Assembly: GCA_016841605.1 (NCBI GenBank)
Contig: JAENYV010000009.1
Location: forward strand, 18,718 to 82,717
Origin: Dethiobacter alkaliphilus
Lineage (GTDB): Bacteria; Bacillota; Dethiobacteria; DTU022; UBA8154
Direction of reading: 5' to 3'
Length of the DNA: 64,000 nucleotides
Below are positions 1-64,000 of this stretch, one piece after another; within the stretch, counting starts at the first letter, position 1; every line of letters begins with the position of its first letter. A program made the position numbers and the translations under genes. The notes below the pieces were generated by a model. That model did not search any database. It worked only from the letters and a program-made list of their open reading frames with translations, and was not told the DNA's origin.

Positions 1-1021
1 AAGAAGCCTTATCGATACCCAGCTCCTTGGCCAGAAACAGGTCATTGACGCTGAACGGATTGTGAGTCTTAATAGCAACCAACTCTTTAACCGACACCTC
101 AGCCCGCTGCAGGGCCATTTGGGCGGCGGGAACCGGAGCCGCCGGCATGAATGATTTTTTTGCCCGGGCAAAGCCATAGGAAATAAGCCGGATGGAGATT
201 CCGGGGTCAGCGCTCATTTCCTTTGCATTCTCTTCGGTGGTGACAATAATTCCCACATTACCGTCAGCCGGGTGGGTCTGCGCTCCATAAGTATGAATAC
301 CGCCGTCCATCACCGGGGATAAACGCTCAAGAGCCTCTTTAGAGGTGCTTGATACACCTTCATCTGCTTCAACCAGCTTTGTTTCCTTTCGAGAAAGCTT
401 AACTTCCACCGGAAACATGTACCGCTTCTGAAAGGCACGGTCATCAGCTAATGCTTGTTTATACTGCTCATAACGGATTAGAACTAATTCGTCTGCTTCT
501 TCACGGGTAAATCCTGCTTCTTTGGCAACATTTTCGGCAGAGTCAAGCGTTCCAAAACCTGTCGAGGGATCGATCCTCATATTGTCCATATTCCAGTTCT
601 CATGGATAACTTCCGCACCGGGGCCTAACGGGTTGGGCCAGATGGTATGAGGACCGTTTGACGTCCGGTCAACCATAAGGCAGTATGCGGTCTTGACGTT
701 CCCCATTTCCACTGCCGTCCCGGCATTGAAAACCGCAGTAGTGGAGGTGGCACAAGCCTGCATAAAAGTTATACCGGGTATATCCGGTGCTCCCATCATA
801 AAAGCGGCCCATGTGGGTGCGAAAAAGACGCGGTGCTGACCGATGGTTATGCCCAAATAAAGAAAATCAAATTTTTTCTGTTCCAATCCCCTCGATGCAA
901 ACCAGCGCTTGCTGGTCTCCGCTCCAAGCACTATGGCATTTTCATTGGCGAAACTGCCCTGCCATTTACAGAAAGGCGAACTGTAATATCCTCTATACGG
1001 AATAAAAGCTTTCTTGAACAT
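1..1021 (-). CDS. Thiolase-like protein (SCP-x / nonspecific acyl-CoA acetyltransferase-like), 3' end cut by window edge
   Basis: My own minus-strand translation from the ATG at 1021 (SD aaggaggg upstream) gives MFKKAFIPYRGYYSSPF...AVFNAGTAVEMGN...; thiolase-fold-like; the ORF runs off the left edge so it is absent from the ORF track. Confidence 0.6.
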   Translation of the reverse strand, partial: MFKKAFIPYRGYYSSPFCKWQGSFANENAIVLGAETSKRWFASRGLEQKKFDFLYLGITIGQHRVFFAPTWAAFMMGAPDIPGITFMQACATSTTAVFNAGTAVEMGNVKTAYCLMVDRTSNGPHTIWPNPLGPGAEVIHENWNMDNMRIDPSTGFGTLDSAENVAKEAGFTREEADELVLIRYEQYKQALADDRAFQKRYMFPVEVKLSRKETKLVEADEGVSSTSKEALERLSPVMDGGIHTYGAQTHPADGNVGIIVTTEENAKEMSADPGISIRLISYGFARAKKSFMPAAPVPAAQMALQRAEVSVKELVAIKTHNPFSVNDLFLAKELGIDKAS

Positions 1022-1189
1022 TGTTTAATATTCCCTCCTTAAAATTCAGAATATTGCGATAAATAATTCTGCCCGGGATCTTTACCCAATCAGGGAAAAT
1101 TGGGTATAACAACAACCCCGCATATCAAGGTGTTACACTAAGTTTAATTTTATTCATTTGCTGACTTTAACAGTTAACACATACGGAGT

Positions 1190-1315
1190 TTACAGGAAAA
1201 ATACCTCTTCGCACTGAGAACATTGGCTTCCAATCAATTGAGGTTTCTCATCAGGTGGCAAAGGTGCGCTCCACAAGCCGTCCCTGCAGGGAATTTGCTT
1301 ATCGCCCATAGACAT
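1190..1315 (-). CDS. Tiny Zn-ribbon-like ORF (41 aa) upstream of the thiolase; resembles the N-terminal rubredoxin-like ribbon of DUF35/OB-fold thiolase partners; possibly frameshifted
   Basis: SD atgaggagga then ATG; MSMGDKQIPCRDGLWSAPLPPDEKPQLIGSQCSQCEEVFFL*; an alternative frame after the TTTTTCC run continues PVNSVCVNC*, which would complete a CxxC...CxxC ribbon. Confidence 0.3.
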   Translation of the reverse strand: MSMGDKQIPCRDGLWSAPLPPDEKPQLIGSQCSQCEEVFFL

Positions 1316-1329
1316 TTAGTTCCTCCTCA

Positions 1330-1645
1330 TTTCTAATTACTAAACCGGTAATTTCCCCTTAGCTTTCGTATAAGCCAGGCGCTCGGGTGAAGCGCCGGGT
1401 AAGGTGCGACTTTTCCCGGTCGTGCAAAGTCCCGGCGAAGCGCAAACCGAAAGCTTACCCTGCAGACAGGACGTCTGCAGCCGGCTCGCTGCCATGGAGG
1501 GCAGCGTAGCCGGGAAGGTAAGTGAAGGGCTAAGAAGAGCCGCAGGACTTGCAGGCAGGAAACCAAAAGCCCGGTCCGGCGCTTTGCCCGAGTGCTCGCT
1601 AAACCGTCCCTATGGCGCTGTTAATTACGATTTTTCGCTGTAGTG
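1330..1645. other. GC-rich, hairpin-dense intergenic element (candidate structured RNA / cis-regulatory leader)
   Basis: Local GC far above the flanking AT-rich intergenic DNA; perfect palindrome ctgcagacAGGAcgtctgcag; further stems ggcgc...gcgcc and gctgcc...ggcagc; the only ORFs here are overlapping antisense pairs of spurious appearance. Confidence 0.3.
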
Positions 1646-1649
1646 GTAA

Positions 1650-3227
1650 TTACTTGTTTTTTTCCTTATCCCATGTGTTCGCTGTGATGCCTGCCTGCTT
1701 TAGTTTATATTTTTCGACCCGATTAGTTGGCGTTTTCGGCAAACTATCCATAAATTCCACAAATCTAGGTACCGCAAAGTACGGCATTCTTTCGTCACAA
1801 TATTCGATTAATTCCTCCGGTAAAAGAGTCTCCTCTGGTTTTAGAACAACACAGATCTTTACTTCATCCTCTCCAATTTCCGACGGAACTGCGACTGCTG
1901 CCGACTCTAAAACTTTTGAGTGGCTATTAACCGCCCTCTCCACTTCAAAGGAAGAAATATTCTCTCCCCTTCTCCTGAGCGCATCTTTCTTTCTATCTAC
2001 AAAATAGAAATACCCATCTTCATCTTTTTTTGCTAAGTCACCGGTATGAAACCATAGATTGCGGAAGGTTTCCAATGTTTTGTCAGGCATGTTGTAGTAT
2101 CCCAGCATCATAAGAAAAGGCTCACGGGGACGGAATACTATTTCCCCAATTTCTCCTACGGGGACCTCGTTATCATTATCATCAAATAATTTCATCTCAT
2201 AAAATTCTAAAGGCTTACCGCAGGAACCTCGCCTTCTATCATTTACCCTGACGTGAATCGGAATTCCAATCTCAGTCATGCCAAAGCCTTCTAAACACTT
2301 TATTCCGAATCTTTCTTCAACCTCATCCATTACTTCGGGAGGGCATCCTGCACCAAAAGCAATGCACACAGGATTATCCAAATCATTTTGTTTTTGAGGC
2401 TGCTTGTTTAAAATAGGCATAACACCGCCAAGATAGTTAAACTGAGTCGCTCCGTAGCGACGGATATCATCCCAGAAGCGGGATGCGCTAAACTTTTCAG
2501 CAAGAACCATCGAAGCTTCTGCTATTAACGTAGTTAAAATAGTCAGGCACTGTCCATTTAGATGATAAAGAGGCATAAAAGTATAAAAGATATCATCTTT
2601 TCCACCCTCGCGATATTCCACCATTTTCTCAGTAAAGACAATCCAAAACTTATGAGGTGCTAAAGCTCCCTTGGAAAGACCCGTTGTCCCTGATGTATAG
2701 ATGATGCTTAAAGGATCCCAGGGATAAACCACAGCATTGACGGGTTCCTCAGAGCTTTTGTTGAATAGCTCCTCAAAGCTTAATATAGGAAATTTATAGT
2801 TAGATATATCTTCCTTGGGAGCATCTAAGAGGATTATTTTTTTAAGTTTTGGCAAACCATCTTCAATAATTTTAAGCCGTTCAAGAAAATCAGAGGCAAT
2901 CACTAAAATTTTTGAATCGGATTGGTCAACAATATGCCTCAAAAACTCCCCCTTATATGAATTGTTTATTGGAACCTCAACAGCGCCAAGTTTTGCCAGA
3001 CCAAACCAGACATACAAATATTCGGGACGATTGGGGAGCATAATACTAACATTGTCTCCCTTAGTTATTCCCAAATCCTGAAACATGTTGGCGCACTTGT
3101 TAGAATAACGACGTATTTCATCATAAGTGATCTTCTCATTTTTAAAGTAGAGAAATGTTTTATCTTTGTTTCTTTTTGCTTTTTCATCAATTAATTCACC
3201 CAACACATGTGTTTTTAATTTTTGCAT
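1650..3227 (-). CDS. AMP-dependent acyl-CoA synthetase/ligase
   Basis: 525 aa; AMP-binding motif IYTSGTTGLSKGA; C-terminal ...ENISSFEVE... region. Confidence 0.85.
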   Translation of the reverse strand: MQKLKTHVLGELIDEKAKRNKDKTFLYFKNEKITYDEIRRYSNKCANMFQDLGITKGDNVSIMLPNRPEYLYVWFGLAKLGAVEVPINNSYKGEFLRHIVDQSDSKILVIASDFLERLKIIEDGLPKLKKIILLDAPKEDISNYKFPILSFEELFNKSSEEPVNAVVYPWDPLSIIYTSGTTGLSKGALAPHKFWIVFTEKMVEYREGGKDDIFYTFMPLYHLNGQCLTILTTLIAEASMVLAEKFSASRFWDDIRRYGATQFNYLGGVMPILNKQPQKQNDLDNPVCIAFGAGCPPEVMDEVEERFGIKCLEGFGMTEIGIPIHVRVNDRRRGSCGKPLEFYEMKLFDDNDNEVPVGEIGEIVFRPREPFLMMLGYYNMPDKTLETFRNLWFHTGDLAKKDEDGYFYFVDRKKDALRRRGENISSFEVERAVNSHSKVLESAAVAVPSEIGEDEVKICVVLKPEETLLPEELIEYCDERMPYFAVPRFVEFMDSLPKTPTNRVEKYKLKQAGITANTWDKEKNK

Positions 3228-3500
3228 TTGTAATCCTCCTTAAAATTTTTTGACTCTTGTAATTATCAATTTTAACTTGATTATTAAATTAATTATATAT
3301 AACCAAAAAGATGGAAACAATATCCTATTTTAACAAATAATTTTTATGAATTTGTACTTTATCTACAAACCCGCTTATGGAGAATATCTTTAGGTACACA
3401 AATATCTGCTTTTGTCAGCCTCACTCACTTTTTTATAATAGCCTCCTGAAGAGAAATATAAATAAAATCGCTATACCCTCCTCTCCTTGATTACAAGATT

Positions 3501-5768
3501 TTATCCGGCTTTAAAAAGATCGGGGCATAAAAAAGATAGTGTCTTAATAGCAAAATGAGTATCAAATTTACATTTTTCTACTGAAAGATCCAAATTAAAG
3601 ATGTCTTTAAGAACATTTATACGATATCTGAGGGTGTTTATATGAATATGTAGGTCATCCGAGGTAGAGCGAAGGTTCCCATTATAATAAAAGTATCTCT
3701 CCAATGTTTTTAAAAAATAAGTTCCTTTGGAGCAGTCTGATTTTATCAATTCTTGCAATTGATTTTTCGCAATAGCTTCCAGACGTTTACGCGAATGTTG
3801 TTCCAAAAATAGTTGATAAAAACCCAGTTCTTCAAAATACATTACACCTTGCTTCCCGGTCTGTTGTAAAAAATCGACCGCACAACGGGCTTCGTAATAG
3901 GACTGTTTAATATCTTTAATATCCTTTGCGATAGAACCGATACCTATGGAAATAGTTGTGCTAATAGCTTCAAATACAACCCGCTGTACTTGGGAAAGTA
4001 AAAAATGTATTCCTTTAGACTGAGAAGGTAAACCTGTATCCTTGGGGTGTGGAATTAAAAGAATAACATCATCCCCTTTGAAGAAAACCATTCCACCGGG
4101 ACAAATTTTTTTCAACACACTGTTAAGTATCCACTTACTGCGTTTATTCCCTTGTAAAAACGGCTGCTCTTTAAGAGCTTCAATACTGTGACTTAACACT
4201 GTAACTATATATGCTCCGGTTAAATCATAGCCAAAATTAGCAGCCATGTTGACTATATCTTTTTCATGAAAACCATTATCAGATATCATTGTATTTAAGA
4301 AATCATCCCTTAAATTCTGCTCTACTTCATAAGCCATTTTCTGTTTTAAAATCTCTATGGTAAGCATATGAGCAGCCCGATCTAAAGCCAATATCTGTAC
4401 TTGACTTAATTTCGTCGTATCCTCAAAAACAACGATAACTCCTAAGAAATCATTGTTAACTTTGGGTATGGCAATCACAGCTGTTTCATCGGAACCGTTC
4501 AGAGAAAAAGTCTCACGAAAGGGTATAGAGTACATATCAGGATTTTGGGAGAGTTTCTTAAACACATTAGAAAGGGAGACCATCTGGAAATTTTCTGTCT
4601 TCTGCTTGCCGTTTTCTGATGGTATACGCTTCCAGCGAAGACAGTCAAAGAAAACCACAGGCAATTTGAAATGCCGCTCCATTCTATTAATAAAACCTTC
4701 TATACCGGTTTCCTGAATTAAAATAGTAGTTAACCTTTGATGGATATACATCAAATATTTGTATTCGTTGCAATTCACCTTCTCTTGTTGATAAATACTC
4801 CTTAATTCAACGTCATGTTTTTGCAGCTGTCTAAGTTTAAGTGTATTCATAATAAAAACAGTTATTTGTGACATCATTTGCATAAGGAGCTTTTCTTCGT
4901 TTTTGTTAAAGCCGCCGGATCGATTTATTAAGCAGTAAACTCCAATACAATTTTTTTCCAGAAGTAAAGGGAGCGCCAAAATATTATTTACTTCCACGTT
5001 GTTAAATTGATTGCCGAAGATAATTGATGCTTGCAGAGTATCATTATTATAAAATGCTCTCTGATTATTAAAGACATTTACGATAATGTTATTTTCTTCA
5101 ATTGAAAGAGTATGAGAATTTATTTCTTTATTTTTTTGAATTCCGAAAGCAGGTTCCTGTAATACTAATTCTCTGCTTTTTTCGTCATACAAGAAAAGCC
5201 CGGCATTATCAGCTAAAGCTATGGTTTTAACCCTATTGTTAATTTCAGCAAAAAAAACTCCAAGTGTACAATTCCCCAGAGCTTTTTCGCCAATTTTTGT
5301 ACATGATGTTATTATTTCCTGCTGAATAGTATTCTCCCTGTTCCGGCTATCGTGCATTAGGACATTACAAAAGTGCTGGAACAATTGTTTACCCAGGATC
5401 TTTAGAGTATACCTTACAGGATTTTGGCCCCCTCCCCAAAGCATAAAAATGTTTTTTTCATCTTTTACTTCATTAATAAAAATTATGCTATTCGGTTCAG
5501 CACCGTCCAGTTTATAAAACAATTCTTTTCCAAAGTTTGTCTTATTTTTACAGGAATAAATATCTTTTATATTAAATACCGGATCAAAGAACGACTTTAA
5601 TGAAATATGTTGATTTTTACGCATCCCTTTCCTGGAAAAAATAATTTCTTGAATTTCTGTTGTATAGACTATTATTGCCATCTGTTTCAGTTGAAGAAAG
5701 ATACGCAGTTTACGAATCAAGGTTTCCAACTTTTTTTCATCCGCAATTGGAAATTTAACCGAGATCAA
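3501..5768 (-). CDS. PucR/CdaR-family transcriptional regulator with large N-terminal sensor (GAF-like) region
   Basis: 755 aa; C-terminal PucR-type HTH (…HIHINTLRYRINVLKDIFNLDL); probable TTG start preceded by aagggggtattggg. Confidence 0.65.
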   Translation of the reverse strand: MISVKFPIADEKKLETLIRKLRIFLQLKQMAIIVYTTEIQEIIFSRKGMRKNQHISLKSFFDPVFNIKDIYSCKNKTNFGKELFYKLDGAEPNSIIFINEVKDEKNIFMLWGGGQNPVRYTLKILGKQLFQHFCNVLMHDSRNRENTIQQEIITSCTKIGEKALGNCTLGVFFAEINNRVKTIALADNAGLFLYDEKSRELVLQEPAFGIQKNKEINSHTLSIEENNIIVNVFNNQRAFYNNDTLQASIIFGNQFNNVEVNNILALPLLLEKNCIGVYCLINRSGGFNKNEEKLLMQMMSQITVFIMNTLKLRQLQKHDVELRSIYQQEKVNCNEYKYLMYIHQRLTTILIQETGIEGFINRMERHFKLPVVFFDCLRWKRIPSENGKQKTENFQMVSLSNVFKKLSQNPDMYSIPFRETFSLNGSDETAVIAIPKVNNDFLGVIVVFEDTTKLSQVQILALDRAAHMLTIEILKQKMAYEVEQNLRDDFLNTMISDNGFHEKDIVNMAANFGYDLTGAYIVTVLSHSIEALKEQPFLQGNKRSKWILNSVLKKICPGGMVFFKGDDVILLIPHPKDTGLPSQSKGIHFLLSQVQRVVFEAISTTISIGIGSIAKDIKDIKQSYYEARCAVDFLQQTGKQGVMYFEELGFYQLFLEQHSRKRLEAIAKNQLQELIKSDCSKGTYFLKTLERYFYYNGNLRSTSDDLHIHINTLRYRINVLKDIFNLDLSVEKCKFDTHFAIKTLSFLCPDLFKAG

Positions 5769-5950
5769 CCCAATACCCCCTTAACTTTCTTCTGTGCAAC
5801 TCAGGCAAATATTATGTTTTATCACAGAAATAAGGGCTTTCTCATAGCATCACTGGTTTTTCTTAAATACCATGCTTGGGGATTATTTTGCTCGGAATAA
5901 CCCCCAAGCACAAAGACAAATCCTGTTGCATCTTAGTTGTAAATGTTAAA

Positions 5951-7306
5951 TTATGCTTTAATTCTTTCTAGCAGTATCTCTACAAGTGAGGTGTTAAAAT
6001 TACCGTCCCGATACTCTTTGCTTTTAAGAATTTTTAAGTTTATAGGGATTGTTGTTTTAATTCCTTCTATTTTAAAATCCAGCAGCGCCTCTTCCATCCG
6101 ACGTATAGCTTCTAAACGTGTTGCATCTCTTACAATAACCTTAGCAATTAATGAATCATAATAAGGTAAAACAGTCGATCCTTCTGCAATAGCATGATCG
6201 ATTCTTAGATACCTGCTTTCCATGTTCGGAAATTTTAAGTTTGAAATTTTTCCTGGAGAGGGAGCGAAATTAACAGGATCTTCAGCATAAACTCTGGCTT
6301 CAATAGCATGGCCTTCCAGCATAACATCTTCCTGATTAAAATTGAGGGTTCCCCCTGCAGCGACCTCTATCTGGCATTTAACAATATCCATACCCGCTAA
6401 AAATTCCGTTACGGGATGCTCCACCTGTAACCTGGCATTTACTTCCATAAAGTAATAATTTCCATCTTCCGACCGGAGAAACTCGATTGTTCCGGCTCCT
6501 TCATAGCCCATGGCCATAACCAGTTTTCTTGTATACTCATAAAGAGCCTGACGCTCTTTCTCCTCCACTATCGGGGAAGGGGATTCTTCAATAATTTTCT
6601 GATGCTTCCTCTGTGTAGAACATTCTCTTTCACCAAGACAAATACACTTGCCCACTTTGTCAGAGAGAAACTGTATTTCGATATGTCTCGGGTTAATAAC
6701 CTGTTTCTCCAGGTAACAATCTGTTGATCCGAAAGCAACCATACCTACTCGTAAAACCCTTTCCCATACATCCTTGACTTGGTCCATTTCCTTGATTACC
6801 TCAATACCCTTTCCCCCTCCTCCTTTGTCGAGTTTGAGGAATACAGGTAATCCGAATTCAGGAATAACTTTATAAAGTTCATCCAGGCTTTTAAAAGACG
6901 CTATCGTTCCGGGTATAATGGGAACATTTACTCTAGAAGCGATTTCGCGACAGTAACACTTTGATTCAATAGCTTGCATCACCTTGGGAGGCGGACCTAT
7001 CCACGTAACACCATTGGAAACCACTGCTTCGGCAAAAGAATGATTTTCAGACAAAAATCCATAACCAGGATGGACAGCGTCAGCTTCTACTTCTTTAATT
7101 GCATTGATGATAGCTTCTCTGTTAAGGTAGCTTTTTAAAGGATTTGCCGGCCCAATGTTGTAGGTCTCATCTACTTCCTGTAAATAAAATGCATCTTTAT
7201 CGGCATCAGAATAAATTGCTGCAGTTTTAATATTTAGATCCCTGCATGTTTTAATGATTCTCCTGGCAATTTCCCCTCTGTTTGCTATTAATATCTTCTT
7301 AAACAT
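5951..7306 (-). CDS. Biotin carboxylase (ATP-grasp) subunit of a biotin-dependent carboxylase
   Basis: 451 aa; MFKKILIANRGEIARRII...; glycine-rich loop KGGGGKGIEVI; overlaps the upstream biotinyl-protein gene by 8 nt (translational coupling). Confidence 0.9.
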   Translation of the reverse strand: MFKKILIANRGEIARRIIKTCRDLNIKTAAIYSDADKDAFYLQEVDETYNIGPANPLKSYLNREAIINAIKEVEADAVHPGYGFLSENHSFAEAVVSNGVTWIGPPPKVMQAIESKCYCREIASRVNVPIIPGTIASFKSLDELYKVIPEFGLPVFLKLDKGGGGKGIEVIKEMDQVKDVWERVLRVGMVAFGSTDCYLEKQVINPRHIEIQFLSDKVGKCICLGERECSTQRKHQKIIEESPSPIVEEKERQALYEYTRKLVMAMGYEGAGTIEFLRSEDGNYYFMEVNARLQVEHPVTEFLAGMDIVKCQIEVAAGGTLNFNQEDVMLEGHAIEARVYAEDPVNFAPSPGKISNLKFPNMESRYLRIDHAIAEGSTVLPYYDSLIAKVIVRDATRLEAIRRMEEALLDFKIEGIKTTIPINLKILKSKEYRDGNFNTSLVEILLERIKA

Positions 7307-7541
7307 GGCCTAATTTTCCCTCATCCAATTCGAGAATTATCATAGAGCTTCCCACGTCCATCTCATCCCATTCTTTGGCAACTATTTGTTTTACTTTACC
7401 TTCATATTCTGAGATAACAGCCAATTCAGTTTTCATGCAGTTAATAACAGCAACCGTCTGCCCTTTTTTAACAAATTCTCCTTCACTTACAGTAACCCTG
7501 GCCACAAGTCCAGGCATGTGTGCATTAATTGTTGCTTCCAT
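7299..7541 (-). CDS. Small biotinyl/lipoyl-domain carrier protein (BCCP-like, 80 aa)
   Basis: Biotin-attachment-like ...VAVINCMKTELAVISEYEGKV...; SD aaggagag; sits directly upstream of the biotin carboxylase. Confidence 0.7.
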   Translation of the reverse strand: MEATINAHMPGLVARVTVSEGEFVKKGQTVAVINCMKTELAVISEYEGKVKQIVAKEWDEMDVGSSMIILELDEGKLGHV

Positions 7542-7560
7542 TGTTTACCTCTCCTTTTCT

Positions 7561-9243
7561 TTATTTATCTAGAATATAAACAACACCCTTATCGCCATCC
7601 ACCTTAACCCTTTGGCCTGTCTTAATCTTTGTCGTAGCTTCTACACAACCGGCTATACAGGGTAACCCATATTCACGAGCCATAATTACCGGATGGGAAA
7701 GAGCACCACCACCATCAGTAATCAATCCGCTTATTACGCTAAAAGAAACCGTCCAGGCAGCAGAAATTCCGGGTGCCACCAAAATTTCCCCCGGTTTAAG
7801 TTCGGTTAATTTATCTTGAGTCATAATTACTCTTGCCACGCCTTCTACTAAACCGGGGGCTGCTGCAGCTCCATAAAGATCGGCTTTTAGCTCTCCTCTC
7901 ACAATAGGTACTTGGGTTGATACAAAAAGGGTCGGATCGCTTCTCAATACCGCCTGTGCGTAGTTTATGTCCCCATAAAAAGGTTTGGGATCTATTGTTA
8001 AATTTTCTTGCCAGGCTTTTTTTCTTGGTTCCACATAAGGACGAAGATTAATCTTTCCCATTGGAATAGCTGCTTTTCTTATTTCATCAGGGCGCAGGAA
8101 ATGTATATCCTCCGGCTTATCAATGCATCCTGCTTCGGCAAATCGTCTGCCGAATTCTGTGACAATCCATCTTCCCATAGCCCCGATATAAAAATCACAA
8201 TAATAAGTATGGTCTTCGCTCCAGTAACTCGCCTTTTGGGCTGCTTTCAGTAATAGTTTAAAAGTTTCTCGCTGCCCCACGGGTACTTTATACAGAATTT
8301 CGTCAATTGTGCGTTCCCTCTCAGCAATAACCTTGCTTTTAGCGACATCAAAAGCGAAAACTTCATCTGCCATTAACATGCGAATATTTCCGATAGCTAA
8401 AGCAGGTTTTTCAACCCAGGCCGGAGTATCGTATGCATGCATGCGCTCACATCTCCAGCCGTGTTCAAAAAGAAATTCTTTATATTCCTTTAACCACTGC
8501 AAGCCTGCATCACTTGTTTCCATATTTTGTAATACCTGTTCATTATCTTCGGTATTGAAAGCTTCATTGAGGCCTAGTTCCACCGCACGCCTTGCAAGAA
8601 ACCATAAGTCCCTGACCACTTTAACGGCCATACTTTCGAAACCGGCTGTCACCTTACTGAATTTCGGATCAATTGCTGCTTCAACTCCAAAAATGCTTTT
8701 CCACATTTGTTGGAATAAACTACCGATATAATAAGAAACCATTAACATAACAAAATGAATTTCAGCTTCTTTTCGATTTAGAACATAGGCAAAATCCAGA
8801 AAAAAGGAAAGAAGTTCAATATTGCTAAGCTTTTCAATATCTTCCCATTCTTTTAACCCCCTAGATTCTCTCGCATCCTTATAACTATTAATTAAATCCT
8901 GCTTGTAAGGATCCCATACTCCATCAAAATCTTCAATAAACGGTTTAATCTTCTCTTTAAAAATAGGTTCCCGTGCTTTTCTTTCTTCCTCTGTAGTTCT
9001 GATAGCGGTAATATATGGATATCCATTAATAAATCTCGAATCCCAACCATGAGAAGTGGGCAAATGGAATGTTTCCGCTCCGAACCGTATACCGTGGTAG
9101 TACCAATACCACCCTAATCCAATGTAAAGAGGTTTCATCGGAGGCTTCCCATGTACTAAATCACAAAGTAATACATCATAGTTCTTAGGATCGTTCTCCT
9201 CATCAAATTCATAAAAGCTTAAGTCATAAGCCGGTGCTAACAT
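7561..9243 (-). CDS. PEP-utilising-enzyme mobile (phospho-His) domain protein with a ~470-aa N-terminal region of unknown type; His-domain half of a split PEP-synthase/rifampin-phosphotransferase-like kinase
   Basis: 560 aa; C-terminal ...TDGGGALSHPVIMAREYGLPCIAGC...VKVDGDKGVVYILDK matches the swivelling His domain of PEP synthase/PPDK; no PPDK_N domain and no TIM barrel; strong SD aaggagga. Confidence 0.75.
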   Translation of the reverse strand: MLAPAYDLSFYEFDEENDPKNYDVLLCDLVHGKPPMKPLYIGLGWYWYYHGIRFGAETFHLPTSHGWDSRFINGYPYITAIRTTEEERKAREPIFKEKIKPFIEDFDGVWDPYKQDLINSYKDARESRGLKEWEDIEKLSNIELLSFFLDFAYVLNRKEAEIHFVMLMVSYYIGSLFQQMWKSIFGVEAAIDPKFSKVTAGFESMAVKVVRDLWFLARRAVELGLNEAFNTEDNEQVLQNMETSDAGLQWLKEYKEFLFEHGWRCERMHAYDTPAWVEKPALAIGNIRMLMADEVFAFDVAKSKVIAERERTIDEILYKVPVGQRETFKLLLKAAQKASYWSEDHTYYCDFYIGAMGRWIVTEFGRRFAEAGCIDKPEDIHFLRPDEIRKAAIPMGKINLRPYVEPRKKAWQENLTIDPKPFYGDINYAQAVLRSDPTLFVSTQVPIVRGELKADLYGAAAAPGLVEGVARVIMTQDKLTELKPGEILVAPGISAAWTVSFSVISGLITDGGGALSHPVIMAREYGLPCIAGCVEATTKIKTGQRVKVDGDKGVVYILDK

Positions 9244-9407
9244 TTTTTTCCTCCTTTATCTAATTTGCCAAATCTAAATATTAATTTGAAAATTTTAACA
9301 TTTTTTTGTCTGGCTAATGGGTTAATCACCTCCTAAGAAACTTTTTGCTTTCAAGTGGAGCAAATTTTTTACTAATACAAAATTTTTTAGTTTTCTTGCA
9401 AGTTAAA

Positions 9408-10427
9408 TTAAAATAAATTCATCATATAATCTGCAATTTGGTCCACTGGATTCTTTTTTACGACAATAATCTCAGCACGTGTCTGCAGGAGAATAATATT
9501 TTCGGGAAAAGGCAGATCATCGTCTACAGCCCATTCCACATCCTGAGGAACATTGAAGTTATCTTCCAAGGCTTTACCTAATTTAACAACTTCTTTAAGT
9601 TCAATATCACTTAAACAAAAAGCTAAACTTTTCTCTTCAGGAGTATCATCCGCAACTACTCCCTTTTCACTAGCCTTAATAAATTTATTTTTCTTACCGA
9701 GTGTTTTTTTAATAGGCTTTTCACTTTCCTTATCTACGATATATATATCCGGCATAACTTCACCACCTACCACACTCTCCCCTAATCCCCAATTCGCTTC
9801 AATAATCATAGTAGAAGTATCACCTGTATTAGGATCGGCTGTAAACATAACACCTGCACAACGGGCGTTTACCATCTTTAGCACAGCTACGCCAATTGGA
9901 TCGCTTTCTAATAGAAGGCCTTTTTGTGCCCTCATCGCTAGAGAACGAGAATTAAAAGAGCTTGCCCAGACTTTTTTGATTTTCTCCAGTAGCTCCGACT
10001 CACCCTTTACATTTAGGTATGTCTCATATTGCCCGGGGTGGCTTTTCGGACCTGCCGACCTTGTGGAAACAGGCACGTCGGGAGCCCCGCATCGCAGAGA
10101 TAAGTCTTTATAGTTTTCAAGAATTTCTTTTTTCATCTTCTCCGGCATTTCCTTCGCTTCGACGATCTGTCGTATCTCTTTGCTGGCATTATTAAATTGT
10201 TCAATAGTTTTAAGACCATCTTCAAATTTTTGCAGGTACTTCTTAATTTCTTCCAAAGCATTTGTTTTAATCATAAATTCCCTATATGCATCTACAGAAA
10301 GCGCAAATCCGGGAGGAATAGGAAGCCCTATTTTACTTATTGCTCCAATGTTTGCGCACTTTCTACCAACTATATCCCCATGTTCTTCTCCTAACTCTTC
10401 CATCCAATACAAAATTTTCTCTCCCAT
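9408..10427 (-). CDS. PPDK_N (PEP-synthase N-terminal ATP-grasp nucleotide-binding) domain protein; ATP-binding half of the split kinase
   Basis: GRKCANIGAISKIGLPIPPGFALSVDAYREFM resembles the PEP-synthase N-terminal signature; start reassigned to the ATG at 10427 (SD aaaaaaggagga), not the track's upstream TTG extension. Confidence 0.75.
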   Translation of the reverse strand: MGEKILYWMEELGEEHGDIVGRKCANIGAISKIGLPIPPGFALSVDAYREFMIKTNALEEIKKYLQKFEDGLKTIEQFNNASKEIRQIVEAKEMPEKMKKEILENYKDLSLRCGAPDVPVSTRSAGPKSHPGQYETYLNVKGESELLEKIKKVWASSFNSRSLAMRAQKGLLLESDPIGVAVLKMVNARCAGVMFTADPNTGDTSTMIIEANWGLGESVVGGEVMPDIYIVDKESEKPIKKTLGKKNKFIKASEKGVVADDTPEEKSLAFCLSDIELKEVVKLGKALEDNFNVPQDVEWAVDDDLPFPENIILLQTRAEIIVVKKNPVDQIADYMMNLF

Positions 10428-10608
10428 TTTTATCCTCCTTTTTTCTAAAAAGTAAGATATAACAATTAATTTTTGAGACATTTTATTCAATAAAGCTATA
10501 CTTAATAGTAGCAATTATTATTTTAATCAGCAATATTTTACTTCTACAATATTATTGATAAAATAACATCATGACTTAAACAATATGAAATATACGGGAG
10601 TATGTTTT

Positions 10609-11979
10609 TTATGCATAGTTACTCCTTAGCGCATTGGCAGCCAACATCTCGTCTACGTCTCGATTCGTCATAGAAAAGCGCAAAAGAAACTCCTCATCAG
10701 ATACATTATCGCCAATCCCCATTTGTTTGCGAATCTCTTTTACTGAAGGTTGCTCAAATTCTTTATTAAGAAAGTCCTTTGCCCGGGGAAGACTGGTTAT
10801 TTTATCAAGTACATTGGGCTCTATCGGCATATTGTGTCCACCAAACCAACCTGCCACATATTGAAATATGCTATCAGAAACCTGTTTGTAACGTTCACCG
10901 GATATAACGTTCATAGTAGCTTGAGTACCCACAAACTGTGAAAATGGAGTAACCATAATAGGATATCCCAGTTCTTGCCGCACTTGAGCGACTTCTTCCA
11001 GAACCTCTTCTAAGCGATGACCCATCTTTACTTCCGAAAGATGGCGTTTAAGAGTTGTAAGCATCCCACCGGGAACCTGATGCTTGTAATAAGAAAGGTC
11101 ATGTTCTACCGGCATTCCGGAAGGGCGCCCTTCCTTTTCGGCAATCGTTTTAAAGTAAATCGACATTTCGTCTAAGACTTCTTTATTACACTTGACCTTA
11201 TATCCCATATGAGTAGCATTATGCATAATATTCAGCGCTGACGGCAAAGAAGAACCATATGCCAGGGGGGGAACAGCTACATGAAAGGTTTTGACACCAA
11301 GTTTCATCGCTTCTAAATAGCAAAGGGGAGCCAACCCGGTATTGCAATGTGAGTGGATTTCAAGGGGAAGTTTGCCGATATTCTGTTGAATTACAGGTAT
11401 TAGAGTCTTGACACGATCGACTGTAAGCAACCCTCCTGAGTCTTTGAGGTAAACAATATCGACATCAGGACAACCAGCTACCTGTTTTGCTTTTTCGGCA
11501 AAAAATTCATCCGTATGCACAGGACTAATGGAGAACGGCAGCGCTATCATAACCTCATCAATGCCGGCTTCTTTAGCCATTCGAGCTGTACGGAAAATAA
11601 GGTTCATATCATATGCGGCGTCCAATATCCAGACGCGCCTTATTCCACAAGTTTTAACCGTTTTGAGTACCAATTCCTGGATCGATTCAGGAATGCGACC
11701 AAAACCGATGAAGCGCCTTCCGGTTGTTCCAAAACTTAAGATAGTGTTAGGCATTGCCTTGGCGCATATCCTGATCATTTCCCAAGGGTTTTCCTTATGA
11801 AAGTGTACCAGTACTCCCATATTAATACTTGAGGCAAAATCTATTGCCCTAAAACCAACCCTGTCTATTACCGGAGCAATAGGGAGAATCATACCGGTTT
11901 TAAGTCCCGTAGCATCCCACAAACTTTGATTGCCGTCTCGTATTGTTGTATCAACTAAACAAATCTCATCTCTGCTCAC
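10609..11979 (-). CDS. Carboxyltransferase, pyruvate-carboxylase 5S / oxaloacetate-decarboxylase-alpha-like TIM barrel, no biotinyl domain
   Basis: 456 aa; DTTIRDGNQSLW, carbamyl-lysine-like YLKDSGGLL and an HxH motif (EIHSHCNTG); GTG start with SD aaggaggt. Confidence 0.7.
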   Translation of the reverse strand: MSRDEICLVDTTIRDGNQSLWDATGLKTGMILPIAPVIDRVGFRAIDFASSINMGVLVHFHKENPWEMIRICAKAMPNTILSFGTTGRRFIGFGRIPESIQELVLKTVKTCGIRRVWILDAAYDMNLIFRTARMAKEAGIDEVMIALPFSISPVHTDEFFAEKAKQVAGCPDVDIVYLKDSGGLLTVDRVKTLIPVIQQNIGKLPLEIHSHCNTGLAPLCYLEAMKLGVKTFHVAVPPLAYGSSLPSALNIMHNATHMGYKVKCNKEVLDEMSIYFKTIAEKEGRPSGMPVEHDLSYYKHQVPGGMLTTLKRHLSEVKMGHRLEEVLEEVAQVRQELGYPIMVTPFSQFVGTQATMNVISGERYKQVSDSIFQYVAGWFGGHNMPIEPNVLDKITSLPRAKDFLNKEFEQPSVKEIRKQMGIGDNVSDEEFLLRFSMTNRDVDEMLAANALRSNYA

Positions 11980-12034
11980 GAAAAACTACCTCCTTTTTAA
12001 GCGGCCTTGCATCTTTGAAAGTAATTTTTAGCCT

Positions 12035-13294
12035 TTACTGATCAGACGGACCCTTCTTTGCTGAGGCTTTTCCGACTACTTCGTTAAAAGCGGTAACTAT
12101 TGCTTTGGCAAAAGCCTGAGAATCAATATTCTCTTCAACCTCGACCACTTCAACCTCTGCCTTCAGATTCTTTTTAAGAATATCAACAAACAGCTGAATA
12201 GAGTGCCGATCGTACAGGCTACTTCCTTCCTTTTCAATAGAGAGCCACCCTTTCATGGGGACAAGAAACTTTGTTGGACCTACTGCTTTGTTTAATTTTT
12301 CTGCGTATAATAAAGTAATATCCTCTAATTCCTGAATATTTAAATATACAGTTACCCTTCGATCATCCATAAAATTGTGTTTACGCTTCGCAAGCTCAGG
12401 AGCTAGTTCCTCAGGAGTAAATCCCACTCGGGATAGTGTATTGACCCCAGCAGGAGCTATTACTTGTGGAATACCTTTCTCCCCGGCTACCTCCAGCCTT
12501 CTCGACCAAGAAGTCCGGGAGCCCCCAAATTTTTGGTTAGTTATACTGGAAGGAACCAGGTCAATAACACCACAGAAATAACCGTCCTCAATTAGTTTTT
12601 CCATGGCTATTTCCGGAGTACCGGCGGCATGAAAACGTATAAGCTCATATTTTTCAGAGAGTGCATCACTTATGAATCGGGCACAGTTATCCACATATCC
12701 AAAGACTGACATGGCGACCATAGGTAAATCATTACCGGACTTAAGGTTGGAAATTTCGCCGTCAACCATACCGCTAATAGCCCCCGCCGCCCTATTTAGC
12801 TGAGCTTTTAGCAGGAAATTAAGGCCTCCAATGTCGATTAGAGAGTGCATCAAGGTTATCCCTGAAGTACCGAAGACTCTATGAGAACCCGGCATAGAAG
12901 CTCCACTTGAGACAATAAGCTTAGGTATGCTAAAGGGCATATTCTCCATTATCTCCGAAGTCATGATCATACTGCTCATTCCTCCAATGGACATCATCCC
13001 TTCTACCTCTCCATTACGACAGAGCTCATCCAATTTTTCCGCTGCCCCTTTTATCATTATCTCTGTTACTTTTTGCCTCTCCTGCGAATTCCTCAAACTT
13101 TCTACTTGTACTCCGGCGGTATGAGCTACTTCTTTCGCAGTAATATCTGCTTTTAGTCTGGGCTCTCCCCCGGTACCGATATCAATAATGAGTGGATGAT
13201 GACCTCTCCTAATTATTAGTTCCTTAAGGTAGCCCATCTCTTCTCCTTTGGTATCCAGCGTCCCGATTAGGACTATATGCTTTTTGCCAGGCAC
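12035..13294 (-). CDS. UPF0261 / Tm-1-like family protein
   Basis: 419 aa; N-terminus (M)PGKKHIVLIGTLDTKGEEMGYL typical of UPF0261; GTG start with SD aaaggag. Confidence 0.5.
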   Translation of the reverse strand: MPGKKHIVLIGTLDTKGEEMGYLKELIIRRGHHPLIIDIGTGGEPRLKADITAKEVAHTAGVQVESLRNSQERQKVTEIMIKGAAEKLDELCRNGEVEGMMSIGGMSSMIMTSEIMENMPFSIPKLIVSSGASMPGSHRVFGTSGITLMHSLIDIGGLNFLLKAQLNRAAGAISGMVDGEISNLKSGNDLPMVAMSVFGYVDNCARFISDALSEKYELIRFHAAGTPEIAMEKLIEDGYFCGVIDLVPSSITNQKFGGSRTSWSRRLEVAGEKGIPQVIAPAGVNTLSRVGFTPEELAPELAKRKHNFMDDRRVTVYLNIQELEDITLLYAEKLNKAVGPTKFLVPMKGWLSIEKEGSSLYDRHSIQLFVDILKKNLKAEVEVVEVEENIDSQAFAKAIVTAFNEVVGKASAKKGPSDQ

Positions 13295-13321
13295 TTTTAT
13301 TTACTCCTTTCTTAACTTTCC

Positions 13322-13465
13322 TTAGCTATTATGGATATGTTCTTTTTATCGGTCCGGCTGCCAACATTTCATCAACATCTTTGTCGGTCATGGAATAACG
13401 CAGAAGAAACTCCTCATCGGAAACTTTAGGGGCGATACCTATTTGTTTGCGAATCTCGCTTACCT
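13322..13465 (-). pseudogene. 3'-terminal remnant (48 codons) of a paralogous 5S-like carboxyltransferase gene
   Basis: Translates VSEIRKQIGIAPKVSDEEFLLRYSMTDKDVDEMLAAGPIKRTYP*, aligning with the C-terminus of the 10609..11979 product (…VKEIRKQMGIGDNVSDEEFLLRFSMTNRDVDEMLAANALRSNYA); upstream it breaks into AT-rich non-coding DNA. Confidence 0.7.
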
Positions 13466-13621
13466 ATTAAAAATAATATTTTAAAACTTATAAATATTAT
13501 AATTATGAGAACAATGTATAAACAATATATTTTCTTCACATTTTTTTTAACATTCGTTGTATGTTTTTCACTACGGTAATTAATAAATTCATTTTCCCAT
13601 TGTGTATTACTTACTCAACAA

Positions 13622-13665
13622 TAGAAAAAGATCCAAATCCTTAAAAACGGATTTGGATCTTTTTC
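13622..13665 (-). terminator. Rho-independent terminator (bidirectional hairpin) downstream of the HD-domain gene
   Basis: aaagatccaaatcc-ttaaaaac-ggatttggatcttt stem-loop with T-runs on both strands. Confidence 0.6.
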
Positions 13666-13694
13666 TTAAATTAAAGCCGTTAAAACCTCGTGCT

Positions 13695-14270
13695 CTACTT
13701 CTTTATAAACTTCGAACTTATTTTTTCCAGTCCTTCCGTTGCCATCACTTTGGCGTAATCCGTATATAACCACTGTTCTTTATTATCACGGAGATATTCC
13801 CAGTACTTCTGAGGTTGCATCTTAAAACGTCGGTTGTCTATATCAAACCCCCGTGGATTAAAGCGAAAAAGCTTATCTGCATCTTTAACCAGTTTCTCTT
13901 CAAGATTGCTGGGATTATTTCCTGAATCATGCGTTTCAATTATACGGCATATTTCCAGACGGTCTTTCTGCTCAAAAGAGATCCGGCATAAAATGGACGC
14001 AGCAATTTTCGCTCCTTCCACTTCATGGATACGGTTTAATTCTTTATCGGGATTACCAGGACCAAAAGCCATGTTAATTTTTTCTTCCGGTAGAGCGCTC
14101 CATCCCACATCATGTAAAAGGATCGCGGGAAGCACAACTTCCTCCCTGCCACCGTAAAACTTCAGTAATTTGACGGCATAATCGAAACATATCTCTGTAT
14201 GAACTCGATTTTCCCGTACAGCTAAGTAGGGAGCCGCCAGCTCAAATATTTCCTGATATAATTCTTTCAT
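13695..14270 (-). CDS. HD-domain phosphohydrolase
   Basis: LLHDVGW HD motif; start moved to the internal ATG (MKELYQEIF...) with SD aaaaaggaggagg. Confidence 0.6.
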   Translation of the reverse strand: MKELYQEIFELAAPYLAVRENRVHTEICFDYAVKLLKFYGGREEVVLPAILLHDVGWSALPEEKINMAFGPGNPDKELNRIHEVEGAKIAASILCRISFEQKDRLEICRIIETHDSGNNPSNLEEKLVKDADKLFRFNPRGFDIDNRRFKMQPQKYWEYLRDNKEQWLYTDYAKVMATEGLEKISSKFIKK

Positions 14271-14454
14271 AAGTTCTCTTCCTCCTCCTTTTTCTCTCAA
14301 TACAATTATAATCTTACAAATATTAATGCGATTTAGCAAGTTTTATTTTTTCTTTACCCGTTTAGGTAAATTGATCGAAAAAAAACCATCCCTTTTTTAC
14401 AGGGATGATCTTTAATTCTCTTCCGCATTTTAGAACAAAATCTAATTTTTCACT

Positions 14455-16011
14455 TTAAATCATACGAAGTTTAAATCTTTGAACTTTTCCACTCGCAGTA
14501 CGCGGCAAATCGTTCATAAATTTGAACCATTTCGGGCATTTGTAATGAGCGGTTTTACTGCGTACAAAGTCCTTTAACTCTTGTTCAAGTTGAAGAGACG
14601 GCTCACAACCTTTATTAAGTACTACAAAGGCTAGAGGCTTCTCTAAATTTGATGAATCAGGTGCCCCAATAACTGCACAATCCAACACTGCATGATGTTC
14701 CAGTAGTATTCCTTCGATTTCTAAAGGAGAAACCCAAATACCACCTGATTTGAGCATATCATCGGCACGACCTGCATACCAATAAAAACCCTCATCATCC
14801 ATATAGAACTTGTCACCGGTATTAAACCACTCACCCAAAATATTTTGCTTTGATTTTTCATGGTTGTTCCAGTAGTAGGGTGTGGTACCATCGTTTTTTA
14901 CCCAGAGGGTGCCAATCTCTCCTAACGGAACTTCCTTATTGTCTTCATCAAGGAGTTTTCCCTCGAAACCTGGGAGAAGAAGACCACTACTTCCGGGCTT
15001 TACCTTCCCCGGCAAATTGGAAATGTAGATAACACCCGTATCAGTTGAACCGACACCATTAATAATATCCATACCGAATTTTTCCTTCCAGCGGTCAAAA
15101 ATTGCTTTGGGAAGGGCTTCCCCCGCAGAGATGCACAGGCGCAAAGAGGAAAAGTCAAATTCCTTTTCACTGCTTTCCAGTAGGCTAAGTATACCCGCGT
15201 AGGAAGTGGGGATACTGAAAAAAATTGTCGGTTTATACTTAGTAATAATCTCAACCAGTTTTTCCGGCTTCGGCATCTCCGATTCCAGAATTACCGCTGC
15301 ATTGCATAAAAAGGTCGTTTCGATTGAATTTTCCCTGCCATAAGAGAAGTACATCTTGGAGGCGGAAAAAAGAATATCGTCATCCCGGACCTGGAGCACC
15401 TCTCTGCAATAAGGGGGCAAATAAAAGAGCAGGTCGTGATGGAGATGGACAACCCCCTTGGGTGTACCGGTAGTACCGGAACTGTACATCCAGAAACACA
15501 TGTCATCCTTTGAAGTAAGGACGACTTCCAGGGAATCTGCTGCACCCTCGATCAGTTCCTCAAAGCTCAACTGTCCCGATTCGGGCTTACCAAGGACAAT
15601 AAAATACTTCAGGTACCTCAGATCTTCTTTTACCTCTTTTATTTTTTCTGCTATCTCTTGTGTGGTAACAAGAACCTTAGCACGGCTGTCGTTTAAATAA
15701 AAACGGTAATCTGACGGCAACGCCATCGTACTTACCGGTACTGGAACCGCCCCAATTCTCATCGCACCAAAATATACGTACAAGAATTCAGGACAATCAG
15801 GGAGAGAGAACATAACACGGTTTTCCTGCTCTACACCAAGTTCGTGCAAAACATTGCCAACGCGGTTAGCATAACTAATTAACTCCGCATAAGTAATTTT
15901 CTTTTCCTTATAGTAGACTGCTACTTTTTCCCCTCTGCCTTCCTCAATATGTCGATCCAGCAAAAAAGCTCCCAAGTTAAACTCCTGTGTAATTTCAGGC
16001 ACTCTTATCAT
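14455..16011 (-). CDS. AMP-dependent CoA ligase (aryl/acyl-CoA synthetase family)
   Basis: 518 aa; YSSGTTGTPKGV AMP-binding motif; SD ggaggag. Confidence 0.85.
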   Translation of the reverse strand: MIRVPEITQEFNLGAFLLDRHIEEGRGEKVAVYYKEKKITYAELISYANRVGNVLHELGVEQENRVMFSLPDCPEFLYVYFGAMRIGAVPVPVSTMALPSDYRFYLNDSRAKVLVTTQEIAEKIKEVKEDLRYLKYFIVLGKPESGQLSFEELIEGAADSLEVVLTSKDDMCFWMYSSGTTGTPKGVVHLHHDLLFYLPPYCREVLQVRDDDILFSASKMYFSYGRENSIETTFLCNAAVILESEMPKPEKLVEIITKYKPTIFFSIPTSYAGILSLLESSEKEFDFSSLRLCISAGEALPKAIFDRWKEKFGMDIINGVGSTDTGVIYISNLPGKVKPGSSGLLLPGFEGKLLDEDNKEVPLGEIGTLWVKNDGTTPYYWNNHEKSKQNILGEWFNTGDKFYMDDEGFYWYAGRADDMLKSGGIWVSPLEIEGILLEHHAVLDCAVIGAPDSSNLEKPLAFVVLNKGCEPSLQLEQELKDFVRSKTAHYKCPKWFKFMNDLPRTASGKVQRFKLRMI

Positions 16012-16029
16012 AACGTTTCTCCTCCTAAC

Positions 16030-17343
16030 TTAAAATTTTGCATAGTTCGGCAAAAACAATGCTATCTTTGGGAATAGAATCACTAATAGCGACGTAATTA
16101 TGAGAGAAAGTATGAAGGGATAGATGCCTTTAAAGATATGCTCCAGGGGTATCTGCGGCGCTATACCCTTAACTACATAAACATTACTGCCTACAGGTGG
16201 TGTTATTACGCCTAACTGTGCAACCAGCACGATAACTACTCCAAACCAGATAGGGTCCAAACCGAGGTGGAGGATAACCGGGTAGAGGACGGGGACAAGA
16301 AGAGTAATAAGGGCCATAGAATCAATGAAACATCCGCCTAATATAAATATTATGACGATAATTACAGATATAGTAGTTGCCGAAAAGGGAAGTGATTCAA
16401 CCCAATCTGCGATAATAAACGGAATGGTTGTTACAGCCATAAATTTGCCGAAAATAGTAGCTCCGGTAATAAGGCAGATAATCATAGCGGCCGTCCGCAA
16501 ACCATCTTTGATAAAATAAGCGAACCTGGGCCATGTTATCTGGCGATGCACCAATCCTATTATTATCGTCGCAAATGCCCCAATACCGGCCCCTTCAACC
16601 GGACTAAACCACCCAAGGAACATTCCCCCAATGACCAGAAGGAAAATAATAACAGCATCAGATATGCCAAGCAATGATTTTAGTTTTTGCCTCCAGCTTC
16701 TGCGTTCGCCCGGCGGTCCCATAATGGGGTTAAAACGACAAATAAGATGAACTGTGAGGGCAAACAGCAGGGCTAAGATCAAGCCCGGGAAAATCCCTGC
16801 CACAAAAAGTTTTCCGATAGACTGTTCTGTAAGAAAGCCATAGACAATAAAAACGGTACTGGGAGGTATAAGAATACCGAGGGTGCCGCCTGAAGCAACA
16901 ACTCCTGCAGCCAGAGTATCATGATAATTATATTTCTTCATTTCAGGAAGCGCTATTCTACCCATTGTAGCTGCCGTAGCATTTGTAGAACCGCAAATTG
17001 CAGCAAAACCTGAACACCCTATAATAGTAGCAATACCCAAACCACCCCTTAGATCACCAACTACTTTGTAGGCACTATCATAAAGCCTTTCACCAATACC
17101 GGCGATAAAAGCAAAAGAGCCCATCAGTACAAACATCGTAATAGCACAAAGGGAATAATTATAAAACTGCCCCAAAAATTCCCGCGCCAACATGGCTGTT
17201 CCCGCCGACCACGATGTTATATAACAAAACCCTACCAAACCCACAAAGGCCATGGCAAAAGCTATGTGCATCCTCAGAAAAAAGAGAACAAGAAGCAGAA
17301 CTATCCCCGCAATACCGACTTCAATTGGACTCATTTTTTGCAC
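16030..17343 (-). CDS. dctM: TRAP transporter large permease (DctM family)
   Basis: 437 aa, polytopic membrane protein with DctM-type N-terminus. Confidence 0.8.
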   Translation of the reverse strand: MQKMSPIEVGIAGIVLLLVLFFLRMHIAFAMAFVGLVGFCYITSWSAGTAMLAREFLGQFYNYSLCAITMFVLMGSFAFIAGIGERLYDSAYKVVGDLRGGLGIATIIGCSGFAAICGSTNATAATMGRIALPEMKKYNYHDTLAAGVVASGGTLGILIPPSTVFIVYGFLTEQSIGKLFVAGIFPGLILALLFALTVHLICRFNPIMGPPGERRSWRQKLKSLLGISDAVIIFLLVIGGMFLGWFSPVEGAGIGAFATIIIGLVHRQITWPRFAYFIKDGLRTAAMIICLITGATIFGKFMAVTTIPFIIADWVESLPFSATTISVIIVIIFILGGCFIDSMALITLLVPVLYPVILHLGLDPIWFGVVIVLVAQLGVITPPVGSNVYVVKGIAPQIPLEHIFKGIYPFILSLIITSLLVILFPKIALFLPNYAKF

Positions 17344-17821
17344 CTCTTCCTGTTGCGAATAAGGTAATAATTTCGTTCAAAAAGAAAAGTAATGCGGCAG
17401 CAGAACCAAAAGCAATAGCAAAAGCAAAAGGATAAAAGGGAATAAACGCCCCGGAACTTATCTCCCCCGCTTCTTTCAAAGAAATTCCATAAAAATAGCT
17501 CTTATAGCTAAGAATAGCAAAGAAAATCAATTCTAATACCAACATAGTCAAATTTATCCACTTTTGAGCGGAACCGGGCAAACGATCGACTACAAACTCA
17601 ACTGCAATATGTCGTTTATCCAACAGATCAATGGCAATTGCAAAGGATATTGCTACTATTTGAGCAAAACCTATCATTTCTGTCGCACCGCGGAGAGGCG
17701 CAAGAAACAACTTGGCACCGACTACATTTATAAATGTAACGGCTATCATGACCACAACTCCTGCAACGCCTATCCATTCAATCGTTTTAATGCATTTGTC
17801 AGAAAATACCTTAAATTTCAT
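17321..17821 (-). CDS. dctQ: TRAP transporter small permease (DctQ family)
   Basis: 166 aa, four hydrophobic segments; overlaps the dctM start. Confidence 0.7.
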   Translation of the reverse strand: MKFKVFSDKCIKTIEWIGVAGVVVMIAVTFINVVGAKLFLAPLRGATEMIGFAQIVAISFAIAIDLLDKRHIAVEFVVDRLPGSAQKWINLTMLVLELIFFAILSYKSYFYGISLKEAGEISSGAFIPFYPFAFAIAFGSAAALLFFLNEIITLFATGRGAKNESN

Positions 17822-17942
17822 TATACAGCATCCTTTTTAAAAAAATTCCGGAATATTAAAACTGCTATGTTTAATTCTTAATACACTCCGGGCCATCACT
17901 CTATCAGTGACGGCCCTTTGAATGCATTTAATAATCTCTATA

Positions 17943-19106
17943 TTAATACTCCTGGTAAACCTCAGGCGGACCCGTCTCAGATTTTATCCCGAGCTCAATC
18001 TGTTTCTTAAGCCAGTATTCGGTTCTTTCTTTAATAAAGTCCAACCATTCATTTATTTCATTTTCAGAATAACCATTAGACACCATGTTAGCCTTATAAT
18101 CATCAATAACCTTATCCGCTTTCTCCTTCCATATCGGAAGTTCTGCATCCGGTACTACATATATTTCAAAATTTTCATCAATAGCATATTGTTTTCCCAT
18201 AATTCCTATGTCATTCCACATTTTGGCAAGGTCATCTACGAACTCTTCTTCCACGTATTTATTAATTATCTCCTGAATATCTGCGGGCAGCTTGTTCCAG
18301 GTGTCTTTGTTCATTGTAATATAAAATGTGTAAACATTGCTGGTTTGCCATACCTCTGTTATATTATTAACAACCTCTCCATATTTGTAGGTCTGCATCG
18401 TTTCATAGGGAATTAACAATCCGTCAATTATGTTTTTTGCTAAGAAATCGTAAGCTTCAGGCATGGGTAATGCACGGGCTACTCCTCCCATTGATTCGAG
18501 AAGCTGCGCTATATATCCTGTACCCCTTAGAGTAAGACCTTTCAGATCATCAGGCTTTTTAATCGGAGTATTAATAGTTATAATATTATTAAGGCTTGAA
18601 GTAGTAAGTGTGAGGATATGGGTATCATCGAATTCCTGGGGCTTAAATTTATTATAAAAATCGGCAGCAACGTGATTTGCTACCCATCCATTTGGAAAAC
18701 CAATAGGAAGATCAAGAACCTGCGTTACTGGAAAACGCCCAAAGGTATAAGCTAAATTTGAATATCCAATATCTGCAATTCCTTCAACAACACCATCGTA
18801 CATTTTATCCGCAGCAAGTAACATACTTCCCGGAAAGAACTCAAATTTAACTCTTCCATCGGTAAGCCCCTCAATATCTTCAGCAAACTTTACAAGTGCT
18901 TTGCTCTGATAAGCTTCCCCAGGATTATAAGTAGCCATTCTAAGAGTTGTGACACTATCGGGAGCAGGCTTTGTATCCTCAGTATTCTCCGTATTACTTT
19001 GGCCGCCAACATCCCCCGCCGGTTGAGAGGCACATCCAGCGAACGCCACCATCACCAATAAACTCAGAATTAACAAACTTAAAACAAAAATTCTTTTAGC
19101 CATCAT
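17943..19106 (-). CDS. dctP: TRAP transporter solute-binding lipoprotein (DctP family)
   Basis: 387 aa; signal peptide + lipobox AFAGC; completes the P-Q-M gene order. Confidence 0.75.
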   Translation of the reverse strand: MMAKRIFVLSLLILSLLVMVAFAGCASQPAGDVGGQSNTENTEDTKPAPDSVTTLRMATYNPGEAYQSKALVKFAEDIEGLTDGRVKFEFFPGSMLLAADKMYDGVVEGIADIGYSNLAYTFGRFPVTQVLDLPIGFPNGWVANHVAADFYNKFKPQEFDDTHILTLTTSSLNNIITINTPIKKPDDLKGLTLRGTGYIAQLLESMGGVARALPMPEAYDFLAKNIIDGLLIPYETMQTYKYGEVVNNITEVWQTSNVYTFYITMNKDTWNKLPADIQEIINKYVEEEFVDDLAKMWNDIGIMGKQYAIDENFEIYVVPDAELPIWKEKADKVIDDYKANMVSNGYSENEINEWLDFIKERTEYWLKKQIELGIKSETGPPEVYQEY

Positions 19107-19540
19107 GTTAACCCTCCTTTTATTTCAAAATAAACCCCACTTCTTTACCCATCTTGATAACAACAGCTTTGGTTAAACCTCGAGGATTTTCATAATCGAA
19201 ATCTTTGCACCCCCTCTGAGAGAACTTGTCAAATACAGCGATATGACCAGGCTTGTAAAGCAAAATTATAGGTAAAATTTAATTCTAATATTAATCAATC
19301 GGGCGAGAACGGAATAAAATAATATTTCTAAGGTTCTAACAATTTAAAATAGAGTATCAGGGAAATACAAACTAAACAGCAAGAGGCTCCACAAAACTCC
19401 TCGTAATACAGAAAAATTTTATTTGTTGAACTATATTCAATATATCACCTATTATTTAACTTGACAATTATTCATTTTTATCTTTATGTTTTAAATAATT
19501 TGTTTTAGACTAAAATATCTCATATTTTTTAAATTTAATT

Positions 19541-19700
19541 ATTAATTCCTAAATATTACGCTATTATTCGCTAGTTGACTAATAAACAAAATATGCTTTA
19601 ATTGAACTTTATTCAGATTAAATATCGTTAAATCCTTTTCCCATATTTGCAACTTGACGAAGAAACAAAAGGCATTAACTGAACTTGGCTAATAATTTAT
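19541..19700 (+). repeat. Paralogous copy (~80% identity over ~150 bp) of the tetR promoter/operator block at 24590..24760, not followed by a gene
   Basis: Shared strings attacgctat, gttgacta, ...cccatatttgcaacttgacgaa(g/t)aaacaaaaggcat...; contains TGAACTTTATTCAG. Confidence 0.6.
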
Positions 19701-19710
19701 TTTTACTATT

Positions 19711-19753
19711 CTCCAGCCCTCCTAATCTCTTCATAGTAGTAGGAGGGCTGGAG
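19711..19753. other. Perfect 13-bp inverted repeat with a 17-nt loop, no T-tract
   Basis: ctccagccctcct-N17-aggagggctggag, just downstream of the reductase-like operon. Confidence 0.5.
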
Positions 19754-19854
19754 AAATCAGCTTCAGCAACAGCTTTATGTTCCAACTTTTGGTTCTTTTA
19801 CATCTCCGCACGAATGGATCGCTTCGCAGCTTGCTTCTGATGATTTTAGCGGTA

Positions 19855-20700
19855 TCAGGCGCTGTTTCGAAGCAAGAACGCATCCGCAAATAGAGCAGCG
19901 CCTAAAGCTACAGTTAACGCAGGATCCCATTCAGACTTAGGAGCCAACCTGCTTATCTTCAATATGCTTTCCAATGAATTTATTATTCCTTGATTTTTTG
20001 CCAGTCCTCCAATGATGACAAGATCTTTTTTCACCCCTGCTCTGTCTGCCAAGGTGCTGATCCTCTTGGCCATAGCATGGTGGTAACCTGCGATTACTTC
20101 TTCGAGCGGTTCTTTGCTTCTAATTAAATCCAGAGCCTCGGATTGAGCATAGATAGCGCAAAAGTCACTTAATTGTGCGGACTTATCAGATCGAAGGGCA
20201 ATGTTTCCTATCTCAGTCACTTCTTTATTCACCAAATCGGCAAAAGTTTCTATCGAACGTCCAATGCCCGCAGCACATTTATCATTCCAAAGGAAAGCTG
20301 TTACTCTGCTCTTTTCAGTAACGTGAATTACTTTGCAGCTTTGACCTCCGACATCAAGCACCGTACGCACGGATGGCCCCCAAATGTGGACCGCCCCTGC
20401 GGCTCCACACGCAATTTCAGATATGGTTTTATGGGCAAAGGGAACCTGCTTCTTTCCGCAACCGGTCCCGACGATGCATTGAATATTTTCCAACGTTAAA
20501 TCGGTTTTATCCAAAGCAGCATTTATCGCTCTTATAGCTGATTCTTCAGGTATGCGTGTTTTAACTTGAGAATAGATATATGGTTGTCCGTCAACCAGTA
20601 TTATAACTTTGGAATTCACTGCTCCGATATCTACTCCAGCTACCACCGTTTTGGCCTTTGTCCAATCTATACTCAGGTTTATGGAAACGTGTTCACTCAT
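19855..20700 (-). CDS. BadF/BadG/BcrA/BcrD-family ATPase (HgdC-type activator / BCR ATP-binding subunit) 2
   Basis: N-terminal ...VAGVDIGAVNSKVII... acetate/sugar-kinase fold; start at the ATG overlapping the upstream stop (ATGAGTGA), SD ggaggtggg. Confidence 0.75.
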   Translation of the reverse strand: MSEHVSINLSIDWTKAKTVVAGVDIGAVNSKVIILVDGQPYIYSQVKTRIPEESAIRAINAALDKTDLTLENIQCIVGTGCGKKQVPFAHKTISEIACGAAGAVHIWGPSVRTVLDVGGQSCKVIHVTEKSRVTAFLWNDKCAAGIGRSIETFADLVNKEVTEIGNIALRSDKSAQLSDFCAIYAQSEALDLIRSKEPLEEVIAGYHHAMAKRISTLADRAGVKKDLVIIGGLAKNQGIINSLESILKISRLAPKSEWDPALTVALGAALFADAFLLRNSA

Positions 20701-21493
20701 TTTTCCCACCTCCACAGGTTATCACCGCACCTATTGCACCTACATACTCCGGCAGGTTCAATACTTTGACATCTTCTTTGAGCAAAACCGGAAGGTGATT
20801 CATGAGTGCTTTAGATTTGGCTAATCCTCCGGCGACAACGATCTCTTGTGTTAGGGTTATGGTTGTGCACATTGCTGCAACACGTTGAACGATGAATCTC
20901 AGGATTGCATCTGCCACATCAGTGATTTCCACTCCCTGACACAGCAGATCAATAGCTTCTGATTCAGCGGATAGGGCACAAGTAATGGCAACAGACACAT
21001 TCTTGGTGGATTTAAGTGCCAATTCGGACAGTTCCTCTTCGCTTACTCCGAAAGCTTTGACCATGGTACTGTAAAAAATACCCATGCCGTCAGCGCATTT
21101 ATCATTTTGAATAACGTCGAGAAGCCCCCCATTGCTGTCATAGTGGACAGCTTTAGTTATATTCCCACCAATGTCGATCACTGTTCTTGAATTCTTATTC
21201 AGGAAGAAAGCACCCCTGGCATCCGCAACATGTTCGGGCACACTTCCGACCAGAGCCAATGTCGGTATATTAATCGTCTCTCCAAAAATGCCGGTACATA
21301 CAATCCCGGTTAATTGGCTCAGCGGGAGTCCGGTATTGTATAAAGCATTATTCAACGCCTTTTCAGCCGCATCTGCCGGATTAAATCCTGTGGGTACTAC
21401 AGCATATCCGAGGATTTCTTCTTCCCGCATGAGTACGGCCTTGGTATTAACATGGCCTGCATCTATTCCGGCTAGAAGTTTTCTGTTATTCAT
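20693..21493 (-). CDS. BadF/BadG/BcrA/BcrD-family ATPase 1
   Basis: MNNRKLLAGIDAGHVNTKAVLM...; second HgdC-like ATPase. Confidence 0.75.
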   Translation of the reverse strand: MNNRKLLAGIDAGHVNTKAVLMREEEILGYAVVPTGFNPADAAEKALNNALYNTGLPLSQLTGIVCTGIFGETINIPTLALVGSVPEHVADARGAFFLNKNSRTVIDIGGNITKAVHYDSNGGLLDVIQNDKCADGMGIFYSTMVKAFGVSEEELSELALKSTKNVSVAITCALSAESEAIDLLCQGVEITDVADAILRFIVQRVAAMCTTITLTQEIVVAGGLAKSKALMNHLPVLLKEDVKVLNLPEYVGAIGAVITCGGGKNE

Positions 21494-22650
21494 GACGCCA
21501 CCCCCGTTATTATATTTACAAAGGTTTCCAACTGCGTCTGAAATTGAGTTATAGGCAGGGTAGTATCAAGCTCAAGCTCGAGCGAAGGAATTCCCAAATT
21601 GTTCAAGATAGGCTTCAAGCCAACAATATCCATTGGTTGAGGGCTGCAAAATCTCTGATAGAGAAGCACTACTCCATCCGGCTTGAAGTCCTCAATAAAC
21701 TGTTGAATGAACCTGAACCTTTTTTTCTCTCCGGTTCCGGGGAAGTTGTCCTTGGCAGGACATGGAATTCTAGCGATGTATGCTTCGGCGATTGTTTGAA
21801 GCTTATCAGTTCTATCTTCAGGTACCTCGAACCAGAAGTAACGGGTTGCCGTACAGGTATCAACGAAAACCAGGCTTGCGCTGTTGTCTAGTTTTTCCAT
21901 TAAATCGAAAATTCTGAGATCGTCACACGCACCTCCTGATACCATCAACCTCACTCCCGGCAGATTTTTGCGCGGCACGGATTGCAATTTTTGAATCAGT
22001 TCCTCAAGTAGTTGATTGAATTCCTTCTTTTCCATTAACTGGGAAGCAAGAGTAACTATAGCAACTTCCGCTCCGGTGATCGGAGATTCTTTATATCTGA
22101 GGAACTCCCAGAGTTGTATAAGAAGCCTTCTGGTGTGATTATAAATTTTGATGGCCCTTTCAATGTCCTCATCTGTGATAGATTTATGGACAATATCCTC
22201 CAGGTATTGTTTGAATTCTTTAAAAGATTCCACTATAAAACCGGCGGCCGGCTTGGTGTGGATGATATGAGGATACGATATGAGGAAGCTTTTTTCCTTG
22301 AATCCTGCAAATCTGACCCATGTATTAAAAGCTTCACCCATGTGTATGCAGCTGCTGCCGGTGACAATCAGGTCAAAAAAATCATAATACGTCAGGCCCC
22401 GGTAAGCGCAATCATGCGAAAAGGAGCAATATGTTTCATGTATATAACTTCTTGTCATTGCTTGGGAATCGTGGGAACTAAGAACTCTTACCGGTACAAT
22501 CCCGGCAGCATATAAAATTTCCTCCGGAACATGGGTGCACATATATCCCGCTACTAAATGTCCTTTACTTTGAAGTGATTGGGCATATTCCTGCGTATGG
22601 TCTGTTATGTGCTGGAAATATTCGATTATGGAGTTGGAATCCTTCATCAT
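21490..22650 (-). CDS. 2-hydroxyacyl-CoA dehydratase / benzoyl-CoA reductase family subunit (HgdB/BcrB-like)
   Basis: 386 aa; start ATG overlaps the upstream stop (TAATG); operon context with two activator-type ATPases. Confidence 0.6.
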   Translation of the reverse strand: MMKDSNSIIEYFQHITDHTQEYAQSLQSKGHLVAGYMCTHVPEEILYAAGIVPVRVLSSHDSQAMTRSYIHETYCSFSHDCAYRGLTYYDFFDLIVTGSSCIHMGEAFNTWVRFAGFKEKSFLISYPHIIHTKPAAGFIVESFKEFKQYLEDIVHKSITDEDIERAIKIYNHTRRLLIQLWEFLRYKESPITGAEVAIVTLASQLMEKKEFNQLLEELIQKLQSVPRKNLPGVRLMVSGGACDDLRIFDLMEKLDNSASLVFVDTCTATRYFWFEVPEDRTDKLQTIAEAYIARIPCPAKDNFPGTGEKKRFRFIQQFIEDFKPDGVVLLYQRFCSPQPMDIVGLKPILNNLGIPSLELELDTTLPITQFQTQLETFVNIITGVAS

Positions 22651-23969
22651 TAGCAAACACCTCCTTTCTTATGCGCCTCCATTAGCTGCACAAACAACTC
22701 TGTTTTGCGCTTGGCGCCCGGCAAATCCATTTTTCGCACATCTACCTGGTCGCTATCATATTCAACAGTCGGAATTTTGCTTTTAAACATGCGCTGCATC
22801 CCCACGTAACCGTTCCTAAAATCGGTTTCGCAACTACGTGAAGGCGCCAACAAAAGCCCGTCTGCATTATATTCCGTAATCATGGCCTGAGCCATGGATT
22901 CCAGCGCCCACCAGGACCGTACTCCTTGCCAGGTAGGCCAACCCAGCACTATTTTAACCAATTCGGTTATCGCTTTTCTTCTTGTAGATAAATCCAGTTC
23001 ATCTACCCAGGTTGGATCAATGGGTTCCCATGTCCATTTTCCGTCTACAATACCCTTAAAATTGCCGGCCGTACCAAAGGTATAGACCGAGGCTACGATC
23101 TCGGCTCCCGCGTCTCGAAGGATTCTGGACATTTCCGGATGTCCGTACGTATGTGCCAATCCAAAATAAACTATTCTGTGGCGTTGATCCGGAGAGACAC
23201 TTTGTCCGGTCTCAACCATGTGTCTCACTTCTTTAAGCAGTCCTTCGTATAAGCGCACAGTTTCATCGGTTGTCCTGTCCACCACAGCCGGCGGGAATAA
23301 AGCTATCAGCCGGCGCTCGTCCAACGGAGCGGGGTTATGCATATTGAGTGCACAGATATTACCCCAGAGAACCAAAACCTTGATTTCGTTTCTGACTGCC
23401 TTAATAAACAACTCATCCGAGAATTCCCTGCCTGTGACTCTCTGCATCCAATGAATGCCCTCTTCTATCTGGTTGCTCACATAGTTTACGATTTTAGGAT
23501 TTTTTTCTGCATTACCCCCTCCGATCATATCTATTGCATAAATGGGTATACCGCCCATAAGCCTGGAGATTTCCTGGTACCATTTTGAATGTTGACTGCA
23601 CAAGTGCGTAGTCCACATAAAGTCCGGTTTGGGATATCCGTCAGTGATTGTTCCATCGGTAATACCTATTTTATCGCGGACTACCTCCCCAACGAACAGC
23701 TTCAAGTAACTACAGGAGTGAAAACCCAAACCCGCGGTTTCAGCAGCAATAATGTCGTCACGAGCTTCTTTAGGAAATGTCCCTGCTTTCGATGCGGCGT
23801 GCGGCTCACCGCCGATTACAAATACATCCTCACCCAACCCTTTAAGGGGAGCTAAAGGACTCCATGTTGAACCCATGCAACGAAGGCCTCCATAACCCTC
23901 CACATAATTTCTATAGCATGTACTCTGATAATCCTTAAATGCACCCCAACTTTTTATGTTATATGCCAT
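22650..23969 (-). CDS. 2-hydroxyacyl-CoA dehydratase / benzoyl-CoA reductase family subunit (HgdA/BcrC-like)
   Basis: 439 aa; first gene of the 4-gene operon; SD aggagga. Confidence 0.6.
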   Translation of the reverse strand: MAYNIKSWGAFKDYQSTCYRNYVEGYGGLRCMGSTWSPLAPLKGLGEDVFVIGGEPHAASKAGTFPKEARDDIIAAETAGLGFHSCSYLKLFVGEVVRDKIGITDGTITDGYPKPDFMWTTHLCSQHSKWYQEISRLMGGIPIYAIDMIGGGNAEKNPKIVNYVSNQIEEGIHWMQRVTGREFSDELFIKAVRNEIKVLVLWGNICALNMHNPAPLDERRLIALFPPAVVDRTTDETVRLYEGLLKEVRHMVETGQSVSPDQRHRIVYFGLAHTYGHPEMSRILRDAGAEIVASVYTFGTAGNFKGIVDGKWTWEPIDPTWVDELDLSTRRKAITELVKIVLGWPTWQGVRSWWALESMAQAMITEYNADGLLLAPSRSCETDFRNGYVGMQRMFKSKIPTVEYDSDQVDVRKMDLPGAKRKTELFVQLMEAHKKGGVC

Positions 23970-24095
23970 TAAAACTCCTCCTATACTGAATAATACTCAG
24001 AACATAATCAGCAACCGAATAATAAGCTTCTCCGACAAACACACCTCCTTTCCAACCAGCTGACAACTTGAATATATAAATAAAAACTACATTCA

Positions 24096-24192
24096 AAGTT
24101 GTGCCGGCATTAATTTACATTAACTACACAACTAACATGCCCGATTAATGAAAACAACTTTTAAACTACATTCATTGAACTACATTCAGTTT
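24096..24192. promoter_or_regulatory. Three direct repeats AACTACATTCA (at 24096, 24165, 24181) upstream of the reductase-like operon; the last forms CTGAA-N5-TTCAG
   Basis: Seen directly; lies in the divergent tetR intergenic region. Confidence 0.45.
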
Positions 24193-24727
24193 ATATAATA
24201 TAATTTAACTTGTCAAACAACAAATAATAGCGTTAGATGTAATAATATATAGAAATATTAATTAATAAAGCTTTATTTACCTATATTTAATGTTTTTAGC
24301 CAATAAATATAAGTATTATTATTTATATATGAATATAATATGATGAATGATATTCATTTTTTTCAAATAGTCATGATAAATGATTCCTTTTTTTAATAAT
24401 GTTATTCCTAACATAATCGACAAAAAGAGATTCCCAAGGCAGTTAAAAAGCAGGGGAATTATCGAATAAAAATATCTGGAGCTTTAAAAGCTCCAGATAT
24501 TTTTTGATCTCATGCAACCATCCCCATAACAATAGACACAGATATTAAATTTATCCATTTTTTAAGTGATTTAATTAAAGTCAAAATAACTTACTATTCT
24601 TAAATATTACTATTAATTCTTCAGCATTACGCTATGAAACGTTGGTTGACTATTAAGCAAAATATACTTAAACTGGACTTCATTCAAATTAAATACCGTT
24701 AAAACCCATTTCCCTACTATTTGCAAC

Positions 24728-24768
24728 TTGACGAATAAACAAAAGGCATATAAACTGAACATAGTTCA
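24728..24768 (+). promoter_or_regulatory. Putative sigma-A promoter (TTGACG ... TATAAA) of tetR with overlapping palindromic operator TGAAC-ATA-GTTCA
   Basis: -35/-10-like hexamers ~50 nt upstream of the tetR ATG; the 13-bp palindrome overlaps the -10/+1 region. Confidence 0.45.
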
Positions 24769-24811
24769 TAGATTAAATACTCTACCACAACGGGACAGAT
24801 CGGAGGTTAAT

Positions 24812-25414
24812 ATGAATAAAGATAATAAGTTATTAACGCAACAAGAAGAGAAAAAGATTAAAATTTTTGAAGCTGCAAGACGTATTGTTAGTGAAAAGGG
24901 TTACGAAAAAACCACAATGTTACAAATCGCCAAAGCTGCTGATGTAGCTACCGGGACAATATATGAATACTTTGAGAATAAGGAAGACCTCTTTTTAACT
25001 ATTGCTGCAGAACAATACGGGTTGTTTGACGAGGAACTTAAAATTCATTTTTCCGGAATAAAAAGTGCTTTTGAAAAAATACGAAAGTACATTTGGTTTT
25101 ATTTTTATTTTTTTCAAAAAGACCCCTTATACTCCGAAATATGGCTTCTCGTTATAAGATTAAACAAAAGCCTTGCTCAGAGTACGGCTTATCCCTGGAT
25201 CCAACAATCCGGCAAAGAAATTATTGATTTGTTAAAAGCAGGGCAGGAAGAAGGTATGATCAGGAAAGATATAGACTTATACGTAATGAGACATCTGCTC
25301 CTGGGTTCCTTAGAACATGCGATGACCCGTTGGCTTCTTAAGGGAAAAACTTATGACATGCTGTCTTATAGCGAGAAAATCTCAGATCTTATTATTGATG
25401 CTATCAAAAAATGA
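24812..25414 (+). CDS. TetR/AcrR-family transcriptional regulator
   Basis: N-terminal HTH ...KIFEAARRIVSEKGYEKTTMLQIAKAADVATGTIYEYFENKEDLF; start at the ATG with SD ggaggt (track ORF begins 28 codons earlier). Confidence 0.85.
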   Translation: MNKDNKLLTQQEEKKIKIFEAARRIVSEKGYEKTTMLQIAKAADVATGTIYEYFENKEDLFLTIAAEQYGLFDEELKIHFSGIKSAFEKIRKYIWFYFYFFQKDPLYSEIWLLVIRLNKSLAQSTAYPWIQQSGKEIIDLLKAGQEEGMIRKDIDLYVMRHLLLGSLEHAMTRWLLKGKTYDMLSYSEKISDLIIDAIKK

Positions 25415-25461
25415 AAAAGATGCGAATAACCTGGCAGAGCGATCCTTGTAAATATCAATGA

Positions 25462-25499
25462 ATTAAAAAAAACCACCCTTTTCAAGGATGGTTTTTTTT
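25462..25499. terminator. Bidirectional rho-independent terminator between the convergent tetR and pcrB-like genes
   Basis: aaaccaccctt-ttca-aggatggttt hairpin flanked by A-run/T-run. Confidence 0.55.
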
Positions 25500-25694
25500 A
25501 TACATCTCTTTATGAAATAACTTTCGCTCAACTTTCTTCTAATTGTTTCTATTGATTCCGCCGTTGAAGACTACAATTGGAAATAAAAAAAGCATCCTAC
25601 GATAAGCACTAATTTTCTCTTCATCTTATCCCATTTCGTAAATGAATGCTTTTTTTACACACATGTAGACAGATTTATTCTCAAAAAATTATGA

Positions 25695-26429
25695 TCAGTC
25701 TTTTAGAGCGCTGAGAATAGATCGCAACCTTTCACGATATCCGGCATTTTCAATAATAGTTCCTGTGACAACAACATCTGCCCCTGCCTGCCTTACCCGT
25801 CTGGCATCTACAGCAGTACGAATTCCGCCGCCGACTATAAGCGGTATAGAAAGTTCTTTTTTCACAGCGCGGATCATACCCGCAGGGACAGGTTGGGCAG
25901 CGCTTATCCCGGCTTCCAAATAAATATAATTCATACCAAAGAGTTCGGCCGCCACGGCATAACTTGCCGCCATCCAATAGTTATCTCTGGGGATCAAATC
26001 AATATCGTCTGCTTCCCCTATTTTCATCCCCGGTTCAACAACCAAGTAACCGACAGAAATTGTTTCAATTTCCATTCTTTTTAAAACAATCGCTGCCTTG
26101 GACTGTCCACCACTAACAAAATTGCTGTTTCTGGCATTTAAAAGACTGGAAAACAATAATGCATCGAAGGAAAAGCAAAGCGCCTCGGCACCGGATGGAG
26201 AATAAACTACAGGTATTGATATCTTATCTTTAATAGAATTTGTCGTATCCAAAAGATTCTTTTGGGAAAGACCGCTTATACCGGCAACCAAGATCAGATC
26301 GCTTCCCACTTCCTGAGCAGTAAGGGCCAGCCTCCCTGCCACATCGGGAGATTGTTTCATCGGGTCAATCAGAGTAATATGCACGGTACCATTTTTAATT
26401 TTTTCTTTTAAATAGTTTGATATCAACAT
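25695..26429 (-). CDS. pcrB: PcrB/GGGP-synthase-family prenyltransferase (heptaprenylglyceryl-phosphate-synthase-like)
   Basis: ...LIVGGGIRTAVDARRVRQAGADVVVTG...; start set to the internal ATG (MLISNYLKEK) with SD ggagaagg. Confidence 0.65.
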   Translation of the reverse strand: MLISNYLKEKIKNGTVHITLIDPMKQSPDVAGRLALTAQEVGSDLILVAGISGLSQKNLLDTTNSIKDKISIPVVYSPSGAEALCFSFDALLFSSLLNARNSNFVSGGQSKAAIVLKRMEIETISVGYLVVEPGMKIGEADDIDLIPRDNYWMAASYAVAAELFGMNYIYLEAGISAAQPVPAGMIRAVKKELSIPLIVGGGIRTAVDARRVRQAGADVVVTGTIIENAGYRERLRSILSALKD

Positions 26430-26477
26430 AATCAACCTTCTCCGGTTTTGACTTCGCAACCCTCTCCGTGTATTTTT

Positions 26478-26506
26478 ATTATAATAAACTTTTTGCTGTT
26501 TGACAA
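26478..26506 (-). promoter_or_regulatory. Putative sigma-A promoter TTGTCA-N17-TATAAT for the pcrB-like gene
   Basis: Consensus-like hexamers with 17-nt spacing, ~50 nt upstream of the ATG. Confidence 0.5.
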
Positions 26507-26564
26507 CTACCAAGATATCCCCTTTGTGGATGATATGAATAAGTATTTAAACTATTTCTGAGGA

Positions 26565-26595
26565 AATACAAAAAAGGCCGGCATAATTGCCAGCC
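26565..26595 (-). terminator. Rho-independent terminator after rpsI
   Basis: Minus-strand RNA GGCUGGC-AAUUAU-GCCGGCC followed by UUUUUUGU. Confidence 0.6.
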
Positions 26596-26625
26596 AGTCT
26601 TTGCGACTTAGCAGGAAAAGAATTT

Positions 26626-27018
26626 TTAACGTTTGGAAAACTGCGGGGCACGGCGGGCCTTTTTCAAACCGTATTTCTTACGCTCTTTCATTCTTGGATC
26701 CCTGGTTAGAAAGCCTTCTTTTTTTAACAGCGGACGATACTCCAGATCTGCTTCTAACAACGCCCTGGCAATCCCATGTCTGATCGCTCCTGCCTGGCCG
26801 CTTAATCCTCCACCTTCAACTTTCGCTACAACATCAAACTTTCCGTTTGTTGCGGTAACCTCCAGGGGGCGGCGGACTTCAACCTTTAATGTATCCTGTC
26901 CAAAATAATCATTTAAATCTCTTTCATTAATGGTAATCCGTCCTTCTCCAGCCAGAAGGCGAACTCTGGCAATAGATTTTTTTCGACGCCCCGTACCGCG
27001 ATATTGTACCTGAGCCAA
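26626..27018 (-). CDS. rpsI: 30S ribosomal protein S9
   Basis: [19 protein letters not shown]...[17 protein letters not shown]. Confidence 0.95.
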
Positions 27019-27060
27019 TCCTGTTCCTCCCTTCTCTCATTTTTCTCTTCAGAACTTTAT

Positions 27061-27516
27061 CTAATTTTCCGCAACCCTTTTGGGTCTAAATTGCCAATGA
27101 GAGGGTTTTTGAGCTTCATGGGGATGCTGAGAACCGGCATAAATTTTTAATTTTCCCAGCATAGCCTTTCCCAGCCGATTGGACGGCAACATTCTTTTCA
27201 CCGCCAAGTAAACCGCTCTTTCCGGCCACCGGGTCAGAAGTTGATCATAGCGTATTTTTTTAAGTCCACCGGGATATCCGGAGTGGCGGTAGTAATATTT
27301 TTGTTCTGCTTTTCTTCCGGTTAAGACAACCTTTGAAGCATTGATCACCACAATGTAGTCACCCATATCCAGATGGGGCGTATAAGTGGGTTTATGCTTC
27401 CCTTTCAGGAGCCTGGCCACTTCGCTGGCCAGTCTTCCCAGAGACAACCCTGCGGCATCAATCAGATACCATTGATGATCAACGTTTTCTTTTTTGGCCA
27501 TATATGTTTTTTGCAT
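27061..27516 (-). CDS. rplM: 50S ribosomal protein L13
   Basis: [31 protein letters not shown]...; start trimmed from the track's upstream extension. Confidence 0.85.
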
Positions 27517-27726
27517 CTTTACAGAAGCCTGCCTGAACGAAAAGAAAACTCTCGCTAAATTGCAGGCCCGTGCACCTCCTTCCTTTTGGAACTGCCGACT
27601 TTGTCTTCTCTTGCTATGCATGCCACAAAGCATATTTTATTATAATAATCTACCTTCGTCAAGTTAAGAAAAAGAATATGTTAATTAGCCGATAAAATAC
27701 CTGGGAATAATCAAAAAGTCAACATG
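27517..27726 (-). promoter_or_regulatory. rplM-rpsI leader region (possible L13 autoregulatory leader)
   Basis: 210-nt untranslated gap between truA and rplM; L13 leader structures are known in Firmicutes; structure not verified here. Confidence 0.25.
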
Positions 27727-28461
27727 TCAATAAAACACTTTTTCCAGGCAAAGACCTCTGGCCGGAGCTGTTGGACCGGCGTTCCGGCGTTTAGCACATA
27801 TCAAAGCCTCTTGTATATCCTCAATAGTTCTTTTTCCCTGACCGACTTTCACCAGTGTCCCTGTTATGCGGCGCACCATCTTGTAAAGAAATCCGTTTCC
27901 CTCAAAACATAACACAATAATGTTGTTAGCCCTGTTGACAGTAAGTGAAGAAATTGTACGAACCGTCGTTTTCACTGGACTTCCTGCCGCCTGGAAAGCT
28001 TTAAAATCGTGCTCTCCCTGAAAATAAACCGCTGCCTTCTGCATCTTTTCCAAATCCAGCCGGTAGGGCAGATACCAAGCATAGTTTCTCCTAAACACAT
28101 CGGGATAAGGCCCGTTGTCAATGGTATACGTATATACTTTACCCCTGGCATCTCGCCTGGAAAGAAACGTACCGGCAACTTCTCCGGCTTCAACAACAAC
28201 AATATCCTTCGGTAAAATACCGTTTAAGGCCTGCTTAAGCCTGGTCCCCGGAACCTGGGATGAAGCACGAAAGCTGACCACCTGTCCCCTGGCATGAACG
28301 CCTGCATCAGTCCTCCCTGCCGCACCGACCCTGATAGCTTCTCCATATAATTTCTTGAGAGCTTTTTCCAGAGCTTCCTGCACAGTGTAGGCATTTTCCT
28401 GATACTGAAAACCATGGTACCCGGTACCGTCGTAGGAAATAATTAGTTTATAAGTTGCCAA
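27727..28461 (-). CDS. truA: tRNA pseudouridine(38-40) synthase TruA
   Basis: MATYKLIISYDGTGYHGFQYQ...RTDAGVHA. Confidence 0.9.
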   Translation of the reverse strand: MATYKLIISYDGTGYHGFQYQENAYTVQEALEKALKKLYGEAIRVGAAGRTDAGVHARGQVVSFRASSQVPGTRLKQALNGILPKDIVVVEAGEVAGTFLSRRDARGKVYTYTIDNGPYPDVFRRNYAWYLPYRLDLEKMQKAAVYFQGEHDFKAFQAAGSPVKTTVRTISSLTVNRANNIIVLCFEGNGFLYKMVRRITGTLVKVGQGKRTIEDIQEALICAKRRNAGPTAPARGLCLEKVFY

Positions 28462-28472
28462 TCATCTTCCTC

Positions 28473-29273
28473 CTAAATACCGGTAAAAAATATGGCCAGA
28501 CAGATTCCACTGACAGTGAATATACCCACATAGTCCAGAAAATGTGCTTTTAGTTCCCTCATTTTTGTCCTTTGTTCCCCTCCCCGGTAACAACGAGCTT
28601 CCATGGCAACGGCTAAATCGTCGGCCCGTCGAAATGCACTTACAAAAAGGGGAACCAATAGGGGAATCATATTGCGCGCTCTACGAAAAATATTTCCTGT
28701 TTCAAAATCCGCTCCTCGGGCCATTTGTGCTTTGCGGATTTTATCGCTTTCCTCCATTAGTGTGGGAATAAAACGGAGGGCAATGGTCATCATCATGGCA
28801 ATTTCATATCCCGGAACTCCCAGAGGACGCAAAGGACGCAACAGATGCTCTATTCCGTCGGCAAAAGCAACCGGTGATGTGGTCAGTGTGATCAGCAGAG
28901 TGGTGACAACGAGTAAAATCAGCCGTAAAGTCATAAATGTTCCCATAAAAACTCCCATCTCTTCCACGGTCAACGCGCCGAGGCGCCAGTAAACCTCACC
29001 ACCCTTGGTAAAAAGGAAATGAAGAATGAGAGTAAAGAGGACAATAAATAAAACAGGCTTTAAACCCCGAAAGAAATATTTCCAGGGAAGTCGGGAACTT
29101 ATAAAAAGAGCCCCGATAAAAAAAATATAAAAGAAGAAACCATTAAATGTTTTGATCAGAAAAAGCGCCACAATGAGAATAAACAGACTTATTAGCTTTA
29201 CGCGAGGATCGAGTTGATGCAAGAGAGAATTTCCCGGGATATAATGCCCAAGAGTAATACTTTGCATACTCAC
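28473..29273 (-). CDS. ecfT: ECF transporter transmembrane component EcfT
   Basis: Polytopic membrane protein downstream of two Ecf ATPase genes. Confidence 0.8.
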   Translation of the reverse strand: MSMQSITLGHYIPGNSLLHQLDPRVKLISLFILIVALFLIKTFNGFFFYIFFIGALFISSRLPWKYFFRGLKPVLFIVLFTLILHFLFTKGGEVYWRLGALTVEEMGVFMGTFMTLRLILLVVTTLLITLTTSPVAFADGIEHLLRPLRPLGVPGYEIAMMMTIALRFIPTLMEESDKIRKAQMARGADFETGNIFRRARNMIPLLVPLFVSAFRRADDLAVAMEARCYRGGEQRTKMRELKAHFLDYVGIFTVSGICLAIFFTGI

Positions 29274-30133
29274 AGCCTATCCCTCCCGCCAAGGCGGCAA
29301 AGTATCTCCGCTGCCGCTTCTTCTGCCGTAAAAAGATCTGTCCGGATATTTTTCCCTTTCTTTTTAAGTTCCTGTAAAAGCCGGGTCAGAGAGGGAACAT
29401 CAAGTCCAATCTCCCTGATTTGCTCAGCTGAAGCAAAAACATCCCCAGGACTTCCCTGGAGAACAATTTTTCCTCTGGAAAAAACGAATAGCTTATCTGC
29501 TAGACAGGCAATTTCTTCCATATTATGGGTCACCAAAATAACGGTTAAATTTTCTTCCCGGTGAAGTCTTTCAATCTGCTCTAAAAAATTTTGTCGTCCC
29601 AGTGGGTCCATCCCTGCCGTAGGCTCGTCCAGGATTATTACTTCAGGGCTCATGGCCAGGATTCCGGCCATCGCAACCCTTCTTTTTTCACCACCGCTAA
29701 GAGTAAAAGGCGACCTGTCCCGGTAAATTTCATAATCCAGACCCATCATTTCCAGTCCCATACGAACCCGGCCGGCCAGTTCCTTACCTTTTAGACCCGA
29801 GTTGCGTGGTCCGAAAGCAACATCTTTAAAGACCGTTTCCTCAAAAAGCTGGTGCTCAGGAAACTGAAACAAAAGAGCAATTTTCGTCCTGAGAGCACGT
29901 AGATCAATGCTGTGTGACCAGATATCTTTGCCGTTAACCAGCAATTGTCCGGAAGTAGGTTTCAGCAAACCGTTAAAATGCTGGACAAAGGTAGACTTTC
30001 CCGAACCGGTCTCCCCGATAATCCCGACAAATGATCCTTTTTCAATTCCCAGGGTAATATTCTTGAGAGCCTCCACCTGAAAAGGTGTCCCCGGCATATA
30101 TTCATATGATAAATTTCTGGCTTCAATCAGCAT
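29270..30133 (-). CDS. ecfA2: ECF transporter ATPase EcfA2
   Basis: Walker A GETGSGKST, ABC signature LSGGEKRRVA. Confidence 0.85.
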   Translation of the reverse strand: MLIEARNLSYEYMPGTPFQVEALKNITLGIEKGSFVGIIGETGSGKSTFVQHFNGLLKPTSGQLLVNGKDIWSHSIDLRALRTKIALLFQFPEHQLFEETVFKDVAFGPRNSGLKGKELAGRVRMGLEMMGLDYEIYRDRSPFTLSGGEKRRVAMAGILAMSPEVIILDEPTAGMDPLGRQNFLEQIERLHREENLTVILVTHNMEEIACLADKLFVFSRGKIVLQGSPGDVFASAEQIREIGLDVPSLTRLLQELKKKGKNIRTDLFTAEEAAAEILCRLGGRDRL

Positions 30134-30957
30134 AAAAAATTCACCAACTGATTAACATCTAAGACACCGGCAGGTATTTCTAAGCCGCCGGCACGTAATA
30201 TTTTTACTACCCTGGGAATTGCAGGCATTTCCAGCCCGAGACTTTCCAGATCAATATCTCCACCAAAGATATCTGTAGGTTGCCCTTCATGGACCAACCT
30301 TCCTTTGTCCATGACAACAATCCGGTCAGCCTCCAATGTCTCTTCCATAAAGTGGGTAATATGCACTACAGTGATCCCTTCCGTACGGTTTAATCTTTTC
30401 AGCGTTTCCAGCACTTCACGGCGTCCACGCGGATCCAGCATAGCTGTAGGTTCATCTAATACCAGACAACGGGGTTGCATAGCAAAAATACCGGCAATAG
30501 CCAGCCTTTGTTTTTGCCCCCCCGATAAAAGGTGAGGGGCATGGTGCGAAAAAGAAGTTAAACCCACCATTTCTAAAGCCTCAGCAACTCTACGACGGAT
30601 TATTTCAGGGGGAACGGCCAGATTTTCCAATCCGAAAGCAACATCTTCTTCCACTGTTGTCGCCACTATTTGGTTATCCGGGTTTTGAAAGACCATGCCG
30701 ACATGTCGTCGTATTTCCCACCGGTACTCTTCCCGGGAGGTAAGAAGCCCCTCCACCAATATTTCTCCTTCGCTGGGGAGGAGCAGGGCATTTAAATGCC
30801 TCGCCAGGGTTGACTTCCCGGAACCGTTGGGACCAATGAGCGCCAGGTATTCACCTTCGGCAATTTTCAGGGACAGGTTGTCGAGGGCTTTGATCACCCC
30901 TCCACCTTCTAAAGGATAGTGGTAAGTAAGACTGTTAATCTCAATAATTTTGCTCAC
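30127..30957 (-). CDS. ecfA1: ECF transporter ATPase EcfA1
   Basis: Walker A GPNGSGKST, LSGGQKQRLA. Confidence 0.85.
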   Translation of the reverse strand: MSKIIEINSLTYHYPLEGGGVIKALDNLSLKIAEGEYLALIGPNGSGKSTLARHLNALLLPSEGEILVEGLLTSREEYRWEIRRHVGMVFQNPDNQIVATTVEEDVAFGLENLAVPPEIIRRRVAEALEMVGLTSFSHHAPHLLSGGQKQRLAIAGIFAMQPRCLVLDEPTAMLDPRGRREVLETLKRLNRTEGITVVHITHFMEETLEADRIVVMDKGRLVHEGQPTDIFGGDIDLESLGLEMPAIPRVVKILRAGGLEIPAGVLDVNQLVNFLC

Positions 30958-31016
30958 TTATACACCACCCCCGGTCTTTTTGTAATAATAATGGGTCAGA
31001 ATAAAACAAGACAGAT

Positions 31017-31355
31017 TTAGACCAGTTCTAAAATAACCATGGGTGCGCCGTCTCCCCGTCTATAACCTTTTTTCATGATACGAGTATAGCCTCCGTCGCG
31101 GCCTTCAAATCTGGGTCCGATTTTTTCAAACAACTTACTTACTGCTGATTCATCCATCATATAAGACAGAGCCTGCCGCCGAGCATGAAGATCACCTCTT
31201 TTTCCCAGAGTGACCATTTTATCGGCAATACTTGCTATCTCCTTAGCTTTCGCTTCGGTCGTCTCAATACGTTCTGCAATAAACAGGGAAGTAACCAAAT
31301 TACGTAAAAGGGCCTGCCTGGGGCCTGTTGCACGGCTAAATTTACGGTGAGCCAT
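31017..31355 (-). CDS. rplQ: 50S ribosomal protein L17
   Basis: [20 protein letters not shown]...; track ORF has a spurious N-terminal extension. Confidence 0.9.
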
Positions 31356-31444
31356 GATAATAGCTAATCTTACTGTAAGATATTCGGCAAGATCAGCTCG
31401 ACACCCCCTTTCGCTAAAATTTACTATCACTTTTAAAAATAAGT

Positions 31445-32389
31445 TTACTCTGCATCTTTTTTAAGCTTTAAACCAAGTTCGAAGATCTTATTCTGTACTT
31501 CTTCGAGAGATTTTTTACCCAGGTTGCGTACTTTCATCATTTCATCTTCACTCTTGCGGATCAATTCTTCAACCGTATTAATTCCCGCTCTCTTCAAACA
31601 ATTATATGAGCGCACGGAAAGGTCAAGTTCTTCAATAGTCATTTCCAAAATCTTTTCCGTGTTATTCTCTTCTTCTTCGTCGGCAATCTCCACTTCATCC
31701 ACCTTTTCCGTCAAGTTGATAAAAAGGTTTAAAAGCTTACTAAGGATTTTTGCCCCCATGCTAAGTGATTCGTCGGGCTCCACACTACCGTCTGTCCAGA
31801 TGTCAAGGGTCAATTTATCATAATCCGTATGTTGCCCGACTCTGGTATTTTCCACGAAGAAGTTCATCTTTTTAATTGGGGTAAAAATTGAATCCACAGG
31901 AATAACACCGATTGGTTGATTGGGTAGTTTATTGCGTTCTGCGGGATAGTATCCCCGCCCTTTACTGGCAGTAATCTCCATGTAAAGTTTTCCGTCTTCT
32001 TCGAGGGTAGCAATAAGCTGCTCCGAATTAAGGACCTCCACATCAGCCGGAGCTTTAATATCTTTGGCCTTGACTTCTCCTTTTCCCTCAGCATCGATGA
32101 TCAGCAGCTGGGGTTCATTGCTGTGGATTTTCAGCCGCAATGCCTTCAGATTCATCAAAATTTCAGGTGTTTCCTCCAGGACATGGGGAATCGTGGAAAA
32201 TTCATGCAGGACACCGTCAATTTTTACACTTACAACAGCTGCCCCTTCCAGGGAAGAAAGAAGGATGCGGCGTAGCGAATTGCCCAACGTTGTCCCGTAA
32301 CCCCTCTCAAGGGGTTCAATAACAAAACGTCCATATTCCTTCCCGTTTCTTTCTACCCATTCAATCCTCGGTTTTTCAATTTCAATCAA
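31445..32389 (-). CDS. rpoA: DNA-directed RNA polymerase subunit alpha
   Basis: 314 aa; N-terminal domain + C-terminal ...[19 protein letters not shown]... Confidence 0.95.
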
Positions 32390-32421
32390 TTGTTAATCCC
32401 CTCCTACCTTATTAAGAGTTA

Positions 32422-33051
32422 CTAGCGTGAATAAAGCTCTACAATAAGGTGTTCAGAAATAGGAACATCCAGCTCTTCACGAAGAGGAAGACGTATTACT
32501 TTACCCTTCATTTTTTCACGATCAACCTCCAGCCAGCCGGCAATACCCTGAGCAGTGCCCCACTCAGACATTTCTTTAAAGAAGGGACGGCTTTTGCTCC
32601 CTTCCCGAACTGAAATTTCATCTCCCGGTCTGGTCAGATAAGATGGGACATTAACCTTGCAATTATTTACGGCAAAGTGCCCGTGGCGGATCAACTGGCG
32701 GGCTTCAGAGCGCGAACGGGCCAGACCCATCCTAAAAATAATATTATCCAATCTGCTCTCCAAAATTTGCAGCAGTGTCTCACCGGTTACACCCTTGCGT
32801 CTGTCTGCTTCTTGAAAATACCGCCTGAATTGTTTTTCCAGGACACCATAGATACGACGTGTTTTCTGTTTTTCTCGCAATTGCAGTCCGTATTCCGAAA
32901 CCTTTTGCCGCCTGTTTCTTCCATGCGAACCGGGTGGGTAACCTTTACGGGCAACGGCACATTTCTCACTATAGCACCTGTCCCCTTTCAGATACAACTT
33001 TGTCCCCTCCCGCCGGCAAAGTCTGCAAGCAGCCTCTAAATATCTTGCCAT
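32422..33051 (-). CDS. rpsD: 30S ribosomal protein S4 (Zn-ribbon type)
   Basis: [32 protein letters not shown]...; start at the ATG after SD ggaggtg. Confidence 0.9.
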
Positions 33052-33085
33052 TTTCGGTATCTTCACCTCCTGTTATAATTGCTGC

Positions 33086-33481
33086 CTAAACGCGGCGCCG
33101 TTTTGGTGGACGACAACCGTTATGAGGGATAGGAGTAACATCTTTGATCAGGTTAACCTCTAACCCCGCGGCCTGGAGAGAACGTATCGCCGCCTCACGG
33201 CCGGAACCGGGCCCCTTAACCAGTACTTCTACTTGTCTCATTCCATGATCCATCGCTGTCCGGGCCGCAGATTCCGCTGCCAGCTGGGCAGCAAAAGGTG
33301 TAGATTTTCTGGAACCTTTAAATCCAACCATTCCGGCACTGGCCCATGCCACATTATTCCCCTGCAGATCAGTAATAGTTATAATCGTATTATTAAAACT
33401 GGACTTTATATGGGCAACCCCGTGCTCAATATTTTTTCGTTCTCTGCGCCTTGGCCGGGTAGCTGTTTTTTTCTTGGCCAC
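33086..33481 (-). CDS. rpsK: 30S ribosomal protein S11
   Basis: ...[22 protein letters not shown]...[13 protein letters not shown]; probable GTG start ([13 protein letters not shown]); the track ORF starts 12 nt earlier inside the SD. Confidence 0.85.
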
Positions 33482-33499
33482 CTTCTTTCTCACCCTTTC

Positions 33500-33871
33500 C
33501 TATTTTTTCCTGCGGACACCGACTGTCCTCTTGGGTCCTTTGCGGGTACGCGCATTATTTTTTGTTGTCTGTCCTCTCACCGGAAGGCCGCGGCGATGGC
33601 GAATACCGCGATAGCAACCGATCTCGATCAGACGCTTAATGTTCATGGCCACATCCCGGCGCAGGTCTCCCTCGACCTTATAATTTTTATCTATATACTC
33701 CCTTAAACGACTAATTTCCTCCTCGGTCAGGTCCCTAACTCTGGTATGAGGATTTACATTTGTATACTGTAAGGCATCCTGGGCTCTCTTCAGCCCCAGC
33801 CCATAAATATAAGTCAGAGCAATTTCCACATGTTTGTCACGGGGCAAATCCACCCCTGCTATCCTGGCCAC
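33500..33871 (-). CDS. rpsM: 30S ribosomal protein S13
   Basis: [26 protein letters not shown]... Confidence 0.95.
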
Positions 33872-33935
33872 CTCTTTTGCACCTCCTTTTCTGAAAAAGG
33901 TTAAACGTAATTATTATACCCCAAAGTATTTCCGT

Positions 33936-34049
33936 CTATCCCTGTCGTTGCTTGTGCTTGGGGTTTTCACAGATGATCATTATCTTTCCCTTTCGGCGAA
34001 TCACTTTACATTTTTCGCACATAGGTTTCACCGACGGGCGCACTTTCAT
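33936..34049 (-). CDS. rpmJ: 50S ribosomal protein L36
   Basis: My translation: [37 protein letters not shown] (37 aa); too short for the ORF track. Confidence 0.9.
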
Positions 34050-34076
34050 TTCCTTCAAGCCCCCTTGAAAATAAAT

Positions 34077-34298
34077 TTATTTATAACGGTAAGTGATCCG
34101 TCCTCTTGTAAGGTCATAAGGAGAGAGTTCGACTAAAACACGATCCCCGGCCAAAATACGAATAAAATTCATACGAATCTTGCCGGAAACATGGGCCAGC
34201 ACCCTGACTCCATTTTTTAGCTCCACCCTGAACATAGCGTTGGGCAGAGGTTCAACAACCTTTCCCTCTACCTCTATCACATCTTTTTTTGGGGACAT
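34077..34298 (-). CDS. infA: Translation initiation factor IF-1
   Basis: [54 protein letters not shown]... Confidence 0.9.
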
Positions 34299-34320
34299 AC
34301 CCTGGGCATACCTCCTTTCC

Positions 34321-34629
34321 TTAACTTCCACTATCAGAAGAGTTCCGGAGGTAATGGGGGTAACTCTCATTAGTTGTTAGAAAAGTATTCAGGATGTTTC
34401 TCACCTCGGTATCGTTTAAATTACCCTGCCGGATTCTCTCCTTCACTTCAGGGACCATACAGCGGTAAGGTTGCAGGTGTTTCGGATTTTTTTTCTTCGG
34501 TCGACTGATGGGACGGCTGCGCCCATCTGCCAAAAGCACCCTGCCCGCTTCATAACCGATAATCAGGTAATGTTTTCCCTTATCTCTTCCCACCAGCGAT
34601 TTTACCACCTGCCCGAGTTCAACGTCCAC
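34321..34629 (-). CDS. KOW-domain RNA-binding protein (small, map-infA associated)
   Basis: [53 protein letters not shown]; position typical for Clostridia. Confidence 0.55.
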
Positions 34630-34681
34630 TTTACCCCCGCCTTTCCAGCTCCTTAGCTTATTCTTCTATCTGCAAACCAGG

Positions 34682-35428
34682 TTACAGTGTAGTGAGAATT
34701 TCGGGGCCGTTTTTTAAGATGGCCACCGTATGCTCAAAGTGTGCTGAAAGGCCTTTATCTCTGGTAACCACTGTCCACTGATCATCCAAAGTTTTAACCT
34801 CCCAGGTACCGGTATTGACCATCGGTTCAATGGCCAGTACCATTCCTTCCTGAAGAAGCGGCCCCTTTCCGGGGAGGCCAAAATTGGGAACCTGTGGCTC
34901 CTCATGCATAGCACTTCCAATACCATGTCCCACATAGTTACGGACAACAGAAAATCCATTTTTTTCTACAAAAGTTTGAATCGTATTAGAAATATCATAC
35001 AGGTGGTTCCCTGGAACAGCTTTCTTAATACCCCTTAACAAAGAGTTTTTTGTCACATCCATTAATTTCCTGGCCAGAGGCGAAATTGTTCCGACAGGAA
35101 ATGTACATGCCGCATCGCCGAAATAACCCTTGTATGAAACTCCCACATCAATACTGATAATATCTCCCTCAACCAACCGGCGTAAACCGGGAATTCCATG
35201 GACAACTTCATCGTTAAGAGACGTACAGATACTGGCCGGAAAGCCATGGTAACCGAGGAAAGCCGGTTTGGCATGTTGTGATCTGATAAAACGCTGAGCC
35301 AGTGTATCAAGCTGAGCAGTGGTGATTCCGGGCTTAATGGCTTTTGAAAGATGCGACAGGATTTGGGCAACAATGCGTCCGGCCTGACGCATAAGTTCTA
35401 TTTCCTGTGGCGACTTTATAATAATCAA
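34682..35428 (-). CDS. map: Methionine aminopeptidase type I
   Basis: 248 aa; ...VHGIPG...DIISIDVG...GHGIG... metal-site motifs. Confidence 0.9.
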   Translation of the reverse strand: MIIIKSPQEIELMRQAGRIVAQILSHLSKAIKPGITTAQLDTLAQRFIRSQHAKPAFLGYHGFPASICTSLNDEVVHGIPGLRRLVEGDIISIDVGVSYKGYFGDAACTFPVGTISPLARKLMDVTKNSLLRGIKKAVPGNHLYDISNTIQTFVEKNGFSVVRNYVGHGIGSAMHEEPQVPNFGLPGKGPLLQEGMVLAIEPMVNTGTWEVKTLDDQWTVVTRDKGLSAHFEHTVAILKNGPEILTTL

Positions 35429-35441
35429 CCGGACCGACTCC

Positions 35442-36698
35442 TTATTTCATAAATCCTTGATAATTACGCATCAACATCTGACTTTCAATTTGACGCATAG
35501 TTTCCAAAGCCACACCGACAATAATAATTAAAGATGTGCCCTGAAAGATAAGGTTAATACGTGTCACATTTTGCAGCAGAATAGGTAAAACACAGATAAA
35601 CGCCAGAGAAAAAGCCCCGACAAAAGTCAGCCTGTTAGATATTCTACTAAGATATTCCGCCGTAGGTCTTCCGGGTCTTAATCCCGGGATAAAACCCCCG
35701 TATTTTTTTATATCGCCGGCAACCTTTACGGGGTCAAACTGTATAGCCGTGTAGAAAAACGTAAAGAGAATGATAAAAGCCGCATAAAGAACCGTATTAA
35801 GAACTGTTCCCCAGCTTAAAGCTTCAGAAATACCCCTTGTAATAGGATGATTAATAAACATGGTTATGGTTGCCGGAAACATTAATATTGCCGAAGCGAA
35901 AATAACAGGAATAACGCCTGCCTGGTTTACCTTCAAGGGAATATGAGTGCTTTGCCCTCCGTAAATACGCCTTCCAACTACCCTTTTGGCATACTGAACA
36001 GGTATCCTCCTTCTTCCGACTTCAAGAGCAATAATGCTCACAATTAACCCAACCAAAACGAGCACAATGGGAATAAGCGTATAAAAACGTACTTCTCCAA
36101 GCTGCACAAGCTCGATAATCTTCCCTACATTTGCCGGAAAACCGGCAATAATACCGGCAAAAATAAGCAAAGAAATTCCGTTGCCGATTCCTTTTTCCGT
36201 AATTAGTTCCCCCAGCCACATAAGAAAAGCGGTCCCGGCTGTCAAGGAAATAATAATAACGAGGTAGGAAGTCCACCTGTGATCGGTAATTGCCGGCTGC
36301 ATGAGGCTGAATGTCATCCCTGAAGCCTGTAAAAAAGCCAGAATGACTGTTCCGTAACGAATGATTTGAATCATTTTCTTACGTCCCTCAGCCCCTTCTT
36401 CACTCCATTCCTTGAATTTAGGAATAACAACCGTCAGCAACTGCATAATAATGGACGCATTGATATACGGCATAATACCCATGGCAAAAACAGTAAAATT
36501 TTTCAAAGCTCCACCGGCAATAACATTGTAAAAGCCGAAAAGAGTATCTTCCTGAAAAAAATCCGCCAAAACTTCCGGGTTTATACCCGGAACGGGAATA
36601 TGGGCACCAATACGGAAAACAACCAGCATCAGAAAAGTAAAAATAAGTCTTTGCCGCAGTTCCTTAATCCCCAGGGCATTACGAACTGTTTCCAACAT
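35442..36698 (-). CDS. secY: Preprotein translocase subunit SecY
   Basis: 418 aa, 10-TM SecY pattern, ends ...MRNYQGFMK. Confidence 0.95.
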   Translation of the reverse strand: MLETVRNALGIKELRQRLIFTFLMLVVFRIGAHIPVPGINPEVLADFFQEDTLFGFYNVIAGGALKNFTVFAMGIMPYINASIIMQLLTVVIPKFKEWSEEGAEGRKKMIQIIRYGTVILAFLQASGMTFSLMQPAITDHRWTSYLVIIISLTAGTAFLMWLGELITEKGIGNGISLLIFAGIIAGFPANVGKIIELVQLGEVRFYTLIPIVLVLVGLIVSIIALEVGRRRIPVQYAKRVVGRRIYGGQSTHIPLKVNQAGVIPVIFASAILMFPATITMFINHPITRGISEALSWGTVLNTVLYAAFIILFTFFYTAIQFDPVKVAGDIKKYGGFIPGLRPGRPTAEYLSRISNRLTFVGAFSLAFICVLPILLQNVTRINLIFQGTSLIIIVGVALETMRQIESQMLMRNYQGFMK

Positions 36699-36699
36699 C

Positions 36700-37140
36700 T
36701 TATATCACCTCAGCCCTGCCGCCAACCGCTAAAATTTTCTCTTTGGCTTGCGAGCTAAAACTACCGGCTTTGACGGTTAATTCTTTTTCCAGTTCTCCCT
36801 GACCTAATATTTTAATGCTGTTTTTTAAAGATTTTATGATCCCCTTCTCTTTTAAAAGTTCCGGAGTCACAATTGTTCCCGCATCAAAACAGTTCAGGGT
36901 CCCCACATTGACAATCGTCCATTCCCGGCGAAATATATTGGTAAACCCACGCTTGGGCAGACGCTGGAAAAGAGGCATTTGTCCCCCTTCAAATCCCCGC
37001 CTGACACCGCCACCGGACCTGGACTTTTGTCCTTTTTGTCCACGACCCGATGTTTTTCCCAAGCCGGAACCTGTTCCTCGACCAACCCTCTTCGGCGTAT
37101 GACGGGAACCGGAAGCAGGTTTCAATTCATGCAAAGGCAT
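36700..37140 (-). CDS. rplO: 50S ribosomal protein L15
   Basis: [38 protein letters not shown]; start at the ATG after SD aaaaggaggtg (track start is a GTG within the SD). Confidence 0.9.
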
Positions 37141-37199
37141 TTTTAAATACACCTCCTTTTAACTGATAAGGAACAACTGCCGGGTCCTTTTCTTTCCCA

Positions 37200-37376
37200 T
37201 CATTCCACGGCAACCAGATGTTTAACATGGAATATCATACCTCGTATTTGAGGATTATCTTCATGTTCCACAGTATGGTTTAAACGGCGCAAGCCCAATG
37301 CTTTCACCGTTTTCCTGTGGGACGGCTTGCTTCCGGAAGGACTCTTCACAAGTGTAATCCTAATCTTCTTGCTCAA
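37200..37376 (-). CDS. rpmD: 50S ribosomal protein L30
   Basis: My translation with TTG start: (M)[57 protein letters not shown]; SD gaggtg. Confidence 0.8.
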
Positions 37377-37388
37377 AACGCTTCACCT

Positions 37389-37892
37389 CTATACATTCAA
37401 TTCTTCAAGTTCTTTGCCGCGTTTTTTAGCTACTTCCTTGGGCGTTTTTAACGACTTTAAACCTTCAATGGTTGCATTGACCATATTTAAAGCATTGGAA
37501 GAACCCAAATTTTTGGTTAATATATCCTTAATCCCTGCCAGCTCAAGGACTGCTCTTACGGGCCCGCCGGCAATAACTCCGGTACCTTCGGAAGCAGGTT
37601 TTAAAAGTACCCTTCCGGCACCAAAATGCCCAATGACATCATGAGTGATCGTTGTTCCTGCCATGGGAACTTTAATCATATTTTTCCGGGCATCATCAAC
37701 CCCTTTGCGAATAGCATCGGGAACCTGCCCTGCTTTACCAAGTCCGGTACCAACGACTCCATTCCCATCACCGACAACAACAAGAGCACTAAAACTGAAG
37801 CGCCGACCGCCTTTGACAACTTTTGCCACCCTGTTTACGCGAACGACTCTCTCTGATAGTTCACCCTGGGATTCAATTTTCGGCAAGCTCAA
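37389..37892 (-). CDS. rpsE: 30S ribosomal protein S5
   Basis: ...[28 protein letters not shown]... Confidence 0.95.
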
Positions 37893-37910
37893 AAACCTCC
37901 TTTCCCGGTC

Positions 37911-38279
37911 TTAAAATTTCAACCCGTATTCCCTGGCCCCTTCTGCCAGTGCTTTAACTCTCCCATGATAGAGATATCCGCCCCGGTCAAAGACAATACT
38001 CTCTATTCCTCTTTCCAGCGCTCTCTTCGCCAAGATTTCACCAACACGTTGTGCCGCTTCTTTGTTCATCGTTGCGGAAAGTTGGTCCCTGAGGGAAGGC
38101 TCCTGTGTAGAAGCGGAAACCAGGGTATGACCGGCTTTATCATCAATAAGTTGGGCATAAATATGTCTTAGGCTGCGATAAACGCTTAGACGGGGCCGCT
38201 GTGCCGTTCCATGAATTTTTTTTCTGACCCGAAAGTGGCGCCTCTTCCTGGCCAATCTTTTCTGCTCAATTCTAGCCAC
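37911..38279 (-). CDS. rplR: 50S ribosomal protein L18
   Basis: ...[26 protein letters not shown]... Confidence 0.95.
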
Positions 38280-38314
38280 TTCTTCTTCACCTCTTCAAAC
38301 TTTATCCACTCAGG

Positions 38315-38854
38315 TTATTTTCCAGCCTTGCCGACTTTGCGCCGGATATGTTCCCCTTCGTATTTAATTCCTTTGCCTTTATAGGGTTCAGGAGGTCTGA
38401 TCCGCCTTATTATCGCGGCGGTATCACCGACAATCTCCTTGTCAATACCCGAAACTGTAATTTTTGTTGGGGCTGGAACTTCGATTTCAATACCTTCCCT
38501 GGGGACAAAATTTACAGGCTGAGAATAACCTACGTTCAACACAAGATTCTCGCCCTGTTTTGTCGCTCGATAGCCGACGCCCACCAGTTCCAATTTTTTG
38601 CTGAATCCCTGTGAAACCCCTTCAACCATATTGGCCAGCAATGTCCTTCCCAAACCGTGCAGAGAACGATGCTCTTTTTTATCTGAAGGACGCAGCACAA
38701 GGAGATGTCCATCTTCCTTTTTAATCTCCAAGCAGGAGGGAATCTTTTTTACCAGTTGCCCCCTGGGACCTGTAACAGTAACCTTGTTTTCTTGTTCAAT
38801 TTTAATTTCTACCCCTTCCGGTATGGAAATGGGCTTTTTACCAATTCGAGACAC
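38315..38854 (-). CDS. rplF: 50S ribosomal protein L6
   Basis: (M)[16 protein letters not shown]...; GTG start 8 nt after GGAGG is favoured over the track start, which lies inside the SD. Confidence 0.85.
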
Positions 38855-38866
38855 ATTTTCCACCTC

Positions 38867-39262
38867 CTACCACACATAACATATAACTTCGCCACCCAGG
38901 CCTTCAAGACGCGCTTTTTTGTCGGTCATAATTCCCCGAGAGGTAGAAATAATGGCTACACCCAGGCCGTTTAATACCTTTGGCATTTCATTTTTTCCCG
39001 CATAAACTCTCAGTCCCGGTTTACTGATCCGTTTTAAACCCGTTATTACTCTGCGGGCATCTTGCCCGTACTTAAGATAAAGCTTCAAATTTCCCTGTTT
39101 TTTATTGGAAATTACTTCGAAATCCTTAATATATCCTTCATTTTTTAAAATACCGGCAATGGCCTCTTTTATTTTTGAGGAAGGTACCTGTACATTCCCA
39201 TGGCCGGCCATATTTGCGTTACGGATCCTGGTCAACATATCGGCGATAGGATCGGTCATCAT
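38867..39262 (-). CDS. rpsH: 30S ribosomal protein S8
   Basis: [16 protein letters not shown]... Confidence 0.95.
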
Positions 39263-39295
39263 CTTTGAAACTTAAACCTCCTTTCTACCCTAAGG

Positions 39296-39481
39296 CTACC
39301 AGCTTGCTTTTTTCACACCGGGGACAACTCCCTCGTGAACAAGCTTCCGGAAACATAGGCGGCACATTCCGAACTTGCGCAGATACGCCCTCGGACGCCC
39401 GCATAGTTGGCAGCGATTATATCGACGAACCTCAAATCTGGGTTCTCTTTTAGCCTTGGCGATCATCGACTTTTTAGCCAC
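39296..39481 (-). CDS. rpsZ: 30S ribosomal protein S14 type Z (zinc-binding)
   Basis: 61 aa; [24 protein letters not shown]. Confidence 0.95.
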
Positions 39482-39554
39482 AAATTCTCCTGGTCATTGT
39501 TTTAACCAGGCTGCACCTCCTTTCTGCCAAAGATTATCTTTCTCCTTTCTACGC

Positions 39555-40097
39555 TCAGGCAGCCCTGAACGGCATCCCCAAAAGCCGGAGCAACTCCCTG
39601 GCTTCTTCATCGTTTACTGCCGTAGTAACGATAGTAATATCCATCCCTTGTATTTTTTCCACTTTATCATAATCGATCTCCGGGAAAATAATCTGCTCCT
39701 TTAATCCAAGAGAATAATTTCCCCTTCCATCAAATGACTTCGGGGATATGCCGCGGAAGTCTCTCACACGGGGAAGTGCCACGTTAATTAACTTGGTAAC
39801 AAAATCATACATCGTTTCGCCCCGTAATGTTACCTTGCAACCAATAGACATTCCCTCCCGAAGCTTAAAACTGGCAATGGAATTTTTCGCTTTGGTAATA
39901 ACAGGCTTCTGCCCCGTAATAAGGGCTAAATCTGCCGCTGCAGATTCCAACAATTTGGGGTTGTCTTTTCCCTCACCAATTCCCATATTGACAACAACTT
40001 TTTCCAGGCGGGGAACCTGCATAACATTTTTATAGGAAAAGCGTTCAATTAATGACGGACGAACTTCTTCCTCATACTTTTTCTTCAAATTCGACAT
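39555..40097 (-). CDS. rplE: 50S ribosomal protein L5
   Basis: [42 protein letters not shown]; start at the ATG with SD aaggaggg. Confidence 0.9.
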
Positions 40098-40150
40098 ACT
40101 ATCCCTCCTTCCCCCTGCCCTTCTCAATTGTCAAATAACAGGCATAGCCT

Positions 40151-40480
40151 TTACTTATCAATTAACTCCCCGCATCTTTTGCATGCCCTGGCTCGTTTCC
40201 CGCCGGTAAGTTCCTTGTGAGAAAGACGGGTGGGTTTCTGGCAGGAGGGGCAAATTACCATAACCTTAGAAGCATAAATAGGGGCTTCCGTTTCCCTTAT
40301 ACCCCCCTGGGGAACCTTCTGGGTTGGGCGAGCATGTTTTTTAATCATGTTAACGCCCTCGACCAGGACTTTATTTTTTTGGGGGAGAGCACTGATAACT
40401 TTTGCTTTACGACCCTTGTCTTTTCCGGAAAGTACCAGGACACGATCTCCTTTACGCACATGAAGCTTGGTCGCTGACAC
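40151..40480 (-). CDS. rplX: 50S ribosomal protein L24 (with C-terminal CxxC...CxxC extension)
   Basis: ...HVRKGDRVLVLSGKDKGRKAKV...VEGVNMIKKH...ICPSCQKPTRLS...CKRCGELIDK. Confidence 0.9.
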   Translation of the reverse strand: MSATKLHVRKGDRVLVLSGKDKGRKAKVISALPQKNKVLVEGVNMIKKHARPTQKVPQGGIRETEAPIYASKVMVICPSCQKPTRLSHKELTGGKRARACKRCGELIDK

Positions 40481-40517
40481 CTAGGTAACACCTCCTTACC
40501 CTCAACAATTATCTGCC

Positions 40518-40886
40518 CTAAAGTACCTCCGGGGCCAGGGAAACAATGCGCATAAAATCTCTTTCCCGCAGTTCCCGGGCAACGGGGCCAAAAATACGCG
40601 TGCCCCGAGGTGCTTTCTGATCATTAATAATTACCGCCGCATTTTCGTCAAAACGGATAAAAGTACCGTCATTTCTCCGATACCCCTTTTTAGTTCTGAC
40701 AATCACTGCGCGGACAACATCTCCCTTTCGAACAACTCCGCCGGGTATCGCTTCTTTAACAGAAGCCACCACAATATCTCCAATCCCGGCAAATTTGCGC
40801 CTTGATCCTCCCAAAACACGAATACACATAATCCGACGGGCCCCTGTGTTATCGGCAACTCTGAGCACTGACAGGTTTTGAATCAT
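40518..40886 (-). CDS. rplN: 50S ribosomal protein L14
   Basis: [28 protein letters not shown]...; SD aaaggagggg. Confidence 0.95.
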
Positions 40887-40909
40887 CAAGGCCCCTCCTT
40901 TCACGGCAA

Positions 40910-41167
40910 CTACAGTTCTGATTTTTCAAGGATTTCCACAAGCCGCCAGTTTTTATCCTTGCTTAGCGGTCTGGTTTCCATAATTTTAACTTTATCTCCA
41001 GCTCTGCACTTGTTGTCGGCATCGTGGACCTTATATTTGCTTGTTTTGCGAATTATTTTCCCATATAGGGGATGGCGGGTGGTTCTCTCCACAGCAACCA
41101 CAACAGTCTTATCCATTTTATCGCTGACTACTCGACCAACTCTTGTTTTTCGGCTGCCTCTTTCCAA
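40910..41167 (-). CDS. rpsQ: 30S ribosomal protein S17
   Basis: ...[39 protein letters not shown]... Confidence 0.95.
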
Positions 41168-41197
41168 ATCGATGCCTCCTTTCCGGTAACTTTAACT

Positions 41198-41395
41198 CTA
41201 AAGAGCCGACAGCTCTCTTTCACGCAAAACGGTTTTTATTCTGGCTATGCTCCTGCGAACATCCCCAAGCCTCATTGTATTCTCCTGCTGGCCCGTGGCC
41301 ATCTGAAAGCGCAAGTTAAATAGCTCCTCTTTCAGCTCCCGGATTTTATCCTGAAGCTCCTGATTGGAAAGCTCACGAATTTCGCTCACCTTCAC
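41198..41395 (-). CDS. rpmC: 50S ribosomal protein L29
   Basis: (M)[35 protein letters not shown]...; GTG start after SD aggtggtg preferred; the track ORF extends 12 nt further. Confidence 0.8.
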
Positions 41396-41819
41396 GGGCT
41401 TCACCACCTATTTCTTCTCTTTTCACAAATTTACATCTGATCGGTAACTTATGAGCAGCAAGGCGCATAGCTTCCCTGGCTATTTCCTCAGGAACACCGG
41501 CTAACTCAAACATGATACGCCCCGGTTTAACAACTGCAACCCAATATTCCGGTGACCCTTTTCCTTTACCCATACGGGTCTCAGCCGGTTTGGCAGTAAC
41601 AGGCTTATGAGGAAAAATTTTAATCCAGATCTTTCCTCCCCTTTTCACATACCTGGTCATGGCAATACGTGCCGCTTCAATCTGCTGACTGGTTATCCAG
41701 GCCGGTTGTAATGCCTGTAAGCCATACTGTCCGAAATCGATCTCCGTTCCACCTTTGGAAAGTCCTTTCATCCGGCCTCTCTGATGCCGGCGAAATTTAA
41801 CTCTTTTAGGAATAAGCAT
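41373..41819 (-). CDS. rplP: 50S ribosomal protein L16
   Basis: [30 protein letters not shown]... Confidence 0.95.
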
Positions 41820-42492
41820 GTTTTACTTCGCCCTCCTTCGGTTTCTCCCCGGCCTGTTCCTTGGATTTCGGGAGGACTTCCCCTTTGTAAATCCATACCT
41901 TTACACCAATGCGACCATAGGTTGTATGTGCCTCGACAAAACCATAATCAATATTAGCCCTTAATGTTTGCAGGGGAACCGTCCCCTCATGAAACTTTTC
42001 CGTGCGAGCCATCTCTGCTCCGGCCAGACGCCCCTTGCAGATAATCTTAATCCCTTTTGCTCCTGCTCTCATCGTTCGAAAAATAGCCTGTTTCATAGCC
42101 CGGCGAAAAGCAATTCTTTTAACAAGCTGTTGAGCAATACTTTCCGCCACAAGATAGGCATCCATTTCCGGTGTCTTAATCTCCACAATGTTAATATGGA
42201 CTTTTTTCCCGGTCATTTTTTCCAAATCACGTCTTAACTTATCAACTCCGGAACCACCTTTACCAATGACCATCCCGGGCTTGGCGGTATGAATTGTCAC
42301 CCGCATATTGCTTGCTGCACGGCCGATTTCAATAGTCGATATTCCGGACCCATCCAGCTCTTTTTTAATAAATGACCTTACTTTTATATCTTCATGCAGC
42401 AGCTCTTTATATTCCTTCTCAGCGTACCAGCGGGAATCCCAATCCCGAATAATACCGATCCGGAAGCCAACGGGACTAATTTTTTGACCCAA
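41806..42492 (-). CDS. rpsC: 30S ribosomal protein S3
   Basis: [24 protein letters not shown]... Confidence 0.95.
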
Positions 42493-42495
42493 CGA

Positions 42496-42837
42496 TTATC
42501 CCTCCTCTCTTTCCCGCAACATGACAGTAATGTGACTGGTTCTCTTACGAATCCGTGACGCTCTCCCCTGCGCTCGCGGTCTAAATCTCTTGAGGGTAGG
42601 CCCTTCGTCGACATAAGCCTTGGAGATAACCAGCGTATCCCGGTTCATATCATTATTGTTCTCCGCATTAGCAATTGCGGAGCGAAGGACTTTTTCAATA
42701 ATTTTAGAACCCTTCCTGGGGGTATAACGTAAGATGCCCAAAGCTTCTTTTACACCTTTACCTCTAATGAGGTCCATTACTATCCTGGCTTTACGGGGAG
42801 CTATTCTGATAAACCTGGCTTGTGCTTTTGTTTCCAT
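42496..42837 (-). CDS. rplV: 50S ribosomal protein L22
   Basis: [27 protein letters not shown]... Confidence 0.95.
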
Positions 42838-42880
42838 GTTTGCAAAACCCCCTGTACCCTGTTCATTCTAAGGCCGGCTT

Positions 42881-43165
42881 TTACTTTAAAGATGTTGACC
42901 TTTCAGTATGGTGCCCATGTCCGCGAAATGTTCGCGTGGGGGCAAATTCCCCCAGTTTGTGACCGACCATATCTTCCGTTATATAGATGGGAACATGTTT
43001 TTTACCGTCATGGACAGCAATAGTATGTCCGACCATCTCAGGGAATATGGTAGAGCGACGGGACCACGTTTTAATTACCCGTTTATCCCCTGTAGAGTTC
43101 ATATTTTGAACTCTTGCCAGTAATCTTGAATCCGCAAAAGGTCCTTTTTTTAAAGAACGTCCCAT
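42881..43165 (-). CDS. rpsS: 30S ribosomal protein S19
   Basis: [16 protein letters not shown]...[34 protein letters not shown]. Confidence 0.95.
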
Positions 43166-43193
43166 TAAATCACCCCTTTATCTTTTACGGAAC

Positions 43194-44021
43194 TTACGAA
43201 CGTTTTTTCACAATATACTGATCAGATTTTTTCTTTTTAGCTCTTGTTTTATAGCCCAGTGTCGGTTTCCCCCAGGGTGTTACAGGGCTCTTACGTCCAA
43301 TGGGGGCTCTCCCCTCGCCTCCACCATGTGGGTGATCCACCGGATTCATAACCGAACCTCTTACCGTCGGTCTAATTCCCAACCAGCGTGAGCGACCTGC
43401 TTTTCCGATAGTAATATTTTCATGCTCAACGTTGCCTACCTGACCTACTGTTGCCTTGCAATTTACGGGAACCAGCCTCATTTCTCCCGAAGGGAGTCTA
43501 AGATTGGCATATTTCCCTTCTTTCGCCATCAGCTGAGCTACACCTCCGGCGGAGCGGACAATCTGCCCACCTTTTCCGGGAATCATCTCAATGTTATGCA
43601 CCAGAGTCCCGACGGGAATATTCTTTAATTGCAAAGCATTCCCCGGTCTGATCTCGGCCTCCGGGCCGGAACTAATTGTCATCCCCACACTCAATCCCAC
43701 AGGAGCAAGAATATACCGTTTTTCTCCATCAGCATAATGCAAAAGTGCAATGCGGGCGGACCTGTTCGGGTCATATTCAATCGCAGCAACCTTGGCTTGA
43801 ATACCGTCTTTATCCCTTTTAAAATCAATTATCCTGTATTTACGCTTGTGCCCCCCGCCCTGGTGCCGAACTGTAATCCTGCCTGCAGCATTGCGCCCGG
43901 CCTTTTTTTTCAACGGTTCCAACAGGGATTTTTCGGGCTCTTTTTTCGTAATCTCCTCAAAGCTGGAAACGGTCATAAAACGTTTCCCGGGCGAAGTAGG
44001 GACAAATTTTTTAACTGCCAC
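43194..44021 (-). CDS. rplB: 50S ribosomal protein L2
   Basis: 275 aa; ...[22 protein letters not shown]...[14 protein letters not shown]. Confidence 0.95.
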
Positions 44022-44077
44022 TTCCTTTGACCTCCTTCCTCCAAAACATCATGAGCACGGACCTTCTTAGCCGGAAA

Positions 44078-44362
44078 CTATTCAAAAATCTCGATGGGTT
44101 TGCTTCCTTCCTTTAAGGTCACAATGGCTTTTTTACGATCCGGTTTATAACCTCGATGAATACCGACTCTTTTCGGTTTTCCGCTGACGTTTACGGTATT
44201 GACGGCCTTAACCTTGACACCGAAAAGATCTTCTACCGCTTTTCTAATCTCAATTTTGTTGGCTCTTTTGTCAACCACGAAAACATACTTATTCTGTTCC
44301 ATTAAATGTGTCGCTTTTTCTGTCACCAGCGGTTTAAAAATAATATCCCGCGGATCTTTCAT
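44078..44362 (-). CDS. rplW: 50S ribosomal protein L23
   Basis: [18 protein letters not shown]... Confidence 0.95.
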
Positions 44363-44985
44363 GAAGCGAACACCTCCTCAACTGCTGCTACAGCGTCCTT
44401 CGTCAGAATCAACCGGTCATGGTTAAGAATATCCAGCACATTAATCTGACTGGCCAGGACCGACTTAACACCGGGAATGTTACGGCTGGATCTGTAAACG
44501 TTCACATCGGGCTTAGCAGTAATTAACAGAACCTTTCCCCGCGCGTTGAGATTGTCGATCAGGCGGACTACCTCCCGGGTTTTAGGTTCAGGTAACTGTA
44601 ACCCATCCAGAACCGTAAGCTGTTCTTTCTTTAATTTCGAAGTAAGCGCAGAATAGAGCGCTGCCCGCCGCATCTTTTTGGGAAGCTGGTACCTGTAACT
44701 GCGAGGTTTAGGCCCAAAAGCAATCCCGCCTCCCCGCCAAATGGGAGAGCGAGTGCTACCGTGGCGTGCCCGCCCTGTTCCTTTCTGACGCCAGGGCTTT
44801 TTTCCTCCGCCCTGGACTTCTCCTTTGTCCTTTGTGCTGGCAGTACCTCTGCGGCGGTTAGCGAGGAGCATCTGAGCCACATCAAAAAGTAGATGTTCCT
44901 TTACTTCGGCATCAAAGATAACCGGGTTTAGTTCCAGTTCACCGACCCGTTCTCCCTCCATGTTGAAGACATCCACTGTGGGCAT
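44359..44985 (-). CDS. rplD: 50S ribosomal protein L4
   Basis: 208 aa; ...[35 protein letters not shown]... Confidence 0.95.
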
Positions 44986-45005
44986 TGCGCTTATTGCCCC
45001 CTTTC

Positions 45006-45635
45006 TTAACTAACTTTAACGGAATTTTTTACCATTAAAAGGCCGCCCCGCGGACCGGGAACTGCTCCTTTTATCAGTAAAATGTTCTGCTCGGGATCTG
45101 CTTTAATAACCTGTAATTTCTGGACAGTTACTCTTTCTCCGCCCATCCGTCCAGGAAGAGTTTGCCCCTTGAAAACCCTGGCGGCATCAACACCTCCGAG
45201 TGAACCCGGTCCCCTGTGATAACGCGAACCATGGCTCATAGGCCCTCTACTCTGTCCATGACGTTTGATTGAACCGGCAAACCCCTTACCCTTGGAAACT
45301 CCTGTGACATCAACAAATTCACCTTCTGCAAAGATATCCGCCTTAATTTCCTGTCCTACTTCATATTCAGCGGTACTGTCAAGACGCAGTTCCCTGATAT
45401 ATTTTAGCGGTTTTACACCTGCTTTTTTAAAATGCCCCCGCTGGGGATTATTCAGACGGTTTTCTTTGGCCGGCTTGAAACCCACCTGCAGAGCCTGATA
45501 ACCTTCTTTGTCGGGATCCCGTCTGCTAATAACAGTGCAGGGACCTGCTTCCAGGATTGTTACGGGAATGGAACGGCCTGCTTCATCATATATCTGAGTC
45601 ATGCCGACTTTTCTAGCTAAAATGCCTTTGTTCAT
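45006..45635 (-). CDS. rplC: 50S ribosomal protein L3
   Basis: MNKGILARKVGMTQIYDEAGRSIPVTILEAGPC... Confidence 0.95.
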   Translation of the reverse strand: MNKGILARKVGMTQIYDEAGRSIPVTILEAGPCTVISRRDPDKEGYQALQVGFKPAKENRLNNPQRGHFKKAGVKPLKYIRELRLDSTAEYEVGQEIKADIFAEGEFVDVTGVSKGKGFAGSIKRHGQSRGPMSHGSRYHRGPGSLGGVDAARVFKGQTLPGRMGGERVTVQKLQVIKADPEQNILLIKGAVPGPRGGLLMVKNSVKVS

Positions 45636-45660
45636 CTTTTACCCCCCTTCCACGGAAATC

Positions 45661-45969
45661 TTAAAGTTTAATCTCGATATCGACACCGGCAGGTAAATCC
45701 AGTCTCATCAAAGCATCCACAGTACCCGGGGTCGGATCAATAATATCAATAAGCCGTTTATGTGTACGCATCTCAAACTGTTCCCGTGAATCCTTATATT
45801 TGTGAGGAGCCCGGATAACGGTATAAATGGTTTTCTCCGTGGGAAGCGGTACGGGACCCGAAACGGAAGCTCCTGTCCGACTGGCCGTATCCACAATTTT
45901 TCTGGCAGATTGATCCAGAAGTTCATGATCAAAAGCTTTTAATCGGATACGAATTTTTTGGTTTGGCAT
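45661..45969 (-). CDS. rpsJ: 30S ribosomal protein S10
   Basis: [29 protein letters not shown]...; start at the ATG after SD gaggaggag (track ORF carries a long spurious extension). Confidence 0.95.
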
Positions 45970-46071
45970 TTTTCTCCTCCTCAGCGTCTGATTACTTGGC
46001 ACAGACTGCTCCACAGAAATTCCCCGCCTGCTTAAGGCGGCAACCTTCTCTTTCATCGCTGGTCGCTTTTT

Positions 46072-47274
46072 TTACTCAATAATGGAAGTAACGACTCCCG
46101 CGCCCACTGTCCGGCCGCCTTCCCGAATAGCAAAGCGCAACCCTTCTTCCGTGGCAATGGTTGTGATCAGCTCAATGACCATGTTGACATTGTCTCCCGG
46201 CATGACCATTTCCACACCTTCGGGAAGAGTGATGTTACCCGTTACATCTGTGGTACGAAAATAAAACTGCGGCCGGTATCCCTGGAAAAAGGGAGTATGC
46301 CTGCCACCCTCTTCTTTTTTCAGAACATATACCTCCGCATTAAATTTTTTGTGCGGCTTGATGCTGCCCGGCTTGGCTAATACCTGGCCGCGCTCGATCT
46401 CTTCGCGGTCAATACCCCGCAGCAGAACACCAATGTTATCGCCCGCTTCGGCTTCATCCATGGTTTTACGAAACATTTCCACTCCGGTAGCAACCGTTTT
46501 GCGCGGACGCTCACTAAAACCGACAATCTCTACCTCATCCGTCACGTGAATAACACCGCGTTCTACCCGCCCCGTGGCAACGGTGCCGCGACCGGTAATC
46601 GTAAATACGTCTTCCACAGGCATCAGGAAAGGCTTATCCTTGTCGCGCTCAGGAGTCGGAATATAGGCATCAATAGCTTCCATTAATTCCCAGACAACTT
46701 TACAGTTCGGGCAGTCTTTTGCTCCACAACCACATTCCATAGCTTTCAGTGCGGAACCCGTTACGATAGGTATATCGTCACCGGGAAATTCATAGATGTT
46801 TAACAGATCCCGAACTTCCATTTCAACCAGTTCCAATAATTCAGGATCGTCAACCTGGTCCGCTTTATTTAAAAAGACGACTATATAGGGAACCCCAACC
46901 TGACGAGCCAAAACAATGTGTTCCCTGGTCTGCGGCATCGGTCCGTCCGCAGCTGAAACGACCAAAATGGCACCGTCCATCTGGGCCGCACCGGTAATCA
47001 TGTTCTTAACATAGTCGGCATGCCCCGGACAGTCCACGTGGGCATAGTGCCGATTATCAGTTTCATATTCCACGTGCGCCGTGGCAATGGTAATACCGCG
47101 CTCCCGCTCTTCCGGCGCTTTGTCAATGGCATCAAAATCCATCCGGGACGCTAATCCTTGCGAAGCTAAACAGTAGGTAATCGCCGATGTTAAAGTCGTT
47201 TTCCCATGGTCCACATGCCCAATAGTCCCGACGTTAACATGCGGTTTGGTTCGCTCAAACTTCTTCTTGGCCAT
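46072..47274 (-). CDS. tuf: Elongation factor Tu (copy 1)
   Basis: 400 aa; [11 protein letters not shown]...DCPGHADY...NKADQVDD. Confidence 0.98.
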
Positions 47275-47300
47275 ATTTCTAGTACCTCCTTAATATTTTT

Positions 47301-49364
47301 TCAGGCAAGTGTCTTACTCATAATTTTTTCCGCTAAATGAGGTGGAAGATGGAAATAATGAGAAAACTCCATGGAAAAAGTACCCCGTCCCTGGGTATGT
47401 GAGCGTAAATCAGTCGCATACCCGAATAGTTCCGAAAGAGGAACAAAACCTCGTATAACCTGACTGCCCCCTTTGGGTTCAATCCCCTCAATTTTACCGC
47501 GGCGAGCGTTAACATCGCCAATCACTTCACCCATATATTCTTCGGGAACAATGATCTCCACTTTCATGATAGGTTCCAGCAGTACGGGCTTTGCCAGAGA
47601 CATAGCTTTCTTAAAAGCTTGAGACCCGGCAATTTTAAAGGCCATTTCCGAGGAATCAACCTCATGAAAAGAACCATCCAACAGGATAGCTTTAATATCG
47701 ATAACCTGGTAACCGGAAAGAACACCGCTGGAAAGGGCTTCTTTTACACCTTCCTGCACGGCAGGTATATATTCTTTCGGTATTGTTCCCCCGGTAATAC
47801 GATCCTCAAAAACAAAGCCGCTTCCTCTCTCCAGGGGTTCCAGTCCAAGGACAACATGCCCGTATTGACCGCGTCCACCCGACTGTCGCACAAATTTTCC
47901 TTCAGCCCGGGCTCCGTTTAAAATCGTCTCTTTATAGGATACCTGGGGACGGCCGACATTGGCGCTAACGTGAAATTCCCGCATGAGACGGTCCACGATA
48001 ATTTCCAGGTGAAGTTCACCCATCCCGTTAATAATTGTCTGGCCGGTCTCTTCATTTAAACTGGCATAAAAAGTCGGATCCTCTTCAGCAAGTTTCTGCA
48101 ATGAAATAGACATTTTATCCTGATCAGCCCGCGTTTTCGGTTCAATAGCAATAGCAATAACAGGCTCGGGAAATTTAATGTTTTCCAGAATAATGGGTGC
48201 ATCTTCGGAACAAAGCGTATCACCTGTCGCGGTCTTTTTTGTTCCTACCATGGCCACAATATCTCCCGCCGAGGCAAAGGGAAGTTCTTCCCTGTGGTTG
48301 GCATGCATACGCAAAATTCTCCCGATGCGCTCCCTTACTTTTTTCCGAGGATTATAAAGATAAGAACCGCTGGAAACTGTTCCTGAATAAATGCGGACAA
48401 AAGCCAGCCTTCCCACATACGGATCCGTCATAATTTTAAAAGCAATGGAGGCAAAAGGCCCTTTTTCATCCGCCTCGCGACTTTCTTCTTCTTCGCCTTT
48501 TACGCTTAATCCCGTGACAGGCGGAACTTCCAGAGGAGAGGGAAGATAATAAACTACAGCGTCCATAAGCGGCTGTACTCCCTTGTTCCGGTAGGAAGAA
48601 CCACATAAAACAGGAACATAGTTGTGCTTGATCGTAGCTGTGCGCAGCGCTTTGCGTATCTCATCCTCCGAAATATTTAGGCCTTCCAAATATTTCTCCA
48701 TAATTCCTTCATCAACTTCCGCCAGGGATTCCAGCATCTTATCCCTGTAGCGTTCAGCCAGTTCCGACATTTCCGGAGGAATCTCGGTTTCATCGCTCCT
48801 GGTTCCCAAATCGTCAAGATAAACAAAAGATTTAAAACGGACCAGGTCGACAAAACCTTGAAAAGTATCCTCCGAGCCAATAGGAATCTGGACGGGAATA
48901 ACATTCGCTTTAAGTCTGGCGCGCATCATGCGTAAAACATTAAAAAAATCAGCCCCCGCGATATCCATCTTGTTAACGTAAGCAATCCGTGGAACAGCAT
49001 ATTTATCCGCCTGGCGCCAGACCGTTTCCGACTGTGGCTCAACACCTTCTTTGGCACAAAAAATGCCGATCGCACCATCCAGGACCCTCAAGGACCGTTC
49101 TACTTCCACAGTAAAGTCCACGTGTCCTGGTGTATCTATAATGTTAATAATCGCACCTTTCCACTGGCAGGTGGTAGCAGCAGAGGTAATCGTTATTCCT
49201 CTTTCCTGTTCCTGTATCATCCAGTCCATTGTAGCCGCACCGTCGTGCACCTCACCCAGCTTGTGAACTTTTCCGGTATAGAAAAGCATTCGCTCGGTAG
49301 TCGTGGTTTTACCACCGTCGATATGGGCGATTATTCCTATGTTTCTTACTTGAGTTAAATCCAT
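47301..49364 (-). CDS. fusA: Elongation factor G
   Basis: 687 aa; [19 protein letters not shown]... Confidence 0.98.
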
Positions 49365-49411
49365 ATACGACCCTCCTTTTCCCAGGTGCTCGGCGAATCA
49401 GGCTAAAACGG

Positions 49412-49882
49412 CTACCAGCGATAATGTGCAAAAGCTCTGTTGGATTCGGCCATTTTATGCGTATCTTCTTTCTTCTTAATCGTAACACCGGTATTATTTG
49501 CTGCGTCCAGCAGCTCGCCGGCCAGCCTCTGGGCCATAGTCTTTTCTCCGCGTTTCCTGGCATTATTCACCGTCCAGCGAATAGCGAGGATTAGTTTCCG
49601 CTGAGTGCTGACTTCCACCGGAACCTGATAAGTCGCCCCGCCGACACGTCGCGGTTTAACTTCCAAAACAGGTGAAACATTGCGAATCGCTGTTTCAAAT
49701 ACTTCCAAAGGATCCTTTCCGGATTTTTCTTTAAGAATGTCAAAAGCATCATAAAGAATCGACCGGGCCACGCCCTTATTTCCATCAAACATCAATTTAT
49801 TAACAAAACGGGAGACAAGGACACTGTTATAAAGCGGATCCGGCAGAATTTCTCTTTTCGATATAAAACCTTTTCTCGGCAA
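49412..49882 (-). CDS. rpsG: 30S ribosomal protein S7
   Basis: [31 protein letters not shown]... Confidence 0.95.
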
Positions 49883-49933
49883 GCAATATCCCTCCTCTCA
49901 AGCTCTTGCTCAGTACTCTGTCGTATATTAATA

Positions 49934-50311
49934 TTAGGCCTTCGGCCTTTTTGTTCCGTATTTGGAACGCCCTTGCTTTCTTTTCTCTACCCCTGCAGCA
50001 TCAAGAGCTCCTCTGATAAGATGGTATCTTACGCCGGGCAAATCCTTAACGCGGCCTCCCCTTACCAATACCACGGAGTGTTCCTGAAGATTATGACCGA
50101 TACCTGGAATATAGGCGGTAACTTCGGTCCCGTTGGTTAAACGTACCCTGGCTATCTTCCGCAAAGCTGAATTCGGTTTTTTGGGAGTAGTAGTGGAAAC
50201 CCTGGTGCAGACGCCTCTTTTTTGCGGAGATCCTTCCAACGCCGGGGCAGTAGATTTTTTGATCACCTTGCTTCTGTTTTTCCTTACAAGCTGACTCAGT
50301 GTGGGCACCAT
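49934..50311 (-). CDS. rpsL: 30S ribosomal protein S12
   Basis: ...[11 protein letters not shown]...[10 protein letters not shown]...[20 protein letters not shown]... Confidence 0.95.
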
Positions 50312-50335
50312 TGCACCTCCCTTCTATTTTTGGTT

Positions 50336-50587
50336 TTATTCTGTCAGGATAGCCGCCATCGCGGCTCCTACCTTAATATTACAGGCTTTCCCAAGTTCTA
50401 CCATTGTATCAACATAAAAGAGTGGGATATCTTTTTCCATACAATAACGTATTGCAGGAGAAGTTACTTTATCTTCCGCATCCCTGGCAATATAGACAGC
50501 CAGGGCCGTATTGTTCTCGATGGCCTTAATGGTCTGCCGCATCCCTGCAATTACCTTTCCGGCTTTCTTCAGCTCTTCCAGTGCCAC
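50336..50587 (-). CDS. L7Ae-family ribosome-associated protein (YbxF-like)
   Basis: 83 aa; sits between rpoC and rpsL as in Bacillus/Clostridia. Confidence 0.75.
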   Translation of the reverse strand: MALEELKKAGKVIAGMRQTIKAIENNTALAVYIARDAEDKVTSPAIRYCMEKDIPLFYVDTMVELGKACNIKVGAAMAAILTE

Positions 50588-50765
50588 TTTAAAGAATCAC
50601 CTGCTCCTTCTTGCAGATTCATCGCTGGTTTATCTTAAAACAAGCACACTTTGCTATTTTAGCACCGTAGATAATAAATGTCAATTAAAAAACTCAAAAA
50701 GGTGCAAACGGAGGATCCTACTATAACAAAAGCTTCGCCCCTCCGTTGCACCTTTTGTTTTTGTG

Positions 50766-53700
50766 TTAATTGTCGTCGGAAGAATGAAAGAAATCTCCCG
50801 GAGAATTTTCCTTTGCGGCAGTCATTAATGAATCACTGTTTTGTAAGCTGTTTGACTCGTTCTTTTCTACTTCATTTTCTTCCGTATCGGGTGTAATCTC
50901 TTCATTCATTTCCAGTCCTCCGGCGTGAAGAAGTTCATGGGCACTCATTTTATTATCCTGTAACATTTCACCATCATCTTCATCGGCAAAATCTACCGGT
51001 AAGACCGAATCGTAAGAAAGGGGATTCCCTTCCTCTTCCGTATCCGGTTGAACAACACGTATATTCCTGTAACGTGACATCCCCGTTCCGGCCGGGATTA
51101 ATTTTCCAATAATAACGTTCTCCTTTAATCCCAAGAGAGGATCCACTTTACCCTTAATGGATGCCTCGGTTAAAACCCGGGTCGTCTCCTGGAAGGAAGC
51201 TGCGGAAAGGAAAGAATCCGTAGCCAGGGAGGCCTTGGTAATTCCTAAAAGAACAGGACGTCCGACGGCAGGTTTTCCTCCCATTTCCACGATTTTACGG
51301 TTGACCTCTTCCACGATAAAGCTATCTTCCATGCTCCCGGGCAAAAGATCCGTATCTCCGGCATCTTCAATTTTTACTTTTTTCATCATCTGACGGATCA
51401 TAACCTCAATATGCTTATCGTTAATATCCACTCCTTGCAGCCGGTAAACCTTTTGCACTTCCTGCAGAAGATAGAGCTGGACTCCTCTAATCCCTTTTAC
51501 CTTGAGAAGATCATGGGGGTTAACGGAACCTTCGGTCATTTCCTGTCCCGCCTCGACAGAATCATTATCTTTAACTTTTAATCTCGCCCCGTACGGAACC
51601 TGATAATTTTTCACTTCCCCGTGCGAAGACTGTACTTTGATTTCTCTCTTACTGCGAGCTTCCCGCATCTCAACTTGTCCGGTAATTTCGCTGATGAGAG
51701 CCTGCCCTTTAGGCTTACGAGCTTCAAAAAGTTCTTCCACCCTGGGCAAACCCTGAGTAATATCATCACCGGCAACCCCCCCGGTATGAAAAGTACGCAT
51801 GGTAAGCTGGGTTCCCGGTTCACCGATTGACTGAGCAGCAATAATGCCGACCGCTTCGCCGACTTCTACAAGATTTCCTGTGGCCAAATTCCTCCCGTAA
51901 CATTTAATACAAACTCCAAAACGGGATTTACAGGTAAGAACAGAGCGAATATTAACCTCCTTAATCCCCGCGCCAACAATATTTTGAGCTATTTCTTCAT
52001 TTATAAGTTCATCTGCCTGGACCAAAATCTCGCCGCTTTCAGGATGCAGAATATCTTCCAGGGCAAAACGACCAACAATACGCTCAATTAAATGTTCAAT
52101 AACATCATCACTTACATCTTCTTCGCTATCCTTCAGCTCACCAACAGTAATGCCCTGCATTGTCCCGCAATCCAAATCCCTGACAATAACATCCTGGGCC
52201 ACATCAACAAGACGACGGGTCAGATAGCCGGAATCAGCTGTTTTCAGGGCTGTATCCGCCAAACCTTTACGGGCACCGTGAGTGGAAATAAAGTATTCCA
52301 ACACCGTCAAGCCCTCACGGAAATTGGCTTTAATGGGAAGATCGATGATTCTTCCCGTCGGGTCTGCCATTAACCCCCGGATACCTGCCAGCTGTGTTAT
52401 CTGGGACTCATTTCCACGGGCACCTGACTGTGACATCATATAAATAGGATTGAACCTGTCAAATCCGCTCATCAGGTTTGATGAAATGGTATCTTTGGCT
52501 TTTTGCCAGATGGAGATAACCCGGTCATAACGTTCGTCAGAAGTAATAAAGCCTCGCCGGTACTGCTTCTCGATCTCTTCAACCTGCTTATCAGCTTCGG
52601 CAAGAGTATCCTTTTTCGTCCCGGGAACAACAATATCGTCAATCCCGATCGTTACCCCGGCAACGGTAGCATAGCTGAAGCCGAGTTTTTTAATATCATC
52701 GAGTATTTCTGCTGTTTTTGTATTCCCATATTTACGGTAACAAAGAGCAATAAGCTGGCCCATAAAATTTTTCTTAAGCGGTTTATTGGGAGAAAGCTCG
52801 GGCAGCCGTTTCCAGAGCAGTGTTGGTCTGCACTCCCCTCGAAAAGCGAAATAACCGTCCTGTAAAGGATTCTTCGTATCGGCATGATTGATATAAGGAA
52901 AGTCCTGGGGAAAAATATCGTTAAAGATAAGCTTGCCGGGAGTTGTGATCAGATATTTTTTCTCTTTTCTATCCGGATACAGATTGCTCTTCGTAGAATC
53001 GGTTATATCTACTACTATCCGGGCCTGTAGTTCAATATGACCCTGATGATAAGCCAGGACAGCTTCGGCCGCATTAAGATAAAAACCGCCCTCTCCCCTG
53101 GCTCCGTCTTTTTCAATCGTCAGATAGTAAATCCCTAAAACCATATCCTGAGTCGGAGCGACAACAGGATTTCCGTCCTTGGGGTTCAAAAGGTTATTGG
53201 CGGAGAGCATCAAAATACGCGCCTCTGCTTGAGCTTCAGCGGAAAGGGGTACGTGCACAGCCATCTGGTCTCCATCAAAGTCTGCGTTATAGGCCGCACA
53301 AACCAGCGGATGGATCTTTATCGCCTTCCCCTCTACAAGAATCGGTTCAAAAGCCTGAATACCCAAGCGGTGAAGAGTCGGAGCGCGGTTTAAAAGAACC
53401 GGGTGATCTTTGATCACCTCTTCCACAACATCCCAGACTTCCGGACGAACTTTCTCTACCATCCGCTTTGCACTTTTAATATTGTGTGCATGGCCGTCTT
53501 TAACCAATTTACGCATGACAAAAGGTTTAAAGAGTTCCAAGGCCATTTCTTTGGGAAGACCGCACTGATACAATTTCAACTCCGGCCCCACCACAATAAC
53601 GGAACGACCGGAATAATCCACCCGCTTGCCCAGGAGGTTCTGGCGGAATCTACCCTGCTTACCTTTCAGCATATCACTGAGCGATTTAAGGGGACGGTTT

Positions 53701-54650
53701 CCGGGACCTGTTACCGGGCGGCCTCTTCTGCCGTTATCGATCAGGGCATCGACTGCTTCCTGTAGCATCCGCTTTTCATTGCGGACAATAATATCAGGTG
53801 CACCGAGATCAAGTAATCTTTTTAAGCGATTATTCCTGTTGATCACCCTGCGATAAAGGTCATTTAAATCTGAAGTTGCAAAACGTCCTCCGTCCAGCTG
53901 AACCATGGGACGCAAATCCGGCGGAATAACCGGGACAACATCCATAATCATCCAAGATGGAGAATTACCCGATTTGCGAAACGATTCCACAACCTCCAGA
54001 CGCCGGATGGCACGCACCTTTTTTTGTCCGCTGCTAACTCTAATTTCCGTCCGAAGGGAGTCAACCTGTTCTTCAAGTTCGATCTCATCCAAAAGTTTTT
54101 TTATCGCTTCCGCACCCATCTCCGCCTTAAAACCCTTGCCGGCAGTAAAAAGTGCCTCATATTTTTCCCGGTAATCCCTGTATTCCGCTTCAGTAAGAAG
54201 CTGTTTCTTGCTGAGATATGTTTCTCCGGGATCGATCACCACATAGGCAGCGAAATAAAGTATCTTTTCCAGGGCACGGGGCGACATGTCCAGCAGTAAT
54301 CCCATACGGCTGGGAATTCCCTTAAAATACCAAATATGGGAAACAGGTGCAGCCAATTCAATATGCCCCATTCTTTCCCGGCGGACCTTGGCCCTTGTTA
54401 CCTCTACTCCACAGCGGTCACAAACGATTCCTTTATAGCGGACCCGCTTGTATTTACCACAGTGACATTCCCAATCTTTTTGGGGACCAAAAATCTTTTC
54501 ACAAAAAAGGCCCTCTCTCTCCGGCTTCAGAGTACGATAATTGATAGTCTCGGGTTTTTTTACCTCCCCACGCGACCAAGCTCTGATCTGTTCCGGTGAA
54601 GCCAAGCTTATCTGCAGTGCATCAAAATTGTTGACATCCAACAAGGGCAA
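50766..54650 (-). CDS. rpoC: DNA-directed RNA polymerase subunit beta' (with extended acidic C-terminal tail)
   Basis: 1294 aa; ...[41 protein letters not shown]...[12 protein letters not shown]...; ~135 residues follow the conserved GKLIPAGTG. Confidence 0.98.
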
Positions 54651-54678
54651 TTTCCCCCTTCCAGATATTTGTTGGTGC

Positions 54679-57600
54679 CTACAGCAAATCGTCCTCTTCT
54701 ACTTTAACTTTCATACCGCTGTGCTCCAGTGACCGTTTGATCGCCTTTTCTTCTTCATCGAAAAGATCATCTTCTTCCGGCTCATCGTTCTCGTCAAAAT
54801 TTTCAAGAGAAACCCTCTCCAGTTCATCGTCATCAAGGAGTACATCTTCTTCAGCAAGATCATCTTCTACAAGATCCGTTTCTTCTCCCTCTCTTTCAAT
54901 CCCTTCAATATTAACATCCAGCAAATAGTCGTTCTCCTCTTCATCTTCACGGATAGCGACTTCGCCTTCATCTTCACTTAAAACCTTGACGTTTAATCCG
55001 AGACTCTGCAGTTCCTTGACCAGAACTTTAAACGATTCAGGAACACCCGGCTCAGGAATATTGTCTCCTTTAACAATGGCCTCGTACGTTTTTACCCTGC
55101 CAACAACATCATCCGATTTGACGGTAAGAATCTCCTGCAGCATATAAGCAGCCCCATAAGCTTCCAGGGCCCAAACTTCCATCTCCCCGAATCTCTGGCC
55201 GCCGAACTGTGCCTTCCCACCCAGCGGCTGTTGTGTTACCAGTGAATAAGGACCGGTTGAACGGGCGTGGATCTTATCATCCACCAGGTGGGCCAGTTTC
55301 AGCATATATATATAGCCGACTGTAATATCATTTTCAAACTCTACTCCGGTCCGCCCGTCTCTCAGAGTGGTTTTTCCGTTTACCGGAAGGGATGCTTCTT
55401 CAAAGGCACGGTAAATATCTTCCTCCTGGGCGCCGTCAAAAACGGAGGAGGCAATGAAAATCCCCAGACTTTTTGCCGCCCATCCCAAATGGGTCTCCAA
55501 CACCTGCCCGATATTCATCCGGGAAGGAACACCAAGAGGATTAAGAACAATTTCCACAGGATTACCGTCGGGCATATAAGGCATATCTTCTTCGGGAAGA
55601 ATACGGGCAATTACTCCTTTATTTCCATGACGCCCGGCCATTTTATCCCCTTCGGAAATTTTTCGTTTTTGTGCCACATAGACCCTCACCAGCTGATTTA
55701 CCCCGGGTGAAAGCTCATCGCCCGCTTCCCTGGAGAAAACTTTTACGTCCACTATCATTCCTGATTCTCCATGGGGAACCCGCAGGGAGGTGTCTCGCAC
55801 TTCCCTGGCTTTCTCACCAAAGATCGCCCTCAGGAGTCTTTCCTCTGCCGTCAATTCAGTCTCTCCCTTGGGGGTGACCTTACCGACCAGAATGTCTCCT
55901 GCTCTCACTTCTGCTCCGATGCGGATAATTCCCCTTTCATCCAGGTCTCTGAGCGCATCTTCGCCTACATTGGGGATATCCCTTGTTATCTCTTCAGGTC
56001 CGAGCTTTGTATCTCTGGCTTCCGATTCGTATTCTTCAATATGAATAGAGGTAAAGACGTCATCTTTGACCAGTTTTTCACTGATCAGAATTGCATCTTC
56101 GTAGTTGTACCCTTCCCAGGGCATAAAAGCCACCAGAATGTTGCGTCCAAGGGCAAGTTCTCCCATATCGGTGGATGGGCCGTCCGCAATAATTTCACCC
56201 TTCTCGACGAACTGACCGCTACGGACAATAGGCCTCTGGTTCATACAGGTACCCTGGTTGGAGCGTTTAAAGGTCTGAAGTCTGTAAATATCGCATCCTT
56301 TAAAAGTATAACTTTTTCCTTTTTCCTTAAAAAACTCCCCGGTCCGGCCATGAATAACCATGTTAGGTCCATCAGGATCTTCCTGACGTCTAATGCGGAT
56401 CTCCGTACTGGAGACGTAAACAACCTGTCCTGCATTCTCAGTAACAACCATTACTCCGGAATCAAGAGCCGCCTTGTATTCCATTCCTGTTCCGACCAGA
56501 GGAGCCTCCGCCTTCAGGAGCGGAACAGCCTGGCGTTGCATGTTGGATCCCATTAATGCCCGGTTTGCGTCGTCATTCTCCAGGAACGGTATCATTGCTG
56601 TTGCCACACTGACCAGTTGTTTGGGAGAAACATCCATATAATCCACTTCCGAAGGGGGAACAAGCACAGTATCCTCCCAGAAGCGACAGGTTACCCGCTT
56701 ACTCTGAAACATCCCCTTGTCATCCAAAAGGGCATTGGCCTGGGCAATAGTATATTCATCCTCATCATCAGCGGTAAGGTATGCTACTTCTTCAGTGACC
56801 TGATTATTACTTTTATTTACTTTGCGATAAGGTGTTTCAATAAAGCCGTACTCATTAATACGGGCATATGTGCTCAAAGAACCAATCAAACCGATATTCG
56901 GCCCTTCAGGAGTTTCAATTGGACACATACGTCCGTAGTGAGAGTGGTGAACATCCCGCACCTCAAAGCCGGCCCGTTCACGACTCAGTCCCCCCGGCCC
57001 AAGAGCACTCAGACGCCGTTTATGAGTAAGTTCGGCCAGCGGATTCGTCTGGTCCATAAACTGAGAAAGCTGGCTGCTTCCGAAAAATTCTTTAATAGCG
57101 GCAATTACCGGTCTTATATTAATTAACGCTTGCGGAGTAATTGCCTCCACATCCTGAATGGTCATTCTTTCCCTGACCACCCTTTCCATACGGGAAAGAC
57201 CGATACGAAACTGGTTCTGCAGCAGTTCTCCCACACTGCGCAGCCTCCTGTTTCCCAAGTGGTCAATATCGTCGATGGTCCCGATTCCGTCCATCAAGTT
57301 TAACATATAACCTATTGTTGCAATAATATCATCCCGCGTAAGATGTTTTATCTGAGCAGGAACAGTATTATTGCAGATTACTGTACATGATTTACCATCC
57401 TTGTTTAAAACCTTTAACCTGCTGATCCGACACTCTTCCATGCGTTTTAAAAGTTCTGCATCAATCGCTACCCGCTGGGGACCCAGTACTTCACCACTAT
57501 CCGGATCAATCAGATCTTCGGCAAAAGCATTATGAATTACCCTGCTTCGTAAAGAAAGTTTTTTATTAATTTTATAGCGTCCGACCCTGGCAAAATCATA

Positions 57601-58383
57601 CCTTTTGGAATCAAAAAAAAGCGATTCAAAAAGAGTACGGGCATTTTCCACATTCAAAGGTTCTCCCGGCCTGAGACGCTTATAAACTTCCAGCAGTGCA
57701 TCATCCTGGGAATCCGTATGATCTTTTTCCATCGTGTTAAGTATGCGGCCGTCTCCATCATAAAGCTCCATTAATTCATTGGTAGAACCGTATCCAATGG
57801 CTCGAAGAAGAACAGTTACAGGAATCTTACGTGTTCGATCCACTTTTACCCAAAGAACATCATTAACATCTGCTTCAAATTCCAACCATGCCCCCCTGTT
57901 GGGGATAATTGTTCCGGTAAAAAGTTCCTTACCGTTATAATTCTGGCTGTTGAAATAAACACCCGGAGAACGTACCAACTGACTGACAATTACCCGTTCA
58001 GCCCCGTTGATAATGAAAGTCCCGTTCTTCGTCATCAAAGGAAAATCACCCATAAAAACTTCCTGTTCTTTTACCTCACCGGTTTCCCGGTTTACCAAAC
58101 GAACACGCACTTTCATCGGAACGGCAAAGTTCGCATCCCTTTCCTTGCATTCTTCTACAGAATACTTCGGCTCACCTAAAGTATGGTCAATAAATTCCAA
58201 CACCAGGTTTTGGGTAAAGTCTTTTATGGGGGAAATATCCTGGAAAACTTCTCTTAGTCCGTCCTCTAGAAACCATTTGTACGAACTTTTCTGCATCTCG
58301 ATCAGATCCGGAATATCCAAGATCTCGTGAATACGGGAATAAGATCGTCTTTTTCTTTTCCCCGACTTCACATCAAAATACAT
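54679..58383 (-). CDS. rpoB: DNA-directed RNA polymerase subunit beta
   Basis: Start set to the ATG ([31 protein letters not shown]...) after SD gggggag; the track begins at an upstream TTG; long acidic C-terminal tail. Confidence 0.95.
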
Positions 58384-58471
58384 AAAAAAATCACTCCCCC
58401 GTCGATGTTTTTCCTTACAGGGAAACAAAATCTTAAAATAGAAAGCACATGAAAAATGTTCTGTTAATAAG

Positions 58472-58530
58472 AGACTAAAAAATCAAATGCCATAATTGCT
58501 TATTTTTACCCTAAAAATAAGCAATTATGC
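58472..58530 (-). terminator. rplL-rpoB intergenic attenuator-like hairpin
   Basis: 18-bp perfect inverted repeat cataattgcttattttta/taaaaataagcaattatg with a 3-nt loop; on the minus-strand RNA it is followed by AUUUGAUUUUUU, upstream of the rpoB SD. Confidence 0.4.
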
Positions 58531-58600
58531 ATTCGTCTTTTTTATCACAGGTGGTAGTTTTGTAGAAAAAATTATATCTGGAACCATTACGCATTTTGTA

Positions 58601-58629
58601 ATAATATCACATTGAAATGGGATAGTCAA
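58601..58629 (-). promoter_or_regulatory. Putative sigma-A promoter TTGACT-N17-TATTAT for rpoBC
   Basis: Minus-strand hexamers between the rplL terminator and the attenuator hairpin. Confidence 0.45.
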
Positions 58630-58640
58630 GCTTGGAAATA

Positions 58641-58686
58641 CAAAAAAACAAATTTAAAGAAAAAAACTCCCCGTGGAGGGAGTTTT
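58641..58686 (-). terminator. Rho-independent terminator after rplL
   Basis: Minus-strand RNA AAAACUCCC-UCCACG-GGGAGUUUU followed by UUUCUUUAAAUUUGUUUUUUU. Confidence 0.7.
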
Positions 58687-58718
58687 GATTTGTAAGCATT
58701 AAAAGTTAATTAAATTAA

Positions 58719-59099
58719 TTATTTTATTTCTATGGAAGCACCGGCTTCAACAAGCTTATCTTTAATGGATTCCGCTTCTTCTTTGCTGATCTTTTCCTTG
58801 ACAGGCTTGGGTGCTTCATCGACAAGGGCCTTTGATTCCTTTAAACCAAGGCCGGTAATTTCGCGGACGACCTTGACTACCTGAATCTTTTTCTCTCCTG
58901 CTGAGGTCAGGATGACATCAAATTCGCTTTGTTCTTCCTGGGGGGCTTCCTCCGCTGCAGGCCCTGCCGGAGCAGCCATCATTGCCATGGGAGCCGCAGC
59001 ACTAACTCCAAATTCTTCCTCAAAGCTTTTAATTAACTCAGACAGTTCCAGGACGGTCATACCCTTAACAATTTCCAGGACTTCCTGTACTTTCGACAT
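58719..59099 (-). CDS. rplL: 50S ribosomal protein L7/L12
   Basis: [37 protein letters not shown]... Confidence 0.95.
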
Positions 59100-59164
59100 T
59101 ATTTTGCCTCCTTTAGTTATTTTAAGAGTTTTAAGTTTTTGGTAACAAAAGAGTAAAAGCAGGT

Positions 59165-59698
59165 TTAACTATTTTCCTGCTGTTCTTTTTTTTCTTTCAC
59201 AGCCTGAAGAACAAAGGCCAGGTTACGAATATTCCCCTGTAAAACATTCAGCAATCCGGATATCGGTGCCTGGAAACAGCCAAGGGCTTTCGCAAGAAGG
59301 ACCTCCCTCGGCGGTAGTTCCGATAAACGTTTCAGGCTGCCTTCATCCAATACATTCTTGTCGAGAACGCCTCCTTTTAAGGAAAGCTTATCATTCTCCT
59401 TGGCAAACTTAACTAAAAGTTTTACAGGTGTTAACGGATCATCAAACCCGTAGGCAATACCCATGGGTCCTTCCAGGTAATCTTCAAGATCGTTCAAACC
59501 GGTCTCCCTGGCCGCAATTTTGGTCAATGTATTTTTAACTACCCGGTATTTGATCCCTTCCTGCTGTAAAATACGGCGCAGTTTATTCATTTGAGCAACA
59601 TTTAATCCCCTGTAATCCGTCAGAACAATAATATTTGCTCTACTTAAATCATCCTTTATTTCCGCAACTTTGTTTTCTTTTTCCGGACGTTTACCCAA
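59165..59698 (-). CDS. rplJ: 50S ribosomal protein L10
   Basis: 177 aa; ...[19 protein letters not shown]... Confidence 0.95.
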
Positions 59699-59933
59699 TA
59701 TTTCACCCCCTTTTTTTATTCAACTTTTTAATTTTTTGTCTTTAAACTAAAAAAACCTTCCCGCAAGAAGGTAATAATTAAGGACACCGCTGTCTTAACA
59801 GTTCCTTTCTTTTACCTCGGCAGGCGGCGTTAAACCATTATGCAAAAGCACCTGCTGTCTGCGGTACTGTAGTATTTATGTTTTATATCTCGCTTTAAGA
59901 TTTTTTATAAAGAAAAAACCTCCATTATCACGA
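59699..59933 (-). promoter_or_regulatory. rplJ (L10) leader region
   Basis: 235-nt untranslated gap between rplA and rplJ; the L10(L12)4 autoregulatory leader is well established in bacteria; structure not verified here. Confidence 0.4.
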
Positions 59934-60641
59934 TCACGCCTTACCTAAAGTAGCAGCTTTCTGGGTGTTTACTTTTATTCCAGGACTCATTGTGGAGCTC
60001 ACCGTAATGCTTTTTAGATACTGACCTTTAGCTGCAGCCGGTTTGGCTTTAATTAGCGTTTCAATAACGGTATAAAAGTTTTCCAACAAATTTTCAGGTG
60101 AAAAGGATATTTTCCCTAGAAGAACATGAATATTTCCGGCTTTATCAGTCCGATACTCTACTTTTCCTGCCTTAATTTCAGCGATAGCCCGGCTTACATC
60201 AAAAGTAACCGTTCCCGTCTTGGGATTGGGCATAAGTCCCCGGGGGCCGAGAATACGTCCCAGTTTTCCTACGATACCCATAACATCAGGGGTAGCTACC
60301 GCGACATCAAAATCCAGCCATCCACCTTGAATTTTTTCCGACAGTTCTTCAACTCCAACGATATCGGCACCGGCATCTTCAGCTTCTTTGGCTTTCTCTC
60401 CTTTGGCAAAAACAATTACGCGCAGCTCTTTTCCGGTTCCATGCGGTAAAACAACCGCTCCCCTGACCTGCTGGTCGGCATGCTTGGGATTCACACCAAG
60501 TTTTACGGCAAGCTCCACTGTCTCATCAAATGAAGCAGTAGCAACTTCTTTTAAGAGAGAAATAGCTTCTACAGGATCGTAATGAACGGTCCGGTCAACC
60601 TTGTTTTTAGCTTCCAGATATTTCTTGCTGTCTCTGGACAT
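59934..60641 (-). CDS. rplA: 50S ribosomal protein L1
   Basis: [32 protein letters not shown]... Confidence 0.95.
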
Positions 60642-60691
60642 TTAATTACCTCCTCGTGGTCCCAACGAAAATAATTTTCTCCCACCTAAGT

Positions 60692-61123
60692 TCAATCTTC
60701 AACCACAATCCCCATGCTGCGGGCAGTACCTTCAATAATCTTCACCGCAGCTTCCAGCTCTACCGTATTAAGATCTTCCAATTTTTGTTTTGCAATGTCC
60801 CTAACCTTATCCCGGGAAATTTTCGCTACTTTAACTTTGTGAGGTTCTCCGGAACCTTTATCAATATTCAAAGCTTTTTTTAAAAGAACCGCCGCAGGAG
60901 GGGTTTTGGTTATGAAGCTAAAAGAACGATCTTCATAAACACGCAGTTCAACTGGAATAATCAATCCTGCATCACCGGCAGTTTTTTCATTAAATTCCTT
61001 ACAAAATGCCATAATATTAACACCGTGCTGTCCCAGCGCAGGTCCGACAGGGGGAGCAGGTGTTGCTTTCCCGGCAGGAATCTGTAGTTTGATCATACCG
61101 ATTACTTTTTTTGCTTTGGCCAA
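60692..61123 (-). CDS. rplK: 50S ribosomal protein L11
   Basis: (M)[36 protein letters not shown]...; TTG start 6 nt after SD gaggggaggtg preferred over the track start. Confidence 0.9.
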
Positions 61124-61161
61124 AAGATGCACCTCCCCTCTTTCAAAATGTTAATAAAACC

Positions 61162-61689
61162 TTAAAGTTTTTCAACCTGGTCAAAAGTTAATTCAACAGG
61201 AGTTTCTCTGCCAAACATTGAAACGGTTACTTTTAATTTTCCCCTCTCGGGATGAATCTCTTCAATACCTCCGATAAAGTTGCTGAAAGGACCGCTAATA
61301 ACTCTAACCTGCTCCTTGAGAACAAAAGGTATCTTTGTCTTTGAACCGTCCATGCCCATCTGTTTAAGAATATGATTGACTTCCTGTTCACTTAAATGTA
61401 TCGGTTTGGAGCCCGGGCCGACAAAACCGGTTACACCTGGGGTATTACGCACAACAAACCAGGAATCATCTTCCATAATCATTTCAACCAGCACATACCC
61501 GGGAAATACCTTTCGGAGGATGGTTCGTCGCTGACCGTTTTTAGTCTCGATCTCCTTCTCCACGGGAACCAGAACGCGAAAAATCTTATCCTGCATCTCC
61601 ATGGATTCTACCCGCTTATCCAGGTTCGTTTTTACTTTATTTTCATAACCTGCATAAGTGTGTATCACATACCACCTTTTTTCTCCCAT
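61162..61689 (-). CDS. nusG: Transcription termination/antitermination factor NusG
   Basis: 175 aa; NGN + KOW domains (...WYVIHTYAGYENKVK...GKLKVTVSMFGRETPVEL). Confidence 0.95.
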   Translation of the reverse strand: MGEKRWYVIHTYAGYENKVKTNLDKRVESMEMQDKIFRVLVPVEKEIETKNGQRRTILRKVFPGYVLVEMIMEDDSWFVVRNTPGVTGFVGPGSKPIHLSEQEVNHILKQMGMDGSKTKIPFVLKEQVRVISGPFSNFIGGIEEIHPERGKLKVTVSMFGRETPVELTFDQVEKL

Positions 61690-61761
61690 AAATAAGGAGG
61701 AAGCTTATGCCTTTGCTTCCCGCTTCTCCTCCTCACATTAAATTATCTGGTAACCAAATTA

Positions 61762-61953
61762 TTAAATGACAAGCTTTAGTGCCGCTGTAAAACCGGTATC
61801 AAGAACCCAAAAGAAGGCACCTATCGCCAGGATAACCACAATAACTATCCCTGTAAAAACCGATAATTCACGCCTGGTAGGCCAGTTTACTTTTTTTAAT
61901 TCAACTCTTAAATCATGTAAAAAACGTTGCAATTTCCTGAAGTAGGTCGCCAT
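61762..61953 (-). CDS. secE: Preprotein translocase subunit SecE
   Basis: 63 aa, single TM segment; between rpmG and nusG. Confidence 0.85.
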   Translation of the reverse strand: MATYFRKLQRFLHDLRVELKKVNWPTRRELSVFTGIVIVVILAIGAFFWVLDTGFTAALKLVI

Positions 61954-61974
61954 TTCTTTCCTACCTCCCTGCCG

Positions 61975-62124
61975 TTATTTTGTTTCTTTATGCAAAGTAT
62001 GCGTTGTACAGCGGGGACAGTATTTCTTAAATTCCAGCCTATCCGCTTTGGTTTTTTTATTTTTGGTGGTTGTGTAGTTTCTCTCTTTGCATTCGGTACA
62101 GGCCATAGTAACTTTAACGCGCAT
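61975..62124 (-). CDS. rpmG: 50S ribosomal protein L33
   Basis: My translation: [49 protein letters not shown] (49 aa); SD aaggggtg; the track shows only an out-of-frame antisense ORF here. Confidence 0.9.
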
Positions 62125-62336
62125 TTCAAACACCCCTTTTACCTCTTAATCGCCACAACCTTCAATTTATCACAGTTCTTTGTCAATGTCAATATAGGGT
62201 AAAAGGCTTGCCTAACAAAGTAGTTTTGCCTTCTCCTTATTTGTTTATACGTCGGCTAGCTAATTTCACAAAAAGCCGAAGCACAACGGCATCGGCTTTT
62301 TAGAAAATCTCAGATATTTTCATCCTTTTTTCATTG

Positions 62337-63539
62337 TTACTCAATAATGGAAGTAACGACTCCCGCGCCCACTGTCCGGCCGCCTTCCCGAATAGCAAAG
62401 CGCAACCCTTCTTCCGTGGCAATGGTTGTGATCAGCTCAATGACCATGTTGACATTGTCTCCCGGCATGACCATTTCCACACCTTCGGGAAGAGTGATGT
62501 TACCCGTTACATCTGTGGTACGAAAATAAAACTGCGGCCGGTATCCCTGGAAAAAGGGAGTATGCCTGCCACCCTCTTCTTTTTTCAGAACATATACCTC
62601 CGCATTAAATTTTTTGTGCGGCTTGATGCTGCCCGGCTTGGCTAATACCTGGCCGCGCTCGATCTCTTCGCGGTCAATACCCCGCAGCAGAACACCAATG
62701 TTATCGCCCGCTTCGGCTTCATCCATGGTTTTACGAAACATTTCCACTCCGGTAGCAACCGTTTTGCGCGGACGCTCACTAAAACCGACAATCTCTACCT
62801 CATCCGTCACGTGAATAACACCGCGTTCTACCCGCCCCGTGGCAACGGTGCCGCGACCGGTAATCGTAAATACGTCTTCCACAGGCATCAGGAAAGGCTT
62901 ATCCTTGTCGCGCTCAGGAGTCGGAATATAGGCATCAATAGCTTCCATTAATTCCCAGACAACTTTACAGTTCGGGCAGTCTTTTGCTCCACAACCACAT
63001 TCCATAGCTTTCAGTGCGGAACCCGTTACGATAGGTATATCGTCACCGGGAAATTCATAGATGTTTAACAGATCCCGAACTTCCATTTCAACCAGTTCCA
63101 ATAATTCAGGATCGTCAACCTGGTCCGCTTTATTTAAAAAGACGACTATATAGGGAACCCCAACCTGACGAGCCAAAACAATGTGTTCCCTGGTCTGCGG
63201 CATCGGTCCGTCCGCAGCTGAAACGACCAAAATGGCACCGTCCATCTGGGCCGCACCGGTAATCATGTTCTTAACATAGTCGGCATGCCCCGGACAGTCC
63301 ACGTGGGCATAGTGCCGATTATCAGTTTCATATTCCACGTGCGCCGTGGCAATGGTAATACCGCGCTCCCGCTCTTCCGGCGCTTTGTCAATGGCATCAA
63401 AATCCATCCGGGACGCTAATCCTTGCGAAGCTAAACAGTAGGTAATCGCCGATGTTAAAGTCGTTTTCCCATGGTCCACATGCCCAATAGTCCCGACGTT
63501 AACATGCGGTTTGGTTCGCTCAAACTTCTTCTTGGCCAT
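62337..63539 (-). CDS. tuf: Elongation factor Tu (copy 2), nucleotide-identical to copy 1 across the CDS
   Basis: 400 aa, identical translation to 46072..47274; identity begins at the stop codon and ends a few nt 5' of the ATG. Confidence 0.98.
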
Positions 63540-63633
63540 ATTTTCTAAGATCCTCCTTTATGCAAATTACCGCTATGCAATCATCCGTTTTTTGCTAAAA
63601 GTTTATATTAAAAAAAAACACCCGTAAGTATTA

Positions 63634-63710
63634 TGGTGGCGGCGCAGGGACTCGAACCCCGGACACTACGGGTATGAACCGTATGCTCTAACCAGCTGAG
63701 CTACGCCGCC
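63634..63710 (-). tRNA. tRNA-Met (elongator, anticodon CAU)
   Basis: GGCGGCGTAGCTCAGCTGGTTAGAGCATACGGTTCATACCCGTAGTGTCCGGGGTTCGAGTCCCTGCGCCGCCACCA; manual cloverleaf, 77 nt with encoded CCA; no initiator hallmarks. Confidence 0.9.
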
Positions 63711-63711
63711 A

Positions 63712-63788
63712 TGGAGCTCACGACCGGATTCGAACCGGTGACCTTATCCTTACCAAGGATACGCTCTAACCTGCTGAGCTACGTGAGC
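63712..63788 (-). tRNA. tRNA-Thr (anticodon GGU)
   Basis: GCTCACGTAGCTCAGCAGGTTAGAGCGTATCCTTGGTAAGGATAAGGTCACCGGTTCGAATCCGGTCGTGAGCTCCA; anticodon loop TTGGTAA. Confidence 0.9.
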
Positions 63789-63859
63789 AGTAAACGAAGA
63801 ACGGTCTACTGTCATAATAAAAAAACATCTATGTTTAAAGTAAAAAACACTAGATAGTC

Positions 63860-63936
<77 letters not shown>

Positions 63937-64000
63937 TTATTCATTCTCTTACCTCATTAAAACACCTTTTATAAACTGATTCTGCCTGTCTTTATCACGA

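Follow-up and report, generated by a model that had tools for sequence, protein, structure and literature searches.

The 64,000-nucleotide stretch of Dethiobacter alkaliphilus DNA analysed here (the window) carries six consecutive minus-strand genes (13294..5951) that probably, at about 60% by our own estimate, represent an anaerobe's counterpart of the Hpe/Acv module, in which hydroxyaryl ketones are first phosphorylated and then carboxylated. Phosphorylation coupled with biotin-dependent carboxylation of phenolic ketones has been known since 2022 from the Hpe/Acv acetovanillone pathway. The HpeHI dikinase attaches a phosphate to the phenolic hydroxyl of 4-hydroxyacetophenone or acetovanillone; only the phospho-forms are then carboxylated by HpeCBA, at the acetyl group, and HpeD removes the phosphate at the end (PMC9618137). 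AcvAB, AcvCDE and AcvF carry out equivalent phosphorylation, carboxylation and dephosphorylation (bioRxiv 10.1101/2022.04.28.489975), an anaerobic homologue exists in XccABC of Aromatoleum, and the UPF0261 family is now known as MarK, an aromatic kinase that takes the place of AcvAB (PMC12624787). The original prediction had considered this chemistry novel and assigned only to hydantoinase- or UbiD-type carboxylases, a view that HpeHI/HpeCBA/HpeD, AcvABCDEF and MarK render out of date, while its general outline of phosphorylation, carboxylation and a final CoA ligation and thiolysis survives as the best reading. Judged by sequence, the window system appears to be a divergent version of the Hpe/Acv-type pathway from a strictly anaerobic bacterium.

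All genes predicted earlier were recovered in place with overwhelming family scores; they and all other features located below lie on the minus strand. The six genes follow each other in the order UPF0261, CT, KinB, KinA, BCCP and BC, and hairpins on both sides mark them as a single unit. A terminator-like hairpin (13623..13666; dG -27.4 kcal/mol, z -8.2, 0 of 200 shuffles equal) sits 3' of an HD-domain gene, and a 16 bp hairpin (5872..5911, in a fold of 5769-5918) directly 3' of the BC stop is the probable 3' end of the operon. The former sets the HD, CoA ligase and TRAP genes apart from the six-gene core. Thus, the HD hydrolase and CoA ligase that had been counted into the same block are both present but belong to a neighbouring transcription unit.

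KinB (9408..10427; PPDK_N 1e-82) is the ATP-grasp subunit, similar to PpsB/CreI/HpeI, and KinA (7561..9243; PEP-utilizers 6e-22) combines an RPH-type substrate domain with a swivelling phospho-His domain, similar to PpsA/CreH/HpeH. Together, their sequences support a putative two-component dikinase of the PpsAB/rifampin-phosphotransferase type. The division of this PEP-synthase-type kinase between two genes, as originally described, is a genuine split, and a frameshift is ruled out as its cause by the separate AGGAGG ribosome-binding sites of both genes and the recurrence of the two-gene arrangement in 44 related loci. In the Pfam version searched, KinA matches only PEP-utilizers (residues 483-553), and a database protein identical to KinA is annotated with PF27448 (Rph_4th); the Pfam domain search found no PEP/pyruvate TIM barrel in KinA, in agreement with the earlier description. 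The catalytic histidine is predicted to be His517 within TDGGGALSH. KinA aligns with PpsA over its full length (26% identity, TxxGGxxxH motif present) and with rifampin phosphotransferase over residues 234-559, while KinB is 34% identical to Azoarcus PpsB and matches PDB 9GOJ (387 aa, deposited as "phosphoenolpyruvate synthase"; E 3e-50), a possible but unconfirmed HpeI structure. The suggested relation to the PpsAB and rifampin phosphotransferase families therefore stands, but identity to the Pps, Cre and Hpe-like kinases is low, at 25-30% for KinA and 30-34% for KinB, compared to 41-48% within that group, so substrate specificity is not transferable.

CT (10609..11979; PYC_OADA and HMGL-like) is an AcvE/XccA-type, 5S-like carboxyltransferase without a biotinyl domain of its own, as had been proposed, with the motifs DTTIRDGNQS, YLKDSGG and HSH and intact metal ligands (D, K, HxH). 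Its closest comparison partners are the CTs of two Hpe/Acv-like plasmid clusters: it shares 49% identity with the CT of an acvABCDEF-syntenic cluster of Rhizobium and 46% with that of a Sphingomonas bisphenolicum cluster (Tm-1-like, BCCP, BC, CT and HAD), and these two CTs are 51% identical to each other, compared to ~30% with OadA and ~25% with PYC. The CTs of the window and of the Hpe/Acv-like clusters have a common TTGxRF motif in place of the LLRGQN of pyruvate carboxylase; the Arg of LLRGQN, which contacts the carboxylate of pyruvate, corresponds to Thr in the window CT. BCCP (7299..7541; Biotin_lipoyl 1e-11) is an 80-aa carrier of the PycB/OadA C-terminal type, matching the C-termini of PycB and PYC in NCBIfam, whereas the Hpe/Acv carrier is AccB-like. 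Lys36 in its CMKT motif is the likely biotinyl lysine, and the ~590-aa CTs of Syntrophorhabdus-type loci carry a homologous domain at their C-terminus. BC (5951..7306; Biotin_carb_N, CPSase_L_D2 2e-60, Biotin_carb_C), the last gene of the operon, overlaps the BCCP gene by 8 nt and is 39-40% identical to the BCs of Hpe/Acv-like clusters and not of the Hpe/Acv type.

The first gene (12035..13294; UPF0261 and UPF0261_C) had been listed as a protein of unnamed role, which no longer holds for what is now a kinase family. Among PDB entries, it matches MarK best (9MPY, E 1e-39, over the full length) and retains from it D14/T15/K16 of the DTK ATP site, G195 and H219, with which MarK binds the phenolic oxygen. 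T196, F283, I285, H304 and H348, the acetyl-ketone-binding and ring-stacking residues of MarK, are all replaced, the three clearest positions (T196, H304 and H348) in every anaerobe homologue, and the pocket is more hydrophobic than that of MarK.

Relatives of KinA (64-82% identity) occur widely in uncultured anaerobes, with no cultured member in the KinA clade. Across 27 full loci, in which the KinA-related gene is flanked by 6 kb or more in both directions, KinB co-occurred in 23, UPF0261 in 18, CT in 16 and BC in 11; co-occurrence of kinase pair, UPF0261 and carboxylase is kept across phyla. The two closest relatives (79-81% identity) encode KinB-KinA-BCCP (76 aa)-BC together with UPF0261 and CT, but arrange the genes differently. 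A functional link between the kinase pair and the three-part biotin carboxylase is supported by the interleaved genes in the window and by linkage in relatives despite this shuffling. In 10 of the 27 full loci, the kinase pair has neither CT nor BC within 10 kb, and radical SAM, enoyl-CoA hydratase, isochorismatase-like and DUF2284 genes are found instead.

The sequences show the family of each protein, the signature of the CT, the limits of the operon and the conserved co-occurrence; from these we infer the substrate class, each catalytic step and the role of the HD protein as follows. A hydroxyaryl methyl ketone would receive a phosphate on its phenolic OH: KinB would bind ATP, KinA His517 would be pyrophosphorylated and lose the gamma-phosphate, and the beta-phosphate would pass from His517 to the phenol in the RPH-like domain of KinA (ATP -> AMP + Pi). 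The MarK-like UPF0261 enzyme (ATP -> ADP) might likewise phosphorylate this phenolic substrate or a different one. BC would carboxylate the biotin on the 80-aa carrier with ATP and bicarbonate, and the metal-dependent CT would hand the CO2 on to the methyl carbon of the acetyl group in the aryl-phosphate ketone, so that a phospho-aroylacetate is formed. The phosphate would then be taken off, for which the sole phosphatase candidate is the CreD-like HD-domain phosphohydrolase of the neighbouring unit (13695..14339; HD 1e-8). It shares 29% identity (E 7e-22) with the HD protein encoded in a creJIHGEFDC-like cluster of Rhodococcus; creD is given as a phosphohydrolase (PMC7764795). Lig1 (1650..3227; AMP-binding), an AMP-forming acyl-CoA ligase that may act on beta-keto acids, would produce the CoA thioester of aroylacetate, and a thiolase would cleave aroylacetyl-CoA to hydroxybenzoyl-CoA and acetyl-CoA. 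A thiolase-family ORF truncated at the window edge (1..1021; TIGR01930 127 bits, below cut-off) has a 55% identical homologue in related locus L043. A beta-keto-acid product fits because Lig1 orthologues (58-78% identical, mostly 67-78%) lie near KinA in 15 loci, mostly directly after it, followed in Syntrophorhabdus-type loci by thiolase and an OB-fold protein. Finally, the ring might be dearomatised by the neighbouring divergent bzd-type class I benzoyl-CoA-reductase-like enzyme (19855..23969), which consists of two BcrAD ATPases and two HGD-D subunits and reaches 207-232 bits with the models for BzdQ, N and O, whose equivalog cut-offs of 380-454 it does not attain. Our confidence in this Hpe/Acv-like reading is limited by the replaced ketone-pocket residues, the deviating BC and BCCP, the ten loci without carboxylase, and an HD gene that lies behind a terminator and is not conserved together with the module in related loci.

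An unlikely alternative is a phosphate relay in which the dikinase adds the aryl phosphate, the carboxylase acts, and UPF0261 then works backwards (aryl-phosphate + ADP -> phenol + ATP), replacing a hydrolytic phosphatase and refunding one ATP to an energy-limited anaerobe. UPF0261 and dikinase look non-redundant because 18 of 27 anaerobe loci, a majority, have them side by side, the anaerobe KinA loci examined share no conserved HAD or HD phosphatase, MarK forms ADP and not AMP, making its reaction formally reversible, and a pocket deviating at the acetyl-contact positions would be expected for a carboxylated ligand. However, a UPF0261 enzyme in reverse lacks biochemical precedent, an HD hydrolase does occur nearby in the window, and ~25% of aromatic-kinase genomes have both kinase types, interpreted as a wider substrate range (PMC12624787). 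The hydrophobic pocket and the carboxylase-free loci would also suit a Cre-like "phospho-protected" route with the CreHI/CreD precedent, HD phosphohydrolase included. Such a route, with early phosphorylation of an alkylphenol or another simple phenol, side-chain chemistry on the phospho-intermediate and the carboxylase as an optional downstream step on a ketone formed later, is quite unlikely here: the kinase genes are interleaved with carboxylase genes in the window and closest relatives, and side-chain hydroxylase or dehydrogenase genes were not found among the annotated window genes.

KinB scores 260 bits against PEP synthase models, and the downstream CoA ligase and thiolase suit acetone or acetophenone carboxylation too, both compatible with the mechanism first proposed for the locus. 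There, the dikinase would act on an unactivated ketone in the way PEP synthase acts on pyruvate and make an enol phosphate of it, and CT would carboxylate this compound or the enolate, the phosphate being released. We regard this mechanism as very improbable, since KinA has an RPH-type domain and no TIM barrel, His219 is conserved in UPF0261, and the two-component relatives characterised so far all phosphorylate phenolic hydroxyls; rifampin phosphotransferase, too, targets a hydroxyl of rifampin. Moreover, the phosphate in characterised Hpe/Acv-type pathways is kept through acetyl-methyl carboxylation and then removed by a separate phosphatase, HpeCBA requiring the aryl phosphate and leaving it in place (PMC9618137). 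Chance adjacency of a phenylphosphate synthase for phenol and an anaplerotic two-subunit pyruvate/2-oxoglutarate carboxylase (or oxaloacetate decarboxylase) would agree with the generic NCBIfam names (PycB 300 bits, accC-type BC 535 bits), the PycB-type BCCP and the best PDB match of CT, the beta subunit of a two-subunit pyruvate carboxylase. Yet it is hardly credible given that these NCBIfam scores are all below the equivalog cut-offs, CT has lost the LLRGQN Arg and is far nearer to Hpe/Acv-type CTs (46-49%) than to OadA or PYC, the genes are interleaved with co-occurrence kept across phyla, and, compared to the canonical Azoarcus phenylphosphate cluster, no PpsC/UbiD-type phenylphosphate carboxylase is present in the annotated part of the window, 1-38 kb.

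Further genes surround the putative Hpe/Acv-like module. Lig2 (14455..16011) belongs to the benzoate-CoA ligase family (TIGR02262 536 bits, cut-off 375; HbdA model 378 bits, below the HbdA cut-off) and forms part of the upstream unit, as do the genes for DctM, DctQ and DctP of a TRAP transporter (16030..19106), and a GAF and PucR-type transcriptional regulator (3501..5768; GAF_2, GGDEF_2, HTH_30) occupies the interval between BC and Lig1. Immediately upstream of UPF0261, a second carboxyltransferase gene has left a relic of its 3' end (13329..13439), ~66% identical to 10600-10720 over 121 aligned columns of a DNA alignment, with coinciding stop codons.

All genes between position 23969 and position 1 of the window lie on the minus strand. 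In the order of transcription, Pfam and NCBIfam searches identified four subunits of a divergent bzd-type benzoyl-CoA-reductase-like enzyme (19855-23969), a TRAP transporter (16030-19106), a benzoate-CoA-ligase-family protein (Lig2, 14455-16011), an HD-domain protein (HD, 13695-14339), a UPF0261 protein (12035-13294), a 5S-type carboxyltransferase without a biotinyl domain (CT, 10609-11979), a PPDK_N ATP-grasp protein (KinB, 9408-10427), a 560-aa protein with a C-terminal PEP-utilizers swivel domain (KinA, 7561-9243), an 80-aa biotinyl carrier (BCCP, 7299-7541), a biotin carboxylase whose gene overlaps that of the carrier by 8 nt (BC, 5951-7306), a GAF/PucR regulator (3501-5768) and a second acyl-CoA ligase (Lig1, 1650-3227), followed by a thiolase-family gene truncated by the window edge (1-1021; ORF and NCBIfam). 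The original prediction had treated many of these neighbours as one block, and every motif that it quoted was found in the sequence. Its grouping held for the six core genes, which stand together, whereas HD and Lig2 belong to a separate preceding unit with a terminator hairpin in between, a perfect 18-bp stem with a U-rich tail (13623-13666, just 3' of the HD stop; dG -27.4 kcal/mol, z -8.2). A 16-bp hairpin (5872-5911) is located just 3' of the BC stop codon. We infer a functional unit UPF0261-CT-KinB-KinA-BCCP-BC (13294..5951), preceded by a unit made up of the HD, Lig2 and TRAP genes. Folding gave no significant structure in the gaps flanking KinB and KinA, and each of these two genes is preceded by an AGGAGG site. 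A scan for consensus promoters and terminators returned counts equal to background and missed both real hairpins, and an Rfam search gave no match inside the cluster.

The best-supported reading of this core operon, to which we give a probability of about 0.6, is a putative Hpe/Acv-type module for hydroxyaryl ketones. The Hpe pathway of Rhodococcus rhodochrous GD02 starts with the dikinase HpeHI, which adds phosphate to the phenolic hydroxyl of 4-hydroxyacetophenone and acetovanillone. Only the phosphorylated compounds are then carboxylated on their acetyl group by the biotin enzyme HpeCBA, and HpeD takes the phosphate off after carboxylation, followed by a CoA ligase (HpeE) and a hydrolase (PMC9618137). 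The acvABCDEF genes of Sphingobium sp. SYK-6 are homologous (AcvC = BCCP, AcvD = BC, AcvE = CT, AcvF = HAD phosphatase; bioRxiv 10.1101/2022.04.28.489975), as is XccABC of the denitrifier Aromatoleum aromaticum, which is clustered with hpeHI homologues (PMC9618137; bioRxiv 10.1101/2022.04.28.489975). The Xcc labels clash between Table 1 of PMC9618137 and bioRxiv 10.1101/2022.04.28.489975 (XccA = BC and XccC = CT, or the reverse), and the sizes of HpeA (57.4 kDa) and HpeB (49.3 kDa) fit the scheme XccA = CT, XccC = BC better. Work on the Hpe/Acv/MarK pathway has been done in aerobes, with lignin valorisation in view, and the authors of that work suspected that it arose in anaerobes. The original prediction had presented the chemistry as new, being assigned only to hydantoinase- and UbiD-type enzymes; this is out of date, since Hpe, Acv and MarK have already been worked out experimentally, and what we describe is a variant of the Hpe/Acv-type system, not new chemistry. 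New in the window variant are the separate kinase clade, the two kinase types in one operon, the split PycB-type carrier, the absence of a HAD phosphatase and the obligately anaerobic setting. An anaerobic precedent is XccABC, the predicted 4-hydroxyacetophenone carboxylase of A. aromaticum EbN1, likened here by description and not by sequence; unlike the window, its host is a denitrifying betaproteobacterium, and it has no reported UPF0261 partner.

By their sequences, KinA and KinB are a two-component RPH-like dikinase and not a broken PEP synthase, as judged from the PpsA/PpsB alignments, the match to rifampin phosphotransferase, the Rph_4th domain and the swivel motif. KinB carries PPDK_N over residues 18-333 (Pfam, 1e-82). 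Its PpsB, CreI-like and HpeI-like counterparts in plasmid clusters of Azoarcus, Rhodococcus and Rhizobium are 30-34% identical to it, with Azoarcus PpsB at 34%. The whole of KinA (residues 15-558) can be aligned with PpsA of Azoarcus sp. KH32C at 26% identity, this reference being housed in the textbook cluster ppsABC-ppcBDAG, and its residues 234-559 align with rifampin phosphotransferase structures. Pfam recognises PEP-utilizers alone in KinA, and a database protein identical to it carries PF27448 (Rph_4th). The swivel-domain motif T/S-x-x-G-G-x-x-x-H with its catalytic His (PMC12167813) occurs as T509-DGGGALS-H517, so that His517 is the catalytic residue by motif; the regulatory Thr is missing, with Leu at -2 and Ser at -1 of His517, as in PpsA and CreH. 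Since an AlphaFold2 model of KinA (11-sequence alignment) reached a mean pLDDT of 48, too poor for reading a fold, the RPH-like fold rests on sequence evidence. The PEP/pyruvate TIM barrel (PEP-utilizers_C) is absent from both proteins, and PEP_synth models match KinB only, or the His domain only. A PEP synthase split by a frameshift is ruled out by a ribosome-binding site for each gene, the conserved two-gene state and the missing TIM barrel.

Within this architecture, the window pair is an outlier by sequence identity. KinA is 25-30% identical to PpsA, CreH-like and HpeH-like proteins, which share 43-45% with each other, and KinB is 30-34% identical to the corresponding partners, which share 41-48%; the pair is thus placed outside the clade of characterised phenol kinases with their ~45% mutual identity. 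KinA is also about 50 aa shorter than its Hpe counterpart. The predicted reaction is ATP -> AMP + Pi on a phenolic OH. Two KinA paralogues occur near each other in several genomes (among the numbered loci of KinA relatives, L016, L031, L050, L060 and L063; also P0029 with P0033). Some of these are 64-75% identical to the window KinA, while other genomes hold a second, more distant pair (31-35% for KinA, 39-43% for KinB), which suggests kinase sets for several substrates.

The second kinase of the operon would be the UPF0261 protein, in which the two UPF0261 domains and the ATP site D14-T15-K16 are present. Among solved structures, its best match is MarK of Novosphingobium aromaticivorans (E 1e-39), which in 2025 provided the first catalytic function for UPF0261, that of an ATP -> ADP aromatic kinase; MarK replaces AcvAB, its gene lies directly upstream of acvCDEF, and both kinase types are found in ~1/4 of the genomes having one type (PMC12624787). 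As with MarK (Saro_1862, PDB 9MPY), the window has a full-length UPF0261 protein beside carboxylase genes with DTK, Gly195 and His219 kept, but here it accompanies a dikinase instead of replacing it. The acetovanillone pocket of MarK (G195, T196, H219, F283, I285, H304, H348) is retained in two positions, G195 and the phenol-binding H219, and altered in the others (T196Y, F283T, I285V/S, H304M, H348I), so that the ketone contact for acetovanillone and the stacking residue are lost. In the family alignment, D14/T15/K16 are conserved in nearly all anaerobe homologues, and G195 and H219 in all of them except one, with T196 changed to Y/F, H304 to M/I/L and the ketone-binding H348 to I/L/V. The Tm-1-like (MarK-type) control protein of Sphingomonas bisphenolicum, about 28% identical to the window protein, retains all ten functional residues of MarK in the same alignment.

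The carboxylase genes share the operon with both kinase kinds, an arrangement kept in relatives. As originally predicted, CT lacks a biotinyl domain of its own; it is a PYC_OADA-type protein of 456 aa with intact metal ligands (D in DTTIRDGNQS, K in YLKDSGG, HxH in HSHCNTG). For Hpe/Acv-type carboxylases we used proxies, i.e. plasmid clusters with acv gene order standing in for authentic HpeCBA, AcvCDE and XccABC, and the closest plasmid matches of the window CT (tblastn) were the CTs of such clusters. Of these, the CT from a Rhizobium cluster (dikinase alpha, dikinase beta, BCCP, BC, CT, HAD, acetoacetate-CoA ligase) shares 49% identity with it and the CT from an S. bisphenolicum cluster (Tm-1-like, BCCP, BC, CT, HAD) 46%; as these two share 51% with each other, the window CT falls within their diversity. 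Identity to OadA proteins is ~30% and to pyruvate carboxylases ~25%. At the position of LLRGQN in pyruvate carboxylase, whose Arg binds the carboxylate of pyruvate, the window CT has GTTGRRF and both Acv-like CTs have TTG(M/L)RF, with TTGxRF in common. BC is complete and 39-40% identical to the BCs of the proxy clusters, which share 50-55%. The BCCP (CMKT motif) is of the PycB/OadA C-terminal type and has no significant similarity to the 157-191-aa AccB-like carriers (VMKL) of Hpe/Acv type. PycAB (PDB 5KS8) and OadA resemble the window enzyme in CT fold, metal ligands and biotinyl-domain type, with an accC/PycA-like BC, but differ in their identity of ~30% or less, in LLRGQN instead of GTTGRR, in the window's separate gene for the biotinyl domain, and in the location of the window genes among aromatic-kinase genes. 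These CT motif and identity data oppose a housekeeping pyruvate carboxylase.

From the observed family memberships, motifs, operon limits and co-occurrence, the substrate and each catalytic step can be predicted by homology. A hydroxyaryl ketone would be phosphorylated on its phenolic oxygen, and the biotin enzyme would add a carboxyl at the acetyl methyl group of the phosphorylated ketone only, as HpeCBA does. The phosphate would then be removed, Lig1 would activate the product with CoA, and the thiolase would cleave it to an aroyl-CoA that might pass to the adjoining BCR-like reductase, while TRAP and Lig2 may supply the corresponding aromatic acid to the same lower pathway. With Hpe/Acv the window shares the two-component RPH-like dikinase clustered with a three-part biotin carboxylase, the 5S-type TIM-barrel CT without biotinyl domain, the AMP-forming CoA ligase downstream and, in its proposed logic, phenol phosphorylation, acetyl carboxylation and dephosphorylation. 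It differs in its kinase subunits (25-34% identity versus 41-48% among known ones), its 80-aa PycB-type BCCP in place of a 157-191-aa AccB-like carrier, its thiolase instead of the HpeF/VceB hydrolase or thioesterase, its strictly anaerobic host with the adjoining BCR-like reductase, and the lack of a HAD phosphatase, which leaves the HD protein of the next unit as the sole candidate phosphatase. The Hpe/Acv-type reading calls for caution, since the kinases are distant from characterised ones, the UPF0261 pocket is altered, and BC and BCCP are of another type.

KinA belongs to a large family with tight conservation: among 709 matches, the best 120 are 68-100% identical and all ~560 aa long. 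A scan of species-representative genomes gave 54 related loci (L007-L060), all from MAGs of anaerobes and none from a cultured member, affiliated with Syntrophorhabdus, Desulfobacteraceae, Desulfatiglandales, Syntrophaceae, Chloroflexota, Dehalococcoidia, Moorellales and Dethiobacteria-like Bacillota; identity within the KinA clade is 64-82% across phyla. Searches of the literature (UPF0261/phenylphosphate; Syntrophorhabdus/hydroxyacetophenone) found no description of this clade in anaerobes. Neighbours were counted from clustered ORFs at those 27 loci where KinA is flanked by 6 kb or more on either side. KinB was present in 23/27, an isochorismatase-like protein in 22/27, UPF0261 in 18/27, CT in 16/27, and BC and DUF2284 in 11/27 each; a Lig1 orthologue (58-78% identical, mostly about 70%) and a KAS-III/HMGS-like plus OB-fold protein with a thiolase were each found in 8/27. 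A recurrent order of Syntrophorhabdus type is LysR | CT(+BCCP)-BC-UPF0261-KinB-KinA-Lig1-(HMGS-like/OB)-thiolase, and the two closest relatives (79-81%) have KinB-KinA-BCCP(76 aa)-BC and, in a changed order, UPF0261, a CT of 457 aa and an isochorismatase-like gene. The predicted co-occurrence of the kinase pair with a carboxylase is thus found in related genomes, and since the gene set is conserved despite its shuffled order, the genes appear to be functionally linked. On the other hand, no carboxylase accompanies the kinase pair at ten of the 27 loci, e.g. in Desulfobacteraceae (with radical SAM and enoyl-CoA hydratase genes) and at a Desulfomonilaceae locus beside a sulfatase, and the kinase is therefore not exclusively tied to carboxylation.

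Several other explanations have to be weighed against the Hpe/Acv-type module. One is a phosphate relay, in which the UPF0261 enzyme would return the aryl phosphate to ADP after carboxylation and so recover ATP. It would fit the pairing of an AMP-forming dikinase with a MarK-type ADP-forming kinase at 18 of the 27 loci, the replaced ketone-contact residues of UPF0261 and the lack of a phosphatase conserved in the loci, yet we consider it unlikely. Equally unlikely is the broader view that the anaerobe module exceeds a copy of Hpe, either through such a relay or through a phenolic substrate class not yet recognised. If true, the relay would mean substrate-level ATP recovery, so that syntrophs and sulfate reducers could afford to carboxylate ketones with a biotin-dependent enzyme. 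The enol-phosphate activation of a ketone, as originally proposed, is disfavoured and in our view very improbable: KinA has an RPH-type and not a pyruvate-type domain, and all characterised relatives act on phenolic hydroxyls. That a phenol kinase and an anaplerotic carboxylase lie side by side by chance is, given the conserved gene set, even less probable in our view.

A Cre-like route, with phosphorylation before side-chain chemistry, is quite unlikely as well. CreHI phosphorylates the phenol in the 4-cresol pathway of Corynebacterium and Rhodococcus, and CreD reportedly takes the phosphate off in the end (Du et al. 2016). In a C. glutamicum transcriptome table, creD is listed as a phosphohydrolase (PMC7764795). 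The window resembles this system in having a predicted two-component phenol dikinase and a candidate HD-domain phosphohydrolase (Pfam HD, 1e-8). The latter is 29% identical over 178 aa (E 7e-22) to the HD protein encoded in the place of creD in a Rhodococcus cre-like cluster, and their H, HD and D motifs align. Unlike the Cre pathway, it has no P450, alcohol dehydrogenase or aldehyde dehydrogenase, and HD lies outside the operon, beyond the terminator hairpin, and is not conserved with the kinase genes, its only homologue in the 54 related loci being a single weak match at a locus edge. The same dikinase architecture and His motif are also found in PpsAB of Thauera and Azoarcus, but the proposed carboxylation in the window is biotin-dependent and on the side chain, unlike that of PpsAB(C)/PpcABCD on the ring; PpsC and UbiD/UbiX-type PpcABCD, present in the Azoarcus reference cluster, are absent among the genes annotated in 1-38 kb.

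The main result is new labels for many MAG genes and a pointer to an anaerobic route for phenolic ketones. If the Hpe/Acv-type assignment holds, such a route would likely serve the oxygen-free use of aromatic ketones derived from lignin or alkylphenols in peat, sediments and digesters, entries now named 'PEP synthase' or 'pyruvate carboxylase' would be candidates for re-labelling, and it becomes a testable question why two different kinases stay side by side.

Other genes accompany the KinA family in anaerobes. The isochorismatase-family protein (~240 aa) is the commonest neighbour of the KinB-KinA pair after KinB, present in 32 of the 54 scan loci as well as in L061 (2894-3607) and L062 (7163-7762), and with its motifs VVDMQNAF and NLCVEST it looks Cys-hydrolase-like. 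A DUF2284 metal-binding protein is often encoded beside it, and neither gene is present in the window. Downstream of KinA/Lig1 in L030, L033, L038, L040, L043, L046 and L059, a KAS-III/HMG-CoA-synthase-like domain is fused to a ChsH2-type OB fold and followed by an SCP-x-type thiolase. This is a conserved 'lower' part of the anaerobe clusters, which we take to resemble the archaeal thiolase/HMGS/DUF35 complex and BbsAB-type thiolases. A second CT type of ~590 aa with a fused C-terminal biotinyl domain is tied to the family in L008, L009, L012, L030, L033, L038, L040, L043, L044, L048-L050, L055, L058 and L059, and also in L006 (9962-11461). It has Glu at the usual carbamylated metal-bridging Lys (IMIEDASG instead of xKDxxG) and RGSYQIGSLSSF at the position of LLRGQN. 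The CT of a Rhodococcus oxybenzonivorans plasmid cluster likewise has Glu in place of this Lys, and its second motif begins in a related way with Arg-Gly/Ala-Ser/Thr; PPDK-like genes, an OB-fold protein, a thiolase and a tyrosine phosphatase belong to the same cluster.

The region itself bears traces of its history. The ~110 nt directly upstream of the UPF0261 start (13329-13439, minus strand) are what is left of a second CT gene, namely its 3' end. This relic reads GIAPKVSDEEFLLRYSMTDKDVDEMLAAGPIKRTYP up to its stop codon and can be aligned with the 3' end of the intact CT gene, stop codon on stop codon. The region has therefore been rearranged, and the relic suggests an ancestral CT->UPF0261 junction cut by the rearrangement that brought in the HD/ligase/TRAP unit. 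Between 2001 and 20000, G+C is 0.34-0.42 over most of the catabolic block, rising to 0.45 over the reductase genes, and it is 0.43-0.49 in the ribosomal-protein and RNA-polymerase region (26000-58000). The lower G+C and the 64-77% KinA identity in other phyla would be compatible with horizontal acquisition of the block. Genes annotated from ~25.7 kb to ~38 kb are mostly housekeeping ones (ribosomal proteins, RpoA, SecY), and the RpoB of the window, 84% identical to that of a Dethiobacter sp. MAG and 78% to that of D. alkaliphilus, puts the organism close to Dethiobacter, a lineage of anaerobic Bacillota. All subunits of the BzdNOPQ-like four-subunit class I reductase score 207-232 bits against NCBIfam equivalog cut-offs of 380-454, and the enzyme is probably an aryl-CoA reductase whose substrate is not benzoyl-CoA. 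Towards its far end, the window also has ordinary housekeeping features on the minus strand (59741-59882 and 63637-63936), namely an L10 leader (Rfam RF00557, 66.8 bits) and three tRNA genes.

Follow-up and report, generated by a model that had tools for sequence, protein, structure and literature searches.

Organization of the locus

The window, i.e., the whole 64-kb stretch of DNA analyzed here, contains a gene for a TetR-family regulator divergent from an operon resembling those of aryl-CoA reductases, beyond which lies an operon for a TRAP transporter and a CoA ligase.

14455–19106, minus strand: second predicted target operon, TRAP transporter and CoA ligase (Pfam/NCBIfam profiles)
14455–16011, minus strand: benzoate-CoA ligase family protein (TIGR02262, 536 bits, above the cut-off of 375)
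16030–17343, minus strand: DctM, TRAP transporter
17321–17821, minus strand: DctQ, TRAP transporter
17943–19106, minus strand: DctP, TRAP transporter
19855–23969, minus strand: four-gene class I (bzd-type) aryl-CoA reductase-like operon (Pfam HGD-D twice, BcrAD_BadFG twice)
19855–20715 and 20693–21493, minus strand: BcrAD/BadFG ATPase subunits of this operon
21490–22656, minus strand: BzdN-like subunit of this operon
22650–23969, minus strand: BzdO-like subunit of this operon
24812–25414, plus strand: tetR, 200-aa FadR/YsiA-like TetR-family regulator (Pfam, PDB and NCBIfam matches)

A PucR/GAF regulator gene is also present in the window (3501–5768).

The reductase-like operon has the class I architecture, with two HGD-D and two BcrAD_BadFG subunits. 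Scores against the bzd-type benzoyl-CoA reductase equivalogs (TIGR03190/03191/03192) are 207 bits for BzdO, 207 for BzdN and 232 or 95 for BzdQ, with cut-offs of 380–454. Because the architecture is present and these cut-offs are missed, the enzyme is, to judge from the profiles, class I reductase-like and not assignable as a benzoyl-CoA reductase equivalog.

The TetR protein has two domains within about 200 residues: a TetR-type helix-turn-helix at residues 18–62 (Pfam TetR_N PF00440; 61.8 bits, cut-off 24) and a YsiA-like domain at residues 67–196 (Pfam TetR_C_4 PF08359; 41.3 bits, cut-off 21). The nearest solved structures, matched over the full length with E values of ~1e-22, are those of FadR from B. 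subtilis (1VI0/3WHB) and B. halodurans (5GP9/5GPC); with 111 bits against a cut-off of 200, the protein is a relative of Bacillus-type FadR (NCBIfam NF053878), not an equivalog. Its closest relatives are found in Dethiobacter and Dethiobacteria MAGs, unassigned Bacillota and one Syntrophomonadaceae MAG. Recognition-helix residues V45, A46, G48, T49, Y51 and Y53 do not vary among 17 homologs and are also those of Bacillus FadR, in which G42 and Y45 touch DNA bases (PMC5397183).

A palindromic motif in the two spacers

The initial annotation had described a recurring motif, TGAAC-N(3-5)-TTCA, in the spacers on both sides of the reductase-like operon. The recurrence was borne out, but the spacing is constant rather than variable: every copy has the shape TGAAY-N3-RTTCA (equivalent to TGAAC-N4-TTCA). 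On re-reading of the window, the three elements quoted there were all found. The 13-bp palindrome over the tetR promoter, TGAACATAGTTCA, lies at exactly 24756–24768, and the three direct repeats are exact AACTACATTCA copies at 24085, 24164 and 24178; the site placed at ~24180 is present at 24176–24188 but reads TTGAACTACATTCAG instead of CTGAAC..., and the true position of that placed at ~19597 is 19603–19615. Overlooked were perfect sites at 19427–19439 and 24344–24356 and one-mismatch sites at 23987, 24162 and 24674, including the following two.

24344–24356, no strand: perfect site TGAATGATATTCA inside a 15-bp palindrome, ATGAATGATATTCAT, in mid-spacer; its counterpart in the sister locus L001, TGAATTAAGTTCG, has one mismatch
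23987–23999, no strand: one-mismatch site TGAATAATACTCA beside the ribosome-binding site for the reductase operon's first gene; its counterpart in L001 is perfect (TGAATATTATTCA at 9468)

The consensus of the putative operator is A-y-TGAAY-N3-RTTCA-r-T.

The motif is genuine, its frequency greatly exceeding chance. In the window, TGAACNNNNTTCA has five matches over the two strands (four sites, the palindrome at 24756 being counted on both) against 0.77 expected, and TGAAYNNNRTTCA (TGAAY-N3-RTTCA) has five sites in 64 kb against 0.38 expected, a number reached in 0 of 100 shuffles. All five strict sites are located within the AT-rich spacers 19107–19854 and 23970–24811, and the remaining 62.4 kb contain none; three extra one-mismatch copies are all in spacer 23970–24811. 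A motif at chance level, which would have told against the original proposal, is not what was found, as the enrichment holds after composition correction: when only the spacers (27–31% G+C) were shuffled, five strict sites compare with 0.012 expected and eight sites with up to one mismatch with 0.36 expected, counts matched in 0 of 5000 shuffles, although these sites are partly non-independent, the two spacers being paralogous, and independence is supplied by other genomes.

Predicted promoter–operator units

The repeated unit is an entire promoter plus operator, TTGACx-N17-TAAACT, whose -10 hexamer and motif share one T, the hexamer's last base and the motif's first. Four predicted promoters of this design are listed below, with an inverted repeat situated between two of them.

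24728–24768, plus strand: tetR P2 and operator, TTGACG-N17-TAAACT (24728–24756) followed by the perfect 13-bp palindrome (24756–24768) (promoter scan; also in L001)
24646–24686, plus strand: tetR P1, TTGACT-N17-TAAACT followed by the one-mismatch operator TGGACTTCATTCA (24674–24686) (repeat family D2, promoter scan)
24162–24216, minus strand: Pbcr, TTGACA (24216–24211)-N17-TAAACT (24193–24188) followed by tandem operators (promoter scan, 10/12 match)
19427–19467, minus strand: Ptrap, TTGTCA (19467–19462)-N17-TATATT (19444–19439, preceded by TG) followed by operator TGAATATAGTTCA (19427–19439) (10/12 match, TG extension)
24468–24504, no strand: 18-bp inverted repeat without mismatches, with an A-run and a T-run on its flanks (fold z-score -4.95; without counterpart in L001)

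The P2 palindrome starts at the last base of the -10 hexamer, 44 nt upstream of the tetR ATG (24812), and the identical operator sequence is carried at 9945 in L001; the P1 cassette was not found in the bcr–tetR spacer of L001. At Pbcr, the minus-strand operators TGAATGTAGTTCA (24176–24188) and TGAATGTAGTTTA (24162–24174) are 14 bp apart, and both are perfect in L001 (9642 and 9656). Ptrap, which had been overlooked, is paralogous to Pbcr (repeat family D4) and directed toward dctP-dctQ-dctM and the benzoate-CoA-ligase-family gene. The inverted repeat at 24468–24504 is predicted to insulate Pbcr and the tetR promoters from each other in the manner of a bidirectional terminator.

Promoter-like matches overall are not enriched in the region (23 against 18.9 expected by promoter scan); those at 24216–24188 and 19467–19439 (minus strand) and at 24646–24674 and 24728–24756 (plus strand) all end on motif base 1. 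At ten loci (see below), TAnnnT ends on motif base 1 at 15 of 25 sites against 0–5 at other upstream offsets. Part of the TAAACT signal may be the operator's own extended arm (consensus A-y-TGAA), which leaves the -10 calls partly dependent on the motif. The implied leaders are long (~210 nt for bcr and ~325 nt for dctP), and closer, unrecognized promoters are therefore possible for both.

Conservation beside tetR orthologs

The comparison covered 10 independent loci (95 kb) encoding TetR orthologs 41–75% identical to that of the window. When all 5-N(1-7)-5 palindromes were counted there without bias, TGAAC-N3-GTTCA (7 against 0.07 expected) and TGAAT-N3-ATTCA (7 against 0.13 expected) ranked first. 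The closely related sister locus L001 (TetR 98% identical) keeps synteny and has six motif sites.

The register with promoter-like hexamers recurs in different contexts. At L003 (TetR 68% identical), TTGACA-N18-TAAACT-GAACATGGTTCA lies upstream of a BamB-like AFOR gene. At L012 (56%), TTGACA-N17-TATATT-GAACGTAGTTCA lies upstream of tetR, and two further sites precede a molybdopterin oxidoreductase gene. In Dethiobacter SURF_39 (75%), TTGACA-N17-TAAACT-GAACTTGGTTCG lies upstream of dctP; the spacer there has just one strict and one one-mismatch site, which speaks against the operator reading. The motif also adjoins TetR orthologs in L011, L013, L014, L016, L018 and L019. It thus accompanies them into very different gene neighborhoods, and tetR is the sole gene common to all motif-bearing loci. 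Target operons at all loci encode CoA-ester-forming enzymes, and each ortholog locus has genes for a CoA ligase or CoA synthetase.

This comparison also bears on the earlier proposal that a single TetR-type repressor binds all of the sites and represses its own gene. The motif overlaps the predicted -10/+1 regions of tetR, Pbcr and Ptrap and co-occurs with TetR orthologs. Its place at tetR and the divergent reductase-like operon is in line with autoregulation on this comparative basis; recognition of all sites by one TetR protein gains support of the same kind from the motif being the top palindrome in the 10 loci, and this, together with autoregulation, is most likely.

Probable origin and role of the left spacer

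Positions 19512–19684 and 24583–24760 are paralogous (81% identity over 179 nt), as are those of a second, 42-nt block (19426–19467 and 24175–24216). In addition to Ptrap, the left spacer contains the following features.

Within 19575–19684, plus strand: orphan tetR P1', TTGACT-N17-TTAATT followed by TGAACTTTATTCA (19603–19615) (repeat and alignment comparison)
Within 19575–19684, plus strand: orphan tetR P2', TTGACG... and, after it, just the left operator half TGAAC (19680–19684) (repeat and alignment comparison)
19709–19755, no strand: hairpin with a 16-bp stem, ~100 nt past the last reductase gene and before the orphan promoter copies

P1' is directed at the reductase operon's 3' end and has a degraded -10 (TTAATT). 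The paralogy with 24583–24760 stops inside the P2 operator, the right half being lost from P2', and neither copy is picked up by the promoter scan, which does detect P1 and P2. Because Ptrap would drive the DctPQM and ligase genes, the 19.1–19.85 kb spacer is best read as the promoter region of the next operon plus orphaned, decayed tetR promoter copies. The two regulatory spacers, which now flank the reductase operon, are taken to be copies, in the same orientation, of a single ancestral spacer between TRAP and tetR, and the rightward tetR promoters of the left copy to be orphaned and in decay. The idea that the reductase operon is controlled from both ends is accordingly not supported: the spacer at its far end serves as the next unit's predicted promoter, and the site at 19603 lies in a degraded P1 copy.

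An unlikely extension of this history takes the ~270-nt promoter-plus-operator cassette as a portable regulatory module whose leftover copies are functional. Capture of the reductase operon into the ancestral TRAP–tetR spacer then appears to have occurred by recombination between two cassette copies, with the operon joining the TetR regulon at once. The copies at 19575–19684, together with the extra P1 copy and terminator at 24420–24700, may on this reading not be junk; they could be TetR-controlled convergent/antisense promoters or decoy operators tuning free repressor. The extra P1 copy and terminator are missing from the 98% identical sister strain.

Downstream control of the reductase operon by the same TetR, through the site at 19603 and the orphan promoter that it follows, is less probable still. 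It could work, for example, by a TetR-regulated convergent/antisense transcript or by looping between the two spacers, and it is attractive in that the 19603–19615 site is perfect and retained with its TTGACT -35 in L001, and that the hairpin at 19709–19755 lacks a U-tract on either strand, such that plus-strand transcripts might enter the operon. However, retention in L001 is uninformative because the entire spacer is 96% identical, and the degraded -10 of P1', the half operator missing from P2' and the failure of the promoter scan to find either copy argue against it. The spacer also has an evident other job, carrying Ptrap with its own operator; and in SURF_39 the same kind of spacer lies directly between dctP and tetR, where the reductase operon is absent.

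Comparison with known regulators

The preferred reading, in which the neighboring TetR binds the motif, can be compared with three characterized systems. FadR of Thermus thermophilus HB8 (TTHA0101; PDB 3ANG/3ANP) is an acyl-CoA-responsive repressor of the same TetR family, with distant protein similarity (3ANG matches the window TetR with an E value of 4e-10). Its operator, 5'-TTRNACYNRGTNYAA-3', is a 15-bp pseudopalindrome with an AC-N3-GT core (PMC5597230). TGAAC-N3-GTTCA corresponds to positions 2–14 of this consensus with the same AC-N3-GT geometry (PMC5597230), and that spacing is found at site 24756 and at seven ortholog-locus sites, whereas the many sites with TGAAT/ATTCA arms deviate at one position per arm. 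In both systems several operons are regulated via promoter sites (predicted here), but the Thermus targets are fad/fab genes, unlike the aryl-CoA reductase-like, TRAP and benzoate-CoA-ligase-family genes of the window.

Bacillus FadR/YsiA resembles the window TetR in its YsiA-like C-terminal domain, in a nearly identical recognition helix (VAxGTIYxYFxNKED) and, by analogy, in the release of the repressor by acyl-CoA. The half-site TGAAT/ATTCA is also common to both, the Bacillus fadR operator being GATGAATGAATACTCATTCAT (PMC5397183). However, a dimer of dimers occupies the 21-bp Bacillus box, whose two inverted repeats overlap, whereas the window unit is a palindrome of 13–17 bp that occurs singly or as a tandem pair at 14-bp distance; the window sites are TGAAY-N3-RTTCA, sharing the half-site TGAAT alone with the 21-bp box (PMC5397183). 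No fad genes adjoin operators in the window, and the adjacent predicted targets are not genes of fatty-acid beta-oxidation.

MbdR of Azoarcus/Aromatoleum sp. CIB, a betaproteobacterium, is a TetR-type regulator that represses the mbd (3-methylbenzoate) cluster and has an aryl-CoA inducer; its targets are a class I benzoyl-CoA-reductase-type operon, the promoter of the CoA ligase and its own gene, reached through operators that span -10/+1, several of them at its own promoter (PMC4424350). The same regulatory logic is proposed for the window TetR. The MbdR operator ATAC-N10-GTAT has no matches in the window, and MbdR is absent among the best 60 PDB matches to the window TetR.

It is very unlikely that another DNA-binding protein reads the motif and that the linkage to tetR is incidental. 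The LexA-type Gram-positive SOS (Cheo) box is GAAC-N4-GTTC, which the GAAC...GTTC arms resemble, and regulators of other families are at hand, i.e., the PucR/GAF protein encoded in the window (3501–5768) and a cNMP-binding regulator adjoining tetR in SURF_39. The spacing, however, is N3, not N4, by which the LexA/DinR box was rejected, and half of the arms are GAAT/ATTC; with one mismatch allowed, GAAC-N4-GTTC fits no site and shows no enrichment (18 against 21.7 expected). tetR is the one gene shared by all motif-bearing loci, and the motif fits the operator geometry of characterized TetR-type FadR proteins (PMC5597230; PMC5397183). Least probable of all is that the 13-mers were simply inherited in a segmental duplication and have no binding function: the spacer paralogy and the equivalent block positions of 19427/24176 and 19603/24674/24756 fit this view, but the TGAA/TTCA arms are retained in the paralogous blocks while central bases and flanks vary, the 24344 site is outside the repeats, and the motif recurs, as the most over-represented palindrome, at loci with unrelated flanks in other families and phyla.

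Proposed regulation

The repeated motif is therefore read, with a probability of roughly 0.8, as the operator of the neighboring FadR-like TetR repressor, which would govern a three-unit regulon by promoter occlusion. A functional operator would share its first base with the end of a sigma-70-type -10 hexamer and extend over the start site, and because of this position a bound TetR dimer would block RNA polymerase; at Pbcr, the two sites 14 bp apart would leave room for two dimers. The local regulon would consist of tetR, under negative autoregulation via tandem P1 and P2, the divergent four-gene bzd-type reductase-like operon, controlled at Pbcr, and the operon for the TRAP transporter and aromatic-acid CoA ligase, controlled at Ptrap.

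The ligands of FadR (acyl-CoA) and MbdR (3-methylbenzoyl-CoA; PMC4424350) suggest by analogy, together with the YsiA-like ligand domain, that the inducer is most likely an aryl-CoA produced by the ligase. From this domain and the CoA-ligase/synthetase genes at ortholog loci, we infer that a CoA thioester releases the repressor from DNA; substrate taken up and activated at a basal level would in this way clear it from all three promoters. The system would be an ordinary bacterial switch, with a binding site not previously described for this group of regulators.

The tetR Gene and Its Neighbors

The genes considered here are arranged as follows:

24812-25414, + strand: tetR, 200 aa, with TetR_N and TetR_C_4 (YsiA-like) domains
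22650-23969 and 21490-22656, - strand: HGD-D subunits of the reductase-like operon, divergent from tetR
20693-21493 and 19855-20715, - strand: BcrAD/BadFG ATPase subunits of the same divergent operon
17943-19106, - strand: dctP, which with dctQ, dctM and the ligase gene forms the operon next downstream of the reductase operon
14455-16011, - strand: benzoate-CoA ligase family gene of the transporter and ligase operon

The nearest solved relatives of the tetR product are Bacillus FadR/YsiA (1VI0, 3WHB, 5GP9/5GPC; E about 1e-22), Thermus FadR (3ANG) being a more distant match; on NCBIfam FadR it scores 111 bits, under the cut-off of 200. Exact look-up of this TetR returned no record, and its context was taken from homologs instead. 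The four-subunit architecture of 19855-23969 is that of class I, bzd-type benzoyl-CoA reductase, and the subunits score 207-232 bits against equivalog cut-offs of 380-454, about half or less (one ATPase subunit, about a quarter). The operon is thus predicted to encode a divergent class I aryl-CoA reductase-like enzyme. The ligase gene scores 536 bits against a cut-off of 375. Downstream of it, the - strand of 1650-14339 encodes an HD-domain protein, UPF0261, an OadA-like carboxyltransferase, PPDK_N and PEP-utilizer proteins, biotin carboxylase, a PucR/GAF regulator and a second AMP-ligase, genes that may together provide a module for ATP-dependent carboxylation in an aromatic pathway.

A Palindromic Motif Confined to Two Spacers

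The initial annotation quoted three operator-like elements, all of which are present in the sequence. TGAACATAGTTCA occupies exactly 24756-24768, and the element placed at ~19597 is located at 19603-19615. The element placed at ~24180 is found at 24176-24188 as TTGAACTACATTCAG, the C given as its first base being wrong. All copies have a single spacing, TGAAC-N4-TTCA, which is better written as the palindrome TGAAY-N3-RTTCA. Perfect matches at 19427-19439 (TGAACTATATTCA) and 24344-24356 (TGAATGATATTCA) had been overlooked, as had the one-mismatch sites at 23987, 24162 and 24674; with these small corrections, the original observation is confirmed. The 23987 site adjoins a ribosome-binding site, and its equivalent in L001, the sister locus with a 98% identical TetR, is perfect; this site and the other extra one, at 24344, could contribute cooperativity or serve as a roadblock. 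AACTACATTCA has three exact copies (24085, 24164 and 24178), the third of which (24085) fits the operator in the left arm only (TGAATGTAGTTTT, - strand), lacks conservation in L001 and is probably no site. The Gram-positive SOS box (LexA/Cheo box) is GAAC-N4-GTTC, a reading ruled out by the N3 spacing here.

The strict motif, TGAAYNNNRTTCA, occurs five times in the window against 0.38 expected, a count reached in 0 of 100 shuffles. All five copies lie inside the spacers 19107-19854 and 23970-24811, and the remaining 62.4 kb of the window contains none. Because the two spacers have only 27-31% G+C, they were shuffled on their own as a composition control; strict copies (5 observed, 0.012 expected) and one-mismatch copies (8 observed, 0.36 expected) reached the observed counts in 0 of 5000 shuffles. 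The enrichment accordingly holds against the AT-rich background, the doubt raised in the initial annotation. The spacers are paralogous (19512-19684 and 24583-24760, 81% identity, E 1e-35; a second block, 19426-19467, matches 24175-24216), and therefore the five copies do not represent five independent events.

One-mismatch matches total 16 in the window against 9.8 expected, and the number outside the spacers (1015, 1144, 5323, 11222, 22989, 25921, 34159 and 42853) is close to chance. Those checked overlap ORFs, 22989 and 25921 being intragenic and 1015 on a start codon. This last copy, TGAACATTGTTTA (1015-1027), overlaps both the ribosome-binding site and the start codon of a gene on the - strand that leaves the window at its start.

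Register of the Motif with Predicted Promoters

Six copies, aligned along the direction of transcription, share TTGACx-N17-TAAACT/TATATT followed directly by GAAY-N3-RTTCA. An independent promoter scan lists four of these units:

24216-24188, - strand: Pbcr, promoter of the reductase-like operon, TTGACA-17-TAAACT
19467-19439, - strand: Ptrap, promoter of dctPQM and the ligase gene, TTGTCA-17-TATATT with a TG extension
24646-24674, + strand: tetR P1, TTGACT-17-TAAACT
24728-24756, + strand: tetR P2, TTGACG-17-TAAACT

In all four, the -10 hexamer ends on the first T of the motif, and therefore the operator covers the end of the -10 element and the start site, the classical location for occlusion by a TetR repressor. 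The tetR units P1 and P2 are in tandem, 82 bp apart; the two sites of Pbcr are spaced by 14 bp, and each is perfect in L001; and Ptrap, overlooked in the initial annotation, is directed toward dctPQM and the ligase gene. Taken over the whole region, promoter-like matches do not exceed chance expectation (23 versus 18.9), and the evidential weight lies in the register of promoters with the motif rather than in their number. TAnnnT ends on motif base 1 at 15 of 25 sites (10 loci), compared with 0-5 at other upstream offsets. As this signal is partly that of an extended operator arm (A-y-TGAA), the -10 assignments are likely only.

Transcription is predicted to start near 24763 (+), 24681 (+), 24181 (-) and 19432 (-), with no start expected at 19620-19700 (+). 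The predicted leaders are unusually long, ~325 nt for dctP (19107-19432) and ~210 nt for the reductase operon (23970-24181). L001 has a 59-aa gene in the dctP leader, the window equivalent of which has no ATG start; among the small ORFs of the spacers, none is convincing in its start or its ribosome-binding site. An Rfam scan of 19000-25700 (E<=1) gave sub-threshold chance matches only, with no known riboswitch or sRNA in the spacers. A further promoter-like element, TTGAAC-N18-TATAAT (24175-24204, + strand; 10/12 match), has a -35 coinciding with the Pbcr operator and could direct a ~290-nt transcript through the 24344 site to a hairpin; this transcript would contain neither an ORF with a ribosome-binding site nor an Rfam match. 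The hairpin (24468-24504; fold z-score -4.95), whose 18-bp stem is perfect and which has both an A-run and a T-run, belongs with the extra P1 cassette to the ~290 nt by which the bcr-tetR spacer (about 24420-24700) exceeds that of L001 (9441-10010).

Conservation Beside TetR Homologs

TetR homologs were searched and their loci in other genomes fetched for motif comparison:

L001, TetR 98% identical, same synteny: six sites at equivalent places
L003-5, TetR 68%: TTGACA-N18-TAAACT-GAACATGGTTCA before a BamB-like aldehyde:ferredoxin oxidoreductase gene, with Bam-like genes nearby
L012 and L006-8, TetR 56%: TTGACA-N17-TATATT-GAACGTAGTTCA before tetR, and two perfect palindromes before a molybdopterin oxidoreductase gene
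L011 and L013-L016, TetR 43-70%: motif before or near tetR and neighboring genes
L018 and L019 (Pelotomaculum), TetR 41-43%: in L019, motif before an ADP-forming acyl-CoA synthetase gene preceding tetR

In an unbiased count of every 5-N(1-7)-5 perfect palindrome over 95 kb of ten loci independent of the window, TGAAC-N3-GTTCA ranks first (7 against 0.07 expected) and TGAAT-N3-ATTCA second (7 against 0.13 expected). The sole gene common to the motif-bearing loci is tetR, and recognition-helix residues V45, A46, G48, T49, Y51 and Y53 are invariant in 17 homologs. These comparisons strongly support the prediction that this TetR clade recognizes the TGAAY-N3-RTTCA palindrome. In homologs of 54-56% identity (L012 6008, L013 4041, L014 6002 and L015 6005), the motif also lies on the tetR start codon (ATGAACAATATTCAA, encoding MNNIQ); this may be an operator at the site of translation initiation, or the coding sequence may match by coincidence.

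The preferred site of Thermus thermophilus FadR in vitro is TTRNACYNRGTNYAA (PMC5597230), positions 2-14 of which are fitted by TGAAC-N3-GTTCA without any change of spacing. The Bacillus FadR site, GATGAATGAATACTCATTCAT, is bound by a dimer of dimers through G42 and Y45 of the recognition helix (PMC5397183); this helix is nearly identical to that of the window TetR and the half-site TGAAT is common to both, but the operator layout differs. The functionally nearest analogue is MbdR (Azoarcus sp. CIB). This TetR repressor controls a class I reductase-type operon, the ligase promoter and its own multi-operator promoter, with 3-methylbenzoyl-CoA as inducer (PMC4424350). The MbdR-type operator ATAC-N10-GTAT is absent here.

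Proposed Origin of the Left Spacer

The initial annotation had the reductase operon controlled from both ends, which does not hold. The 19.1-19.85 kb spacer contains Ptrap with its operator and, on the + strand facing the 3' end of the reductase operon, P1' and P2', decayed copies of tetR P1 and P2; it is not a second control point of that operon. The -10 of P1' has turned into TTAATT, and P2' retains only the left operator half-site (TGAAC, 19680-19684), exactly where paralogy with the tetR-proximal copy stops, inside the P2 operator. Neither is listed in the promoter scan that detects P1 and P2. By tblastn, no tetR pseudogene remnant is found beside these orphan promoters (19.7 kb), tetR being single in the window.

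In Dethiobacter sp. SURF_39 (TetR 75% identical), tetR and the dctPQM-ligase genes diverge directly from each other, with TTGACA-N17-TAAACT-GAACTTGGTTCG as the dctP promoter, and a reductase gene cluster lies ~9 kb off. In the window, direct repeats of the cassette (19414-19684 and 24163-24760; 81% over 179 nt plus a 42-nt block) bracket the reductase operon, suggesting its capture via recombination between cassette copies. In the simplest history, a cassette-carrying reductase operon would have been inserted into an ancestral TRAP-tetR spacer, leaving direct repeats on either side and orphaning the rightward promoters of the left copy. A 16-bp stem hairpin (19709-19755), ~100 nt past the last reductase gene, has no U-tract on either strand; it may terminate transcription or may allow read-through into the dctP operon.

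Proposed Regulation and Its Significance

We infer that a TetR dimer binds each predicted operator and would block RNA polymerase at P1/P2 (autoregulation), Pbcr and Ptrap, and that aryl-CoA made by the co-regulated ligase would release it, a model to which we assign a probability of about 0.8. The shared operator and autoregulation advanced in the initial annotation are upheld as predictions; what the sequences show is the motif, its enrichment, its register with promoters and its conservation beside TetR orthologs. A TetR repressor on a -10 box, relieved by a CoA ester, is a textbook mechanism and not surprising; what is added is the operator of an uncharacterized FadR-like TetR clade, predicted as A-y-TGAAY-N3-RTTCA-r-T.

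Regulators of this clade occur alongside genes for the anaerobic catabolism of aromatic acids and CoA esters in Dethiobacteria, Pelotomaculum, Desulfosporosinus and some Desulfobacterota. Among these genes are ones for class I reductase-like enzymes, BamB-like tungsten enzymes, molybdopterin oxidoreductases and homologs of old yellow enzyme. The predicted operator would tie the divergent aryl-CoA reductase-like enzyme to its transporter and ligase, and would permit sequence-based regulon prediction in uncultured anaerobic degraders of aromatic compounds.

What the first reader, a model, noticed from the sequence alone, without database searches (positions are those of the whole stretch)
19855..25414. 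Four-subunit class-I benzoyl-CoA-reductase / 2-hydroxyacyl-CoA-dehydratase-like operon with two HgdC-type ATPases, divergently paired with a TetR regulator
Seen in sequence:
- Two tandem BadF/BadG/BcrA/BcrD-family ATPase genes, 266 and 281 aa.
- They are preceded by two HgdA/HgdB/BcrB/BcrC-family genes of 439 and 386 aa.
- All four are tightly coupled on the minus strand; start codons overlap stops (ATGAGTGA, TAATG).
- A TetR gene is divergent across a 758-bp AT-rich intergenic region, and a TRAP transporter lies immediately downstream.

Established knowledge:
- 2-hydroxyacyl-CoA dehydratases normally use one homodimeric activator ATPase.
- ATP-dependent class-I aryl-CoA reductases (BcrABCD/BzdNOPQ, tetrahydronaphthoyl-CoA reductase) use two distinct ATPase subunits plus two large subunits.

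Inference: with two distinct ATPases, the architecture favours an ATP-driven ring or enoyl reductase. Together with the neighbouring CoA ligases, thiolase and carboxylase it fits an anaerobic aromatic or alicyclic acid pathway. The substrate is unknown.
Basis: partly seen in the sequence, partly recalled or inferred. Interest (0 to 1): 0.55.

Follow-up and report, generated by a model that had tools for sequence, protein, structure and literature searches.

The report
Uncharacterised ATP-driven aromatic-ring reductase operon
A strictly anaerobic Dethiobacteria bacterium carries a four-gene, ATP-powered iron-sulfur enzyme related to benzoyl-CoA reductase; it belongs to a tightly conserved, never-studied branch whose altered substrate pocket suggests it reduces a hydroxylated or aminated aromatic acid rather than benzoate itself.

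Summary
Four translationally coupled minus-strand genes sit at 19855-23969. Two are HGD-D subunits (O, N) and two are distinct BcrAD/BadFG ATPases (P, Q). A divergent TetR gene and a downstream TRAP transporter plus aryl-CoA ligase complete the locus.

It is a Bzd-type class I aryl-CoA reductase, not a 2-hydroxyacyl-CoA dehydratase.
- The best solved relatives are BzdO and BzdN (E 1e-60 and 1e-57).
- An AlphaFold model of O matches BzdO at TM 0.91, against 0.78-0.80 for HadB.
- The catalytic Cys triad, Glu and His, six double-cubane cysteines in N, and a cysteine pair in each ATPase are all kept.

It is not a BzdNOPQ orthologue.
- Identity to BzdO and BzdN is about 30%, and NCBIfam scores are half the curated cut-offs.
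- At 50% identity the whole family collapses to one representative among 1.84 billion; the next cluster is 35% identical.
- Residues lining the benzoyl ring are replaced by invariant Thr300, Thr382, Asp383 and Arg385.

All relatives found come from uncultured anaerobes: Syntrophorhabdaceae, Dethiobacter and Dehalococcoidales.

A 13-nt palindrome sits just after the −10 box of three promoters and defines a TetR regulon of nine genes.

The substrate is unresolved. A hydroxy- or amino-substituted benzoyl-CoA is my best inference.

The parts
22650..23969 (-). O: catalytic large subunit (BzdO-like, 439 aa); predicted active-site [4Fe-4S]-OH2 and aryl-CoA binding site
   Evidence: - PF06050. NCBIfam bzdO scores 207 bits against a cut-off of 449.
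- PDB BzdO 8s02_A, E 2.6e-60, 30.6% identity.
- AF2 model pLDDT 89.7, TM 0.91 to 8s02_A.
- Kept: C86, C124, C380, E55, H127, Y88, Y296, W36.
- Changed and family-invariant: T120, A272/H273, T300, T382, D383, R385.
21490..22650 (-). N: second large subunit (BzdN-like, 386 aa from the ATG at 22650); predicted double-cubane [8Fe-9S] electron relay
   Evidence: - PF06050, E 1.3e-69. bzdN scores 207 bits against a cut-off of 454.
- PDB BzdN 8s02_B, E 1.4e-57, 30.5% identity.
- Six Cys shared with BzdN (C40, C77, C103, C268, C299, C337), plus R57, R272 and R296.
- Two further Cys (C83, C244) are invariant in the family.
20693..21493 (-). P: ATPase subunit 1 (266 aa) of the heterodimeric electron activator
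   Evidence: - PF01869; TIGR00241 at 166 bits, above its cut-off of 125.
- Phosphate-1, phosphate-2 and adenosine motifs and Cys133/Cys172 are conserved in 21 of 21 relatives.
19855..20700 (-). Q: ATPase subunit 2 (281 aa from the ATG at 20700; BzdQ-like)
   Evidence: - PF01869. bzdQ scores 232 bits against a cut-off of 380.
- Cys147/Cys186 (286-aa numbering) and the ATP motifs are conserved in 16 of 16 relatives.
- The start overlaps the P stop as ATGAGTGA.
24809..25414 (+). TetR-family repressor (200 aa) with a YsiA/FadR-like acyl-CoA-type ligand domain
   Evidence: - PF00440 + PF08359. Bacillus-type FadR model scores 110 bits, below its cut-off of 200.
- Ribosome-binding site GGAGG lies upstream of the ATG at 24809.
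- A 39-44%-identical TetR lies beside ONPQ in most related loci.
24162..24216 (-). Promoter of ONPQ (TTGACA-17-TAAACT) with two tandem operator palindromes at 24176-24188 and 24162-24174
   Evidence: The first operator begins at the last base of the -10 hexamer.
24728..24768 (+). tetR promoter (TTGACG-17-TAAACT) with an operator at 24756-24768 (predicted autoregulation)
   Evidence: The geometry is the same as at the O promoter.
19427..19467 (-). Promoter of dctPQM-ligase (TTGTCA-17-TATATT, with extended TG) and an operator at 19427-19439
   Evidence: The geometry is the same as at the other two promoters.
19541..19690 (+). ~150-nt copy of the tetR upstream region (about 80% identical to 24611-24765), carrying a further operator-like site at 19603-19615
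19709..19755 (-). Perfect 16-nt-arm hairpin about 100 nt after the Q stop; likely terminator of ONPQ
   Evidence: I2.
17943..19106 (-). TRAP solute-binding protein DctP (first gene of the co-regulated uptake/activation unit)
   Evidence: PF03480, E 3.7e-42.
16030..17821 (-). TRAP membrane components DctQ (17321-17821) and DctM (16030-17343)
   Evidence: PF04290 and PF06808.
14455..16011 (-). Aromatic acid-CoA ligase (benzoate-CoA ligase family), followed by an intrinsic terminator at about 14378-14407
   Evidence: - TIGR02262 scores 536 bits, above its cut-off of 375.
- Best PDB hit is anthranilate-CoA ligase 4wv3 at 447 bits, then benzoate-CoA ligases at 389 and 354 bits.
- The terminator is read directly.

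Best explanation
The locus encodes a Bzd-type, ATP-dependent (class I) aryl-CoA reductase together with its regulator and substrate-supply genes.

Proposed mechanism, by analogy with BzdNOPQ/MbdONPQ:
1. Reduced ferredoxin loads the [4Fe-4S] cluster that bridges the P-Q ATPase heterodimer through two cysteines from each subunit.
2. ATP hydrolysis lowers the cluster's potential and drives electrons to the double-cubane [8Fe-9S] cluster of N.
3. Electrons pass on to the three-Cys [4Fe-4S]-OH2 cluster of O.
4. In O the CoA thioester of an aromatic acid is reduced in one-electron/proton steps, using the Fe-bound water, Glu55 and His127. Tyr88 and Tyr296 hydrogen-bond the thioester oxygen.

Substrate supply: a TRAP transporter (DctPQM) and a benzoate-CoA-ligase-family enzyme.

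Regulation: the TetR protein represses three promoters (ONPQ, tetR and dctPQM-ligase). It binds the palindrome TGAAYRTAGTTCA immediately downstream of each -10 box, and is probably released by the aryl-CoA.

Shown here: gene content, homology, fold, conservation of cofactor ligands and catalytic residues, conserved synteny, operator enrichment and geometry.

Inferred: all activities, the electron donor, the effector and the substrate.

Substrate (inference). The enzyme probably acts on a polar-substituted benzoyl-CoA rather than on benzoyl-CoA. The hydrophobic ring pocket of BzdO (Leu302, Leu383, Gly382, Gln274-Pro275) is replaced by invariant Thr300, Asp383, Thr382, Arg385 and Ala272-His273.

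My split of the probability:
- Hydroxy- or methoxy-benzoyl-CoA (3- and/or 4-hydroxy): about 0.45.
- 2- or 4-aminobenzoyl-CoA: about 0.12.
- Benzoyl-CoA itself: about 0.2.
- Other: the remainder.
For: Architecture and homology:
- Gene calls and family matches.
- BzdO and BzdN are the best solved relatives.
- Foldseek gives TM 0.91 and rmsd 2.3 A to 8s02_A, against HadB 0.78-0.80, MbdO 0.81 and DCCP 0.69.

Cofactor and catalytic residues:
- They map onto those defined in the BzdNO structure paper (PMC11971306): C86, C124, C380, E55, H127, Y88, Y296.
- All are invariant in 118 family members, except C124, which is Tyr in one.
- N keeps six Cys and three Arg.
- P and Q keep the Cys pairs and ATP motifs.
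- P and Q are fused into one protein in L025 and L030, as expected for an obligate heterodimer.

Reductase versus dehydratase signature: His at position 131 and Glu at position 381 are as in the Bzd-type clades. HAD-like representatives have Val/Leu and Lys there.

A distinct orthologous group:
- One full-length representative at 50% identity in 1.84e9 proteins, and the next at 35%.
- The BzdO cluster representative is 32% identical.
- A long stem inside the Bzd-type half of an NJ tree.

Pocket changes are invariant in the family, while neighbouring clades keep C-E-G-x and Leu/Ile302.

Regulon:
- 5 operator hits in 64 kb against 0.29 expected, all in the two spacers flanking ONPQ.
- Identical -10/operator geometry at three promoters.
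- In 21 related loci, 34 of 62 sites with at most 2 mismatches fall in the 400 bp upstream of O, which is 2.3% of the sequence searched.

Aromatic-acid context:
- The ligase passes the benzoate-CoA ligase family cut-off.
- AMP-ligases and carboxylate transporters dominate the neighbourhoods of 22 loci; BenE sits next to ONPQ in Dethiobacter L001.

Phenolic context:
- The window's own Hpe/Xcc-like kinase-carboxylase-ligase-thiolase cluster (PMC9618137, PMC12624787) should end in a 4-hydroxy(-3-methoxy)benzoyl-CoA.
- Pps/Hpe-type kinases lie in one operon-like row with ONPQ in L029 and L013.
- An HCR-like Mo enzyme lies nearby in 8 loci.
- BamB/BamC-like genes lie next to ONPQ in 3 loci. This argues that ONPQ is not simply the cell's benzoyl-CoA reductase.
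Against: - No member of the family has been assayed, and all 24 genome hits are MAGs. Every activity is therefore inferred.
- Pocket positions were assigned by sequence alignment only. HMMER and MAFFT differ by one residue around Gln274, and no ligand-bound model was built.
- Gene neighbourhoods are heterogeneous. They include UbiD, an acetylene-hydratase-like Mo/W enzyme, PaaK-type and FadD-type ligases, an OYE-like enzyme, PrpD, amidohydrolases and IorA. No single peripheral pathway points to one substrate.
- The XDH-type neighbour is not an HcrA equivalog (440 bits against a cut-off of 995), and its FAD subunit matches only the C-terminal half of the HcrB model.
- The window's ligase is closest to an anthranilate-CoA ligase in the PDB, which pulls towards an amino substrate.
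- The benzoate-type ligase, BenE, and a report of a Dethiobacter MAG in a benzoate enrichment (PMC8115662) keep plain benzoyl-CoA alive.
- No ferredoxin gene and no dienoyl-CoA hydratase, dehydrogenase or hydrolase genes are in the window.
- The operator and promoters are consensus predictions.
Confidence: 0.65

Rival explanations
1. It is simply this organism's benzoyl-CoA reductase. On this view it is a divergent but functionally equivalent BzdNOPQ that dearomatises unsubstituted benzoyl-CoA to cyclohexa-1,5-diene-1-carbonyl-CoA.
For: - Same four-subunit architecture and catalytic residues as BzdNOPQ.
- The adjacent ligase is in the benzoate-CoA ligase family.
- A BenE benzoate-transporter gene lies directly upstream of ONPQ in Dethiobacter L001.
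- A Dethiobacter MAG from a benzoate-degrading enrichment was reported to hold all benzoate-pathway genes (PMC8115662).
- The ONPQ+TetR module sits beside many different peripheral genes, as a central-pathway enzyme would.
Against: - Only about 30% identity to BzdO and BzdN, and half the equivalog cut-offs.
- Ring-contacting Leu302, Leu383 and Gly382 are replaced by invariant Thr, Asp and Thr, with an added Arg385. The nearest Bzd-type clades keep the hydrophobic set.
- In three Syntrophorhabdaceae loci the module lies beside BamB/BamC-like class II genes.
- Syntrophorhabdus is described as using the ATP-independent enzyme for benzoyl-CoA (PMC5946492).
- An ATP-consuming BCR is energetically unattractive for syntrophs (PMC5736913).
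Confidence: 0.2
2. It is a 2-aminobenzoyl-CoA (anthranoyl-CoA) reductase that reduces or reductively deaminates the product of tryptophan, indole or anthranilate breakdown.
For: - The co-regulated ligase's best solved relative is an anthranilate-CoA ligase (4wv3, 447 bits, against 389 and 354 for benzoate-CoA ligases).
- An invariant Asp383 in the ring pocket would suit an amino group.
- IorA-like and aminotransferase genes flank ONPQ in L025, L002, L003 and L020.
- Amidohydrolase and creatininase-family genes occur in three loci each.
- Anaerobic anthranilate conversion to benzoyl-CoA by an unassigned '2-aminobenzoyl-CoA reductase' is described for Azoarcus evansii (PMC4539516).
Against: - The ligase evidence is a modest score difference and applies to this window only. 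Ligases next to ONPQ elsewhere belong to other subfamilies.
- The window's own neighbouring pathway is phenolic, not nitrogenous.
- No ring-position assignment for Asp383 was possible.
Confidence: 0.12
3. It is a 2-hydroxyacyl-CoA dehydratase of amino-acid fermentation (Hgd/Had/Fld/Lcd type) with a duplicated activator.
For: - The Pfam families are shared by both enzyme types.
- Both ATPases also match the dehydratase activators HadI and HgdC strongly.
- Several database entries name relatives '2-hydroxyacyl-CoA dehydratase'.
Against: - HadB and HadC matches are much weaker than BzdO and BzdN matches.
- His127 is present; the BzdNO paper notes Ala at that position in HadB. Glu381 replaces the Lys of HAD-like sequences.
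- N has the six-Cys double-cubane set.
- Two different, equally conserved ATPases are present, fused in some genomes.
- No 2-hydroxyacid dehydrogenase or CoA-transferase gene is in the operon.
- The context is aromatic acid uptake and activation.
Confidence: 0.03
4. It is an ATP-dependent reductase for a substrate that is not a benzoyl-CoA derivative. Candidates are an alicyclic or dienoyl-CoA, a bicyclic aryl-CoA as with tetrahydronaphthoyl-CoA reductase, or an N-heteroaromatic acyl-CoA.
For: - Bzd-type enzymes of strict anaerobes are known to act on 5,6,7,8-tetrahydro-2-naphthoyl-CoA (PMC12016498).
- XDH-family hydroxylases, amidohydrolases and an OYE-like enzyme occur near ONPQ in some loci.
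- The family is very divergent.
Against: - No thn-like beta-oxidation cluster lies beside it.
- The ligase in this window is a monocyclic benzoate-type enzyme.
- Trp36, Tyr88 and Tyr296 of the benzoyl-binding frame are retained.
Confidence: 0.08

Closest known systems
[quoted passage not shown] CIB (structure of BzdNO: PDB 8S02; PMC11971306)
   Same: - Same four subunit types.
- Best sequence and fold match for O and N (E 1e-60 and 1e-57; TM 0.91).
- Same three-Cys catalytic cluster with Glu/His proton relay, six-Cys double-cubane site with flanking Arg residues, and two Cys per ATPase.
- Tyr88 and Tyr296 for the thioester oxygen are kept.
   Different: - About 30% identity, and NCBIfam equivalog cut-offs are missed by half.
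- Ring pocket: Leu302 to Thr, Leu383 to Asp, Gly382 to Thr, Gln124 to Thr, Gln274-Pro275 lost, Arg385 added.
- His330 of BzdN becomes Gln, and N has two extra invariant Cys.
- The host is a strict anaerobe (Dethiobacteria), not a denitrifier.
- The regulator is a TetR.
- No ferredoxin, KGOR or dch-had-oah genes lie alongside.
MbdONQP / MBR-type 3-methylbenzoyl-CoA reductase (Thauera chlorobenzoica; PDB 9G87, 9GAI)
   Same: - A class I reductase dedicated to, or tolerant of, substituted benzoyl-CoA.
- Heterodimeric ATPase module; Q matches MbdQ at E 2e-42.
   Different: - Much more distant in the large subunits: O vs MbdO E 5.6e-5 and TM 0.81; N vs MbdN E 7e-27.
- MBR types form permanent heterotetramers (PMC11971306).
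[quoted passage not shown]
   Same: - Precedent for a bzdNOPQ-like, ATP-dependent aryl-CoA reductase in obligate anaerobes that also own ATP-independent reductases.
- It is used for a substrate the other enzymes cannot reduce (PMC12016498).
   Different: - The thn genes sit in a 22-gene beta-oxidation operon with a ferredoxin; this locus has neither.
- Sequences could not be compared directly, but no cluster outside the family exceeds 35% identity to O.
(R)-2-Hydroxyisocaproyl-CoA dehydratase HadBC with activator HadI (PDB 3O3M, 4EHT)
   Same: - Same superfamily and fold.
- An ATP-driven 'archerase' electron injection.
- A three-Cys catalytic cluster.
   Different: - HAD uses one homodimeric activator and recycles a single electron (PMC11971306).
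- HadB lacks the His.
- Weaker similarity: 61 and 111 bits; TM 0.78-0.80.
Hpe / Acv / Xcc hydroxyphenylethanone pathway (Rhodococcus GD02, Sphingobium SYK-6, Aromatoleum aromaticum EbN1) and the MarK kinase: closest known system for the neighbouring genes at 1-14339
   Same: - A two-component PpsAB/HpeHI-type kinase.
- A UPF0261 MarK-like kinase (E 1e-39; ATP-site D14/T15/K16 and phenol-site G195/H219 kept).
- A three-part biotin carboxylase, a CoA ligase and a C-C cleaving enzyme.
   Different: - A thiolase rather than a hydrolase, so the product stays a CoA ester, as proposed for EbN1.
- An HD-domain protein in place of the NagD-type phosphatase.
- MarK's ketone- and stacking-site His348 and His304 are not kept.
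- A PucR/GAF regulator.
- Not under the TetR operator.

Membership tests
Class I (ATP-dependent) benzoyl-CoA reductase, BZD type | Four subunit types: two HGD-D large subunits plus two different BcrAD/BadFG ATPases, encoded together | tested here: met
   The order O-N-P-Q is conserved in 22 of 24 loci.
Class I (ATP-dependent) benzoyl-CoA reductase, BZD type | Equivalog-level similarity to BzdN, BzdO and BzdQ (NCBIfam curated cut-offs) | tested here: not met
   Scores against cut-offs are 207/449 (O), 207/454 (N) and 232/380 (Q). P has no specific hit. Identity is 30.6% (O) and 30.5% (N).
Class I (ATP-dependent) benzoyl-CoA reductase, BZD type | Catalytic [4Fe-4S] held by three Cys with an open site for water, next to Glu65 and His131 (PMC11971306) | tested here: met
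   C86, C124, C380, E55 and H127 by alignment. All are invariant in 118 sequences except C124, which is Tyr in one.
Class I (ATP-dependent) benzoyl-CoA reductase, BZD type | Double-cubane [8Fe-9S] site in the N subunit (six Cys, Arg-rich surroundings) | tested here: met
   Six Cys are shared with BzdN, and R57, R272 and R296 are kept; His330 becomes Gln. Ligand identity is inferred from conservation, because the paper's text does not list the six residues.
Class I (ATP-dependent) benzoyl-CoA reductase, BZD type | Hydrophobic benzoyl pocket (Trp46, Tyr97, Leu302, Leu383) and thioester H-bond donors Tyr97, Tyr298, Gln274 | tested here: not met
   Trp, Tyr and Tyr are kept. Leu302 becomes Thr, Leu383 becomes Asp and Gln274 is lost. 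These changes are invariant in the family.
Class I (ATP-dependent) benzoyl-CoA reductase, BZD type | Two Cys per ATPase subunit for the bridging [4Fe-4S], plus intact ATP-binding motifs in both | tested here: met
   P has C133/C172 and Q has C147/C186, each spaced 39 residues. The motifs are conserved.
Class I (ATP-dependent) benzoyl-CoA reductase, BZD type | Stoichiometric ATP hydrolysis coupled to two-electron reduction of benzoyl-CoA to the 1,5-dienoyl-CoA | not testable with these tools
   This needs enzyme assays.
Class I (ATP-dependent) benzoyl-CoA reductase, BZD type | Clustered ferredoxin and dienoyl-CoA pathway genes (bzdM, dch/had/oah-type) | tested here: not met
   None was found in the ORFs scanned at 1-28.5 kb. 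On the syntenic JGI contig the flank on the TetR side is ribosomal and housekeeping genes. The rest of the genome is unknown.
2-Hydroxyacyl-CoA dehydratase (Hgd/Had/Fld/Lcd) | Closest similarity to characterised dehydratase alpha and beta subunits | tested here: not met
   HadB 61 bits against BzdO 207; HadC 111 against BzdN 199. TM 0.78-0.80 against 0.91.
2-Hydroxyacyl-CoA dehydratase (Hgd/Had/Fld/Lcd) | A single homodimeric activator; non-His residue at the BzdO-His131 position | tested here: not met
   Two distinct conserved ATPases are present. His127 is invariant, while HAD-like representatives have Val/Leu there.
Double-cubane cluster protein (DCCP) reductases | A single type of catalytic subunit reaching the NF040772 threshold, with its own homodimeric reductase | tested here: not met
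   N scores 151 bits and O 31 bits against a cut-off of 350. TM to DCCP is 0.66-0.69.
TetR-family acyl-CoA-responsive repressor (YsiA/FadR type) | TetR_N HTH plus TetR_C_4 ligand domain | tested here: met
   PF00440 E 6.6e-17; PF08359 E 2.6e-10.
TetR-family acyl-CoA-responsive repressor (YsiA/FadR type) | Palindromic operator overlapping the promoters of the regulated genes and of its own gene | tested here: met
   5 sites against 0.29 expected. The geometry is identical at 3 promoters. Sites are enriched upstream of O in 21 loci. Binding itself was not tested.
TetR-family acyl-CoA-responsive repressor (YsiA/FadR type) | Orthology to Bacillus FadR; acyl-CoA effector | tested here: inconclusive
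   NF053878 scores 110 bits against a cut-off of 200. The effector cannot be tested here.
Hpe/Acv/Xcc hydroxyphenylethanone pathway (neighbouring genes) | Phenol kinase (HpeHI/AcvAB or MarK) + three-part biotin carboxylase + phosphatase + CoA ligase + C-C cleaving enzyme, clustered | tested here: inconclusive
   All component types are present. The MarK match has E 1.1e-39 with the ATP and phenol sites kept.

The most novel reading that the evidence does not exclude
The ONPQ family is the long-missing enzyme that lets obligate anaerobes with tungsten-type (class II) benzoyl-CoA reductases handle hydroxylated benzoyl-CoA esters. Those esters are 3-hydroxybenzoyl-CoA from protocatechuate, catechol or m-cresol, and/or 4-hydroxy(-3-methoxy)benzoyl-CoA from lignin-derived hydroxyphenylethanones.

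In its boldest form it is a mechanistic hybrid of BCR and HAD. The ring hydroxyl, held by Asp383, Thr300 and Thr382, binds at or near the unique Fe. It is then expelled, or the ring reduced, after ATP-driven ketyl formation. That would make it a molybdenum-independent aryl-CoA dehydroxylase/reductase.
Probability: 0.2. Interest if true: 0.75.

Novelty: new variant of a known kind. Interest (0 to 1): 0.55.

Why it matters
Class I benzoyl-CoA reductases are textbook enzymes of facultative anaerobes. Their use by strict anaerobes and syntrophs is considered energetically paradoxical, and it is documented biochemically only for tetrahydronaphthoyl-CoA and for Ferroglobus.

This family is widespread in uncultured Syntrophorhabdaceae, Dethiobacteria and Dehalococcoidales from digesters, peat, soils and the deep subsurface. 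Its catalytic subunit is 75-98% identical across phyla, yet only about 30% identical to any studied enzyme. It comes with its own conserved repressor and operator.

Current annotation pipelines label it either 'benzoyl-CoA reductase subunit B' or '2-hydroxyglutaryl-CoA dehydratase'. Metagenomic surveys that use bcr genes as markers for benzoate dearomatisation may therefore be miscounting it.

Identifying its substrate would fill a gap in the anaerobic degradation of lignin-derived or nitrogenous aromatics. It would also give a natural pocket variant for testing the recently proposed [4Fe-4S]-OH2 Birch-type mechanism.

Tried and rejected
- Exact look-up of the window's O protein found nothing on record. 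A 98%-identical JGI contig with the same synteny was used instead.
The Thauera catechol paper (Ding et al. 2008) is not held, so that pathway is cited from memory and from PMC4585845.
- Cluster-member look-up of the ten nearest non-family representatives gave only generic names.
- I tested whether the XDH-type neighbour is 4-hydroxybenzoyl-CoA reductase. Its best PDB hit is HcrA, but it is well below the equivalog cut-off and its FAD subunit matches only the C-terminal half of the HcrB model. I treat it as HCR-like only.
- I tested whether the Mo-bisPGD neighbour resembles pyrogallol transhydroxylase. It resembles acetylene hydratase instead, and its function is left open.
- Pooled Pfam scanning of 130 neighbouring ORFs, seeking one shared peripheral pathway, gave only ligases and transporters as common themes. 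The first attempt exceeded the residue limit.
- I considered that the Pps-like and carboxylase genes belong to the TetR regulon. I rejected this because no operator occurs there, separate terminators and promoters are present, and the cluster has its own PucR regulator.
- I considered a small gene between O and tetR because of the bidirectional hairpin at 24468-24504. No ORF of 80 aa or more lies there, so it is left as an insulator or terminator.
- Rfam and tRNA scans were not run, as they do not bear on the finding.

Full report
**1. Observation**

ORF listing and Pfam scans confirm four consecutive minus-strand genes.
- O: 22650-23969, 439 aa, PF06050.
- N: 21490-22656, PF06050.
- P: 20693-21493, 266 aa, PF01869.
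- Q: 19855-20715, PF01869.

The junctions read directly from the sequence show translational coupling and good ribosome-binding sites.
- TAATG joins the O stop to the N ATG at 22650, giving N 386 aa.
- ATGA joins N to P.
- ATGAGTGA joins the Q ATG at 20700 (281 aa) to the P stop.

A TetR gene (PF00440 + PF08359) is divergent. Its plausible start is the ATG at 24809, behind GGAGG, giving 200 aa. This matches the gene call on a 98%-identical JGI contig. The AT-rich spacer (27% GC) is therefore 839 bp.

Downstream of Q lie DctP, DctQ and DctM (16030-19106) and a 518-aa ligase (14455-16011). The ligase exceeds the curated threshold of the benzoate-CoA ligase family, TIGR02262 (536 vs 375 bits).

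**2. What kind of enzyme it is**

NCBIfam ranks bzdO, bzdN and bzdQ first for O, N and Q. The scores are about half the equivalog cut-offs: 207/449, 207/454 and 232/380.

Against solved structures, the best relatives are BzdO and BzdN of Aromatoleum (8S02; E 2.6e-60 and 1.4e-57). These are far ahead of HadB/HadC (5.9e-16, 7.4e-31) and MbdO/MbdN.

An AlphaFold2 model of O has pLDDT 89.7 and pTM 0.91. It superposes on BzdO with TM 0.91 and rmsd 2.3 A. The corresponding TM values are 0.78-0.80 for HadB, 0.81 for MbdO and about 0.69 for the double-cubane protein.

Both ATPases match HadI, HgdC and MbdQ.

**3. Catalytic anatomy**

The BzdNO structure paper (PMC11971306) defines the following features:
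- Cys95, Cys128 and Cys380 of the aqua-[4Fe-4S] cluster.
- The acid/base pair Glu65 and His131.
- The thioester H-bond donors Tyr97, Tyr298 and Gln274.
- The ring environment Trp46, Leu302, Leu383 and Tyr97.
- Contacts of Glu381 and Gly382 with the cluster.
- An [8Fe-9S] double cubane in BzdN with six Cys and Arg53, Arg267, Arg290 and His330.

I mapped these through the HMMER alignments.

In O:
- Kept: C86, C124, C380, E55, H127, Y88, Y296, W36, S34, E381.
- Changed: Q124 to T120, Q274 to A272 (next to H273), L302 to T300, G382 to T382, L383 to D383, with R385 two residues on.

In N:
- Six Cys shared with BzdN are kept (C40, C77, C103, C268, C299, C337), along with R57, R272 and R296.
- His330 becomes Gln340.
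- Two further Cys (C83, C244) are invariant in the family.

In 118 family members, all the changed pocket residues are invariant, as are all the kept catalytic residues except C124, which is Tyr in one sequence.

Across 90-odd cluster representatives, the clades nearest BzdO keep C-E-G-x, Leu/Ile302 and Gln-Pro274-275. HAD-like sequences carry Val/Leu at the His131 position and Lys at the Glu381 position. The family therefore has the reductase signature with a remodelled, polar ring pocket.

P and Q each keep the phosphate-1, phosphate-2 and adenosine motifs. Each also keeps a Cys pair 39 residues apart: P C133/C172 and Q C147/C186. This holds in every relative. In two genomes P and Q are fused. 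The second ATPase is therefore not a decaying duplicate.

**4. How isolated the family is**

A word-indexed search found 152 clusters. The 120 best listed are 74-98% identical to O, and nearly all come from metagenomes.

A filter-only HMMER scan of 1.84 billion 50%-identity representatives found a single full-length representative of the family (82%). The next cluster is 35% identical, and the BzdO cluster representative 32%. BzdO itself is 35-58% identical to many of those other clusters.

In an NJ tree the family sits on a long stem, inside the Bzd-type half and far from HAD-like sequences. The tree has no bootstrap, and long-branch caution applies.

**5. Distribution and transfer**

RpoB places the window in Dethiobacteria (Bacillota). 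It is 84% identical to a Dethiobacter MAG and 78% to D. alkaliphilus.

A scan of one genome per species returned 24 loci, all MAGs. They are mostly Syntrophorhabdaceae and 'Deltaproteobacteria', with one Dethiobacter (88%) and Dehalococcoidales.

O is 79-88% identical across these phyla. N, P and Q are more divergent at 54-86%. The pattern implies horizontal spread with unusually strong constraint on the substrate-binding subunit.

**6. Regulation**

The palindrome TGAAYRTAGTTCA occurs five times in the 64-kb window at up to 1 mismatch, against 0.29 expected. All five lie in the two spacers flanking ONPQ.

At three predicted promoters the operator starts at the last base of the -10 hexamer:
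- O promoter: TTGACA-17-TAAACT, with operators at 24176-24188 and 24162-24174.
- tetR promoter: TTGACG-17-TAAACT, with an operator at 24756-24768.
- dctP promoter: TTGTCA-17-TATATT, with an operator at 19427-19439.

In 21 related loci, 34 of 62 sites with at most 2 mismatches lie in the 400 bp upstream of O, which is 2.3% of the sequence searched. Exact copies occur in two Syntrophorhabdaceae loci.

A TetR 39-44% identical to the window's accompanies ONPQ in most loci.

Transcript ends:
- A perfect 16-nt-arm hairpin follows Q at 19709-19755.
- An intrinsic terminator follows the ligase at about 14378-14407.

The inferred regulon is tetR, ONPQ and dctPQM-ligase: nine genes at 14455-25414. The YsiA/FadR-type ligand domain suggests a CoA-thioester effector; this is inference.

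**7. Clues to the substrate**

(a) The pocket is polar (section 3).

(b) Neighbours. Among 130 ORFs within 6 kb of ONPQ in 22 loci, the commonest families are AMP-ligases (12), LIV-type binding proteins (6) and DctP (4). BenE lies beside ONPQ in Dethiobacter. Other neighbours are:
- An XDH-family Mo enzyme in 8 loci. Its best solved relative is 4-hydroxybenzoyl-CoA reductase, but it is not an equivalog.
- BamB/BamC-like genes in 3 loci.
- An acetylene-hydratase-like Mo/W enzyme in 6 loci.
- A UbiD enzyme.
- IorA and aminotransferases.
- Amidohydrolases.

ONPQ plus TetR thus behaves as a portable module serving a hub-like intermediate.

(c) Pps/Hpe-type kinase genes lie in one row with ONPQ, DctP and a ligase in L029 and L013.

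(d) The window's own left flank (1-14339) encodes:
- A two-component PpsAB/HpeHI-type kinase.
- A MarK-like UPF0261 kinase (9MPY, E 1.1e-39; ATP site D14/T15/K16 and phenol site G195/H219 kept).
- Biotin carboxylase, BCCP and carboxyltransferase.
- An HD phosphohydrolase.
- A second acyl-CoA ligase.
- A partial thiolase.
- A PucR/GAF regulator.

The set matches the Hpe/Acv/Xcc logic for 4-hydroxyacetophenone and acetovanillone: phosphorylation, carboxylation, dephosphorylation, CoA ligation and C-C cleavage (PMC9618137; PMC12624787). With a thiolase, the predicted product is 4-hydroxy(-3-methoxy)benzoyl-CoA.

(e) The co-regulated ligase is closest, among solved structures, to an anthranilate-CoA ligase.

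(f) Published pathways provide two hub candidates. Protocatechuate is activated and para-dehydroxylated to 3-hydroxybenzoyl-CoA in nitrate and sulfate reducers (PMC4585845). Anthranilate is converted via 2-aminobenzoyl-CoA by an unassigned reductase (PMC4539516). From my own knowledge of the Thauera work (Laempe 2001; Ding 2008; not retrievable here), 3-hydroxybenzoyl-CoA is reduced there by the ATP-dependent BCR.

Together these favour a hydroxy-substituted, or less likely amino-substituted, benzoyl-CoA. None is decisive, and plain benzoyl-CoA cannot be excluded.

**8. Comparison with the known**

The enzyme works like a BZD-type class I reductase. It fails two membership criteria for BzdNOPQ proper: equivalog similarity and the hydrophobic benzoyl pocket.

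The best functional precedent is tetrahydronaphthoyl-CoA reductase, a bzd-like ATP-dependent enzyme in strict anaerobes for a substrate that other reductases cannot take (PMC12016498).

I found no paper describing this clade.

**9. Verdict**

It is a new variant of a known kind. The clade is uncharacterised, highly conserved and horizontally spread, and consists of ATP-dependent aryl-CoA reductases with a remodelled pocket and a dedicated TetR/operator circuit. Its substrate is not established.

Interest is moderate (0.55). Specialists would not be surprised by the architecture. The clade does offer a directly testable route to an open question: how strict anaerobes dearomatise or dehydroxylate substituted benzoyl-CoA esters.

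Noticed in passing
window 1-14339 (minus strand): 1-1021, 1650-3227, 3501-5768, 5951-7306, 7299-7541, 7561-9243, 9408-10514, 10609-11979, 12035-13294, 13695-14339: A complete-looking, apparently anaerobic version of the Hpe/Acv/Xcc hydroxyphenylethanone (4-hydroxyacetophenone/acetovanillone) pathway. It has both kinase types together: an HpeHI/PpsAB-like two-component kinase and a MarK-like UPF0261 kinase. It also has a three-part biotin carboxylase, an HD phosphohydrolase, an acyl-CoA ligase, a thiolase cut by the window edge, and a PucR/GAF regulator. In MarK terms the ATP and phenol sites are kept, but the ketone-binding His348 and the stacking His304 are not. I know of no description of this pathway in Bacillota/Dethiobacteria.
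   Followed up: partly
window 19541-19690 vs 24611-24765: A ~150-nt stretch of the tetR promoter/leader region is duplicated (about 80% identity) in the spacer between Q and dctP. The copy is on the plus strand, pointing into the 3' end of Q. It carries its own TTGACG box and one operator-like site (19603-19615), but the operator after its -10 box is degenerate. It could be a relic of a rearrangement, since tetR lies downstream of Q in several Syntrophorhabdaceae loci. It could also be an antisense promoter.
   Followed up: partly
window 24468-24504: A perfect 18-nt-arm hairpin flanked by A- and T-runs, which looks like a bidirectional intrinsic terminator. It sits in the middle of the divergent O-tetR spacer, where no gene ends. 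It may insulate ONPQ from read-through coming from pcrB and antisense tetR, or it may mark an unannotated small RNA.
   Followed up: no
L025 12459-14018; L030 12914-14290: In two Syntrophorhabdaceae-type genomes the P and Q ATPase genes are fused into a single 458-519-aa protein. This is a natural covalent heterodimer of the electron activator.
   Followed up: no
window 22650-23969 vs L001-L023: The substrate-binding subunit O is more conserved across phyla (79-88%) than N, P and Q (54-86%). Its identity to Syntrophorhabdaceae relatives (80-86%) matches or exceeds the RpoB identity between this organism and its nearest named Dethiobacter relative (84%). This implies inter-phylum transfer plus very strong purifying selection.
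   Followed up: partly
window 21490-22650 (N), residues C83 and C244: Two cysteines are absent from BzdN but invariant in all 21 family N subunits examined. They are additional to the six predicted double-cubane ligands. Their role is unknown.
   Followed up: no
window 1-25414 vs 25695-64000: The aromatic-catabolic block (GC 0.40-0.45, spacers 0.27-0.31) abuts the ribosomal-protein/rpoBC/EF-Tu superoperon (GC 0.46), directly after pcrB-rpsI-rplM-truA-ecf. The same junction is present on JGI contig Ga0366840_1000358 (L028).
   Followed up: partly
L008, L016, L017, L021, L031, L033 (e.g. L008 5827-8034): A cytoplasmic Mo/W-bisPGD enzyme of about 700 aa recurs next to ONPQ/TetR in six loci. Its best solved relative is acetylene hydratase (2e7z, E 4.7e-103). 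In L021 and L033 it is accompanied by a PaaK-type ligase, and an OYE-like flavoenzyme (L033) or an AFOR (L021) lies close by. Its function is unknown.
   Followed up: partly
annotations: Source databases name members of this one tight family inconsistently: 'benzoyl-CoA reductase subunit B', 'BcrC/BadD/HgdB' and '(R)-2-hydroxyglutaryl-CoA dehydratase subunit alpha'. Marker-gene surveys of bcr genes, such as PMC10936416, may include it.
   Followed up: no
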